From a virus: a DNA stretch of 40,847 nucleotides. The position numbers and the translations under genes are program-made. Below the pieces are notes generated by a model. It searched no databases, was not told the origin of the DNA, and worked only from the letters and a program-made list of their open reading frames with translations. Location: UHGV virus genome UHGV-0390358; one strand, written 5' to 3'. Shown here in pieces: positions 1 to 40,847 of this stretch (the stretch's first letter is position 1; each line of letters opens with the position of its first letter).

Positions 1-1
1 G

Positions 2-166
2 CCTGGTGCGAATCTCTGGTACTTGAAGGCGGCTCTCGATCACATGATCTTTAACCAGATGCAGGAGTATTTTTCACCAGGCTATTTGCGTAAAATGGAG
101 CAACGTTCGAAGAAAGAGTTTAACCAGACATACTGGTGGCGACCACAGGATGTCACTCCGCAATAA
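2..166 (+). CDS. 3' end of a CDS truncated by the window start; function unknown
   Basis: Open frame from position 2 to TAA at 164-166 (...YLRKMEQRSKKEFNQTYWWRPQDVTPQ*); no start codon in window. Confidence 0.3.
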   Translation, partial: PGANLWYLKAALDHMIFNQMQEYFSPGYLRKMEQRSKKEFNQTYWWRPQDVTPQ

Positions 167-177
167 AAGGAGATATG

Positions 178-300
178 ATGGTTCAAATAACTTTTATTGT
201 ACTAATATGTGCAGCGTTTTTATGCTATTCATACATTTTGATAAAAATGGGTTTCAATTGGAATCTCTGTTGCGTGCAGCGGCATGGTTCGGCTTTGTAG
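178..300 (+). CDS. Small hydrophobic peptide (40 aa), unknown
   Basis: AGGAG at 168-172 then ATG at 178; MVQITFIVLICAAFLCYSYILIK... ; preferred over the overlapping 150..338 frame, which has no ribosome-binding site. Confidence 0.3.
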   Translation: MVQITFIVLICAAFLCYSYILIKMGFNWNLCCVQRHGSAL

Positions 301-385
301 TATTCGGAATTGTATTGTTCGGAAGAATAATAAAATAACTAGTTAATTTGTGGATTGGTGCTGTTTTTCCATGATAGGGGTAATT

Positions 386-766
386 ATGAGAAAAGTATTT
401 TTGATTTTTGGATTTATGCTTCTCGTTGGATGCCAGTCAGCTGCACAGTTTGAAAGAAATATGCTTACGTGGCGCGGGCAGAGTATAGACGCAATGGTTC
501 AGCAGTGGGGGTATCCTCAGGGAGAGCTTACATCTCCAGATGGAAACAGAGTGTATGTTTACTCAAGCTCTGGTAGTTATAACGTACCACAAACCACAAC
601 GTATAATACTACGTCTAATCTAATTGGTAATACTATATATTCAAACACATACGCAACAACTGATGGCGGTTATACACTCCATTTCAGTTGCTCTGTTTAC
701 GTTGAGTTTGGTGCTGATAAGATTATTAAAAATGTTACATGGCGCGGTAATAATTGCGTTGCGTGA
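386..766 (+). CDS. Phage-encoded lipoprotein (signal peptide + lipobox LLVGC), unknown function
   Basis: ATG at 386 preceded by AGGGG; N-terminus MRKVFLIFGFMLLVGCQS; AT-rich; followed by terminator. Confidence 0.6.
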   Translation: MRKVFLIFGFMLLVGCQSAAQFERNMLTWRGQSIDAMVQQWGYPQGELTSPDGNRVYVYSSSGSYNVPQTTTYNTTSNLIGNTIYSNTYATTDGGYTLHFSCSVYVEFGADKIIKNVTWRGNNCVA

Positions 767-774
767 CATGTCAC

Positions 775-800
775 AGGCCGCTTTCGCGGCCTTGTTTTTA
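775..800 (+). terminator. Rho-independent terminator after lipoprotein gene
   Basis: AGGCCGC-tttc-GCGGCCT stem-loop followed by TGTTTTTA. Confidence 0.5.
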
Positions 801-1012
801 ACGAATGCCACCGCCACCCGGGCGGGAATCCGCAGAACGCCCACCGCAGCGGGAGCCGTCAGCAGCAGTGTCGCTGTCGTGCTGACAACGACCGGCAAAG
901 GCCTGAGTTGAAGCTACCAGAGACAACAAAACGAACAGTGCAGCAAATGCTTATTTCCATCTATAAGCCACCTCAATGTGGCGTCAATGAGTGTAGCACT
1001 GACTTTTGTTTC

Positions 1013-1040
1013 GTCCATAAAAAAGCCCTCAGTGCGGGCT
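1013..1040 (-). terminator. Rho-independent terminator of the two-gene minus-strand operon
   Basis: On minus strand AAGCCC-gcactga-GGGCTT followed by TTTTTAT, immediately after the TAA stop at 1040-1042. Confidence 0.5.
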
Positions 1041-1417
1041 TAATTAACTTCGAGGATAATAGAATCTTTAGACTTGAATCCCACTTTCCTCATGGCTGTA
1101 ATGACGTTTTGGATAACCCACGTTTTCCCAAACTCTCTTTCGTGTACAATGGCGCAAGGAAAATGAAGGGCGCTTTTGTTGCACTTTATGGTGAAAGTTG
1201 TACCTTCAGCAAAATCCAAAACAGTCTGCAGATGTGCAGATATAAACGATTTAAACACATCTTCAAGCTCAGCAAGAGTAATTGGCGGTTTGTTCCTCTC
1301 GTCGTTCAGGCGTTCATATGCTGCGTGAAATGAAAAGTGAATTCTTGCCGCATCTTCTTGCAAGATCTCGTTAATCTCATCCTCAAGATCAATGAGTTGT
1401 TGTTCTGTTATAGACAT
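1040..1417 (-). CDS. Hypothetical protein, 125 aa, acidic N-terminus; second gene of a two-gene operon
   Basis: ATG at 1417 overlaps the upstream gene stop (ATGTCTATAA), indicating translational coupling; ends at terminator. Confidence 0.5.
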   Translation of the reverse strand: MSITEQQLIDLEDEINEILQEDAARIHFSFHAAYERLNDERNKPPITLAELEDVFKSFISAHLQTVLDFAEGTTFTIKCNKSALHFPCAIVHEREFGKTWVIQNVITAMRKVGFKSKDSIILEVN

Positions 1418-1626
1418 AGATAACGGGAGGTCGCCTCACTTATTTTTTGATTTAATTCATCATCATTGGATGCACGTACAGTAGCAACATGCTTACTTTG
1501 GCGTAGGGTCCCAATTCTGATATCAAATTCTTCATTATCGAAAGAGTCAACGAAAACAGCTTTACCAGTTTCTGGATGGTAAAAAGAGGCATAGTTTTGG
1601 TTGAGTTGCATATCAAATTTAAACAT
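1408..1626 (-). CDS. Hypothetical protein, 72 aa; first gene of a two-gene operon
   Basis: Strong ribosome-binding site GGGAGGA 5 nt before ATG at 1626; operator-like palindrome upstream at 1744-1758. Confidence 0.55.
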   Translation of the reverse strand: MFKFDMQLNQNYASFYHPETGKAVFVDSFDNEEFDIRIGTLRQSKHVATVRASNDDELNQKISEATSRYLCL

Positions 1627-1824
1627 ATCATCCTCCCATACGGGAACAGACGTGACTTACATACGGTGTGATTTTGACTAGTTAACTTTCTGCAGCAAAA
1701 CCATCACGGTAACTACAAACTAAAATGTTACAAATCAACTTTCTTACCTTTGGGGTAATAGTACGCTATTCACCTGCAATCTGTACAGAATTATTTAAAG
1801 GCACATCCCTGTGCCGCCGTTCTG

Positions 1825-2511
1825 TCAGAAGACCCCTGCCTTGTCGTTGATGTATTCCGCGTGGGTCTGGATATCACGCAGGCATTTACTCACACCGACG
1901 ATGTAGCAGAACATGGTGGTCAGTTCCGCCGCCGCGCCCGATACGTCGTGCCCGTCTTCCTGTAACTGGTTCAGCAGATTCATCAGCAGTGAGTTCTCCG
2001 TCAGGCCGAGAACACCAGACGGCGAGTGAATCAAACTGCGGTAGCCGGGCTTCAGCGGGGCGCTGTAGGTGTTGTTCTCTATCTTCATTGCCTGCATCAC
2101 TGCTGACGCCGTGGCGTTGGCTACCTGGTCGGCAACCATCTTTATGCGTTCTTCCTGCGGGAGCGAGTTTTTAATGTAACTTCCGGTGCGGCGGATCTGA
2201 GGAAGAACCTCACCCGTAACCCATTTACGAAAGCGGTAGGGGATAGTGCCTGGTGTCACCGCATCGCGGCAGCGGAGGATCAGTGTGTAGAGGCCTGACT
2301 CGTTGATAATATTGGTTTCGCCTTGACGGCCTAAGTTAAATTTAGCCCTTTCATCATCATCAAGAGATTTTATTGACATAGTGGGGTTTGTCAGTTGAAG
2401 AGCTTTAATAACGTCTTTGGCAACAAACCAAGGATTTCCATCAATAACAATGGCTCGAATGGTTGCCTCTGATTCAAAATGAAAAACAGATGGGGTTACG
2501 TTAGCAGTCAT
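1825..2511 (-). CDS. Bro-N domain + KilA-C (phage antirepressor-type) domain protein
   Basis: N-terminal FHFESEATIRAIVIDGNPWFVAKDVIKAL matches the Bro-N signature; C-terminal domain is paralogous to the 3657..3914 protein; start taken at internal ATG 2511 (MTANV...) rather than the ORF-track start 2664. Confidence 0.65.
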   Translation of the reverse strand: MTANVTPSVFHFESEATIRAIVIDGNPWFVAKDVIKALQLTNPTMSIKSLDDDERAKFNLGRQGETNIINESGLYTLILRCRDAVTPGTIPYRFRKWVTGEVLPQIRRTGSYIKNSLPQEERIKMVADQVANATASAVMQAMKIENNTYSAPLKPGYRSLIHSPSGVLGLTENSLLMNLLNQLQEDGHDVSGAAAELTTMFCYIVGVSKCLRDIQTHAEYINDKAGVF

Positions 2512-2905
2512 AGTGATCACCTTTGTAGTTAGGTTAATCACCACTACCGACGCCAATCGGTTGGTGGTGAACTGTGCAGGGTTGGCGTAACCGGCTACAA
2601 AGGACCCGGCGCACCTTTCGGTGCCCCCACACAGCCCACCATAGAATAGGTGCGCTTTACACATAAAAAAACCGCTTATGCGGCATATGTGCCTCTGTAG
2701 TAACCCGGGACGCCAATCCCGGCACTGGATTTTGCCAGTGCCCGATTACTATGGCACAAGAGGAGTGCGATGTAAATTTACCGCAAAGGTAATGATAAGC
2801 GCGAAGAAATATTAAAATCAACCGTATTTGGTTGATTGCGTTTAACGCTTGATCACCTGAAAGCAAGATATTACCTTTAAGGTAATGTTATTGTGAGGAA
2901 AAGCA

Positions 2906-3634
2906 ATGGAAGTTTTCTGGATAGTTGTTGGTGTGGTTGCGGTGATTATTTACGTTATCAACCAGAACAAGACTAAGATCTCTGATCGTACGGTCGTTAA
3001 TCAGAACAAAACGATAAAGACCGAAGATGGGGAGGTAACGATTAGTCGTACACAGGTGATAGAACACACATCTACTCAGTTTCAAAAAACTGGAGGTAAC
3101 GCGCCTGATATTTCCGTACCTCCTGCTTATGATAGTGCGGTAATCCAGACATATTATAAACAGCAGGAGTTTGCAAAAGAGAGGCAACTGATTCAGCCAA
3201 AGCCGTTTACAGCTGAGCTTCCACCTGGAGTGTCAACGCGTCCGGCATATCATGGAAGATTCCCTGGTGATGACATATCGTCTCAGTCATCTAAAAAAGC
3301 ACCTCAGGCAGTATCAGAGCCAGCAAGAATACCTTCTGTATCGCCGCCAAAAGAAGAATCAGCTAACAGAGTTTCAAGTGGCCGCAAGCAGTGTTTGCGA
3401 TGCAGAATAAACCTTCCATATGACAAATTCCGGAAATCGTCAAAAAATCCAGATGGATTGACTAAGTGGTGTGCAAGGTGTCTCGATGGCCCAAAGAATA
3501 CACGCCATATGAAGTGGTGCCCAATTTGTAATGTCCGCAGAAAACGGACCAGCTTTTACCCTAATAATCAAAATGCGGACGGCTTAATGGCATGGTGCAA
3601 AACGTGCTGGGACGAGCACAAAGCGAAACGATAG
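2906..3634 (+). CDS. Membrane-anchored protein with two C-terminal CxxC...CxxC zinc-ribbon-like repeats, unknown function
   Basis: ATG at 2906 with GAGGA ribosome-binding site; N-terminal TM helix; repeats CLRC..DGLTKWCARC and CPIC..DGLMAWCKTC; operator palindrome 2871-2885 immediately upstream. Confidence 0.6.
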   Translation: MEVFWIVVGVVAVIIYVINQNKTKISDRTVVNQNKTIKTEDGEVTISRTQVIEHTSTQFQKTGGNAPDISVPPAYDSAVIQTYYKQQEFAKERQLIQPKPFTAELPPGVSTRPAYHGRFPGDDISSQSSKKAPQAVSEPARIPSVSPPKEESANRVSSGRKQCLRCRINLPYDKFRKSSKNPDGLTKWCARCLDGPKNTRHMKWCPICNVRRKRTSFYPNNQNADGLMAWCKTCWDEHKAKR

Positions 3635-3656
3635 GCCGCTCTTGCGGCCTTTAAAT

Positions 3657-3914
3657 TTACCGGGTTTGTTTTCGTAATTGTTCGGCACAATAGTCGAGAT
3701 GTGTTTGCAGATCCTGCATAGACATCTGTGAGCTGGTGACGTAGTTAATCAGTGCAGTCAGTTCGGCAAGTGGGCCATCGACATTAAATCCATCCTTATC
3801 GAGATCTCGGAGTAATTTCATCAAGTGCGATCCCTCCACCAGTGACCTGACGCCTCCCGGCGTGTGAATCCTTTCGGTAAATCCGTTTTCCAGTGGATAG
3901 TGATACTGCTGCAT
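3657..3914 (-). CDS. Stand-alone KilA-C-like small protein; candidate SOS-inducible antirepressor
   Basis: Paralogous to the C-terminus of the 1825..2511 protein (HTPGGVRSLVEGSHLMKLLRDL... versus HSPSGVLGLTENSLLMNLLNQL...); GGAG ribosome-binding site favours the ATG at 3914 over 3929; LexA box 6 bp upstream. Confidence 0.6.
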   Translation of the reverse strand: MQQYHYPLENGFTERIHTPGGVRSLVEGSHLMKLLRDLDKDGFNVDGPLAELTALINYVTSSQMSMQDLQTHLDYCAEQLRKQTR

Positions 3915-3934
3915 CTTAATCTTCTCCATGCAAT

Positions 3935-3954
3935 AACTGTATATTTATACAGTA
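3935..3954. promoter_or_regulatory. LexA (SOS) box
   Basis: AACTGTATATTTATACAGTA, CTGT-N8-ACAG with AT-rich spacer, 15 of 16 core positions matching the E. coli consensus; overlaps a TATAAA -10-like hexamer of the leftward promoter. Confidence 0.7.
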
Positions 3955-4110
3955 GCAAATAATTTGTTTGCTATCCAGCACGTTTTGCAAATTACCTGAA
4001 AGGTAATATCTATTCGTATTTACAGCCTTTCTATCCATATGTGGTTTTTCAGGTAATAGAATAACCAGATATGCGGCGCAACGGGTGCTGCGACTATCTG
4101 GAGATTTAAC

Positions 4111-7100
4111 ATGACGGTCTCAACCGAAGTTGACCACAACGAATACACCGGTAACGGCGTTACGACATCGTTTCCGTATACTTTTCGAATTTTCAGAAAA
4201 TCAGACCTGGTTGTTCAGGTGTCTGACCTGAACGGGAACGTAACAGAATTGGTTCTGGATACCGGTTATACGGTAACTGGGGCGGGCACTTATAGTGGCG
4301 GTTCTGTGGTTCTTCCGTCTCCGCTTGCTACTGGATGGCGAATTACGATAGATCGTGTGCTTGATGTAGTGCAGGAGACAGACCTTCGCAATCAGGGAAA
4401 ATTTTTCCCCGAAGTGCATGAAGATGCCTTTGACTACCTGACGATGCTGATCCAGCAATGTTTTGGGTGGTTCAGACGTGCATTGATGAAACCATCTTTG
4501 CTTGCAAAATATTACGATGCAAAGCAAAACAAAATTTCTAACCTTGCAGATCCATCATTTGAGCAGGACGCTGTAAATAATCGCTCAATGCGTAATTATG
4601 TCGATGCTGCAATCGCCGGGGTTGTTGGTGGTTTTGGTTGGTTTATTCAGTATGGTTCTGGGGCTGTGTACCGAACGTTCCAGGATAAAATGCGTGATGC
4701 TATTAGCCCCAAAGATTTTGGAGCTGTTGGTGATGGTATAAATGACGATTCCACTGCAATAAGCGCGTGCCTTGAAGCCTCATCTCCAGTTTATAAAATT
4801 GACGGATTAGGGCTTACTTTTAAAGTATCAACTCTTCCGGATGTCAGTCGATTTAAAAATGCTCGTTTTTTATTTGAGAGAATACCGGGTCAGCCTCTTT
4901 TTTATGCTTCTGAAGATTTTATCCAGGGAGAGTTATTTAAAATTACAGATACACCGTGGTACAACGCCTGGACGCAGGATAAAACGTTTGTATATGACAA
5001 TGTCATCTATGCGCCTTTTATGGCTGGAGACCGCCATGGTGTAAATAACCTCCATGTTGCATGGGTTCGCTCAGGAGATGACGGGAAGACCTGGACAACG
5101 CCGGAATGGCTTACAGATTTACATGAAAACTATCCCACAGTTAACTATCACTGCATGTGTATGGGGGTTGTCAGAAATCGCCTTTTTGCTGTAATTGAGA
5201 CGCGGACCGTGAGCGGAAATAAACTGCAGGTTGCAGAGTTGTGGGATCGCCCAATGAGTCGCAGCCTTCGCGTTTATGGTGGTATAACGAAAGCAGCAAA
5301 TCAGCAAGTCGCTTATATTCGCATTACTGATCACGGATTATTTGCTGGTGATTTTGTCAACTTCTCAAACTCTGGTGTTACAGGTGTTACCGGGAATATG
5401 ACGGTGACTACTGTTATTGATAAAAATACTTTTACAGTTACGACGCAAAATACCCAGGATGTGGATCAGAATAACGAGGGTAGATACTGGAGTTTTGGTA
5501 CATCATTTCACTCTTCACCATGGAGAAAAACCAGTCTTGGAACTATTCCTTCTTTTGTTGACGGAAGCACTCCTGTTACTGAGATTCACAGTTTTGCGAC
5601 GATTAGCGATAACAGTTTTGCTGTTGGCTACCATAATGGTGATATTGGTCCACGCGAGCTTGGGATACTCTATTTCTCTGATGCTTTCGGTTCTCCTGGT
5701 AGCTTTGTTCGCAGACGCATACCTGCAGAATATGAGGCGAATGCATCTGAGCCATGTGTAAAATATTATGATGGCATTCTGTATCTGACGACCAGGGGGA
5801 CATTAAGTACTCAACCCGGTAGTTCATTGCACAGAAGCTCTGATTTAGGTACATCATGGAATTCTCTTCGCTTCCCAAATAATGTTCATCACTCAAACCT
5901 TCCTTTTGCCAAAGTTGGCGATGAGCTGATTATTTTTGGCAGTGAGCGCGCATTTGGTGAGTGGGAAGGAGGAGAGCCTGATAACCGTTATGCAGGAAAT
6001 TATCCAAGAACATTTATGACCAGAGTTAACGTCAATGAGTGGAGTCTGGATAATGTAGAGTGGGTTAATGTTACTGATCAGATTTATCAGGGCGGAATAG
6101 TTAACTCTGCGGTTGGTGTTGGTTCAGTTTGTATCAAAGACAACTGGCTGTACTACATTTTCGGTGGGGAAGACTTTCTAAACCCATGGAGCATAGGGGA
6201 TAACAACAGAAAATATCCTTATGTTCACGATGGTCACCCGGCTGATTTGTATTGTTTCAGGGTGAAAATTAAACAGGAAGAATTTGTTTCAAGGGATTTT
6301 GTCTACGGAGCCACTCCTAACAGAACGCTTCCTACTTTTATGTCGACGTCAGGCGTGAGGACGGTTCCTGTACCCGTTGATTTCACAGATGATGTTGCCG
6401 TCCAGTCACTGACTGTCCATGCAGGTACATCAGGACAAGTTCGCGCGGAAGTCAAACTTGAGGGTAATTACGCCATTATTGCGAAGAAAGTACCGTCTGA
6501 TGATGTTACCGCTCAGAGATTAATCGTTAGCGGCGGTGAAACAACGTCTTCAGCAGATGGTGCAATGATAACGTTGCATGGTTCCGGAAGCAGTACTCCA
6601 CGTCGCGCGGTATATAACGCACTCGAACATCTTTTTGAGAACGGAGATGTTAAACCTTATCTTGATAATGTAAATGCTCTTGGTGGTCCGGGAAACAGGT
6701 TCTCGACAGTTTATCTTGGCTCCAATCCTGTGGTTACCAGTGACGGAACATTAAAGACAGAGCCGGTCTCTCCTGACGAAGCATTGCTGGATGCCTGGGG
6801 TGACGTCAGGTATATCGCTTATAAATGGCTGAACGCTGTCGCTATAAAGGGGGAAGAAGGGGCGAGGATACATCATGGTGTAATCGCGCAGCAACTTCGT
6901 GATGTTCTTATTTCTCACGGACTCATGGAAGAAGAAAGCACAACATGCCGCTATGCCTTTCTTTGCTATGACGATTATCCCGCAGTATATGATGACGTCA
7001 TTACTGGCCAAAGGGAAATGCCGCTGACTGATAATGACGGGAGCATCATTGTTGATGAGGATGATAATCCAGTGATGGTAATGGAAGACATCATTGAGCG

Positions 7101-7230
7101 CGTTGAAATAACGCCAGCAGGATCTAGATGGGGGGTCAGACCTGATCTCTTATTCTATATCGAGGCAGCATGGCAGCGCAGAGAAATGGATAAGATAAAA
7201 GAGCGGATTCAGTCTCTGGAAGAACGTTAA
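4111..7230 (+). CDS. Tailspike endosialidase (endo-N-acetylneuraminidase) with C-terminal intramolecular chaperone domain
   Basis: 1039 aa; conserved podovirus tailspike N-terminal head-binding region; sialidase Asp-boxes SGDDGKTW and SSDLGTSW; C-terminal HGVIAQQLRDV... autoproteolytic chaperone-type domain. Confidence 0.85.
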   Translation: MTVSTEVDHNEYTGNGVTTSFPYTFRIFRKSDLVVQVSDLNGNVTELVLDTGYTVTGAGTYSGGSVVLPSPLATGWRITIDRVLDVVQETDLRNQGKFFPEVHEDAFDYLTMLIQQCFGWFRRALMKPSLLAKYYDAKQNKISNLADPSFEQDAVNNRSMRNYVDAAIAGVVGGFGWFIQYGSGAVYRTFQDKMRDAISPKDFGAVGDGINDDSTAISACLEASSPVYKIDGLGLTFKVSTLPDVSRFKNARFLFERIPGQPLFYASEDFIQGELFKITDTPWYNAWTQDKTFVYDNVIYAPFMAGDRHGVNNLHVAWVRSGDDGKTWTTPEWLTDLHENYPTVNYHCMCMGVVRNRLFAVIETRTVSGNKLQVAELWDRPMSRSLRVYGGITKAANQQVAYIRITDHGLFAGDFVNFSNSGVTGVTGNMTVTTVIDKNTFTVTTQNTQDVDQNNEGRYWSFGTSFHSSPWRKTSLGTIPSFVDGSTPVTEIHSFATISDNSFAVGYHNGDIGPRELGILYFSDAFGSPGSFVRRRIPAEYEANASEPCVKYYDGILYLTTRGTLSTQPGSSLHRSSDLGTSWNSLRFPNNVHHSNLPFAKVGDELIIFGSERAFGEWEGGEPDNRYAGNYPRTFMTRVNVNEWSLDNVEWVNVTDQIYQGGIVNSAVGVGSVCIKDNWLYYIFGGEDFLNPWSIGDNNRKYPYVHDGHPADLYCFRVKIKQEEFVSRDFVYGATPNRTLPTFMSTSGVRTVPVPVDFTDDVAVQSLTVHAGTSGQVRAEVKLEGNYAIIAKKVPSDDVTAQRLIVSGGETTSSADGAMITLHGSGSSTPRRAVYNALEHLFENGDVKPYLDNVNALGGPGNRFSTVYLGSNPVVTSDGTLKTEPVSPDEALLDAWGDVRYIAYKWLNAVAIKGEEGARIHHGVIAQQLRDVLISHGLMEEESTTCRYAFLCYDDYPAVYDDVITGQREMPLTDNDGSIIVDEDDNPVMVMEDIIERVEITPAGSRWGVRPDLLFYIEAAWQRREMDKIKERIQSLEER

Positions 7231-7536
7231 AAAAAAGCCCGCAATATTTTGCGGGTATCAAAAACGGAGTTTGTGAAAAGTTATCTTTGAATTCTATCAT
7301 GAATCAGTACGTATTTTAAATACATGTTCAGGTTTATTACACCATAGCATTATTAAATACAAAATTAAGTCTATGGTTCCTGTACAACTGCCCCCACTCT
7401 GCTGGCTCGTTCTGTAAAATCATTAGTACTTTTATTGAGATATATGATATGGAACAATAATGATTCATATATGGTTTACTATGCGGGGTTAGTCATCAAT
7501 AATTGACTGGCTTATAGATAGTAAACAGGAGAAAGT

Positions 7537-7941
7537 ATGTCTGCTCAAGTAACAAGTGAGCAATTAAATCAGTTGCTTAGTTTTGGTTCTCTTGCTGCGG
7601 TTATTGCAGGTGTCCCTCCGGAGGTTGCTTTAGGGGCTTTGGCTGGGGCGGTAATTTTTGTTACCTCTGCAGTAGAGTACCCCATCCGTCGCCGGGTGCT
7701 CCTTTCGATGCTCAGCTTTCTTTGTGGCCTTCTCTTTTACAAACCAGCAGCATCAATTCTTATCGGCATAGCCAGCCTGATCCCTACCATCACGCAGGAC
7801 TCTTTTGAAAAAGGGATTGTTTTCTCTGCAGGCGCATTCGTGTCAGCAATTGTCGCTGTGCGTATTGGTATATGGCTCTATCACCGTTCCGATAATCCAC
7901 GCGAGTTAATTCCGGGGAGAAAAGACGATGGTAACGCATGA
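7537..7941 (+). CDS. Putative holin-like membrane protein
   Basis: AGGAG ribosome-binding site; 134 aa with several predicted TM segments; first gene of a cassette followed by endolysin and spanins. Confidence 0.45.
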   Translation: MSAQVTSEQLNQLLSFGSLAAVIAGVPPEVALGALAGAVIFVTSAVEYPIRRRVLLSMLSFLCGLLFYKPAASILIGIASLIPTITQDSFEKGIVFSAGAFVSAIVAVRIGIWLYHRSDNPRELIPGRKDDGNA

Positions 7942-8236
7942 GTTTTTTTTGCTTATCACCAATGCAGTTATTTGCACTGGCATAGCAATTCGCGTTGTCA
8001 CATTCCGGCGTAACGGCTCTCAACATCGAAGGTGGGGAGGATGGCTTGCTTATTTCCTGATTGTTGCTGCGGCCAGTATTCCTGTTCGAGTCGCCTATGC
8101 AATCTGGTTACGTACGCCAATGGCTGTGGATTTATCTGAGGTCATTATCAACGCTGTCATGCTGGCTGCGGTTATTAAAACGCGCGGTAACGTCGTTCAA
8201 ATTTTTAAAGTATCGAGGTCTAAACATGGAGATTAA
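7928..8236 (+). CDS. Putative holin/antiholin-like small membrane protein
   Basis: 102 aa hydrophobic protein; start overlaps previous gene; immediately upstream of endolysin. Confidence 0.4.
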
Positions 8237-8855
8237 ACAATTCCAGCGAGCTGCTGGTACCAGCGAGGCACTGGCCGCACGCTGGTTCTCGCATATAACT
8301 TCTGCGATGAAAGAGTTTGGTATCAGCAAAGCAGAAGATCAGGCAATGTTTATTGCTCAAGTCGGGCATGAGTCTGGGGGCTTCACCAGGTTGCAGGAGA
8401 ATTTCAACTACAGTGTCAGCGGACTGGCTAACTTCGTTCGGGCTGGGCGTCTCACTCAGGGGCAGGCTAATGCACTGGGGCGCCGTGCTGGTGAACCACC
8501 ATTGCCACTTGAGCGCCAGCGCGCGATCGCAAATCTGGTATACAGCAAACGCATGGGGAACAATGCCCCTGGTGATGGCTGGAATTACCGAGGGCGCGGA
8601 CTTATCCAGATTACCGGTTTGAATAACTATCGTGATTGCGGAAACGGTCTGAAGGTTGACCTGCTGGAGAGCCCTGAACTGCTGGCGCAGGACGAATATG
8701 CGGCTCGTAGCGCGGCGTGGTTCTTCGCCAGCAAAGGATGCATGAAGTATACCGGCGATATTGCACGTGTAACTCTGATTATCAATGGTGGCAGAAACGG
8801 TATCGACGACCGGCGTGCGCGGTACATCACAGCAAGTAAGGTACTGGCGGTATGA
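8226..8855 (+). CDS. Endolysin, glycoside hydrolase family 19 (chitinase-like) type
   Basis: ATG at 8226 (ribosome-binding site GAGG); motifs [12 protein letters not shown] and [12 protein letters not shown] typical of GH19 phage endolysins. Confidence 0.8.
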
Positions 8856-9349
8856 TCTGGGCATTTGTAAAAGCATACCGTAAACAGTTACTTATCGTGG
8901 CGATGCTTGCTGTTCTGGTCATATCAGGAGTTGTTGCCTGGAATGTGCACGGCATCCGTCAGTACGATGCCGGGTATGCGCAGGCGAAGGAAGATCAGAA
9001 ACAGGCTGATGATAAGTTAAGGTCACAGCGTGAGCAGGAGAAAACACAAATTGAACGTGAAGCACAATCCCGTATCGATGCGGCGCGTGCTGATGCTGAG
9101 TATGCTAATTCCGCTGCTGACAGCATGCGCGCCGAGCTTGACAAAACCAGGCGGCTCGCCGAACACTATACCGGATCTTTCCCCCCTGGCACGCCAGCCA
9201 GCAAGGTCATCGGTGTGCTCGCCGACATGCTTGAAGAAAGCAACCGAGTTTACAACGCAACAGCAGCTGAGGCTGAAAAGTATCGTATCGCAGGGGAATT
9301 CTGCGAGCAGCAATACGATTCACTGAAGAAGCAAAAATCGTGGCACTGA
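8852..9349 (+). CDS. Rz-like inner-membrane spanin
   Basis: N-terminal TM helix followed by charged coiled-coil region; directly after endolysin. Confidence 0.65.
9078..9326 (+). CDS. Rz1-like outer-membrane lipoprotein spanin, embedded in the +1 frame of the Rz-like gene
   Basis: Embedded ORF with lipobox LLTAC, Pro/Ser-rich; start codon choice uncertain. Confidence 0.4.
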   Translation: MRRVLMLSMLIPLLTACAPSLTKPGGSPNTIPDLSPLARQPARSSVCSPTCLKKATEFTTQQQLRLKSIVSQGNSASSNTIH

Positions 9350-9354
9350 TTTCC

Positions 9355-9616
9355 GGTGACGGTATATGAAACGGTACGGGAAAAGTTGAGGCTTGGAAAA
9401 GTGTTATCACTCAATTGGTTATGGTTGTCGTAAATAATCGAGTGGGAATGATTAACAGCTAACTCATAGCAACTCATTCCTATTCAGATACCAATTTAAC
9501 CCTCTGTTTTTACAGAGGGTTTTTGTTTTTATGTATTCATTTCTATTCACTCTACACCATATTTTTCGTCGGTACAGGTGACGGTATTACCTTAAAGGTA
9601 TACTCTCATACCGTCA
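9355..9616. repeat. Candidate attP arm region: GGTGACGGTAT repeats upstream of the integrase gene
   Basis: GGTGACGGTAT at 9355-9365 and 9577-9587 (direct), inverted copy ATACCGTCA at 9608-9616; core site not identified. Confidence 0.3.
9499..9530 (+). terminator. Rho-independent terminator downstream of lysis cassette
   Basis: ACCCTCTG-ttttta-CAGAGGGT followed by TTTTTGTTTTT. Confidence 0.6.
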
Positions 9617-9643
9617 TGAAAATGGTTTCTATACGGGTGAATT

Positions 9644-10894
9644 GTGCTTACCGATACAAAATTAAAAAACCTCAAGCCGCAGGACAAACTGTACAAGGTC
9701 TCCGATCGTGACGGGCTGTATGTAGCTGTGCTTACGTCAGGCACGGTCTCGTTTCGCTATGACTACCGTATCAACGGTCGCCGCGAAACACTGGTAATCG
9801 GGCAGTATGGGCGTGACGGTATCAGCCTGGCAGAAGCGCGAGAAGAACTGATTGCTGCAAAGAAGCTGCTTAAAGCAGGCCAGTCACCGGCTGCGGCTAA
9901 ACGTGACGGTATCAAAAAGATTCGTGGTGCCGAGACGTTTGCGGTACATACCGACAGTTATATGAAACACGTCATCCTGGCTGACAGTACCCGCGCAATG
10001 AAACAGGCGGTGATCGACCGTGACATACTTCCGGTTCTTGGCAATAAAATGATGGCTGAAATTACCACATCGATGGTTCGTGATTTGTGTGACCGGATTG
10101 TCGAACGCGGTGGCCGGGCAACAGCAGTACAGGCCAGGGAGATCATCAGCAGCGTATACCGTCACGCCAATGACCGTGGTCATGGTTTGTTTAATCCTGC
10201 GGCTGACATTAAACCTTCGTCTATCGCCATATTTAAACCACGAGAGCGAACACTGACACCAGAAGAAATTGGCCTGTTCTTCCGCACGCTGGATGCCATT
10301 GGTGCTATGGGCACTATGAAAATGGCTTTAAAGCTGGTGCTTATCACTATGGTTCGTAAAGGCGAATTCACCAATGCAACGTGGGATGAAATAGATTTTA
10401 AAAAATGGACATGGACAATTCCTTCAGACCGCATGAAGGGAAGCCGGGCGCACGTTATTTACCTGCCTAAACAGGCACAGGATATATTGGTTGGGTTGCA
10501 GATGTGCGCTGGTGGAAGTGAATATCTGGTTCCTGGTCGTTACAATTTCCGGAAGCCATTATCTAATGCCGCGCTGAACTCTCTGATCGACAGAACGGTG
10601 AAAATAATAAATGAAGATGGTGAGCATATTCAGGACTTCACCGTACACGATATGCGCCGTACAGCCAGTACGTTGTTGCATGAGGCTGGTTATCCTTCAG
10701 ACTGGATTGAAAAGGCTCTGGCACATGAGCAGAAAGGTGTGCGCGCCGTATATAACAAAGCGGAATACGCCAGACAGCGCGCCTACATGTTGCAGCAGTG
10801 GGCCGATATGATTGATTCCTGGATTAACGGGGAGCATACGGATCTGATTCCGTTCTCCCCGTCGAAGTTTGAGAAGTGGATGGCGGGGGAATAA
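9644..10894 (+). CDS. int: Tyrosine site-specific integrase
   Basis: GTG start at 9644; N-terminal LTDTKLKNLKP...YRINGRRETLVIG arm-binding-type domain; C-terminal catalytic region HDMRRTASTLL...AVYNKAEY. Confidence 0.85.
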   Translation: MLTDTKLKNLKPQDKLYKVSDRDGLYVAVLTSGTVSFRYDYRINGRRETLVIGQYGRDGISLAEAREELIAAKKLLKAGQSPAAAKRDGIKKIRGAETFAVHTDSYMKHVILADSTRAMKQAVIDRDILPVLGNKMMAEITTSMVRDLCDRIVERGGRATAVQAREIISSVYRHANDRGHGLFNPAADIKPSSIAIFKPRERTLTPEEIGLFFRTLDAIGAMGTMKMALKLVLITMVRKGEFTNATWDEIDFKKWTWTIPSDRMKGSRAHVIYLPKQAQDILVGLQMCAGGSEYLVPGRYNFRKPLSNAALNSLIDRTVKIINEDGEHIQDFTVHDMRRTASTLLHEAGYPSDWIEKALAHEQKGVRAVYNKAEYARQRAYMLQQWADMIDSWINGEHTDLIPFSPSKFEKWMAGE

Positions 10895-10897
10895 CGT

Positions 10898-11092
10898 TTA
10901 ATTATTCTGCTGATTTTCTTCCATCTCGGCTTCTGCTGCCAGTGATTCAATTTTGTTTTCGAATATTGCTGACAGTGTTGCAAATTCAGCATCAGTGACA
11001 GCGGGAATTGGAACAAACCTGATCCCGCTGTGTGCAAGCATGTTTGCAGTTTCAAGGCATTTTCTTAAATCTGCTGGTGATGCCCTGTTCAT
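10898..11092 (-). CDS. Small acidic protein (64 aa), translationally coupled to the methyltransferase gene; alternatively a frameshifted methyltransferase C-terminus
   Basis: ATG at 11092 overlaps methyltransferase stop (ATGA); protein-like sequence ...IRFVPIPAVTDAEFATLSAIFENKIESLAAEAEMEENQQNN. Confidence 0.3.
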   Translation of the reverse strand: MNRASPADLRKCLETANMLAHSGIRFVPIPAVTDAEFATLSAIFENKIESLAAEAEMEENQQNN

Positions 11093-11739
11093 GCAGCACG
11101 CTCCCGCCCCTGGTTGTCTGTTGGTGACAGCGGAGCATTGCTGAATGCATTTGTTAATCCGCCAATATCCAACGCGTATCCAGGGTGTAGTTGCACTGCC
11201 GGGTCTTCGCACTGATTACCCCAAACATCGAAGCCATGAGACGTCTGGCGGGCGAACAGTTCAATGCGAGAAACATCGCCTAATAATTGCACAAGTTTTT
11301 CACGAACGATATCTGGCTTTCTTGAATGCTCAAGCCGCGGTGCGGTAAATGACTGAACGATCCCTGCATTAATGCGCGTAGGTAGTTTTCCCTTTACCGC
11401 AAACAGGCAATCTTCACTATTGGCGCGAGTCATGTGTCCCATACCCATAACCAGTTTATCTGGTTGTCGACTACCACATTTTATCCACGTGAAGCCCTTC
11501 ATGGTCATCAGACGGAATCCCCAGGCTTCAACAACTTTTAGCGCTTCGAGTGGTTGTGTTGGCACCCACCACATGGCCAACAGACAGTTTTCATCGGCCA
11601 AATCCCACACAGGAAGGCGGCAGATATCCATCACACTCATAACCGGATATTTAAAACTGGCACCGCGATTACCATCTGCGGCTTTGTCCCGGTATACCCA
11701 GGGTGGATCTGCATAGATTAGTGTGTATTTCTTAGTCAT
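11089..11739 (-). CDS. DNA N6-adenine methyltransferase, MT-A70 family (orphan methylase)
   Basis: Motif IYADPPW near N-terminus; ribosome-binding site GGGGTGG. Confidence 0.8.
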   Translation of the reverse strand: MTKKYTLIYADPPWVYRDKAADGNRGASFKYPVMSVMDICRLPVWDLADENCLLAMWWVPTQPLEALKVVEAWGFRLMTMKGFTWIKCGSRQPDKLVMGMGHMTRANSEDCLFAVKGKLPTRINAGIVQSFTAPRLEHSRKPDIVREKLVQLLGDVSRIELFARQTSHGFDVWGNQCEDPAVQLHPGYALDIGGLTNAFSNAPLSPTDNQGRERAA

Positions 11740-12031
11740 AAACCACCCCGCAACATCCTATACCGCTATAGTCTCCACGGCGAAGGCCGTTACCTTTTGT
11801 GATACATTGGTCCCTGCGAACCGCGATCCTTGCACGCTCAACATCACCAGAAGCAACATCCATACACTGAAGCCAAAGGTGAGCGGCAATGCGGAACTGC
11901 CCTTTTTTCTCTCTTTCAATCGCGCGTTTTTCGATCTCTATCGCCGCAGGAGTAACGGCGACAATCTTTGACGGACTGCGCATTGAAACCTTATTCATGT
12001 GATATTTTTCAAGTCGGCTTAACTTTCTCAC
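11732..12031 (-). CDS. Hypothetical protein
   Basis: ORF between AlpA-like and methyltransferase genes; GTG start with AGAGGG upstream; no recognisable motif. Confidence 0.3.
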   Translation of the reverse strand: MRKLSRLEKYHMNKVSMRSPSKIVAVTPAAIEIEKRAIEREKKGQFRIAAHLWLQCMDVASGDVERARIAVRRDQCITKGNGLRRGDYSGIGCCGVVYD

Positions 12032-12140
12032 TTAATCCAACCCTCTCTGAAAATTAATGCCAGCAGATAAAGCCATGCTGAAACAGAGGCCAGGAATAAG
12101 TACCATCCTGACCATTTGATCCAGTGCCTTAGCAGCGCAC

Positions 12141-12389
12141 TCATGCAGCGTTGCTCACGGGACGATATACACGTTGCTGAACAGGAGGTTTTTTACCCTG
12201 GAACTCTGCCGGGCTTGCTGCCTGACGTTCATCAAGCCAACGCTCAACTTCGTCACGGTTCCATGCGCAGCGTTTGTCAGTGATATACCAGCGTTTAGGA
12301 AATTCCCCTGCGCGCTCCATACGGTCGATAGTGCTCCATGACAGTGGCACCACCGCCAGGAGTTCCTTCTTACCTAATGCACCTTTCAT
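12141..12389 (-). CDS. AlpA-family DNA-binding protein (excisionase / transcriptional regulator-like)
   Basis: 82 aa; ...LSWSTIDRMERAGEFPKRWYITDKRCAWNRDEVERWLDE resembles the AlpA family HTH. Confidence 0.55.
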   Translation of the reverse strand: MKGALGKKELLAVVPLSWSTIDRMERAGEFPKRWYITDKRCAWNRDEVERWLDERQAASPAEFQGKKPPVQQRVYRPVSNAA

Positions 12390-12438
12390 AAATACCTCTC
12401 TTGGTTGCAGTGCGGCGCGTGTGGCACCGCGGTGGTGG

Positions 12439-13461
12439 TTACTCGAATTCTGGACGCATATCGTTAAGCGTCATCATGAATTTTTGGTGATATTCATCAC
12501 CGAGCTTTTCAGCCATGGTGTTAATCTCATTTTCAGCGCTCTTGAACATCGTTTTTGCATCTTCAGCAGATGGATCCAGGCTATTAAGTATCGCGATGAT
12601 ATATTCTCGAGCTTCTTCTCGTTCTGAATCTGAAATTGGCGACAGGTGTTGACGCTCATCGTCAACTACGGAATATTCACCAGTGATAACAGCTGCGTTA
12701 TCTTGGCTAAGTCCAGCTTCAGCGCGCTCATCCATAACAACAGCCTTCTGCATTTCAATAGAAACAGGAAGATATTTGAATAGTCGGCGAATTACTGTTT
12801 TTTTAGCCATCTCATCGAAGTGATCAACCCATGGGCCACTGCTACCGGCTTTGCTCAGTGCACGAACTTTCTCAATGTCTGCCCGGCTCATAACTTCAAA
12901 TTGGACTCCGCCATCTTTCAGTCGTGCAACGGCGTAAACGTGCGTTAATTCTCCGCGGTCACCTGTTTCGCAAGGTAAATGCTCGAGCGTTTCTTCCAGG
13001 CCGTATGAGTAGCTGAATTTGTCGTTTGTATGTACGGTACGAGCCGAGATACTCAGGATCTGCCCAGAGCGGCGGGCAAGGTCAATCATTCCGCGATAGC
13101 CGATAATCAGCTGTGCTTCTGTAGATACGGTTTCCCATCTTCCATTTACTTTCTGGCGTTTGTCGAACGGTATCAGGTAAGCGTGTCCAAGAGCTCCGCC
13201 TGGTTCAAGACCCAATTGGGCACATTGCATAATTGCCCCCAGGAAGCTGGCTTGGTCGCATGATGCAAGTTTTGGAACCTTTCGGATCTCTGTGGTTGCT
13301 ATGCGCGCCAGACGGTCTGCTGTCATGTGCTTTGGAAGTGCCAAAGCCATCTGAGCTTTAATTTTTGGGTCTGCCAGAAGTCCGGCCAGAGTTGTTGGTT
13401 TCTCATTATGATGTGCAACTTGGTTACCGGCAGCCGCTGCCTTAAGTGCATTGATAGACAT
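12439..13461 (-). CDS. recT: RecT-family single-strand annealing recombinase
   Basis: Strong similarity by eye to Rac RecT (ADRLARIATTEIRKVP...GYRGMIDLARRSGQI...HVYAVARLKDGG.QFEVM...KTVIRRLFKYLPVSIE); AAGGAG ribosome-binding site. Confidence 0.85.
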   Translation of the reverse strand: MSINALKAAAAGNQVAHHNEKPTTLAGLLADPKIKAQMALALPKHMTADRLARIATTEIRKVPKLASCDQASFLGAIMQCAQLGLEPGGALGHAYLIPFDKRQKVNGRWETVSTEAQLIIGYRGMIDLARRSGQILSISARTVHTNDKFSYSYGLEETLEHLPCETGDRGELTHVYAVARLKDGGVQFEVMSRADIEKVRALSKAGSSGPWVDHFDEMAKKTVIRRLFKYLPVSIEMQKAVVMDERAEAGLSQDNAAVITGEYSVVDDERQHLSPISDSEREEAREYIIAILNSLDPSAEDAKTMFKSAENEINTMAEKLGDEYHQKFMMTLNDMRPEFE

Positions 13462-13470
13462 TTTTTCTCC

Positions 13471-14370
13471 TTACTTCATTCTGAAGACGCGTTGTGTCGT
13501 TGTTGTTTTGAATTTTTCGAATAACTCAGGGTGTACTGACTGGAATAGCTTCTGGTCGAATCTGTTGCTGATCTGAGATTTCCATGTGCAGAGCGGCTTT
13601 CCGTCCAGGGTCAGGACTGAGTGCTCTTGCATGTACATCTTCAGCTTCTCTTCTGATATAGCTATTTCTTCTTCCAGTGATTTTCTGCGTGACTTCATGT
13701 CTCGTAGATCGTTGAATAGTGCGAGTGCCTTTCCGTCAGCCTCGATACTTGTCCCGGCATCTTTCTCAAACATCAGCGATACATCGCTTACGCTGGTAGC
13801 TTCCGGCGGGTTAAGATTTTTCACTCGGTCCCAGAAAGCGATTTCTTTTTCTAAGATCGCCTGGATAGTTTCTTCATCACGCTCAACCCGATAGATTCGG
13901 AAGTCGTCGCCACCGATAAGCACACCGAAAACGCATACCTGTTTGTTTGTAACCATCAACCCGTGCATGGCCTGGGCCGTGTAATGCACAGGAATTGCAT
14001 CTGTCTGGATTTCTCCCCATTCTTTGGCTTTGAACGGACTAACTGTTTTGATCTCAATGTTCTCGCCTGACGCTGCTTCTGCATCGATCTCAGCTGCAAT
14101 AAAATCGTAATCACGGTGGATATAGCGGTTTCCGCGATGAACGATTTCCATCCCTGTTTCCTCAGAAAGCAGGTCTATTACGTATGGCTCCATACGCTGG
14201 CCACGCGTGAAAACTTTCTGCTTGCTTGGGTCTACTGGTTTGACACGTGGCTGGACCTTATCCAGATAAACCTCAAGCGGGGTGCGCCATGGGCTAATTC
14301 CAAGAATCCCTGCAACATCGCTTCCTCCGATGTATTTTGTTCTATCCATGATTCCAGCGTTCTGCATCAT
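13471..14370 (-). CDS. YqaJ-like recombination exonuclease (partner of RecT)
   Basis: N-terminal KYIGGSDVAGILG and IEIKT motifs; ATGA overlap with upstream gene stop. Confidence 0.7.
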   Translation of the reverse strand: MMQNAGIMDRTKYIGGSDVAGILGISPWRTPLEVYLDKVQPRVKPVDPSKQKVFTRGQRMEPYVIDLLSEETGMEIVHRGNRYIHRDYDFIAAEIDAEAASGENIEIKTVSPFKAKEWGEIQTDAIPVHYTAQAMHGLMVTNKQVCVFGVLIGGDDFRIYRVERDEETIQAILEKEIAFWDRVKNLNPPEATSVSDVSLMFEKDAGTSIEADGKALALFNDLRDMKSRRKSLEEEIAISEEKLKMYMQEHSVLTLDGKPLCTWKSQISNRFDQKLFQSVHPELFEKFKTTTTQRVFRMK

Positions 14371-14666
14371 GCCGCTTCCCTCTGCCCATCAATCCGATCC
14401 GCCAGATCCCAGCGGGCGATAATTGCCATTGCCTCGCGCCGGTAGGAATCCATCAGTTCTTCGAACTCAGGGCTGTCTTTAGCAGCCTCCAGCACTTCCT
14501 GACGAACGCCTTTGCCTGTTACAACGTCGAAAGTTGAGGACAGTTGATGAAGTCGGATGCTCTCAATCAGTTCAACTTGTCGGTCATATAGCTGTTCTGA
14601 CAGGCGGTAGTCCTTGTCGAATGCCAGCATGATTTTTTGAAGATTTTTCTGCTGATTAACGTTCAT
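14367..14666 (-). CDS. Hypothetical early protein (99 aa)
   Basis: ATG at 14666 with GGAGG ribosome-binding site; in leftward early operon; unassigned. Confidence 0.45.
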   Translation of the reverse strand: MNVNQQKNLQKIMLAFDKDYRLSEQLYDRQVELIESIRLHQLSSTFDVVTGKGVRQEVLEAAKDSPEFEELMDSYRREAMAIIARWDLADRIDGQREAA

Positions 14667-14668
14667 TA

Positions 14669-14821
14669 TCAGCCCTCCCATATCTCGTTATCGTTGGCTA
14701 CATCGCGAGCTTCTTTGCTGACGAAAGCCCACTTAATGCCTTCCTGTAAGGTGCGGAACTTCCAGCTCATGAATCCGCATGCAGTAACGCAGTACCAACC
14801 GTTGATGATTTTCCACTGCAT
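14669..14821 (-). CDS. Small Cys-containing protein (50 aa), first ORF of leftward early operon
   Basis: ATG at 14821 with GAGG ribosome-binding site; below the ORF-track size cut-off; MQWKIINGWYCVTACGF... Confidence 0.3.
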   Translation of the reverse strand: MQWKIINGWYCVTACGFMSWKFRTLQEGIKWAFVSKEARDVANDNEIWEG

Positions 14822-14840
14822 AACTTGTTACCTCGGTCTG

Positions 14841-14917
14841 TTACCGTTAAGGTAATAATTATGCTTATTTGGTTTGGTGTCAATAGATATGAGTTAAAAA
14901 AATTACCCGTAAGGTAA
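14841..14917. promoter_or_regulatory. Leftward early promoter region with two TTACC-N5-GGTAA operator palindromes
   Basis: TTACCgttaaGGTAA at 14841-14855 and TTACCcgtaaGGTAA at 14903-14917, between repressor terminator and first leftward gene. Confidence 0.55.
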
Positions 14918-14928
14918 TCTATCTGGCA

Positions 14929-14952
14929 ATAAAAAAGCCGCCATGAGGCGGC
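14929..14952 (-). terminator. Rho-independent terminator after repressor gene
   Basis: Minus strand GCCGCC-tcat-GGCGGC followed by TTTTTTATT. Confidence 0.5.
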
Positions 14953-14974
14953 TTACTTACTGAAAACTATAGTT

Positions 14975-15559
14975 TTATTGTTTGCTTTTTTCGTTCTGGT
15001 TGATGACAAATTCAATGTAACTTTCGATCTTTGCTTTCTCGGTTTCGGGTAACAATGCGTAGCGTGAGCGGTCATAGTTGATAGTCGCAGGGTCGTGCGG
15101 GTGAATCAGTAGTTCATATCCGTGACGCCCGAATGCGGATGCAACATTCTCCAGGGTGGAAATGGAAACGCTGACCTCATTGTTTAACAGGCGGCTGATT
15201 GTCACCTGGGCGACGCCGGATGCGCGGTGAAGTTTTCCCTGTGTTGAAAGGTCGCGGCTTTCGCTCATCCAGCGTTCCAGGTTGTGAGCCGCCAGCTGAC
15301 CTATATCGCTCGGGCCGACAGGCTGAAAACCCTCCTGAGAAAGCGAACGATCAATATCAAGCCAGTTACGGGGTTTATTGGCGGCAGCTTCAATTTTTCG
15401 TGCAACCTGGTCGCCGATAACCTTCTTGCCAAGAGCCCAGCGGTTTACCAGATTTGCCTGAGTTCCAAGTTTTTCTGCCATCCGCGTCTGAACACCATTG
15501 AATTCACGGTCGATCAAGTCGTTGAGATTTTGCCTGCGGACGTCCTGGATACTTTTCAT
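14975..15559 (-). CDS. Prophage repressor with two tandem XRE-type HTH domains and no peptidase S24 autocleavage domain
   Basis: 194 aa; HTH-like segments QTRMAEKLGTQANLVNRWALGK and VAQVTISRLLNNEVSVSISTLENVASAFG; divergent from Cro-like gene across an operator-containing region. Confidence 0.7.
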   Translation of the reverse strand: MKSIQDVRRQNLNDLIDREFNGVQTRMAEKLGTQANLVNRWALGKKVIGDQVARKIEAAANKPRNWLDIDRSLSQEGFQPVGPSDIGQLAAHNLERWMSESRDLSTQGKLHRASGVAQVTISRLLNNEVSVSISTLENVASAFGRHGYELLIHPHDPATINYDRSRYALLPETEKAKIESYIEFVINQNEKSKQ

Positions 15560-15614
15560 TTTCTGGAAAATCGCCTCATATATGAATCAGTAGATGATTC
15601 AATTTAAAGCAATA

Positions 15615-15677
15615 TTACCCAACAGGTAAATGCACCTCATAGGTAACTATCCTTGATTTTTGTTACCTTATGGGTGA
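15615..15677. promoter_or_regulatory. Divergent immunity-region operators (three TTACC-N5-GGTAA-type sites)
   Basis: TTACCcaacaGGTAA 15615-15629; gCACCtcataGGTAA 15632-15646; TTACCttatgGGTgA 15663-15677 overlapping a TTGTTA-N17-TATTAT promoter candidate for the Cro-like gene. Confidence 0.6.
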
Positions 15678-15713
15678 ATATTTATTATCTGAAATAAATA
15701 TCAGGCAATAGCT

Positions 15714-15944
15714 ATGAGCGATAACGGACATTTCGATTTCAAAAAGCACTGGCTTGCACTTACTCCGGATGAGCGTGAAGCCTTCGCACAGGAAGCCGGA
15801 ACGACGAGTCACTATATCCAGACTCACTTAACAGGCAAGCGCAAAATGCCAGGTAAAGTATTGATGAATGGGCTTTTTAAAGCCTGTAAAACAAGACAAT
15901 GGCTGCGCTCAAAAGCAGAACTGGCATACTTCTTCTACTCATGA
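15714..15944 (+). CDS. Cro-like small HTH regulator
   Basis: 76 aa, divergent from repressor; HTH-like EREAFAQEAGTTSHYIQTHLTGKRKM. Confidence 0.5.
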   Translation: MSDNGHFDFKKHWLALTPDEREAFAQEAGTTSHYIQTHLTGKRKMPGKVLMNGLFKACKTRQWLRSKAELAYFFYS

Positions 15945-15965
15945 TATCCAGCTACAACCCTCTGT

Positions 15966-15990
15966 AGACCGCCACCCGGCGGTCTTTTCA
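15966..15990 (+). terminator. Rho-independent terminator after Cro-like gene
   Basis: GACCGCC-accc-GGCGGTC followed by TTTTCA. Confidence 0.55.
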
Positions 15991-16092
15991 TATCTATTCG
16001 TACCTCAAAGGTAATAAAAAACCAAATCTGGTTGATCAAATTTTCCAATTGTGCAAAATAGCCAATATCAATAACAAAAAGGGGCGGAAAAA

Positions 16093-16305
16093 TTGAAGAT
16101 AGTAACCAGAATGGAGGCCGCAAAAGCCGGGTTAAATCGCTATTTCACAGGAAAGCAGTGCCGTCACGGCCATCTCTCTGAAAGGTATGTTCTGAACGGA
16201 ACATGTGTTGAATGTGCAATGAATAGCGCCAACCGCCATCGTAATGAATTTGCTTGTGCACTAAAGAGTGCAAGAGGGGAAACCTATGGCAAGCAGCTGG
16301 ATTAA
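16093..16305 (+). CDS. Small zinc-finger protein (CxHxH...CxxC), possible regulator
   Basis: TTG start with AGGGG ribosome-binding site; motif GKQCRHGHLSERYVLNGTCVEC; start uncertain (alternative ATG at 16111). Confidence 0.35.
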   Translation: MKIVTRMEAAKAGLNRYFTGKQCRHGHLSERYVLNGTCVECAMNSANRHRNEFACALKSARGETYGKQLD

Positions 16306-17122
16306 GGTTGAAGTTATCACTCCTGATAAACCTGAAATTTTTCAGATAGCAGAAATTCTGGGTATTGATCCAGATGCTGTTCTTGGAAAGCTGGTTCGTA
16401 TATGGGCATGGGCTGACCAGCAAACAATAGACGGTAACGCTGGCAGCGTTACAAAAGGAGTACTTGATAGACTCGCTTTTATTACAGGATTTGCTGACGC
16501 CCTCATTAGCGTCGGATGGCTTGCTTATCATGACGGCAAACTAATTCTTCCAAACTTTGAGCGACACAATGGAGAATCATCGAAAAAACGTGCACTTACG
16601 AATAGAAGAGTGGCAGAGCATCGAAAACGAGTAACGCAAAAAGTAACGCCAACAGCGTTACAAAAGGAGTTACCAGAGGAAGAGGAAGAGGAAGAGGAAG
16701 ATATATATAAAACCCCACACATAGCGCACGTGCGCGAGGGTGCTCCGACCAGTGAAGCGAACAGTACGCCGTTGCAGGTGGCAGAACCTGAATTTCTGGA
16801 TGGCCTGAGTGAACCCATCGGGAAATTTCCGATGACAGATGGCTGGCTACCGTCGCCAGATTTTCGGCGGCGTGCTGCGCTGTGGGGAACGGCCCTGCCG
16901 GAACCTGAATTTACACCTGCTGAACTTGCTGCATTCCGGGATTACTGGATGGCTGAGGGCAAAGTGTTCACGCAGGTTCAGTGGGAACAAAAATTCGCCA
17001 GGCACGTAAATCATATCAGGGGAAAATCAAAAAATGCCGGGAAAAGCGATGAGCTTGACTGGAATAACACTGACTGGATAGAAGGGGTGTGGGATGAAAT
17101 CAACTCCAGAACTTCTCAATGA
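16286..17122 (+). CDS. Replication initiation / replisome organiser protein (lambda O-like role, DnaT-like C-terminal domain)
   Basis: Position immediately upstream of the P-like gene; poly-Glu linker; internal repeated DNA motifs (candidate origin); C-terminal ...AELAAFRDYWMAEGKVFTQVQWEQKFARHV. Confidence 0.55.
   Translation: MASSWIKVEVITPDKPEIFQIAEILGIDPDAVLGKLVRIWAWADQQTIDGNAGSVTKGVLDRLAFITGFADALISVGWLAYHDGKLILPNFERHNGESSKKRALTNRRVAEHRKRVTQKVTPTALQKELPEEEEEEEEDIYKTPHIAHVREGAPTSEANSTPLQVAEPEFLDGLSEPIGKFPMTDGWLPSPDFRRRAALWGTALPEPEFTPAELAAFRDYWMAEGKVFTQVQWEQKFARHVNHIRGKSKNAGKSDELDWNNTDWIEGVWDEINSRTSQ
16430..16712. repeat. Iteron-like repeats, (GAGGAA)4 and AT-rich tract inside the O-like gene: candidate replication origin
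   Basis: AGCGTTACAAAAGGAGT exact at 16445-16461 and 16654-16670 in different reading frames; GTAACGC at 16434, 16631, 16643; (GAGGAA)4 at 16676-16699 followed by ATATATATAAAA. Confidence 0.35.
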
Positions 17123-17870
17123 GTACGATCGCTTACGTGAGCATGGTGTTGCTGTGCATGAAGAGCGGCGTGACAGCAATGGCAAAAAGGAGCAGGTTGC
17201 TAGAATTTTCAATGAACTATTTGTCCAGTTACAGGCTGCATTTCCTGCAAGCGTTTCGACCATAAGGGAGCAGAACAAACTTAATGAATTCCGTAAGCAA
17301 TGGATGCTTGCGTTTCTGGAGAATGGGATCACTACAATGGAACAGGTTAACGCTGGTATGCGCCACGCCCGCGCCAGTGAATCTCCGTTCTGGCCGTCGC
17401 CAGGGCAATTCATCAAGTGGTGCAAAGACAGCAAGATGGTTCTTGGCGTCACCATTGACGATGTGATGGCGGAGTTTCACCGGTACAGCAAGGAAAAAAG
17501 TTTATATCCTGGTGGTCCCGAAAGATTCCCGTGGCGGCATCCGGTTATGTACTGGGTCGTATGTGATACCCGCCGTGCAATGTATCAGCGCCAGCTTAGC
17601 GAGATTGAGGTTGAGAAACACGCGCGCAGGCTGCTCGATGATTGGGCGAAAAAGGTGGCTTCCGGACAGCAGATACCCGATCCGGTGATCAGCATACAGG
17701 CAAAGCCAGAGCCCATGAGTACACCTCCGGACACAGGGAGAGACGTTTACCATCCACCAGGGCGAAGTTTCGGGTGCATGCCTAACGCCGCCACCCTTGG
17801 GGGAATAACACCGGCGCAGTGGCTGATGGAGGAATACAGGCGGGGAAAGGCGGCAGGATTTATCAAGTAA
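17094..17870 (+). CDS. Replication protein P-like (DnaB helicase loader)
   Basis: Clear similarity by eye to lambda P: ...AAFPAS...QWMLAFLENGITTMEQVNAGMRHAR...PSPGQFIKWC. Confidence 0.8.
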   Translation: MKSTPELLNEYDRLREHGVAVHEERRDSNGKKEQVARIFNELFVQLQAAFPASVSTIREQNKLNEFRKQWMLAFLENGITTMEQVNAGMRHARASESPFWPSPGQFIKWCKDSKMVLGVTIDDVMAEFHRYSKEKSLYPGGPERFPWRHPVMYWVVCDTRRAMYQRQLSEIEVEKHARRLLDDWAKKVASGQQIPDPVISIQAKPEPMSTPPDTGRDVYHPPGRSFGCMPNAATLGGITPAQWLMEEYRRGKAAGFIK

Positions 17871-17987
17871 TACCAGCGCGATAGCGCATTTTTTTACGCC
17901 TCAATAATTACCTATAAGGTAACAAAATATTCTAAGCTCTATTGATTTCGTGTCTTATGTGGTTTTTAATTACCTTAGAGGTAAATC

Positions 17988-18335
17988 ATGAGAAAACAGA
18001 TACAGGCTCTTGGTCGACTCAAAACAGGCCAGATGAACAAAACAGAATCTGCGTATTGCCAGCACCTTGAGCAGCGTAAACGTGCAGGGGAAATCGCCTG
18101 GTATCGATTCGAGGGTATTAAGCTGCGGTTAGCAGACAACACGTTCTATACGCCCGATTTCGCTGTGATGCTCGCCACCGGAGAGATGGAACTGCACGAA
18201 GTGAAAGGGGGATTCTGGACCGACGACGCCAGGGTGAAAACCAAAGTAGCCGCAGATCAGTATCCGTTCCGAATCATCGGGGTAACGGTTAAACCAAAGA
18301 AAGCAGGTGGCGGCTGGAACATCGAAGAGTTCTGA
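17988..18335 (+). CDS. Putative PD-(D/E)XK-type nuclease (possible Holliday-junction resolvase role)
   Basis: 115 aa; motif YTPDF...ELHEVKG; follows replication genes as resolvases do in lambdoid nin regions; operator palindromes immediately upstream. Confidence 0.4.
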   Translation: MRKQIQALGRLKTGQMNKTESAYCQHLEQRKRAGEIAWYRFEGIKLRLADNTFYTPDFAVMLATGEMELHEVKGGFWTDDARVKTKVAADQYPFRIIGVTVKPKKAGGGWNIEEF

Positions 18336-18396
18336 ATCGACGATCTTTTTAGTTATCAATGTAATCAATAAGTTATGTGGATAAGCGAGGGTAAAG

Positions 18397-18957
18397 ATGG
18401 AAAGTAATATCAAAGGGTTAGTTTCCGCCGGGCATGAGATGGCTTCGGAACTGAAAGCAGAATGTGGTGCCGTTGATATGCGCAGTGTGGCAAAGCTGAT
18501 CAGCGATTTGGCAACGCAACTGGAAGTGCAACTGGTGCGTGCTAATGCGCTGGCCGAAGACCACCAGAGAGCGACTGAGTCAATTAAGCAGGCTGATTCG
18601 GCTGTTAAGTTGGCGCACGAGAAGTTTTCGGTGCTGGCGGCGGAGAATGAGCTGGCTCGTAAGGCAGTTCAGGCATTCTGCGATGTTGTTGGCGACAACA
18701 CCGAGGTTATCGCTGAGGTGGTTGGGCGAGATGGCGTTCTGGTTATTTTGGAGGCCATGAAGGCAACAGGAAATATGCCAGCCACCGATGCTTTCCTGGC
18801 TGAAGTCCGGGCGCAGGGGGTGGATATGGCTCGTAACGCGATGATTGATTTTGTTGATGGTGAAGTTGGGCCAAACAAGAACGTTCCGGGGCTGATTAGA
18901 GGCGCAGAGATATGCGTAAGTATTGCTGAACAGCTTCGCAAAGGAGGCAACCAGTGA
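18397..18957 (+). CDS. Hypothetical protein
   Basis: 186 aa ORF with start overlapped to neighbours; unassigned. Confidence 0.45.
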   Translation: MESNIKGLVSAGHEMASELKAECGAVDMRSVAKLISDLATQLEVQLVRANALAEDHQRATESIKQADSAVKLAHEKFSVLAAENELARKAVQAFCDVVGDNTEVIAEVVGRDGVLVILEAMKATGNMPATDAFLAEVRAQGVDMARNAMIDFVDGEVGPNKNVPGLIRGAEICVSIAEQLRKGGNQ

Positions 18958-19490
18958 GCGAAATTAATTACCAGGCACTGCGTGAGGCGGCGGAACGTGC
19001 AATTCCGGCAATGGAACGCCTGTTAATGTTGCCAGTTGATGATGATCTGATAAGTGAACAGGAACTTAAAGATTACGGTGTGGATATTGATGCGCTCAAC
19101 GCCTTCAAATTTCTGGCCGGACCAGAAACCGTGCTGGCGCTTCTGGATGAACGGGAAAGAAACCAGCAATACATCAAACGCCGCGACCAGGAGAACGAGG
19201 AGATTGCGCTAACGGTAGGGAAGCTGCGCGTTGAGCTTGAAGCAGCAAAATCAAAACTCAACGAGCAGCGCGAGTATTACGAGGGAGTTATCTCTGATGG
19301 GTGCAAGCGTATTGCTGAACTGGAAGCGCGGGAAGTTCAATTACCGACTCGCTACGACCTTCGATATGGACACCCGATAAATGCAGATGAGCGACAAGTC
19401 ATGATACCTAAAGAAAATGGCAGTTGGCTTTACCTGATTGACCTAGAACACGCATTACGCGTCGCTGACATTCGCATCAAAGGAGAGTGA
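18954..19490 (+). CDS. Ead/Ea22-like protein
   Basis: N-terminal MSEINYQALREAAERA... resembles lambdoid Ead/Ea22-like N-termini; coiled-coil middle. Confidence 0.45.
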   Translation: MSEINYQALREAAERAIPAMERLLMLPVDDDLISEQELKDYGVDIDALNAFKFLAGPETVLALLDERERNQQYIKRRDQENEEIALTVGKLRVELEAAKSKLNEQREYYEGVISDGCKRIAELEAREVQLPTRYDLRYGHPINADERQVMIPKENGSWLYLIDLEHALRVADIRIKGE

Positions 19491-19491
19491 T

Positions 19492-20670
19492 ATGACCACT
19501 TTTACCGACAAAGAACTGATTAAAGAAATCAAAGAGCGCATCAGCAGCCTGGACGTGCGAGACAATATTGAGCGCCGTGCTTATGAAATTGCTCTGGCAT
19601 CGCTGGAAGCAGAACCGGTGGCGTGGGAATGCGGTGAAAACATAATTTTGTTTAACCCTGACACAGTTGAAGCATACGCAAAACGTGCGGAGATAACACC
19701 TAAGCCACTATTCTCCGCGCCGCCAGCGCCGATGGCTGCGCCGGAGAAATGCCCGGCAGAAATTCGAGAGCTGATGTCGTCGCATTCTGACGATCTCTTC
19801 AACGATGAAGACGCTCAGGAGATTTGGAACACCTGCCGCGCCGCTATGCTTCAGTCCGGAAACTTTCGGGAAAACAAGAATTCGTCAACCAATAATTTTC
19901 GAGAAATCGCGGAAACGTCAACCAACTATCCGGCAATTCCTAGTGAGGTGTTGTCCGCAATCCTGAAGGTTGCCAGGATTCGTGCCGATTTCGATGATTT
20001 TGACGGTGACAGGCGAGGTATCGGTGATTGTCTGGATGAGGCTGAGCAAGAGCTTATCGTTACCATTAACAAATATGCCAGTCAGTTGGCAGTAGTACCT
20101 GTTGGGCTTGATGAACGTGCAGCTTTCAATGCCTGGAATAACGACGAGAACCTCCCCATAGCTGGTGTTGGCGCAAAAAACGCTGCCTGGTTAGCCTGGC
20201 AAGCCCGCGCTGAGTTGGGTCGCTCGTTAGCCGTAAACTCTCCGGTAATTCCGGATGGTTTATCCACGGTATGCGCTGAGGCTTATCAGGTTGTAGGAGT
20301 TATGGCAGATGCGCTTGGTGTATTCGGTGATGCAGCAGTACAGAAAGTTCTGGATAACCTGTCACAGCAAAAACTTGTTCACAGAGATGTGCTGCCGTTC
20401 TCGCTTCCGGTAACTCCGGATGGTTGGGTTATAGTGCCGAAGAAACTAACCGCTGAGAACGGCGCTAAGGGTGTGCTATCCGGTGAATTTTCAGAAACTA
20501 CGTTTATAAGCTGCCCGGAATGCTTTGGCGATGATGATTGCGATACCTGTGACGGGAGCGGACGAATTGAAATTAAAGTACCAGTCACGTGGACGACCAT
20601 AAAATCCATCTGGGATAAAGGTATTGCGCATTTTGCAGCAAAACCGCCGCAGGAGGTTAACCGTGGCTAA
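19492..20670 (+). CDS. Hypothetical protein with C-terminal DnaJ-type CxxCxGxG zinc-finger motif
   Basis: 392 aa; C-terminal CPECFGDDDCDTCDGSG. Confidence 0.45.
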   Translation: MTTFTDKELIKEIKERISSLDVRDNIERRAYEIALASLEAEPVAWECGENIILFNPDTVEAYAKRAEITPKPLFSAPPAPMAAPEKCPAEIRELMSSHSDDLFNDEDAQEIWNTCRAAMLQSGNFRENKNSSTNNFREIAETSTNYPAIPSEVLSAILKVARIRADFDDFDGDRRGIGDCLDEAEQELIVTINKYASQLAVVPVGLDERAAFNAWNNDENLPIAGVGAKNAAWLAWQARAELGRSLAVNSPVIPDGLSTVCAEAYQVVGVMADALGVFGDAAVQKVLDNLSQQKLVHRDVLPFSLPVTPDGWVIVPKKLTAENGAKGVLSGEFSETTFISCPECFGDDDCDTCDGSGRIEIKVPVTWTTIKSIWDKGIAHFAAKPPQEVNRG

Positions 20671-20944
20671 CCTGCAACTTGCCGTCAAAGGTGAATACTT
20701 CGATGCCATGATTCGCGGGGAGAAAACGGAAGAGTATCGCCTGTGTAATGACTACTGGAAAAAGCGCCTCGTTAACCGTAAGCATGACCGCCTGATTATC
20801 ACAAAGGGATATCCGAAGCGCGACGATTCCAGCCGCAGAATAGACGTCCCGTATGAAGGGTATGAAATCAAGACAATCACACATCCGCACTTCGGCGATA
20901 AACCGGTAAAGGTGTTCGCGATAAAGGTAAATATTGATGGCTAA
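20663..20944 (+). CDS. Small protein, possibly ASCH/PUA-like fold
   Basis: GTG start overlapping previous stop; ...YFDAMIRGEKTEEYRL...; weak assignment. Confidence 0.35.
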   Translation: MANLQLAVKGEYFDAMIRGEKTEEYRLCNDYWKKRLVNRKHDRLIITKGYPKRDDSSRRIDVPYEGYEIKTITHPHFGDKPVKVFAIKVNIDG

Positions 20945-21275
20945 ATCAGCAGCAGAGCGCAAAGCCGCTCAGAGAGCCAGACAAGCTGCATCTGGTGTGC
21001 GTAAACTGGAGATTGTGCTTGATGCTCAGGAAATTGAAATGCTGGAGCGTAACTGTGCCACGCGTCGCCCCGGGCGTGCGCCTTACGAATTTGGTGAGTA
21101 TATAGCGTTACTGATCCGCCAGGATGATGCACGCGTGCGCGGGCGTATAAAATCGATCAGCAGAAAACGTTGCGGTAAGTGCGGCGAGAGAGTTCCAGTT
21201 AATTCATGCCCGTGTAATGGTGACTCGCAATGCTGGGTGACTAAAGGCTGGCATGAAACGAAATTAATAGTGTGA
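20937..21275 (+). CDS. Hypothetical protein with C-terminal Cys cluster
   Basis: ATG at 20937; C-terminal CGKCGERVPVNSCPCNGDSQC; stop lies inside the GTGACATGTCAC palindrome. Confidence 0.4.
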   Translation: MAKSAAERKAAQRARQAASGVRKLEIVLDAQEIEMLERNCATRRPGRAPYEFGEYIALLIRQDDARVRGRIKSISRKRCGKCGERVPVNSCPCNGDSQCWVTKGWHETKLIV

Positions 21276-21323
21276 CATGTCACGAGTAGATTATGCATGA
21301 TGAATTTGATGGTTTTGAATACT

Positions 21324-21349
21324 GCCGCCAACTATGGCGGCTTTATTTT
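21324..21349 (+). terminator. Rho-independent terminator between early-right genes and terminase operon
   Basis: GCCGCC-aactat-GGCGGC followed by TTTATTTT. Confidence 0.5.
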
Positions 21350-21392
21350 GCATGGTACTATTACCACAACGGTAACTATTACCACGGTGGTT

Positions 21393-21989
21393 ATGATGCC
21401 TGCTGAACCTAAAACCTATAAACGCAAATCAACGCAATTTAAGCCACTAACAGCAATGCAGGAGGCTTATTGCCAGTCATACATCAAAACGCCTGAAAAC
21501 CAGACTCAGGCAGCGATTAATGCAGGATTCTCCCCAAATACAGCGGCAGTTAAAGCCAGTGTCATGATGCGCGATGAACGCATTCAAAAACGGATTGCCG
21601 AGTTGATGGAGGAGCGCAACAAACGAATGCGCGTCAGTGCTGATTACGTTCTCATGCGCCTGGTGGAGATCGACCAGATGGACGTGATCGACATCCTCAA
21701 CGACGATGGGAGCCTTAAACCAATCCGTGAGTGGCCGAAAATCTGGCGCACTACGCTTAGTGGCTTTGATCTGTCATCGATCATCATGAACATGAACGAG
21801 GATTCGATAGAGACAATCCTCAAAAAAATTAAATGGCCTGACAAGGTGAAGAACCTTGAGCTGATTGGTAAGCATGTTGATGTCAACGCGTTCAAAGAAC
21901 GTCTGGATGTTAATGTGAATGTGACAATTGCTGATCGCATAGCAGCAGCCAGGAAGCGACTCAAAGAACGTCAGGATGGTAATCAGTGA
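21393..21989 (+). CDS. Terminase small subunit
   Basis: HTH-like ...QAAINAGFSPNTAAVKASVMMRDERIQKRIAEL; immediately upstream of and overlapping TerL; start taken at internal ATG 21393. Confidence 0.6.
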   Translation: MMPAEPKTYKRKSTQFKPLTAMQEAYCQSYIKTPENQTQAAINAGFSPNTAAVKASVMMRDERIQKRIAELMEERNKRMRVSADYVLMRLVEIDQMDVIDILNDDGSLKPIREWPKIWRTTLSGFDLSSIIMNMNEDSIETILKKIKWPDKVKNLELIGKHVDVNAFKERLDVNVNVTIADRIAAARKRLKERQDGNQ

Positions 21990-23455
21990 CAGATACATCG
22001 TTATCTCCTGAAGAGCAGTTGATCGAGGATATTGCAGGGTTCACTCACGATCCGCTTGGCTATGCCCTCTATGCGTTCCCGTGGGGGGAAGAGGGGACTG
22101 AACTGGCACATGCCACCGGCCCACGTCAATGGCAGGCTGATGCGTTCCGAGAGATACGTGATCACCTGCAGAATCCAGAGACGCGCTATCAGCCGCTTAT
22201 GCTGGCACGCGCTTCTGGTCACGGTATTGGTAAATCCGCATTTATCTCAATGCTGATCAACTGGGGCATGTCCACTTGCGAGGATTGTAAGGTCGTGGTG
22301 ACCGCCAACACCGACAACCAGCTACGAACGAAGACCTGGCCGGAAATTATCAAGTGGTCGAACCTTGCTATCACGAAAGACTGGTTTACCTGTACCGCTA
22401 CCGCGATGTACAGCAATGACCCTGGGCACGACAAGCGGTGGCGAGCTGACGCAATCCCTTGGTCTGAGCACAACACTGAGGCATTCGCCGGACTACACAA
22501 CGAGCGCAAACGCATCATCGTGGTATTCGATGAAGCGTCGAACATTGCGGATCTGGTGTGGGAAGTTGCCGAGGGTGCGCTAACGGACGAAGACACTGAG
22601 ATTATCTGGGTGGCGTTCGGAAACCCGACGCGTAATACCGGACGTTTCCGCGAATGTTTCCGCAAATATAAACACCGCTGGAAAACTGCGCAGATTGACA
22701 GCCGGACGGTGGAAGGCACCAACAAACAGCAGTTGCAGAAATGGGTTGATGACTACGGGGAAGACAGCGACTTCGTTAAAATCCGTGTGCGTGGAATATT
22801 CCCTGATGCATCTGAATTGCAGTTTATCCCTACCGGTCTTACTGACGAGGCAATGAAACGGGTGGTAACCGCTGCGCAGGTTGCACATGCTCCGGTGATA
22901 ATTGGCGTTGACCCGGCATACTCCGGCGTTGATGACGCTGTGATATACCTGCGGCAGGGGCTACACAGTAAGGTGCTGTGGACTGGCAACAAGACCACTG
23001 ACGATCTGATAATGGCGAAGCGTATCGCTGACTTTGAAGACCAGTACCAGGCTGACGCAGTGTTCATCGACTTCGGTTACGGAACTGGTCTGAAGTCAAT
23101 CGGTGACGGCTGGGGTCGTACATGGCAACTTGTTCCGTTTGGTGGCGCGTCTACTGACCCGCAGATGCTCAACAAGCGTGGGGAGATGTTCAACTCATGC
23201 AAGACATGGCTGAGGCTGGGCGGCATGCTTGATGACCAGGAAACAGCGGACGACCTGTCGGCGGCAGAGTACAAAGTTCGAGTGGACGGTAAAATCGTTA
23301 TCGAACCGAAGGAAGATATCAAGGAGCGGCTTGGGCGTTCTCCTGGTAAAGGCGATGCGCTACTGCTGACGTTTGCGTTCCCGGTAGCCAAGAAAACTAA
23401 TGACCCACGGCAGCAGCAGGGCAGGGCTATAACAGACTATGACCCATTTGAATGA
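21986..23455 (+). CDS. Terminase large subunit
   Basis: GTG start overlapping TerS stop; Walker A-like ARASGHGIGKSAF and Walker B-like IIVVFDEAS; 489 aa. Confidence 0.85.
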   Translation: MTDTSLSPEEQLIEDIAGFTHDPLGYALYAFPWGEEGTELAHATGPRQWQADAFREIRDHLQNPETRYQPLMLARASGHGIGKSAFISMLINWGMSTCEDCKVVVTANTDNQLRTKTWPEIIKWSNLAITKDWFTCTATAMYSNDPGHDKRWRADAIPWSEHNTEAFAGLHNERKRIIVVFDEASNIADLVWEVAEGALTDEDTEIIWVAFGNPTRNTGRFRECFRKYKHRWKTAQIDSRTVEGTNKQQLQKWVDDYGEDSDFVKIRVRGIFPDASELQFIPTGLTDEAMKRVVTAAQVAHAPVIIGVDPAYSGVDDAVIYLRQGLHSKVLWTGNKTTDDLIMAKRIADFEDQYQADAVFIDFGYGTGLKSIGDGWGRTWQLVPFGGASTDPQMLNKRGEMFNSCKTWLRLGGMLDDQETADDLSAAEYKVRVDGKIVIEPKEDIKERLGRSPGKGDALLLTFAFPVAKKTNDPRQQQGRAITDYDPFE

Positions 23456-23458
23456 TTT

Positions 23459-24283
23459 TTACTTTTGTGTTTTTGATTTTCTTTGATAGGTGGAATTTAA
23501 ATCACCATTTATATTTACTAGAGGATTATTCAATAATGTACTGATTTCTGGATTGTTAATTCCAGTAACGCCAAGTTTCTTTACGGACTCATTAAAGTCT
23601 TGTAATGATTTTAGACCTACAAGCCCATTAGCAATTGTATTATTTGTTGCCAAAGGAATGTTTTTCTTATAGGACTCATATTCGTTTTTTAAATTTTTGT
23701 GAGTTTTTTCTAGATTTTCTAGTTTAGATGTTGTTTCATCAATAACCTTAGATAATTCTAAAATACGAGCTTGTGCTGCGCGCAGTTCTGTCTCCCTCTC
23801 TTTCAATTCAGATGTGAGTTGTCCCATTCTGTCTTTTGAAAGAATTATTTCCTCTTTCATGTCTTGAATGTTTTTTTCAGCGCCTGTTTTTACTTTTTCG
23901 TAAGTAATGTCTTTTTTAGCCAGCAATCTCTGTAGCCGTGTTTCACGTTGTATTTTTCTTGCCTTCCGGTGGTTTTCGATTGAGTCATTATTATCAAGAG
24001 GTTTTGCTTGCCATACGTTAATGATATTGTTTACCCATGGTAATAGGCAGCAGATAGTAATTACAGATAAGCATGGATAAAACATAACAGTTTTCCATGT
24101 GCTGTTATCTGAGATGTATGAAATTTTATCTATTATATTTGATTTGCTAAAAAACAGATAAAGAAGTGATTTCCAGTTGAAGGCGCACCAGGACATAACA
24201 AAAGCACCAAGCACAGGGTTTTTAGCTCGATGCACGGCAGTATTGGCAGTAGATAAAAACAGCTCTTTGAACGATTCGAACAT
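23459..24283 (-). CDS. AT-rich accessory protein: N-terminal membrane segments + long coiled-coil; unknown function
   Basis: Opposite strand to flanking late genes; AT-rich composition unlike neighbours; consensus TATAAT -10 at 24309-24314 overlapping an operator palindrome; in-frame alternative starts at 24307 and 24337. Confidence 0.5.
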   Translation of the reverse strand: MFESFKELFLSTANTAVHRAKNPVLGAFVMSWCAFNWKSLLYLFFSKSNIIDKISYISDNSTWKTVMFYPCLSVITICCLLPWVNNIINVWQAKPLDNNDSIENHRKARKIQRETRLQRLLAKKDITYEKVKTGAEKNIQDMKEEIILSKDRMGQLTSELKERETELRAAQARILELSKVIDETTSKLENLEKTHKNLKNEYESYKKNIPLATNNTIANGLVGLKSLQDFNESVKKLGVTGINNPEISTLLNNPLVNINGDLNSTYQRKSKTQK

Positions 24284-24342
24284 ACTAATTACCTTAAAGT
24301 TTTTCATGATTATACCTTTAAGGTAATTTGTGGTCATCAGGC

Positions 24343-24367
24343 AAAAAAAATGCCCGGCGAACCGGGC
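24343..24367 (-). terminator. Rho-independent terminator downstream of the tRNA
   Basis: Minus strand GCCCGG-ttcg-CCGGGC followed by a run of 8 T. Confidence 0.45.
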
Positions 24368-24530
24368 GAACTGGAAGCAATGAGTTATGCCTTCCGTGGC
24401 TGTACGGGTTTACAGCATGAAGTCATCGCAATGGCGTCCTGCTGTAAAAAGGGCGGTGATAGGCCTTCAAGGGAAACCATCACCGCCAAGCCCCTGGAAC
24501 TTCTGGCATCACGGTCCTCAGGCGTGATTC

Positions 24531-24607
24531 TGGCGTGGCATGCAGGATTCGAACCTGCGACCAACCGCTTAGAAGGCGGTTGCTCTGTCCAACTGAGCTA
24601 ATGCCAC
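24531..24607 (-). tRNA. tRNA-Arg (anticodon UCU)
   Basis: Reverse complement folds as a 77-nt cloverleaf: 7-bp acceptor stem GTGGCAT/ATGCCAC, D-arm GCTC..GAGC, anticodon loop CTTCTAA, T-arm GCAGG-TTCGAAT-CCTGC, 3' CCA; differs from E. coli argU in the acceptor stem. Confidence 0.9.
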
Positions 24608-25034
24608 AACGCTGAGAGCACTTAGCCTGTTAAGGCGCCACACTTTGTCTCGGCTCCATAAATGCTCTCATCGTTGTACCCTCGTCTCTTCCGAGGCGTC
24701 ACACCGAATCGCCGGGATGGTGAATCCCCGTGCGCGGAATAAAACCGCTCGACTTGCACATTCCGGCTACCTGGTTCGTTTGCCCGAGCAAGGGAGGGTG
24801 CCCCTTAAACGTATCCAGACCGCTATCGGCGCATGTGCCATACGCCGTACTGCTCAAAATAAAAGCTCACTCCACCTGTTCAATTTAACGACAAGCCAGT
24901 CAGGTTAGTAACCGGAATGAACTCTTTGGTTACCTGAAAGGTAATAATTTGTGCGTTAAATGTCAACTATCTACGATAAATAAATCATATGTGGTTAAAT
25001 TGGTAATAATTTAATTGCGTACGGAGTCATTGAT

Positions 25035-25241
25035 ATGTGCATGGGTAGCTCACCATCAGTGCCTGCAACACCAGAAGTTCAGGCAGCACCACAGGAGCAG
25101 GATGCCGCCGTTGTTGATGCCCGCGACGAAGAAACACGTCGCCGTCGCGCTGCTGCTGGTCGTAGTTCTACGCTGCTTACCGGTTCTCAGGGCGACACAT
25201 CAACCGCTAATACCAGCGGTAAAACGCTGCTTGGTCAGTAA
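25035..25241 (+). CDS. Small low-complexity virion protein (T7 gp7.3-like composition)
   Basis: GGAG ribosome-binding site; 68 aa, Ala/Arg/Ser/Thr-rich; immediately upstream of portal. Confidence 0.45.
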   Translation: MCMGSSPSVPATPEVQAAPQEQDAAVVDARDEETRRRRAAAGRSSTLLTGSQGDTSTANTSGKTLLGQ

Positions 25242-25255
25242 CCGGAGTCATTGAA

Positions 25256-26935
25256 ATGGCGGAAACAACTAAAGAGCGATTGAACAAACAGTTCGCACAA
25301 CTTGAAAGCGAGCGTCAGTCGTTCGAGCCGCACTGGCGCGAGTTGAGTGATTACATCAACCCGCGTGGTTCCCGCTTTCTGACTTCTGAGGTTAACCGTA
25401 ACGATCGACGCAATACACGCATTATTGATTCGACCGGGACTATGGCGGCGCGCACTCTTGCCAGCGGCATGATGTCAGGCATAACAAGCCCCGCCCGTCC
25501 GTGGTTTCGCCTGGCTACGCCAGATCCTGAAATGATGGATTATGGCCCTGTTAAGTTGTGGCTTGAGGCGGTGCAGAACCGCATGAACGATATGTTCAAT
25601 AAGTCGAATCTCTATCAGTCGCTGCCGCAGTTATACGGAAGCCTCGGCACATACAGCACTGGTGCAATGGCAGTGCTGGAGGATGACGAGGACATCATTC
25701 GCACAATGCCATTCCCGATAGGCAGTTACTACCTGGCTAACTCACCTCGTGGCAGTGTGGACACCTGTTTTCGCAAGTTCTCTATGACTGTTCGTCAGCT
25801 TGTTCAGGAGTTCGGGCTAAATAACGTCAGCGAATCCGTAAAAAGCATGTGGGAAAGCGGCACCTACGAGAAGTGGATTGAAGTGATGCATTCGGTTTAC
25901 CCGAACATTGACCGCGATACATCGAAGCTGGATAGCAAGAACAAGCCATTCAAATCGGTTTATTACGAGGTTGGTGGCGATAACGACAAGTTGTTGCGTG
26001 AGTCCGGATTCGATGAGTTTCCAATTATGGCTCCGCGCTGGGAAGTTAACGGCGAAGATGTTTATGGATCATCATGCCCGGGTATGCTGGCGCTTGGACC
26101 TGTTAAGGCATTGCAGCTTCTCCAGAAGCGCAAGTCGCAGTTGATTGATAAAGCCACCAATCCGCCGATGGTTGCTCCGACTTCCCTCAAGAATCAGCGT
26201 GCCTCCCTTCTTCCTGGCGACATCACGTATATCGATCAGATTACTGGTCAGGATGGTTTCAGGCCTGCTTATCTGGTTAACCCCAGTACAGCAGATTTGG
26301 TGGCAGACATTCAGGACACTCGTCAAATCATTAACAGCGCCTACTTTGTCGATCTGTTCATGATGTTGCAGAACATCAATACCCGCTCGATGCCTGTTGA
26401 AGCGGTGATCGAAATGAAAGAAGAAAAACTTCTGATGTTGGGGCCGGTTCTGGAGCGTCTGAACGACGAATGTCTTAATCCTCTCATTGACCGCTCTTTC
26501 TCGATGATGGTGCGTAAAAACATGCTGCCGCCACCGCCAGACGTGATGGAAGGTATGCCCCTGAAGGTCGAATACATTTCCGTCATGGCTCAGGCGCAGA
26601 AGTCTATCGGCCTGTCCAGTCTGGCGTCCACGGTTAACTTCATTGGTCAACTTGCGCAAGCGAAACCAGAAGCTCTCGACAAACTCAACGTTGATCAGGC
26701 GATCGATGCATTCGCTGATATGTCCGGAGTGTCTCCAACCGTCATTGTTCCGCAGGAACAGGTTGAGCAGGCTCGCCAGCAACGGGCACAGCAACAACAG
26801 CAGCAACAAATGATGGCGATGGGGATGGCGGCGGCACAGGGTGCCAAGACGCTAAGCGAAGCTAAAACTTCGGATCCGAGTGTTTTGTCAGCTATGGCGA
26901 ATGCAGTTAGTGGTCAGGGTGGGCAATCACAATGA
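25256..26935 (+). CDS. Portal (head-to-tail connector) protein, T7 gp8-like
   Basis: 559 aa; position after terminase; Gln/Met/Ala-rich C-terminus QQQQQQMMAMGMAAAQG as in T7-type portals. Confidence 0.8.
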   Translation: MAETTKERLNKQFAQLESERQSFEPHWRELSDYINPRGSRFLTSEVNRNDRRNTRIIDSTGTMAARTLASGMMSGITSPARPWFRLATPDPEMMDYGPVKLWLEAVQNRMNDMFNKSNLYQSLPQLYGSLGTYSTGAMAVLEDDEDIIRTMPFPIGSYYLANSPRGSVDTCFRKFSMTVRQLVQEFGLNNVSESVKSMWESGTYEKWIEVMHSVYPNIDRDTSKLDSKNKPFKSVYYEVGGDNDKLLRESGFDEFPIMAPRWEVNGEDVYGSSCPGMLALGPVKALQLLQKRKSQLIDKATNPPMVAPTSLKNQRASLLPGDITYIDQITGQDGFRPAYLVNPSTADLVADIQDTRQIINSAYFVDLFMMLQNINTRSMPVEAVIEMKEEKLLMLGPVLERLNDECLNPLIDRSFSMMVRKNMLPPPPDVMEGMPLKVEYISVMAQAQKSIGLSSLASTVNFIGQLAQAKPEALDKLNVDQAIDAFADMSGVSPTVIVPQEQVEQARQQRAQQQQQQQMMAMGMAAAQGAKTLSEAKTSDPSVLSAMANAVSGQGGQSQ

Positions 26936-27228
26936 CAGATTACGAAGATGATCAACTGAAAGAAGAAAACGCCCGTAAGCAACGTGACATGGCACAGCGT
27001 GAAATTGATGACATTCGCTTTGTCATGAGCAGTGAACAGGGGCGTCGCGTTGTCTGGTCGGTGCTGGAGAAAGGCCGTGTGTTTTCCGCTATCTCACCGA
27101 TGGACGCTATGGCAATGGCATTTAATGAGGGGCAACGCAATCTGGCGCTGGAACTGTTTCAGCGCGTTATGGCGCATTGCCCTGAACAGTATTTGAAGAT
27201 GGCCAAAGAGGCCAGTGAACAGGAGTGA
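26932..27228 (+). CDS. Hypothetical protein (98 aa) between portal and scaffold
   Basis: ATG overlaps portal stop; unassigned. Confidence 0.4.
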   Translation: MTDYEDDQLKEENARKQRDMAQREIDDIRFVMSSEQGRRVVWSVLEKGRVFSAISPMDAMAMAFNEGQRNLALELFQRVMAHCPEQYLKMAKEASEQE

Positions 27229-27230
27229 TC

Positions 27231-27926
27231 ATGAATTTATTTGAGCGTTTGATGTATCGCCGTCTTTGCAATGAGCAACCAGTCGATGGTGGAGCAGCTC
27301 CGGCTGCGTCAGAACCGTCAGCGCCTGCAGGTGATAACCCTGCTCCAGTTGGTGATCCATCACAACAGGAAGGTGATAAGCCACAACCTGTTGCTGATGG
27401 CGATAAACCTGCTGATGACAAAAAGCCTGAAAACGATAAGCAGGATGAAAAAAAGGACGGCGATAAACCAGAGGGGGCGCCTGAAAAGTACGAGTTTCAG
27501 GCTGCCGAAGGCGTAGAGCTGGATACAGAAGCGTTGAAGGAATTCGAGCCGGTGGCGCGAGAACTAAACCTGACCAACGAGCAAGCGCAAAAGCTGGTTG
27601 ATGCTTATCCGAAGATTCTGGCAGGTGTGCAGCAGCGCCAGGAAGAAGCCTGGCAGAAAACAACCGAGCAGTGGGCTGCTGATGTAAAAGCTGACAAAGA
27701 AATCGGTGGCGACAAGTTGATTTCTAACCTTAGCGCCGCACAGCGTGCGCTTGAACAGTTCGGGACACCCGAGCTCAAAGAATATCTGAACACCACCGGA
27801 CTGGGTAATCACCCTGATCTGGTCAAAACGTTCGTGAAAATCGGAAAGGCGATGTCTGAAGATGGCATGGTCACCGGTGGTAATGAAGGCCAGCGTAGTG
27901 CGGCCGAAGTGCTCTATGGCAAATAA
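27231..27926 (+). CDS. Scaffolding protein
   Basis: AGGAG ribosome-binding site; acidic, low-complexity Pro/Asp/Lys-rich N-terminus and helical C-terminus; directly upstream of major capsid gene. Confidence 0.6.
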   Translation: MNLFERLMYRRLCNEQPVDGGAAPAASEPSAPAGDNPAPVGDPSQQEGDKPQPVADGDKPADDKKPENDKQDEKKDGDKPEGAPEKYEFQAAEGVELDTEALKEFEPVARELNLTNEQAQKLVDAYPKILAGVQQRQEEAWQKTTEQWAADVKADKEIGGDKLISNLSAAQRALEQFGTPELKEYLNTTGLGNHPDLVKTFVKIGKAMSEDGMVTGGNEGQRSAAEVLYGK

Positions 27927-27940
27927 GAGAGGAAATGACA

Positions 27941-28927
27941 ATGGCTGTTAAAGGCTTAATTGCGCTGACGCTGGCAGACTGGGGTAAGCGCGTCGATCCT
28001 AATGGGAAAATCGATAAAATTACCGAACTTCTCAGTCAAACGAATCCGATTCTGGAAGACATGCTGATTGTTGAAGGCAACCTTCCAACCGGACACCGCA
28101 CCACCATTCGTTCTGGTTTACCTTCAGCTACCTGGCGTTTGCTGAACTATGGCGTACAGCCAAGCAAATCAACCACAGTGCAGGTAACCGATTCCGTGGG
28201 CATGCTGGAAACCTATGCTGAAGTCGATAAGTCACTGGCTGATCTGAACGGCAATACCGCCGAATTCCGCCTGTCTGAAGACCGCGCATTTATTGAAGCG
28301 ATGAATCAGCAGATGGCGCAGACGCTGTTTTATGGTGATTCCAGCGTTAACCCTCAGCAGTTTATGGGACTGTCCTCCCGCTATTCCAGCCTGTCTGCGG
28401 GTAATGCTCAGAACATCATTGATGCTGGTGGCACGGGTACAGATAACACCTCAATCTGGTTAGTGGTGTGGGGCGAAAACACCGTGCATGGCATCTTCCC
28501 GAAAGGGCAGAAGGCTGGCATCCAGATGGAAGATAAAGGCCAGGTGACACTGGAAGATGCTAATGGCGGCAAGTACGAAGGCTATCGCACCCATTACAAA
28601 TGGGATAACGGACTTGCTCTGCGTGACTGGCGTTATGTTGTTCGCATTGCAAACATCGATGTCAGCAATCTTTCAGAACCATCCTCTGCCGCAAATATTG
28701 CGAAGTTGATGGTTAAAGCACTACATCGCATTCCAAACCGTGGCATGGGCCGCCCGGTGTTCTACATGAACCGCACTGTAGGCCAGGCTCTTGATCTGCA
28801 GTCTCTGGAGAAAACATCTCTGGCTATCAGCGTAAAAGAGACAGAAGGCGAGTGGTGGACTTCATTCCGTGGTGTACCAATCCGTGAAACTGATGCGCTT
28901 CTGGAAACAGAAGCCCGCGTGGTGTAA
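27941..28927 (+). CDS. Major capsid protein
   Basis: About 329 aa following scaffold, GAGAGG ribosome-binding site; position and size; alternative start at 27935. Confidence 0.7.
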   Translation: MAVKGLIALTLADWGKRVDPNGKIDKITELLSQTNPILEDMLIVEGNLPTGHRTTIRSGLPSATWRLLNYGVQPSKSTTVQVTDSVGMLETYAEVDKSLADLNGNTAEFRLSEDRAFIEAMNQQMAQTLFYGDSSVNPQQFMGLSSRYSSLSAGNAQNIIDAGGTGTDNTSIWLVVWGENTVHGIFPKGQKAGIQMEDKGQVTLEDANGGKYEGYRTHYKWDNGLALRDWRYVVRIANIDVSNLSEPSSAANIAKLMVKALHRIPNRGMGRPVFYMNRTVGQALDLQSLEKTSLAISVKETEGEWWTSFRGVPIRETDALLETEARVV

Positions 28928-28978
28928 CGCCTGTTATTAACCTGTGGGTCGTAACAGACCCACTAATGGAGAAAGAAG

Positions 28979-29416
28979 ATGATCACCGACAAACTGTTGA
29001 TGTTCTCCGAAGCTCAGGCGGTTACGAATACCGCGGCTTCTACTGACGTAATCGATCTCGGTCCAATTGACGGAAAACGTCGTGATATCGGCGTGGGTTA
29101 CCCGCTTGAGTTTTGGGCGCTGGTTAACACAGCCGCCGCAGCAAGCGGTGATGCAACTGTAAACATCCAGTTGCAGACGAGTGAGAATAACAGCTCATGG
29201 ACCACTATTTATGATAGTGGCGCACTGGCAAAGACCGCCCTGACAGCAGGTAAACGAGTTGTTTCTGCAAAGGTGCCTGCCGGTGTTCAGCGATATCTGC
29301 GTGTTAACTACTCCGTCGCAACTGGCCCACTAACGGCTGGCGAATTCACTGCTGGTATCAGTCTTGATGTTGATGCCAATACGCCGTATCCGATCCGCTC
29401 AAAAGTAACTGGTTAA
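28979..29416 (+). CDS. Hypothetical virion protein (possible capsid decoration or head-tail protein)
   Basis: Ribosome-binding site GGAGAAAG; 145 aa; follows a strong hairpin after the capsid gene. Confidence 0.4.
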   Translation: MITDKLLMFSEAQAVTNTAASTDVIDLGPIDGKRRDIGVGYPLEFWALVNTAAAASGDATVNIQLQTSENNSSWTTIYDSGALAKTALTAGKRVVSAKVPAGVQRYLRVNYSVATGPLTAGEFTAGISLDVDANTPYPIRSKVTG

Positions 29417-29426
29417 GGTGATATCG

Positions 29427-29762
29427 ATGTCAGGTGAGAAACCAAGATACCGCGTTCTGCGCCTCTCTCATATCCATAACACTCTGTGGCCGGAGGGGGC
29501 AGAAATCGAATACGAAGGTGAGCCTGGTAGCGCACTGGAACCTGTTAACGATGCAGCCAGACAGGCAAAAGCAAAAGTTGCAGGAAAGGTGTCAATGGCA
29601 GCAACCAGCACCAAAATCATCAACGACGTGTCAGATGATGGTGAACTGGATAAGCTCCGTGAAGAGTACGAATTGCTCTTTAACGAGAAGCCACACCATA
29701 ACGCCAAAGCCGAAACGCTCCGCGAGAAGATCGCAGATAAGCGTAAAGAACTGGGCGTGTAA
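29427..29762 (+). CDS. Hypothetical structural-module protein
   Basis: ATG at 29427 after AAGG; 111 aa. Confidence 0.4.
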   Translation: MSGEKPRYRVLRLSHIHNTLWPEGAEIEYEGEPGSALEPVNDAARQAKAKVAGKVSMAATSTKIINDVSDDGELDKLREEYELLFNEKPHHNAKAETLREKIADKRKELGV

Positions 29763-29779
29763 GCCTCGCGGATCAGACA

Positions 29780-29800
29780 AGGGGCTTCGGCCCCTTTATT
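29780..29800 (+). terminator. Rho-independent terminator within structural module
   Basis: AGGGGC-ttcg-GCCCCT followed by TTATT. Confidence 0.5.
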
Positions 29801-29812
29801 GCAGGAGTGTAT

Positions 29813-30136
29813 ATGGAACTCGTAAACCTCAAAACCGGCACTGACAGCTACCAGGATGAGAGCGGAGAAACCAGAACTCGCGATGAATACCCGTGGGGGC
29901 TGTGCATCACTCTTAATAACGACACATTGAATAAGCTGAAGGCGCAACCTCAGGGCGTCGGAACAGAAGTGATGATAACTGCAAAGGCTGTTATTCGAGG
30001 CCTGTCTGCCAGAGAAACTGACGATGGTGTTAATCGCAGCGCCGATCTGCAGATCACTGATATGGCGATCGCTCCTGTTTCCGGGGATGTAGAAAAATCA
30101 GCGGCTGAAACTCTGTACGGTAACGGAGGTGAGTGA
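29813..30136 (+). CDS. Hypothetical structural-module protein
   Basis: AGGAG ribosome-binding site 5 nt upstream of ATG 29813. Confidence 0.4.
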   Translation: MELVNLKTGTDSYQDESGETRTRDEYPWGLCITLNNDTLNKLKAQPQGVGTEVMITAKAVIRGLSARETDDGVNRSADLQITDMAIAPVSGDVEKSAAETLYGNGGE

Positions 30137-30741
30137 TGGCCTCTGTAGTAGAGATCTGTAATCGTGCGCTGTCCAATATTGGCAACAGCCGCAGCATTAA
30201 CAGCCTGACGGAAGCCAGCAAGGAAGCGGGGGAATGTTCGCTGCACTTTGAGGCCTGCCGTGATGCTGTGCTTTCTGATTTTGACTGGAACTTTGCTACC
30301 AAACGCGTGGCGCTTGCAGATACGAGCAATCCACCGCCTGACTGGGAATATGCGTACCAGTACCCGTCAGATTGTCTGCGCATTACTGAAATTATGCTTC
30401 CTGGTGTACGCAATCCAACAGCAGCAATGCGCGTTCAGTACGAAGTTGGTGCAGACACCAACGGAACAGGAAAGTTGATCTACACAGACCAGCCTCAGGC
30501 ATGGCTCAAGTATGTCTCTCGCGTTACAGATGTGAACATGTTTGATGCCATTTTTATGGAGGCGCTGGCCTGGCGTCTTGCGGCAGCTATTAACATGGCG
30601 CTGACTGGGAATGCAGACCTCGGTACGTTTGCCCTCAATATGTACAATCGCGTGATTCTTAGTGCTGGCTCGCATAGCCAGAATGAATCACAGGAACCAC
30701 AGCCACCGGTTGATGAGTTTACCATTGCGAGGTTGTCCTGA
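30136..30741 (+). CDS. Head-tail adaptor / tail tubular protein A (T7 gp11-like)
   Basis: About 201 aa; N-terminal ...VEICNRALSNIG... resembles gp11-type adaptor N-termini; immediately upstream of the gp12-like gene. Confidence 0.5.
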   Translation: MASVVEICNRALSNIGNSRSINSLTEASKEAGECSLHFEACRDAVLSDFDWNFATKRVALADTSNPPPDWEYAYQYPSDCLRITEIMLPGVRNPTAAMRVQYEVGADTNGTGKLIYTDQPQAWLKYVSRVTDVNMFDAIFMEALAWRLAAAINMALTGNADLGTFALNMYNRVILSAGSHSQNESQEPQPPVDEFTIARLS

Positions 30742-33212
30742 TGGCTATCAGTTGGATCCAGCCCAGCTTTGCTGGTGGTGAGATTGGACCGTCGTTGTAC
30801 GGACGTATCGACATGGCGAAGTACCAGGTGGCATTGCGCAAGTGCGATAATTTTATCGTGCGGCAGTATGGCGGCGTTGAGAATCGACCTGGTACGCGTT
30901 TTGTCGGTGCCGCCAAATACCCAAATCGGAAATGCCGTCTGATCCCGTTCCAGTTCTCGACGGTTCAGACTTATGCTCTGGAGTTCGGACACCAGTACAT
31001 GCGCGTTATCAAAGATGGTGCGTTGGTGCTGAACAGCAGCAATGTTATTTATGAAATTGCCACGCCATATACTGAAGCCGATCTGTTCCGAATTAAATTC
31101 ACGCAAAGTGCCGACGTGCTTACGCTGGTTCACCCGGCATACCCGCCGAAAGAGTTGCGCCGATATGCTCATGACAACTGGCAACTGGTTGATGTGGTAA
31201 CGAAGAACGGGCCATTTGAAGATATCAATATTGACGAGTCAGTGACGGTTTATGCCAGCGCCAGCACCGGGACAATTACGTTAACGGCAAGCGCCTCTAT
31301 TTTTGGCGCGGAGCAGGTAGGCAAATTGTTCTATCTGGAACAGCCTGCAGTGGATTCAGTGCCGGTATGGGAAACCAGTAAGAGTACGTCGATTGGCGAT
31401 ATTCGCCGTGCAGACAGTAACTACTATCGCGCCGTTACAGCAGGCAAAACAGGCACTTTGCGCCCTTCGCATACAGAAGGCACATCATGGGATGGCTGGG
31501 GCGGATCCGGTGATGATGATACCGGCATTGAGTGGGAGTATCTGCACAGTGGTTTTGGCATTGCCCGTATCTCTGCTGCAAATGGAACTACTGCAACTGC
31601 CGAGGTGATTTCCTATATCCCTTCGCAGGTAGTTGGCGAGGATAATGCCAGCTATAAATGGGCTAAATATGCCTGGAACAGTATTAACGGTTATCCTGGC
31701 ACTGTTGTTTATTATCAACAACGTCTTTACTTCGCCGCATCGACTGCGTTCCCTCAGACTATCTGGGCCAGCCGTACTGGGGATTATAAGGATTTTGGCA
31801 AAAGCAATCCTACGCAGGATGACGACAGAATTATCTACACCTATGCCGGGCGTCAGGTTAATGAGATCCGCCACCTGATTGATGTCGGTTCGCTGGTGGC
31901 GCTGACTTCCGGAGGTGAGTACGTCATCACCGGCGACCAGAACAAAGTGTTAACCCCATCATCATTTGCATTCAGCTCTCAGGGATCAAATGGCTCGAGC
32001 AATGTCCCACCAATTGCCGTGGCGAATATTGCTCTGTTCGTCCAGGAGAAAGGCAGTGTTGTCCGTGATCTGGCCTACTCATTCGATGTTGACGGCTATC
32101 AGGGGAACGACCTGACCATCCTTGCCAATCATCTTTTTCAGAAGCACAGCATTGTTGACTGGTGCTTCTCGATAGTCCCTTACTCCAGCGCCTTCTGCAT
32201 TCGTGATGACGGTAAATTACTGGTGATGACCTATTTGCGTGATCAGCAGGTTTTTGCATGGGCACCACAATCCAGTACTGGAAAATATGAAAGCACATGC
32301 AGTATCAGCGAAGGCAATGAAGATGCGGTGTATTTCGTCGTTAACCGAACCGTTAACGGGCAAACAGTGAGATACATCGAGCGACTGTCCAGCCGTTTAT
32401 TTACCAGCGATGAAGATGCTTTCTTTGTTGATTCTGGCCTTAGCTATGATGGAAGAAATACGTCTGACAGAACGATGATCATCACTGGTGGTTCTGGCGA
32501 ATGGGATTACCGCGCGGAATATACAATCAGTGTTTCTGGTGGTGCGTACTTCACCAGTAGTGATGTCGGCGCGCAACTACAGTTCCCTTATACCGGAACT
32601 GATCCTGATACTGGCGATGAGGTGTCAAAAGAATTACGTTGCGACATTATTTCTGTAACCAGCAATACCGCTGTAGTGGTTCGTGCTAACAGGAACGTCC
32701 CGCCATCCCTCAGGAATGTGGCCACCACGAACTGGCAGATGGCGCGCCGGACATTTGGAGGCCTGTCTCATCTTGAAGGCCAGACCGTAAACATTCTCTC
32801 TGATGCGAACGTGGAACCACAGAAAGTGGTTTCCGGAGGTGCCGTCACGCTGGAATCTCCGGGGGCTGTAGTGCACATCGGCCTGCCAATAACTGCTGAA
32901 TTCGAAACACTGGATATCAACATTAACGGACAGGAAACGCTACTGGACAAAAAACAGGTGATCCCCTCCGTTACTCTGGTTGTGAATGCCAGTCGCGGCA
33001 TCTGGGCGACTACGCCCGGCGGTAAATGGTACGAATATCCACAGCGTGAATTCGAGTTCTACGATGATCCTGTTGATGATGCTACCGGAAAAGTAGAAGT
33101 GAAACTGGACAGTAACTGGGGCAAAAACGGACGTGCAAAAATCCGTCAGCTTGATCCGTTGCCGCTGTCTGTTCTTGCCGTTATTCCTCGCCTTACTGTT
33201 GGGGGGTTCTGA
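30741..33212 (+). CDS. Tail tubular protein B / nozzle (T7 gp12-like)
   Basis: 823 aa; N-terminus MAISWIQPSFAGGEIGP resembles T7 gp12 start; position. Confidence 0.6.
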   Translation: MAISWIQPSFAGGEIGPSLYGRIDMAKYQVALRKCDNFIVRQYGGVENRPGTRFVGAAKYPNRKCRLIPFQFSTVQTYALEFGHQYMRVIKDGALVLNSSNVIYEIATPYTEADLFRIKFTQSADVLTLVHPAYPPKELRRYAHDNWQLVDVVTKNGPFEDINIDESVTVYASASTGTITLTASASIFGAEQVGKLFYLEQPAVDSVPVWETSKSTSIGDIRRADSNYYRAVTAGKTGTLRPSHTEGTSWDGWGGSGDDDTGIEWEYLHSGFGIARISAANGTTATAEVISYIPSQVVGEDNASYKWAKYAWNSINGYPGTVVYYQQRLYFAASTAFPQTIWASRTGDYKDFGKSNPTQDDDRIIYTYAGRQVNEIRHLIDVGSLVALTSGGEYVITGDQNKVLTPSSFAFSSQGSNGSSNVPPIAVANIALFVQEKGSVVRDLAYSFDVDGYQGNDLTILANHLFQKHSIVDWCFSIVPYSSAFCIRDDGKLLVMTYLRDQQVFAWAPQSSTGKYESTCSISEGNEDAVYFVVNRTVNGQTVRYIERLSSRLFTSDEDAFFVDSGLSYDGRNTSDRTMIITGGSGEWDYRAEYTISVSGGAYFTSSDVGAQLQFPYTGTDPDTGDEVSKELRCDIISVTSNTAVVVRANRNVPPSLRNVATTNWQMARRTFGGLSHLEGQTVNILSDANVEPQKVVSGGAVTLESPGAVVHIGLPITAEFETLDININGQETLLDKKQVIPSVTLVVNASRGIWATTPGGKWYEYPQREFEFYDDPVDDATGKVEVKLDSNWGKNGRAKIRQLDPLPLSVLAVIPRLTVGGF

Positions 33213-33676
33213 TGATCGATGTTCAAATTATTCCCGCAACCGAAGAGCATCTTCAGATGATTTTGCCGGATGTTCGTCAGGCTGATATTGACGAACTGTA
33301 TGCGGTATCACTGATGACTACCGAAGATGCGCTGCGTGTTGGTCTGCGTACTGCGACTATGGCCTGGTCAGGATTTGCGAACGGAGAACTGGTAACCATG
33401 TTTGGCGTATCTCCGGCGTCAATGATCGGTGGCAATGGTACGCCCTGGCTGGTCGGAACCAGCCGTATCGAAAAATATCAGAAGACATTTCTTCGCCACT
33501 GCCGCCCTGTATTGCAGCAGATGCTGGCAGTTTATCCGCGCCTGGAAAACTATGTCGATGAGCGAAACCATGTTGCCAAAGCATGGCTGCACTGGCTTGG
33601 ATTCAGGCTTGAAGAAGCCGCGCCTTATGGTGCTCTTGGTCTTAATTTCCACAGATTTCACATGGAGAGAAAATAA
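33212..33676 (+). CDS. Internal virion protein (gp13-like position)
   Basis: 154 aa, start overlaps previous stop. Confidence 0.4.
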   Translation: MIDVQIIPATEEHLQMILPDVRQADIDELYAVSLMTTEDALRVGLRTATMAWSGFANGELVTMFGVSPASMIGGNGTPWLVGTSRIEKYQKTFLRHCRPVLQQMLAVYPRLENYVDERNHVAKAWLHWLGFRLEEAAPYGALGLNFHRFHMERK

Positions 33677-34221
33677 TGTGCGATCCGGTTATTGCTGGTG
33701 GCGCAATGCTCGCCATGAGTGGCATTCAGGCATACACCCAGTACCAACAGGGAAAGTATGCCTCGAAGGTTGCAGAAGCGAACGCAGATATAGCCACAGC
33801 TCAGGCAAATGATGCAATAAACAGAGGTAACGCTGAAGCTGAGCAACGGCGCAGAGAGACCCGACAGCGGCTTGGTACACAGGCGGCGACAATGGGGGCT
33901 ACCGGCGCTGATTTATCTACAGGTAACGCGCTGGATATATTTGGCGACACTGCCCAGTTTGGCGCTCTTGATTCTCTGACGACGGTGAATAACGCGCAAC
34001 GCGAGGCTTACGGTTATCAGGTTCAGGCTGCCAACTATAAAGCAGAAGCCAGTTCAGCCCGTAAACAGGGGAATGTGGGAGCAGCAACAACATTGCTCAC
34101 TGCGCCTCTGAAGGCATACGGTGCGTACCAGATGTTTGGTGGGACGTGGAGTCCGTTTACTCAAAGCACCCCTGCGCCAATCGGGGCAGCAGCAGGAACC
34201 AGATTACCCGGAGGATTATAA
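33676..34221 (+). CDS. Internal virion protein (gp14-like position)
   Basis: 181 aa, Ala/Gln-rich. Confidence 0.4.
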   Translation: MCDPVIAGGAMLAMSGIQAYTQYQQGKYASKVAEANADIATAQANDAINRGNAEAEQRRRETRQRLGTQAATMGATGADLSTGNALDIFGDTAQFGALDSLTTVNNAQREAYGYQVQAANYKAEASSARKQGNVGAATTLLTAPLKAYGAYQMFGGTWSPFTQSTPAPIGAAAGTRLPGGL

Positions 34222-36734
34222 TGCCAGTCGTACCAACAGTATCCGGCCGTCAGGTTCAGAGCCGTGGAGTTCAGTCAGCAGGCTTGCAGACGTTTTCTCA
34301 GCCAGGTATTGGTGATGCTTTTGTTCGGGCAGGGACAGAGGCAATTGATGTTTTTGGTCAGGCAAAACAGCGTGCCAATATCGCTCTGGCTCAGGAGGCA
34401 TCTCTTAACCTCAGTCAGATAAGCAGTGATCTGCTGAATAATCCTGAAACAGGATTGCTTAACCTGAAAGGGAAAAATGCTATTGGAAAAGGTCAGGAGT
34501 ATACGCAGCAGTTTGATGCTCAGGTCGAACAACTGGCTATGTCGCTGCCGGATGAACAGGCTCGTAATGCTTTCATGCAGCAGGCGCAGCAGCAGCGCAT
34601 TCAGTTCACTACGCAGGCAGGGCGGCACGAGATAGGGCAAATAAATGCCTACGAAGAAGGCCAGTTTCAGGCTACGCTGCTGAACAATGGTAAAAATGCC
34701 GCAGCATTGTATGGCGACAACGCCGCATACGTATTGGCTAATAAGCAAACTTTCCAGCAAATTGAGGATTACGGCATTGCACATGGCTGGAGTGACGAGC
34801 AAATCCAGGCCAAGAAAATCGAGTTTAAAGAGAAGGTTGCTGATGCTGCATTGTCCCAGTGGTCGGCAAACAATGCGACCGCATTCATCCAAAGTAATGG
34901 CGAGTTAAGTGATACTGCTGCTGGAGCTCGCCGTGCTGTAGCAGATAGTGACTCTTCCGAGCGTGCCCGTGGCATACGCAACAATAACCCAGGAAATCTC
35001 GAATACAGCAAAACTAATCCGTGGGTAGGCCAGACCGGTGATGATGGTCGATTTGCTAAATTCGAAACACCTGAACACGGGATTCGTGCATTAGGGCGGA
35101 ACCTGATGTCGTATCAGAGGCAGGGTATTGATACCGTCAGCGAGATAATTAATCGCTGGGCACCGCCTACTGATAAAAATGACACTATGTCGTATATCAA
35201 AGCAGTGTGCGAACAACTTGGCGTTTCTGCTGATGAGCCTCTCGATGCATCTAATCCTGATACCCTGAAGGCGCTTTGTGCAGCCATTATCCATCATGAG
35301 AACGGTAGCCAGCCATACAGTGATCAGCAGTTAACTGCTGGTGTCAGTGCAGCACTTGGTTTATCAACAATTCCAACCAACACCAAACGCTATACCGGTA
35401 ATGCAGCATTCGATGCGGCATCTCCTGAGGCGCAGGCAAGTTTTATGCGACAGGCGGATCAACTGCGTCGGCAGCAGCAGGCTGAATATAAAACGATGAT
35501 TGACAGCAAGGTTCGCGATGCGACAGCTGCGTATATGCGGGGCGTTGAATTTCCTAACCCACCTGGTGAGGCTGATTTTATTGCAGCTTATGGAGTCAGA
35601 GAAGGAAACCTGCGATATACCGAGTTCAGAAATACGCAAATCGCCGGACAGTATATAGGCTCTTTCCGCAACATGCCGACAAGCAGCATTACAGCATATG
35701 TTGAGCAATTACGCCCGGATACTGGTGAGACAGGGGAGGGTTATGCGGCACGAGCCGCTCTTTATGACAACGTTGTGTCGGCTGCAAGTCAGGTGATAAA
35801 GCAGCGACAGGCTGATCCTGTACAGTTCTCTCTTGCCGCCGGACAGGCAAAGCCTATCGACATGAGCAATAAGGATAACTTTGGACAGAGCGTTGCCTTG
35901 CGTGCTGCTCAGGTCAGTGACCTTGCTAAGTCATATGGCACTCCACTGACGTTCTTTTCCAAAGACGAGGCCAATCAGATCGGTGTTTTCTTTCGTGATG
36001 CTCCAGTTTCCCAACAGGCAGCATATCTCGATACCATCAGGCAGAGCACTGGTGGTGGGCAGGTGTATATGTCAGCACTACAGCAGATCAGTGCCAACGC
36101 TCCATCTGCTGCCGTTGCCGGGATACTGATGGACAAGCCTGGTGGTATTTTGGCAGAAAAAAACTGGTTTAATCCGGATGTTTCCGTGTCTCCTGAAACC
36201 GCTGCGCAGACAATTCTTACTGGCGCGGCGGCTCGTAAAGGTACTGATGATGCGAAAGGTATTCCGATGCCTAAAGATGCTGATCTTCGCCTTGAGTTTT
36301 CTGACATGGTGAAGGATGCATTTGCTGGTGATGCTCAGGGGGCATCAATGGCATACGAGATCGCAAAGGACTATTACGCTGGTGTGATGGCGAAAAAAGG
36401 CGTGATATCAGGCGAAATTGACACTGATATCTGGAAGCAGGCTGTTAACGTAGCTACAGGTGGCGTGCATGACTATAACGGAATGGGGAATGTCCTTTTG
36501 CCGTGGGGAATGTCTGCAGAGCAATTCGATAAGCAGGTTAATCAGGCTTGGAATGAACAAGTGGTCGGCACCGGGATAAAAACACCGCCTGGTCAGTATG
36601 GTTTGCAAAGTTACGGCGATAGTCAGTACCTGGTGAAACTTGGTACTGGTTATCTGCTGAAAGATGATGGTTCTCCTGTTGTTCTTGATCTGACACAGAA
36701 GCGTCAGAGATTCTCCGGAGATATTCCGCAATGA
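34221..36734 (+). CDS. Large internal (ejected) virion protein with conserved central domain; possible virion-associated peptidoglycan hydrolase
   Basis: ATG at 34221 with GGAGGA ribosome-binding site, overlapping previous stop; conserved-looking block RGIRNNNPGNLEYSKTNPWVGQ... that I cannot assign by eye. Confidence 0.5.
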   Translation: MPVVPTVSGRQVQSRGVQSAGLQTFSQPGIGDAFVRAGTEAIDVFGQAKQRANIALAQEASLNLSQISSDLLNNPETGLLNLKGKNAIGKGQEYTQQFDAQVEQLAMSLPDEQARNAFMQQAQQQRIQFTTQAGRHEIGQINAYEEGQFQATLLNNGKNAAALYGDNAAYVLANKQTFQQIEDYGIAHGWSDEQIQAKKIEFKEKVADAALSQWSANNATAFIQSNGELSDTAAGARRAVADSDSSERARGIRNNNPGNLEYSKTNPWVGQTGDDGRFAKFETPEHGIRALGRNLMSYQRQGIDTVSEIINRWAPPTDKNDTMSYIKAVCEQLGVSADEPLDASNPDTLKALCAAIIHHENGSQPYSDQQLTAGVSAALGLSTIPTNTKRYTGNAAFDAASPEAQASFMRQADQLRRQQQAEYKTMIDSKVRDATAAYMRGVEFPNPPGEADFIAAYGVREGNLRYTEFRNTQIAGQYIGSFRNMPTSSITAYVEQLRPDTGETGEGYAARAALYDNVVSAASQVIKQRQADPVQFSLAAGQAKPIDMSNKDNFGQSVALRAAQVSDLAKSYGTPLTFFSKDEANQIGVFFRDAPVSQQAAYLDTIRQSTGGGQVYMSALQQISANAPSAAVAGILMDKPGGILAEKNWFNPDVSVSPETAAQTILTGAAARKGTDDAKGIPMPKDADLRLEFSDMVKDAFAGDAQGASMAYEIAKDYYAGVMAKKGVISGEIDTDIWKQAVNVATGGVHDYNGMGNVLLPWGMSAEQFDKQVNQAWNEQVVGTGIKTPPGQYGLQSYGDSQYLVKLGTGYLLKDDGSPVVLDLTQKRQRFSGDIPQ

Positions 36735-38533
36735 GTTACTTTGGCCTTAATCCAGTAAACCAGAATCAGCAACTTGACGAAGCAGCATCAAATCCAGCGG
36801 GCTTTAACAGCGATGTTGGTTTTTTCGACAATGCTGTAGGAGCGGCATTGTCTGGTTTGTACTCCGGGCTGGTGGCAAAGCCAGATCAGTTGCTATGGGC
36901 AGGGATGGATAAAATCGTATCCCCGATTGCTCAGTTTATTAACGAAAACACCTCGCTCAATGATACTTCAGTTTCATACATTGCCGAGCAGAGAAAACTA
37001 GCAGAGCAGCAGGTTAAGCGGCTGACGCCTGATGCCGCGACAACCGGAACCGCCGGGCAGGTTCTTTATGGGTTGTTCGATATGGGCGGGCAGGCTGTTG
37101 TCGGTACAACGCTCGGTGGTCCTGTCGGAGGTGCAGCGGCGGTAACTTCGCTACAGGGTTTTTCTGAGTTTGAACGGTTGACAGCACAGGGTGTTGATTT
37201 CAGGACGGCGCAGGAAGCGGGATTAGTGCAGGGCATTACTGCTGGTGCCGGAACACTGATCCCTATGAGCCTCGGGTTACGTGCTGGTGGTGCGCTGGCG
37301 GAAGGTGTGGCGGCTCAGCTTGCGCGGACGGGTGAGAGTTCAGTGCGACGCGCCGCAGCAACAGCAGTACGTGCAACGCCAGATATTGCCTATGCCGCAG
37401 GTACAAATATTGCGTTCGGTATGGCACAGCGTGGGCTTACTGCAAAAACACTTCGTGATGGTGGCTATAGCGAAATGGCTAACCAATATGATGTGTTGGA
37501 TCGACAGGCAATTGCTATTGATGCTGTTCTTGGGGTGGCGTTTGGTGGTGTCGGCAGATTTATTAACTCTCGCGGCGAGTCTACAAACGCACCAAATTTT
37601 TCACCAGTTGATATCGATGCTGCACTGGCGGCGAATGCCGCTCATCATGCTGAAATTGATATTGCGCCCGGCGTGCCGATCAACGTGCTTTCGCGCAATT
37701 CTCACATTCAGGCTCTGCGAAAAGCTATGTCTGATGTTAGCCAGGGGAGACCTGTAGACGTTGCCAGCATTGTTGAGTCTGCATCTTTCAGTGAAATTCC
37801 TGGGCGCAAGAGTCTGCTGTCTCAGGCAGTTAATGAGGCTCTGTCATCTGTAGATGATGGAGTAACGGCGCGCGCTATAGAAAATCGGTTGCTTGAAGAA
37901 CAGGCCGCGCAGCTTTTGCCGCGTGGAGATAGACAGGTTTACCAGTCTGAAATCGCTAATAGCCAACGAATTATTGAAAATCTCACTGAACAGCGTGCAC
38001 AAATTCTTGCAGAAGAGCCAACCGGTAGCGGTAAAGCTTTGTCTCGTGCTCGATCAGATAAACAGGCCAGACTTCGCGATATTGATCAACGAATCCGGCA
38101 GGCACAAGAACGCCTGGAATTTTCCCGTAACGCGTTGGCACCGCACGAGCCTGGCGGTCAGCTTTTTGAAGCTCGAGCAGAACTGGCTCGGAGACAGCAG
38201 GCAGAAAGTGAACTTAATGCTCAGGCTGTTTCATTCTATAAAACAGCAGAGGTCAGGACGCCAGACGAAGTAGCTCCTTTTGAGCCTGATAAAATATTGC
38301 AACAGGCAGAACAAAAAATGCTGTCAGATAAGGCAGGAGATATTGATCTGCGCATAGCTGAAGACTCGCTGCTTGAATCACCTGACATGATAATCACCGT
38401 GCTGGATGATGATGGTAATCCACAATCGCGCAGTGCGCGTGAAGTACTGGATGAAGCGAACAGGGAAAGTGAGCAGGCAATACAGGATTCCAGCCTGTTT
38501 GATGTCGCTGTGGCGTGTTTCTTGAGAGGTTAA
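36731..38533 (+). CDS. Internal virion protein
   Basis: 600 aa, Gly/Ala-rich, overlapping start. Confidence 0.45.
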   Translation: MSYFGLNPVNQNQQLDEAASNPAGFNSDVGFFDNAVGAALSGLYSGLVAKPDQLLWAGMDKIVSPIAQFINENTSLNDTSVSYIAEQRKLAEQQVKRLTPDAATTGTAGQVLYGLFDMGGQAVVGTTLGGPVGGAAAVTSLQGFSEFERLTAQGVDFRTAQEAGLVQGITAGAGTLIPMSLGLRAGGALAEGVAAQLARTGESSVRRAAATAVRATPDIAYAAGTNIAFGMAQRGLTAKTLRDGGYSEMANQYDVLDRQAIAIDAVLGVAFGGVGRFINSRGESTNAPNFSPVDIDAALAANAAHHAEIDIAPGVPINVLSRNSHIQALRKAMSDVSQGRPVDVASIVESASFSEIPGRKSLLSQAVNEALSSVDDGVTARAIENRLLEEQAAQLLPRGDRQVYQSEIANSQRIIENLTEQRAQILAEEPTGSGKALSRARSDKQARLRDIDQRIRQAQERLEFSRNALAPHEPGGQLFEARAELARRQQAESELNAQAVSFYKTAEVRTPDEVAPFEPDKILQQAEQKMLSDKAGDIDLRIAEDSLLESPDMIITVLDDDGNPQSRSAREVLDEANRESEQAIQDSSLFDVAVACFLRG

Positions 38534-38538
38534 ATTAA

Positions 38539-40847
38539 ATGAGACAGGAATGTATACAAGCGGTCCAGCAGGCGGCGCAGCGCACTTTAACGGCGCGAGA
38601 AATACAGAACATTGAAGACCGCATTTATCGAAATATGCGCTCCATTGCTCGTGATGACCCGATCTCGTGGCGACAACTTTCCGAATCAGAGCGGCTATAT
38701 CGAGCAGCACAATTGGCATCTGAAGAATTACAGCGAGAAGCGGCATTAAAGAAACGTCGTGTGGCTCTCACTATAGCCGCGCGTCAGAGATTGGATAAAT
38801 TTATCAATAGCTATCAAGGGGCTGATGGGAAACTTGGTGCTCTTAACCGTACTATAGCTTTTAATGCAGACGGTAAATCTAATTTCCTCTCTGTTGAATC
38901 CAGAACAAAAGCCACCCGTGATTATGCATTGAGTCAATTGCAGGAGGCATTCGAAGCAGTTGATCCTCGCTTTTTTGGTCTGTTTGAAGATGAAGCGGGC
39001 GTACGTGACCTGGTATATGAAATGCGGGGGCAAAATACTGGCAATGCTAAAGCAAGGAAAGGTGCTAAGGCGTGGAGAGAAGTTACAGAGCTGCTGCGCC
39101 GCCGGTTTAATGATGCTGGTGGGGACATTGGCTATCTCGAAAACTGGGGGATCCCTCAACATCATTCTATGGAAAAGGTTGGGGCGGTATCAAAGGATAA
39201 GTGGGTTAGCGATGTTATAGGTAAGCTGGATCGCAAATATTATACCCGAGCCGATGGACAACTGATGAACGATGCCGAGTTGTCTGAATTTCTTGGAGAG
39301 GCTTATAACACGATCGCTACTGGTGGGCTGAATAAGCTTACTGATACCGGAATGCGAATTTCCGGCGCACGTGCTAACCGTGGTAATGCATCACGACAGA
39401 TACATTTCAAAGATGCAGATTCCTATCTGCAATATCAGCAACTTTATGGCGATCGCTCTCTATGGGAAATCATGGTCGGTCACCTGGAAGGTATCAGTAA
39501 AGATATTGCACTGGTGGAAACATATGGCCCAAACCCCGATCATGTTTTCCGCTCTCTTCTTGATCAGGTGAAGGCAGAAACGGCAACAGCTAACCCGAGT
39601 AAAACCGGTAAAGTCGAGCGGCTGGCGAACAACACAGAGAATCTGTACAACTTTATTTCCGGAAAGACACAGCCTGTAGCGAATCCGCACATCGCGCGAT
39701 GGTCTGACAATATCCGCAACTGGCTGGTTGCCAGCAGACTCGGATCCGCGTTGCTGTCATCGTTCTCTGATCTTGGAACCATGTATCTGTCTGCGAAGGT
39801 TACCAACCTTCCAATGAACCAGTTATTCCGCAACCAGCTTGAAGCTATGGACCCAACGAACCGTACAGAACTTGCGCGGGCGCGCCGCGCTGGTCTGGCG
39901 ATGGAATCTCTACTTGGCAGCGTTAACCGCTGGGCGATGGATAATATGGGGCCGTCAGTGTCTCGTTGGGCGGCAACGGCGGTAATGCGTGCCAGTGGGC
40001 TTACAGCATGGTCAGATGCGCACAAGCGCGCCTATGGCGTAACCATGATGGGAAGCCTGGGAGAAGTAGTGTCACGGACACCAGACCTTCGTAGCCTCGA
40101 TGACTCTGATTTTCGTATCCTGAAAAGCAAAGGGATTACTGACACAGACTGGAGCGTATGGAAGCTGGCGAAACAGGAGGACTGGGGGAACGGTAATAAT
40201 ACGATGCTGACACCGGAAAGCATTATGCGTATCCCTGATTCAGCAGTTAAACATCTTGGTGAGCCTGAACGCGTGAAATTTGAGGCAATGCGTAAACTGC
40301 TCGGTGCCGTAACTGAAGAAGTTGATATGGCTGTTATTACACCGGGAGCACGTGAGCAACTGATAACCGGTTCTGGTATTCAGCGTGGAACATGGAAAGG
40401 TGAATTAACGAGAAGTGTTTTCCTGTTTAAATCGTTCCCTATCTCGGTTGTTATGCGTCACTGGTCACGCGCTATGGGTATGCCGTCTGCTGGTGGGCGT
40501 GCGGCATATATTGCGACGTTTATTGCCAGTACGACCATTCTTGGCGCTTTGTCGCAGCAACTTAACGACCTTGCGTCTGGTCGTAATCCTCGAGAGATGA
40601 CAGGAGAAGATGCCGCAAAATTCTGGCTTGGTGCTTTACTGAAAGGTGGTGGTCTTGGCCTTTACGGTGACTTTTTATTGTCAGATCACACTAGGTACGG
40701 AAGCGGCGCGCTGGCGTCGATGCTTGGCCCGGTAGCTGGTCTGGTTGATGACGTAGTGAAGATTGCTCAGGGCATACCGTTAAATGCTGTGGAAGGGAAG
40801 AGTGAGCAGACTGGTGGTGATCTGGTGAAGCTGGGGAAAGGTTTGAT
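38539..40847 (+). CDS. Large internal virion / DNA-injection protein (gp16-like), 3'-truncated by window end
   Basis: ATG at 38539; frame appears open to the window end (inferred partly from absence of long alternative-frame ORFs in the track). Confidence 0.5.
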   Translation, partial: MRQECIQAVQQAAQRTLTAREIQNIEDRIYRNMRSIARDDPISWRQLSESERLYRAAQLASEELQREAALKKRRVALTIAARQRLDKFINSYQGADGKLGALNRTIAFNADGKSNFLSVESRTKATRDYALSQLQEAFEAVDPRFFGLFEDEAGVRDLVYEMRGQNTGNAKARKGAKAWREVTELLRRRFNDAGGDIGYLENWGIPQHHSMEKVGAVSKDKWVSDVIGKLDRKYYTRADGQLMNDAELSEFLGEAYNTIATGGLNKLTDTGMRISGARANRGNASRQIHFKDADSYLQYQQLYGDRSLWEIMVGHLEGISKDIALVETYGPNPDHVFRSLLDQVKAETATANPSKTGKVERLANNTENLYNFISGKTQPVANPHIARWSDNIRNWLVASRLGSALLSSFSDLGTMYLSAKVTNLPMNQLFRNQLEAMDPTNRTELARARRAGLAMESLLGSVNRWAMDNMGPSVSRWAATAVMRASGLTAWSDAHKRAYGVTMMGSLGEVVSRTPDLRSLDDSDFRILKSKGITDTDWSVWKLAKQEDWGNGNNTMLTPESIMRIPDSAVKHLGEPERVKFEAMRKLLGAVTEEVDMAVITPGAREQLITGSGIQRGTWKGELTRSVFLFKSFPISVVMRHWSRAMGMPSAGGRAAYIATFIASTTILGALSQQLNDLASGRNPREMTGEDAAKFWLGALLKGGGLGLYGDFLLSDHTRYGSGALASMLGPVAGLVDDVVKIAQGIPLNAVEGKSEQTGGDLVKLGKGL

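What the first reader, a model, noticed from the sequence alone, without database searches (positions are those of the whole stretch)
34221..36734. Conserved-looking central block in a large ejected virion protein
The segment RGIRNNNPGNLEYSKTNPWVGQTGDDGRFAKFETPEHGIRALG... looks like an enzymatic or binding domain inside an otherwise low-complexity internal protein. T7-like phages carry a cell-wall-degrading domain in one ejected protein; this may be the counterpart here, but I cannot assign it.
Basis: inference. Interest (0 to 1): 0.3.

Follow-up and report, generated by a model that had tools for sequence, protein, structure and literature searches.

The report
Cell-wall-cutting domain in phage entry protein
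The conserved block is the signature of a known type of peptidoglycan-cutting enzyme domain (the "Enc34 endolysin" type) built into a large virion protein of an epsilon15/phiV10-like E. coli phage, most likely used to open the cell wall during DNA injection; this is an expected feature of short-tailed phages, not a surprise.

Summary
Window 34221-36734 (+) is one real gene of 837 aa. It is the orthologue of phiV10 p18 and epsilon15 gp15 (Uetakevirus). The quoted block (aa 250-292) is its most conserved stretch: 98% identical to epsilon15 gp15 over aa 251-300, against 24% in the C-terminal third.

The block opens a ~130-aa globular domain (aa ~249-380). This domain belongs to the PHA02564 / Enc34-endolysin family:
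- phmmer E 2.7e-17 to PDB 7q47.
- An AlphaFold model (pLDDT 89) matches only 7q47 (Foldseek E 3.5e-11, TM 0.68-0.75).
- The proposed catalytic Trp/Tyr/Glu are present as W313/Y325/E360.

The same domain sits at the N-terminus of the T7-like Kayfunavirus gp16 (PDB 9vvp, E 4.7e-38). Relatives of this protein carry GH108 or SLT domains in the same central slot.

The phage has a separate holin/GH19-endolysin/spanin cassette, so this domain most likely acts at entry.

- The domain is not homologous to T7's SLT domain.
- Family biochemistry points to a glucosaminidase, not a transglycosylase.
- "Ejected" is inferred, not shown.

This is a new member of a known kind, of low interest.

The parts
34221..36734 (+). 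Gene for the 837-aa virion protein (orthologue of phiV10 p18 / epsilon15 gp15). It lies at the gp15 position of a T7-like order: gp11, gp12, gp13, gp14, gp15, gp16.
   Evidence: ORF and start context. It is 99.2% identical in DNA to vB_EcoP_ZX5 and 98.3% to phiV10. phrog_992 matches the full length. It is 59% identical in protein to epsilon15 gp15.
34335..34910 (+). N-terminal helical module (aa ~39-230). It is preceded by a disordered N-terminus (aa 1-38).
   Evidence: The full-length AlphaFold model shows long helices with pLDDT 80-93. PHROG families 1044, 19141, 36437 and 10475 share this N-terminal module.
34911..34967 (+). Flexible linker (aa ~231-249). It is the site where relatives carry an extra ~104-aa module.
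   Evidence: pLDDT is below 50 over aa 234-258. The 935-aa E. coli prophage version has its insert between aa 242 and 249.
34965..35360 (+). Enc34/PHA02564-type peptidoglycan hydrolase domain (aa ~249-380).
   Evidence: phmmer gives 7q47 E 2.7e-17 and 9vvp E 4.7e-38. The AF2 domain model has pLDDT 89.4 and pTM 0.79. In Foldseek, only 7q47 is significant: E 3.5e-11, TM 0.68-0.75. BFVD matches include 'Internal virion protein D' and 'Virion protein' entries.
35157..35159 (+). W313 codon (NRWAPP), equivalent to Enc34 Trp79.
   Evidence: Alignment to 7q47, whose chain numbering is +1 relative to the paper. W in 69 of 72 homologues. Role proposed in PMC8943055.
35193..35195 (+). Y325 codon (MSYIKA), equivalent to Enc34 Tyr95.
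   Evidence: Y in 71 of 72 homologues.
35298..35300 (+). E360 codon (HHENG), equivalent to the proposed catalytic Glu131 of Enc34.
   Evidence: E in 70 of 72 homologues. In the Enc34 structure, Glu131 superimposes on the catalytic Glu of GH73/GH23 enzymes (PMC8943055).
35403..36731 (+). C-terminal module (aa ~395-837). It is helical to about aa 620, then mixed alpha/beta. It is the part most widely shared with other podophage proteins.
   Evidence: Many 850-1100-aa representatives match only query aa ~400-830. The AF2 model is helical with pLDDT 76-88 to about aa 540 and low-confidence beyond. Only 24% identical to epsilon15 gp15 after aa 541.
33676..34221 (+). Upstream gp14-like internal virion protein (context).
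   Evidence: Pfam T7_gp14, E 2.5e-7, 31.2 bits, above the cut-off of 27. phrog_418 'internal virion protein'.
36731..38533 (+). Downstream 600-aa protein (epsilon15 gp16-like). It is translationally coupled to the gene under study (context).
   Evidence: ATGA overlap. phrog_1145. phiV10 p19.
8226..8855 (+). The phage's own lysis endolysin (GH19), in a holin / endolysin / Rz cassette at 7928-9349. It shows that the gp15-like domain is not needed for lysis from within.
   Evidence: Pfam Glyco_hydro_19, E 7.3e-9. Holin Phage_holin_3_7, E 5e-27. DUF2514 Rz-like, E 2e-21. The phiV10 annotation agrees.

Best explanation
The block is the N-terminal signature of a ~130-aa peptidoglycan glycosidase domain of the Enc34-endolysin / PHA02564 type. 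This fold is all-helical, resembles the alpha-lobe of lysozyme, and is a circularly permuted relative of GH73/GH23.

The domain is inserted, between flexible linkers, into the middle of a mostly helical 837-aa virion protein. That protein occupies the gp15 position of the ejection-protein operon of an epsilon15/phiV10-like temperate podophage.

**Proposed mechanism.**
1. The protein is packaged in the virion (inferred from orthologues).
2. After adsorption it leaves through the tail, or sits at its tip, together with the gp14-like, gp16-like and gp17-like proteins (inferred by analogy with T7 and from epsilon15 tomography as cited in reviews).
3. Its hydrolase domain cuts glycan strands locally, using E360 as catalytic acid with W313 and Y325 positioning the substrate (inferred from conservation).
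4. This lets the trans-envelope DNA conduit pass the murein layer.

The bond cleaved is more likely GlcNAc-MurNAc (glucosaminidase) than a lytic-transglycosylase reaction. That rests on biochemistry of the family member M4Lys, not on anything shown for this protein.
For: **Family membership**
- phmmer to the Enc34 catalytic domain 7q47 gives E 2.7e-17.
- The AF2 model (pLDDT 89.4) matches only 7q47 in the PDB: E 3.5e-11, TM 0.68-0.75.
- W313, Y325 and E360 align with Enc34 Trp79, Tyr95 and Glu131, and are kept in 69-71 of 72 homologues.

**The family is muralytic**
- Enc34 ORF39deltaC lyses outer-membrane-permeabilised E. coli, P. aeruginosa and Hafnia (PMC8943055).
- M4Lys-deltaTMD degrades purified peptidoglycan and releases GlcNAc (PMC7143992).

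**Entry role**
- The same domain is the N-terminus of the gp16-position internal virion protein of T7-like Kayfunaviruses. 9vvp Gp29 scores E 4.7e-38, and LM33_P1 gp43 is annotated as an internal virion protein with endolysin domain.
- All ten relatives tested that share only the C-terminal module carry Glyco_hydro_108 or SLT at the equivalent central position; one of the SLT matches falls just under Pfam's cut-off.
- The gene lies in a translationally coupled structural operon, directly after a T7_gp14-family protein.
- The phage has its own holin/GH19 endolysin/spanin cassette elsewhere.
- A review documents that the hydrolase domain moves between gp16 and gp15 homologues, as in K1E and K1-5 gp35 (PMC8954989).

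**Weak fold hint**
- The two best PDB matches of the full-length model are T7 ejectosome chains 7k5c_A and 6yt5_A.
Against: - No enzymatic or virion-location data exist for this protein in anything I could read.
- Enc34's catalytic residues were assigned by superposition, not by mutagenesis (PMC8943055).
- Similarity to T7 gp15 is not established. hhalign gives E 0.36, and the Foldseek TM-scores are only 0.14-0.17.
- Older epsilon15 work, as cited in PMC5850374 and PMC12391199, assigned the internal core to gp17 and put gp15 in the tail hub or tube. The protein may therefore be tail-mounted rather than ejected from the head.
- T7's transglycosylase is needed only under some growth conditions (PMC8954989), so the domain may be dispensable in the laboratory.
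Confidence: 0.85

Rival explanations
1. The protein is a fixed tail-hub or tail-tube component rather than an internal protein ejected from the head. The hydrolase domain would still act at entry, but as a tail-tip enzyme, as in phi29 gp13 or T5 Pb2.
For: Reviews citing Jiang 2006 and Guichard 2013 assign the epsilon15 internal core to gp17 and place gp15 in the tail hub or tube (PMC5850374; PMC12391199). No significant sequence similarity to T7 gp15 was found.
Against: The window has clear gp11-like and gp12-like tail tubular proteins that should form the adaptor and nozzle. The gene follows a T7_gp14-family protein. The same domain in Kayfunavirus lies in gp16, a core protein, and PDB 9vvp holds 4 chains of it, which fits a gp16 tetramer. 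The best fold matches of the full-length model are T7 ejectosome chains.
Confidence: 0.2
2. The domain is a catalytically inactive remnant. It would serve only as a structural or peptidoglycan-binding element of the conduit.
For: No activity data exist for this protein. T7's transglycosylase activity is conditionally dispensable (PMC8954989).
Against: All three proposed active-site residues and the whole RGxRNNNPGN signature are intact and near-invariant across relatives 38-65% identical. The domain is the most conserved part of the protein against epsilon15.
Confidence: 0.07
3. It is a lytic transglycosylase of the SLT/GH23 type, as annotated for epsilon15 gp15 (HHpred to SltB 4anr) and for many Kayfunavirus gp16 proteins ('peptidoglycan lytic exotransglycosylase').
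Against: There is no Pfam SLT hit at E <= 0.1. Foldseek finds no GH23 structure at a significant level. The helix order is permuted relative to GH23/GH73 (PMC8943055). M4Lys muropeptide analysis indicates GlcNAc release, which is glucosaminidase activity (PMC7143992).
Confidence: 0.07
4. It acts at the end of infection as a (second) endolysin, as the stand-alone homologues in chi-like siphophages do.
For: Stand-alone and TMD-fused homologues are true endolysins (PMC8943055, PMC7143992). PHROG labels include 'endolysin'.
Against: It is embedded in an 837-aa structural protein inside the tail / internal-protein operon. A complete holin/GH19/Rz cassette exists at 7928-9349. The orthologues are annotated as structural or virion proteins.
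Confidence: 0.03

Closest known systems
Enc34 ORF39 endolysin catalytic domain (PDB 7q47) and M4Lys of phage BSPM4; CDD family PHA02564 'virion protein V'
   Same: The domain family is the same: about 36-40% identity, a predicted fold with TM 0.68-0.75, and conserved Trp/Tyr/Glu and the RGIRNNNPGN signature.
   Different: Those are ~26-kDa lysis-cassette enzymes with a C-terminal transmembrane domain. Here the domain is internal to an 837-aa virion protein and has no TMD.
gp16-position internal virion protein D of Kayfunavirus (K1F-like T7 relatives), e.g. LM33_P1 gp43; PDB 9vvp 'Gp29'
   Same: The same Enc34-type domain, 51-56% identical, in a protein of the ejection operon.
   Different: There it is at the extreme N-terminus of the 1295-aa gp16 homologue. 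Here it is in the middle of the gp15-position protein. The flanking sequences are unrelated.
T7 gp16 N-terminal lytic transglycosylase domain (SLT/GH23, catalytic E37)
   Same: Functional analogue: a murein-cleaving domain carried into the periplasm by an ejection protein (PMC8954989).
   Different: A different fold family, with no Pfam SLT hit. It is in a different carrier protein, and probably cleaves a different bond.
K1E / K1-5 gp35 (gp15-like ejection protein with lysozyme activity)
   Same: The precedent for the hydrolase residing in the gp15-position protein rather than in gp16 (PMC8954989).
   Different: Not compared here at sequence level. SP6-like phages are a different lineage.
PM2 structural protein P5 and autolykivirus 'peptidoglycan hydrolase'
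   Same: The same domain, at 38% identity. P5 was modelled on 7q47 with W/Y/E conserved (bioRxiv 10.1101/2022.07.18.500477). phiV10 p18 was originally annotated by its similarity to P5.
   Different: A small stand-alone protein of tailless membrane-containing phages.
epsilon15 gp15 (AAO06078.1), annotated 'putative lytic transglycosylase'
   Same: The orthologue: 59% identical overall and about 86% in the domain, with the same gene order.
   Different: Its C-terminal third is only 24% identical. Its annotation names a different enzyme class from the one the evidence here indicates.

Membership tests
Enc34-type / PHA02564 peptidoglycan hydrolase domain | Significant sequence similarity to characterised members. 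| tested here: met
   phmmer E 2.7e-17 to 7q47. tblastn gives 39-44% identity to chi-like phage endolysins. The CDD model itself is not available here, and Pfam and NCBIfam have no model for it.
Enc34-type / PHA02564 peptidoglycan hydrolase domain | Helical alpha-lobe-like fold with a long alpha1-alpha2 loop and no beta-lobe. | tested here: met
   The AF2 model has pLDDT 89.4 and five main helices, plus a short hairpin in the long loop. Foldseek E 3.5e-11, TM 0.68-0.75 to 7q47, with no other significant PDB hit.
Enc34-type / PHA02564 peptidoglycan hydrolase domain | Conserved Trp79 / Tyr95 / Glu131 in the groove. | tested here: met
   W313, Y325 and E360 align to these residues. They are conserved in 69, 71 and 70 of 72 homologues. 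Their position in the modelled groove was not inspected, because no coordinates were accessible.
Enc34-type / PHA02564 peptidoglycan hydrolase domain | Muralytic activity. | not testable with these tools
   Needs a zymogram or turbidity assay with the purified domain.
SLT / GH23 lytic transglycosylase (T7 gp16 N-terminal type) | Match to the SLT profile, with the catalytic Glu at the end of the first core helix followed by the ES motif. | tested here: not met
   No Pfam family at E <= 0.1. No GH23 structure among significant Foldseek hits. hhalign against T7 gp16 gives E 0.43.
T7 gp15-like periplasmic-tunnel ejection protein | Gene directly downstream of a gp14-family gene in the tail / internal-protein operon. 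| tested here: met
   The upstream gene hits Pfam T7_gp14 above threshold. The order is gp11-, gp12-, gp13-, gp14-like and then this gene.
T7 gp15-like periplasmic-tunnel ejection protein | Detectable homology to T7 gp15. | tested here: inconclusive
   hhalign of the family profile against T7 gp15 gives E 0.36. Foldseek with the full-length model (mean pLDDT 66) puts the T7 ejectosome chains 7k5c_A (E 1.9e-3) and 6yt5_A (E 1e-2) first, but with TM 0.14-0.17.
T7 gp15-like periplasmic-tunnel ejection protein | Packaged inside the capsid and ejected into the envelope. | not testable with these tools
   The literature on epsilon15 is ambiguous: the core is assigned to gp17, and gp15 to the hub or tube (PMC5850374, PMC12391199).
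Phage lysis-cassette endolysin | Encoded next to holin and spanin genes as a small soluble or membrane-tethered enzyme. | tested here: not met
   The gene lies in the structural operon. The lysis cassette with a GH19 endolysin is at 7928-9349.

The most novel reading that the evidence does not exclude
The central position of this widespread podophage virion-protein family may be a hot-swappable 'cell-wall cassette'. Observed fillings are the Enc34 type, GH108, SLT, or nothing. In many relatives it also carries an accessory ~104-aa module of unknown function (GNINLFNRP...TGKHLG), inserted exactly at the linker. In that reading, epsilon15-like and K1F-like phages breach murein with a glucosaminidase rather than the textbook lytic transglycosylase. 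The cassette choice, and the unknown module, could tune entry to host cell-wall chemistry or growth state.
Probability: 0.3. Interest if true: 0.4.

Novelty: new member of a known kind. Interest (0 to 1): 0.2.

Why it matters
It gives a precise, testable annotation to a protein carried by thousands of E. coli and Salmonella prophages. It is currently labelled 'head protein', 'hypothetical protein' or 'lytic transglycosylase'. The better label is a virion-borne Enc34-type peptidoglycan hydrolase with candidate active-site residues W313, Y325 and E360.

It also shows that one enzyme family serves three roles in different phages:
- endolysin (chi-like phages)
- structural lysin (PM2 P5)
- ejection-protein domain (K1F-like gp16, epsilon15-like gp15)

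Many database entries probably name the wrong reaction chemistry. None of this changes how podophage entry is understood.

Tried and rejected
1. **Misidentified PDB entry.** I first took PDB 7q47 to be the Pae87 lysozyme of phage JG004 (Pfam Muramidase family). Reading that paper showed its entries are 7q4s and 7q4t. 7q47 is the Enc34 endolysin domain, so the Pae87 lead was dropped.
2. **Curated profile libraries.** Pfam and NCBIfam scans of the whole protein found no family. The domain has no model in those libraries.
3. **PDB 9vvp.** I found no paper for it. The gp29 of phage PhiXacm4-11 is a 223-aa adaptor and is unrelated. I identified 9vvp instead by tblastn as a Kayfunavirus gp16 homologue.
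4. **Homology to T7 gp15 or gp16.** Profile comparison was not significant. Only a weak fold-level hint remains.
5. **Primary epsilon15 papers.** Jiang 2006, Chang 2010 and Guichard 2013 are not held. The virion location therefore rests on reviews.
6. **Full-length homologue search.** It returned almost only near-identical E. coli prophage proteins. The full-length AlphaFold model therefore had a shallow alignment and is unreliable after about aa 540.
7. **The 104-aa insert of relatives.** No Pfam or PDB match, and only phrog_19413 of unknown function.
Full report
**What the window is**

The 40,847-base window is a complete, circularly permuted genome of a temperate epsilon15/phiV10-like podophage (genus Uetakevirus).
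- The gene under study is 99.2% identical in DNA to Escherichia phage vB_EcoP_ZX5, 98.3% to phiV10, and about 75% to Salmonella phage epsilon15 over its first 1.5 kb.
- The last ORF starts at 38539, runs off the end of the window, and continues in frame at bases 1-166. Joined, it gives an 824-aa protein matching phiV10 p20.

**The observation**

Window 34221-36734 (+) is a single ORF of 837 codons.
- Its ATG has a GGAGGA Shine-Dalgarno sequence 6 nt upstream.
- The ATG overlaps the stop of the upstream gene by one base (TAATG). Its own stop overlaps the ATG of the downstream gene (ATGA). The genes are therefore translationally coupled.
- The quoted sequence is aa 250-292.
- It is the most conserved stretch of the protein. 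Against epsilon15 gp15, aa 251-300 are 98% identical, aa 1-540 are 72-86%, and aa 541-837 about 24%.
- In an alignment of 72 relatives only 38-65% identical, the motif R-G-x-R-N-N-N-P-G-N and W268, G270, F281, G287 and R289 are invariant or nearly so.
- The flanks are A/Q/G-rich with somewhat lower sequence entropy. They are nevertheless conserved and predicted helical, so 'low-complexity' overstates it.

**What the block is**

Pfam and NCBIfam have no model that matches. A sequence search of the PDB gives two strong hits for aa 249-398:
- 9vvp chain L, 'Gp29', 1295 aa, E 4.7e-38.
- 7q47, 'Endolysin', E 2.7e-17.

7q47 is the catalytic domain of the unusual endolysin ORF39 of Hafnia phage Enc34, CDD family PHA02564 (PMC8943055).
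- That domain lyses outer-membrane-permeabilised E. coli, P. aeruginosa and Hafnia.
- Its Glu131, Trp79 and Tyr95 superimpose on catalytically important residues of those families.

The homologous M4Lys of phage BSPM4 degrades purified peptidoglycan. Its muropeptide products lack GlcNAc, which suggests N-acetylglucosaminidase activity (PMC7143992).

In the window protein the three residues are W313 (NRWAPP), Y325 (MSYIKA) and E360 (HHENG). All three map with the same +1 offset between chain numbering and paper numbering. They are kept in 69, 71 and 70 of 72 homologues.

An AlphaFold2 model of aa 236-410, built on that alignment, has mean pLDDT 89.4 and pTM 0.79. In a Foldseek search of the PDB it matches only 7q47 at a significant level: E 3.5e-11, TM 0.68-0.75. 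In the viral structure library it matches 'Internal virion protein D' and 'Virion protein' entries, among others.

The proposed catalytic glutamate lies about 70-100 residues further on.

**Where the domain occurs**

tblastn finds the domain in about 750-830 phage records:
- as the endolysin of chi-like siphophages;
- as a small protein of D3112/MP22-like Pseudomonas phages;
- as structural protein P5 of PM2 and the hydrolase of autolykiviruses;
- at the extreme N-terminus of the gp16-position 'internal virion protein D' of T7-like Kayfunaviruses.

P5 was already modelled on 7q47 by Yutin et al. (bioRxiv 10.1101/2022.07.18.500477).

9vvp Gp29 is one of the Kayfunavirus proteins. Its aligned segment is 98-99% identical to Kayfunavirus genomes. 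In LM33_P1 the match begins about 15 codons into the 1295-aa gp43, which follows gp13-, gp14- and gp15-like genes.

**Architecture and the 'slot' argument**

A full-length AlphaFold model has a shallow alignment and mean pLDDT 66. It shows:
- a disordered N-terminus (aa 1-38);
- long helices at aa 39-230 (pLDDT 80-93);
- a low-confidence linker at aa 234-258;
- the globular domain at aa 260-380;
- further helices from aa 395 to about 620, of which only aa 395-540 are confidently modelled (pLDDT 76-88); the model is unreliable beyond aa 540.

An exhaustive search of 1.84 billion representative proteins finds 12,747 clusters at E <= 1e-3 and 324 at E <= 1e-30. Many 850-1100-aa proteins match only query aa ~400-830.

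I scanned ten of these with Pfam. All ten carry another peptidoglycan-cleaving domain at the equivalent central position, about aa 240-380:
- Glyco_hydro_108 in five.
- SLT in five, one of them just below the cut-off.

Two further variants fit the same pattern:
- A Pseudomonas phage homologue of 678 aa, in the same gene order after a T7_gp14-family protein, has no detectable lytic domain.
- The commonest E. coli prophage version (935 aa) is 96-99% identical to the window protein but has an extra ~104-aa module exactly at the upstream linker.

The central region thus behaves as an exchangeable cell-wall-degrading cassette in a conserved helical carrier. This is independent support for the function.

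**Why entry and not lysis**

- The gene sits in the order gp11-like, gp12-like tail tubular proteins, gp13-like, gp14-like (Pfam T7_gp14, E 2.5e-7, above threshold), this gene, then gp16-like and gp17-like.
- The phage has a separate lysis cassette at 7928-9349: a holin, a GH19 endolysin and an Rz-like spanin.
- A review of podophage ejection proteins notes that the hydrolase domain of T7 gp16 is found on the gp15 homologue in K1E and K1-5. It treats such swapping as typical (PMC8954989).

**Caveats**

- No data on this protein's activity or location were available.
- Homology of the carrier to T7 gp15 is not established. hhalign gives E 0.36. The two best PDB matches of the full-length model are T7 ejectosome chains 7k5c_A and 6yt5_A, but with TM-scores of only 0.14-0.17.
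- Reviews citing the primary epsilon15 papers, which I could not read, assign the internal core to gp17 and place gp15 in the tail hub or tube. 'Ejected' is therefore an inference. A tail-mounted enzyme would serve the same purpose.
- The annotation 'lytic transglycosylase', given to epsilon15 gp15 and to many Kayfunavirus gp16 proteins, is not supported. There is no SLT profile match, and the only product analysis in the family points to a glucosaminidase (PMC7143992).

**Verdict**

The feature is a new, uncharacterised member of a known enzyme family, in a known kind of role: a virion-associated peptidoglycan hydrolase of a podophage ejection or tail protein.

It is useful for annotation, and mildly interesting for the cassette-like modularity and the probable mis-annotation of the chemistry. 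It would not surprise a specialist.

Noticed in passing
relatives only: P0122 aa 243-346, inserted between window aa 242 and 249 (window nt ~34946-34967): The commonest E. coli prophage version of this protein (935 aa) and SPN1S-type Salmonella Uetakeviruses carry an extra ~104-aa module (…GNINLFNRPSVKNEDGTISTVRTISI…TGKHLGIFDNPENATAYAEKLH…) exactly at the linker before the hydrolase domain. It also occurs in 'IVP-C-like' and 'DNA transfer' proteins of other podophages. It has no Pfam or PDB match, and only phrog_19413, of unknown function.
   Followed up: partly
window 4111-7230 (+): The tailspike is an endosialidase (End_N_terminal, End_beta_propel E 6e-233, End_tail_spike, Peptidase_S74 chaperone). 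This is a K1-capsule-specific spike on an epsilon15-like chassis. It was already described for the near-identical phage vB_EcoP_ZX5 (PMC9782041). phiV10 has an O157-specific spike plus an O-acetyltransferase instead.
   Followed up: yes
window 38539-40847 joined to 1-166 (+): The gp17-like gene is split by the ends of the window. Joining end to start gives an intact 824-aa ORF matching phiV10 p20. The window is therefore a whole circularly permuted or circularised phage genome, with the integrase (9644-10894) internal.
   Followed up: yes
window 35841-36731 (aa 541-837): There is a sharp mosaic boundary inside the gene. Identity to epsilon15 gp15 falls from 72-98% to about 24% after about aa 540, while Salmonella phages PAT1 and 65FD stay about 83% identical over the full length. 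The C-terminal third may co-vary with the partner proteins gp16 and gp17.
   Followed up: partly
Kayfunavirus records, e.g. L004 4956-8843 (LM33_P1 gp43): Many T7-like Kayfunavirus gp16 homologues are annotated 'peptidoglycan lytic exotransglycosylase', although their N-terminal domain is the Enc34 type and not SLT. This is probably annotation carried over from T7 gp16.
   Followed up: partly
window 33212-33676 (+): The gp13-position protein (phrog_308 'internal virion protein') has only a sub-threshold Pfam Phage_T7_Gp13 hit (E 0.088). Its epsilon15 orthologue is annotated by HHpred as GNAT acetyltransferase-like.
   Followed up: no
window 24531-24607 (-): A single tRNA-Arg (anticodon TCT) gene lies between the terminase and portal regions, on the opposite strand.
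   Followed up: no
PV067916.1 (Microviridae sp.), 4804-5070: There is a weak tblastn match (E 1e-6, 36% identity, query aa 255-344) of the hydrolase domain in a 5.2-kb Microviridae record with no annotated feature under it.
   Followed up: no
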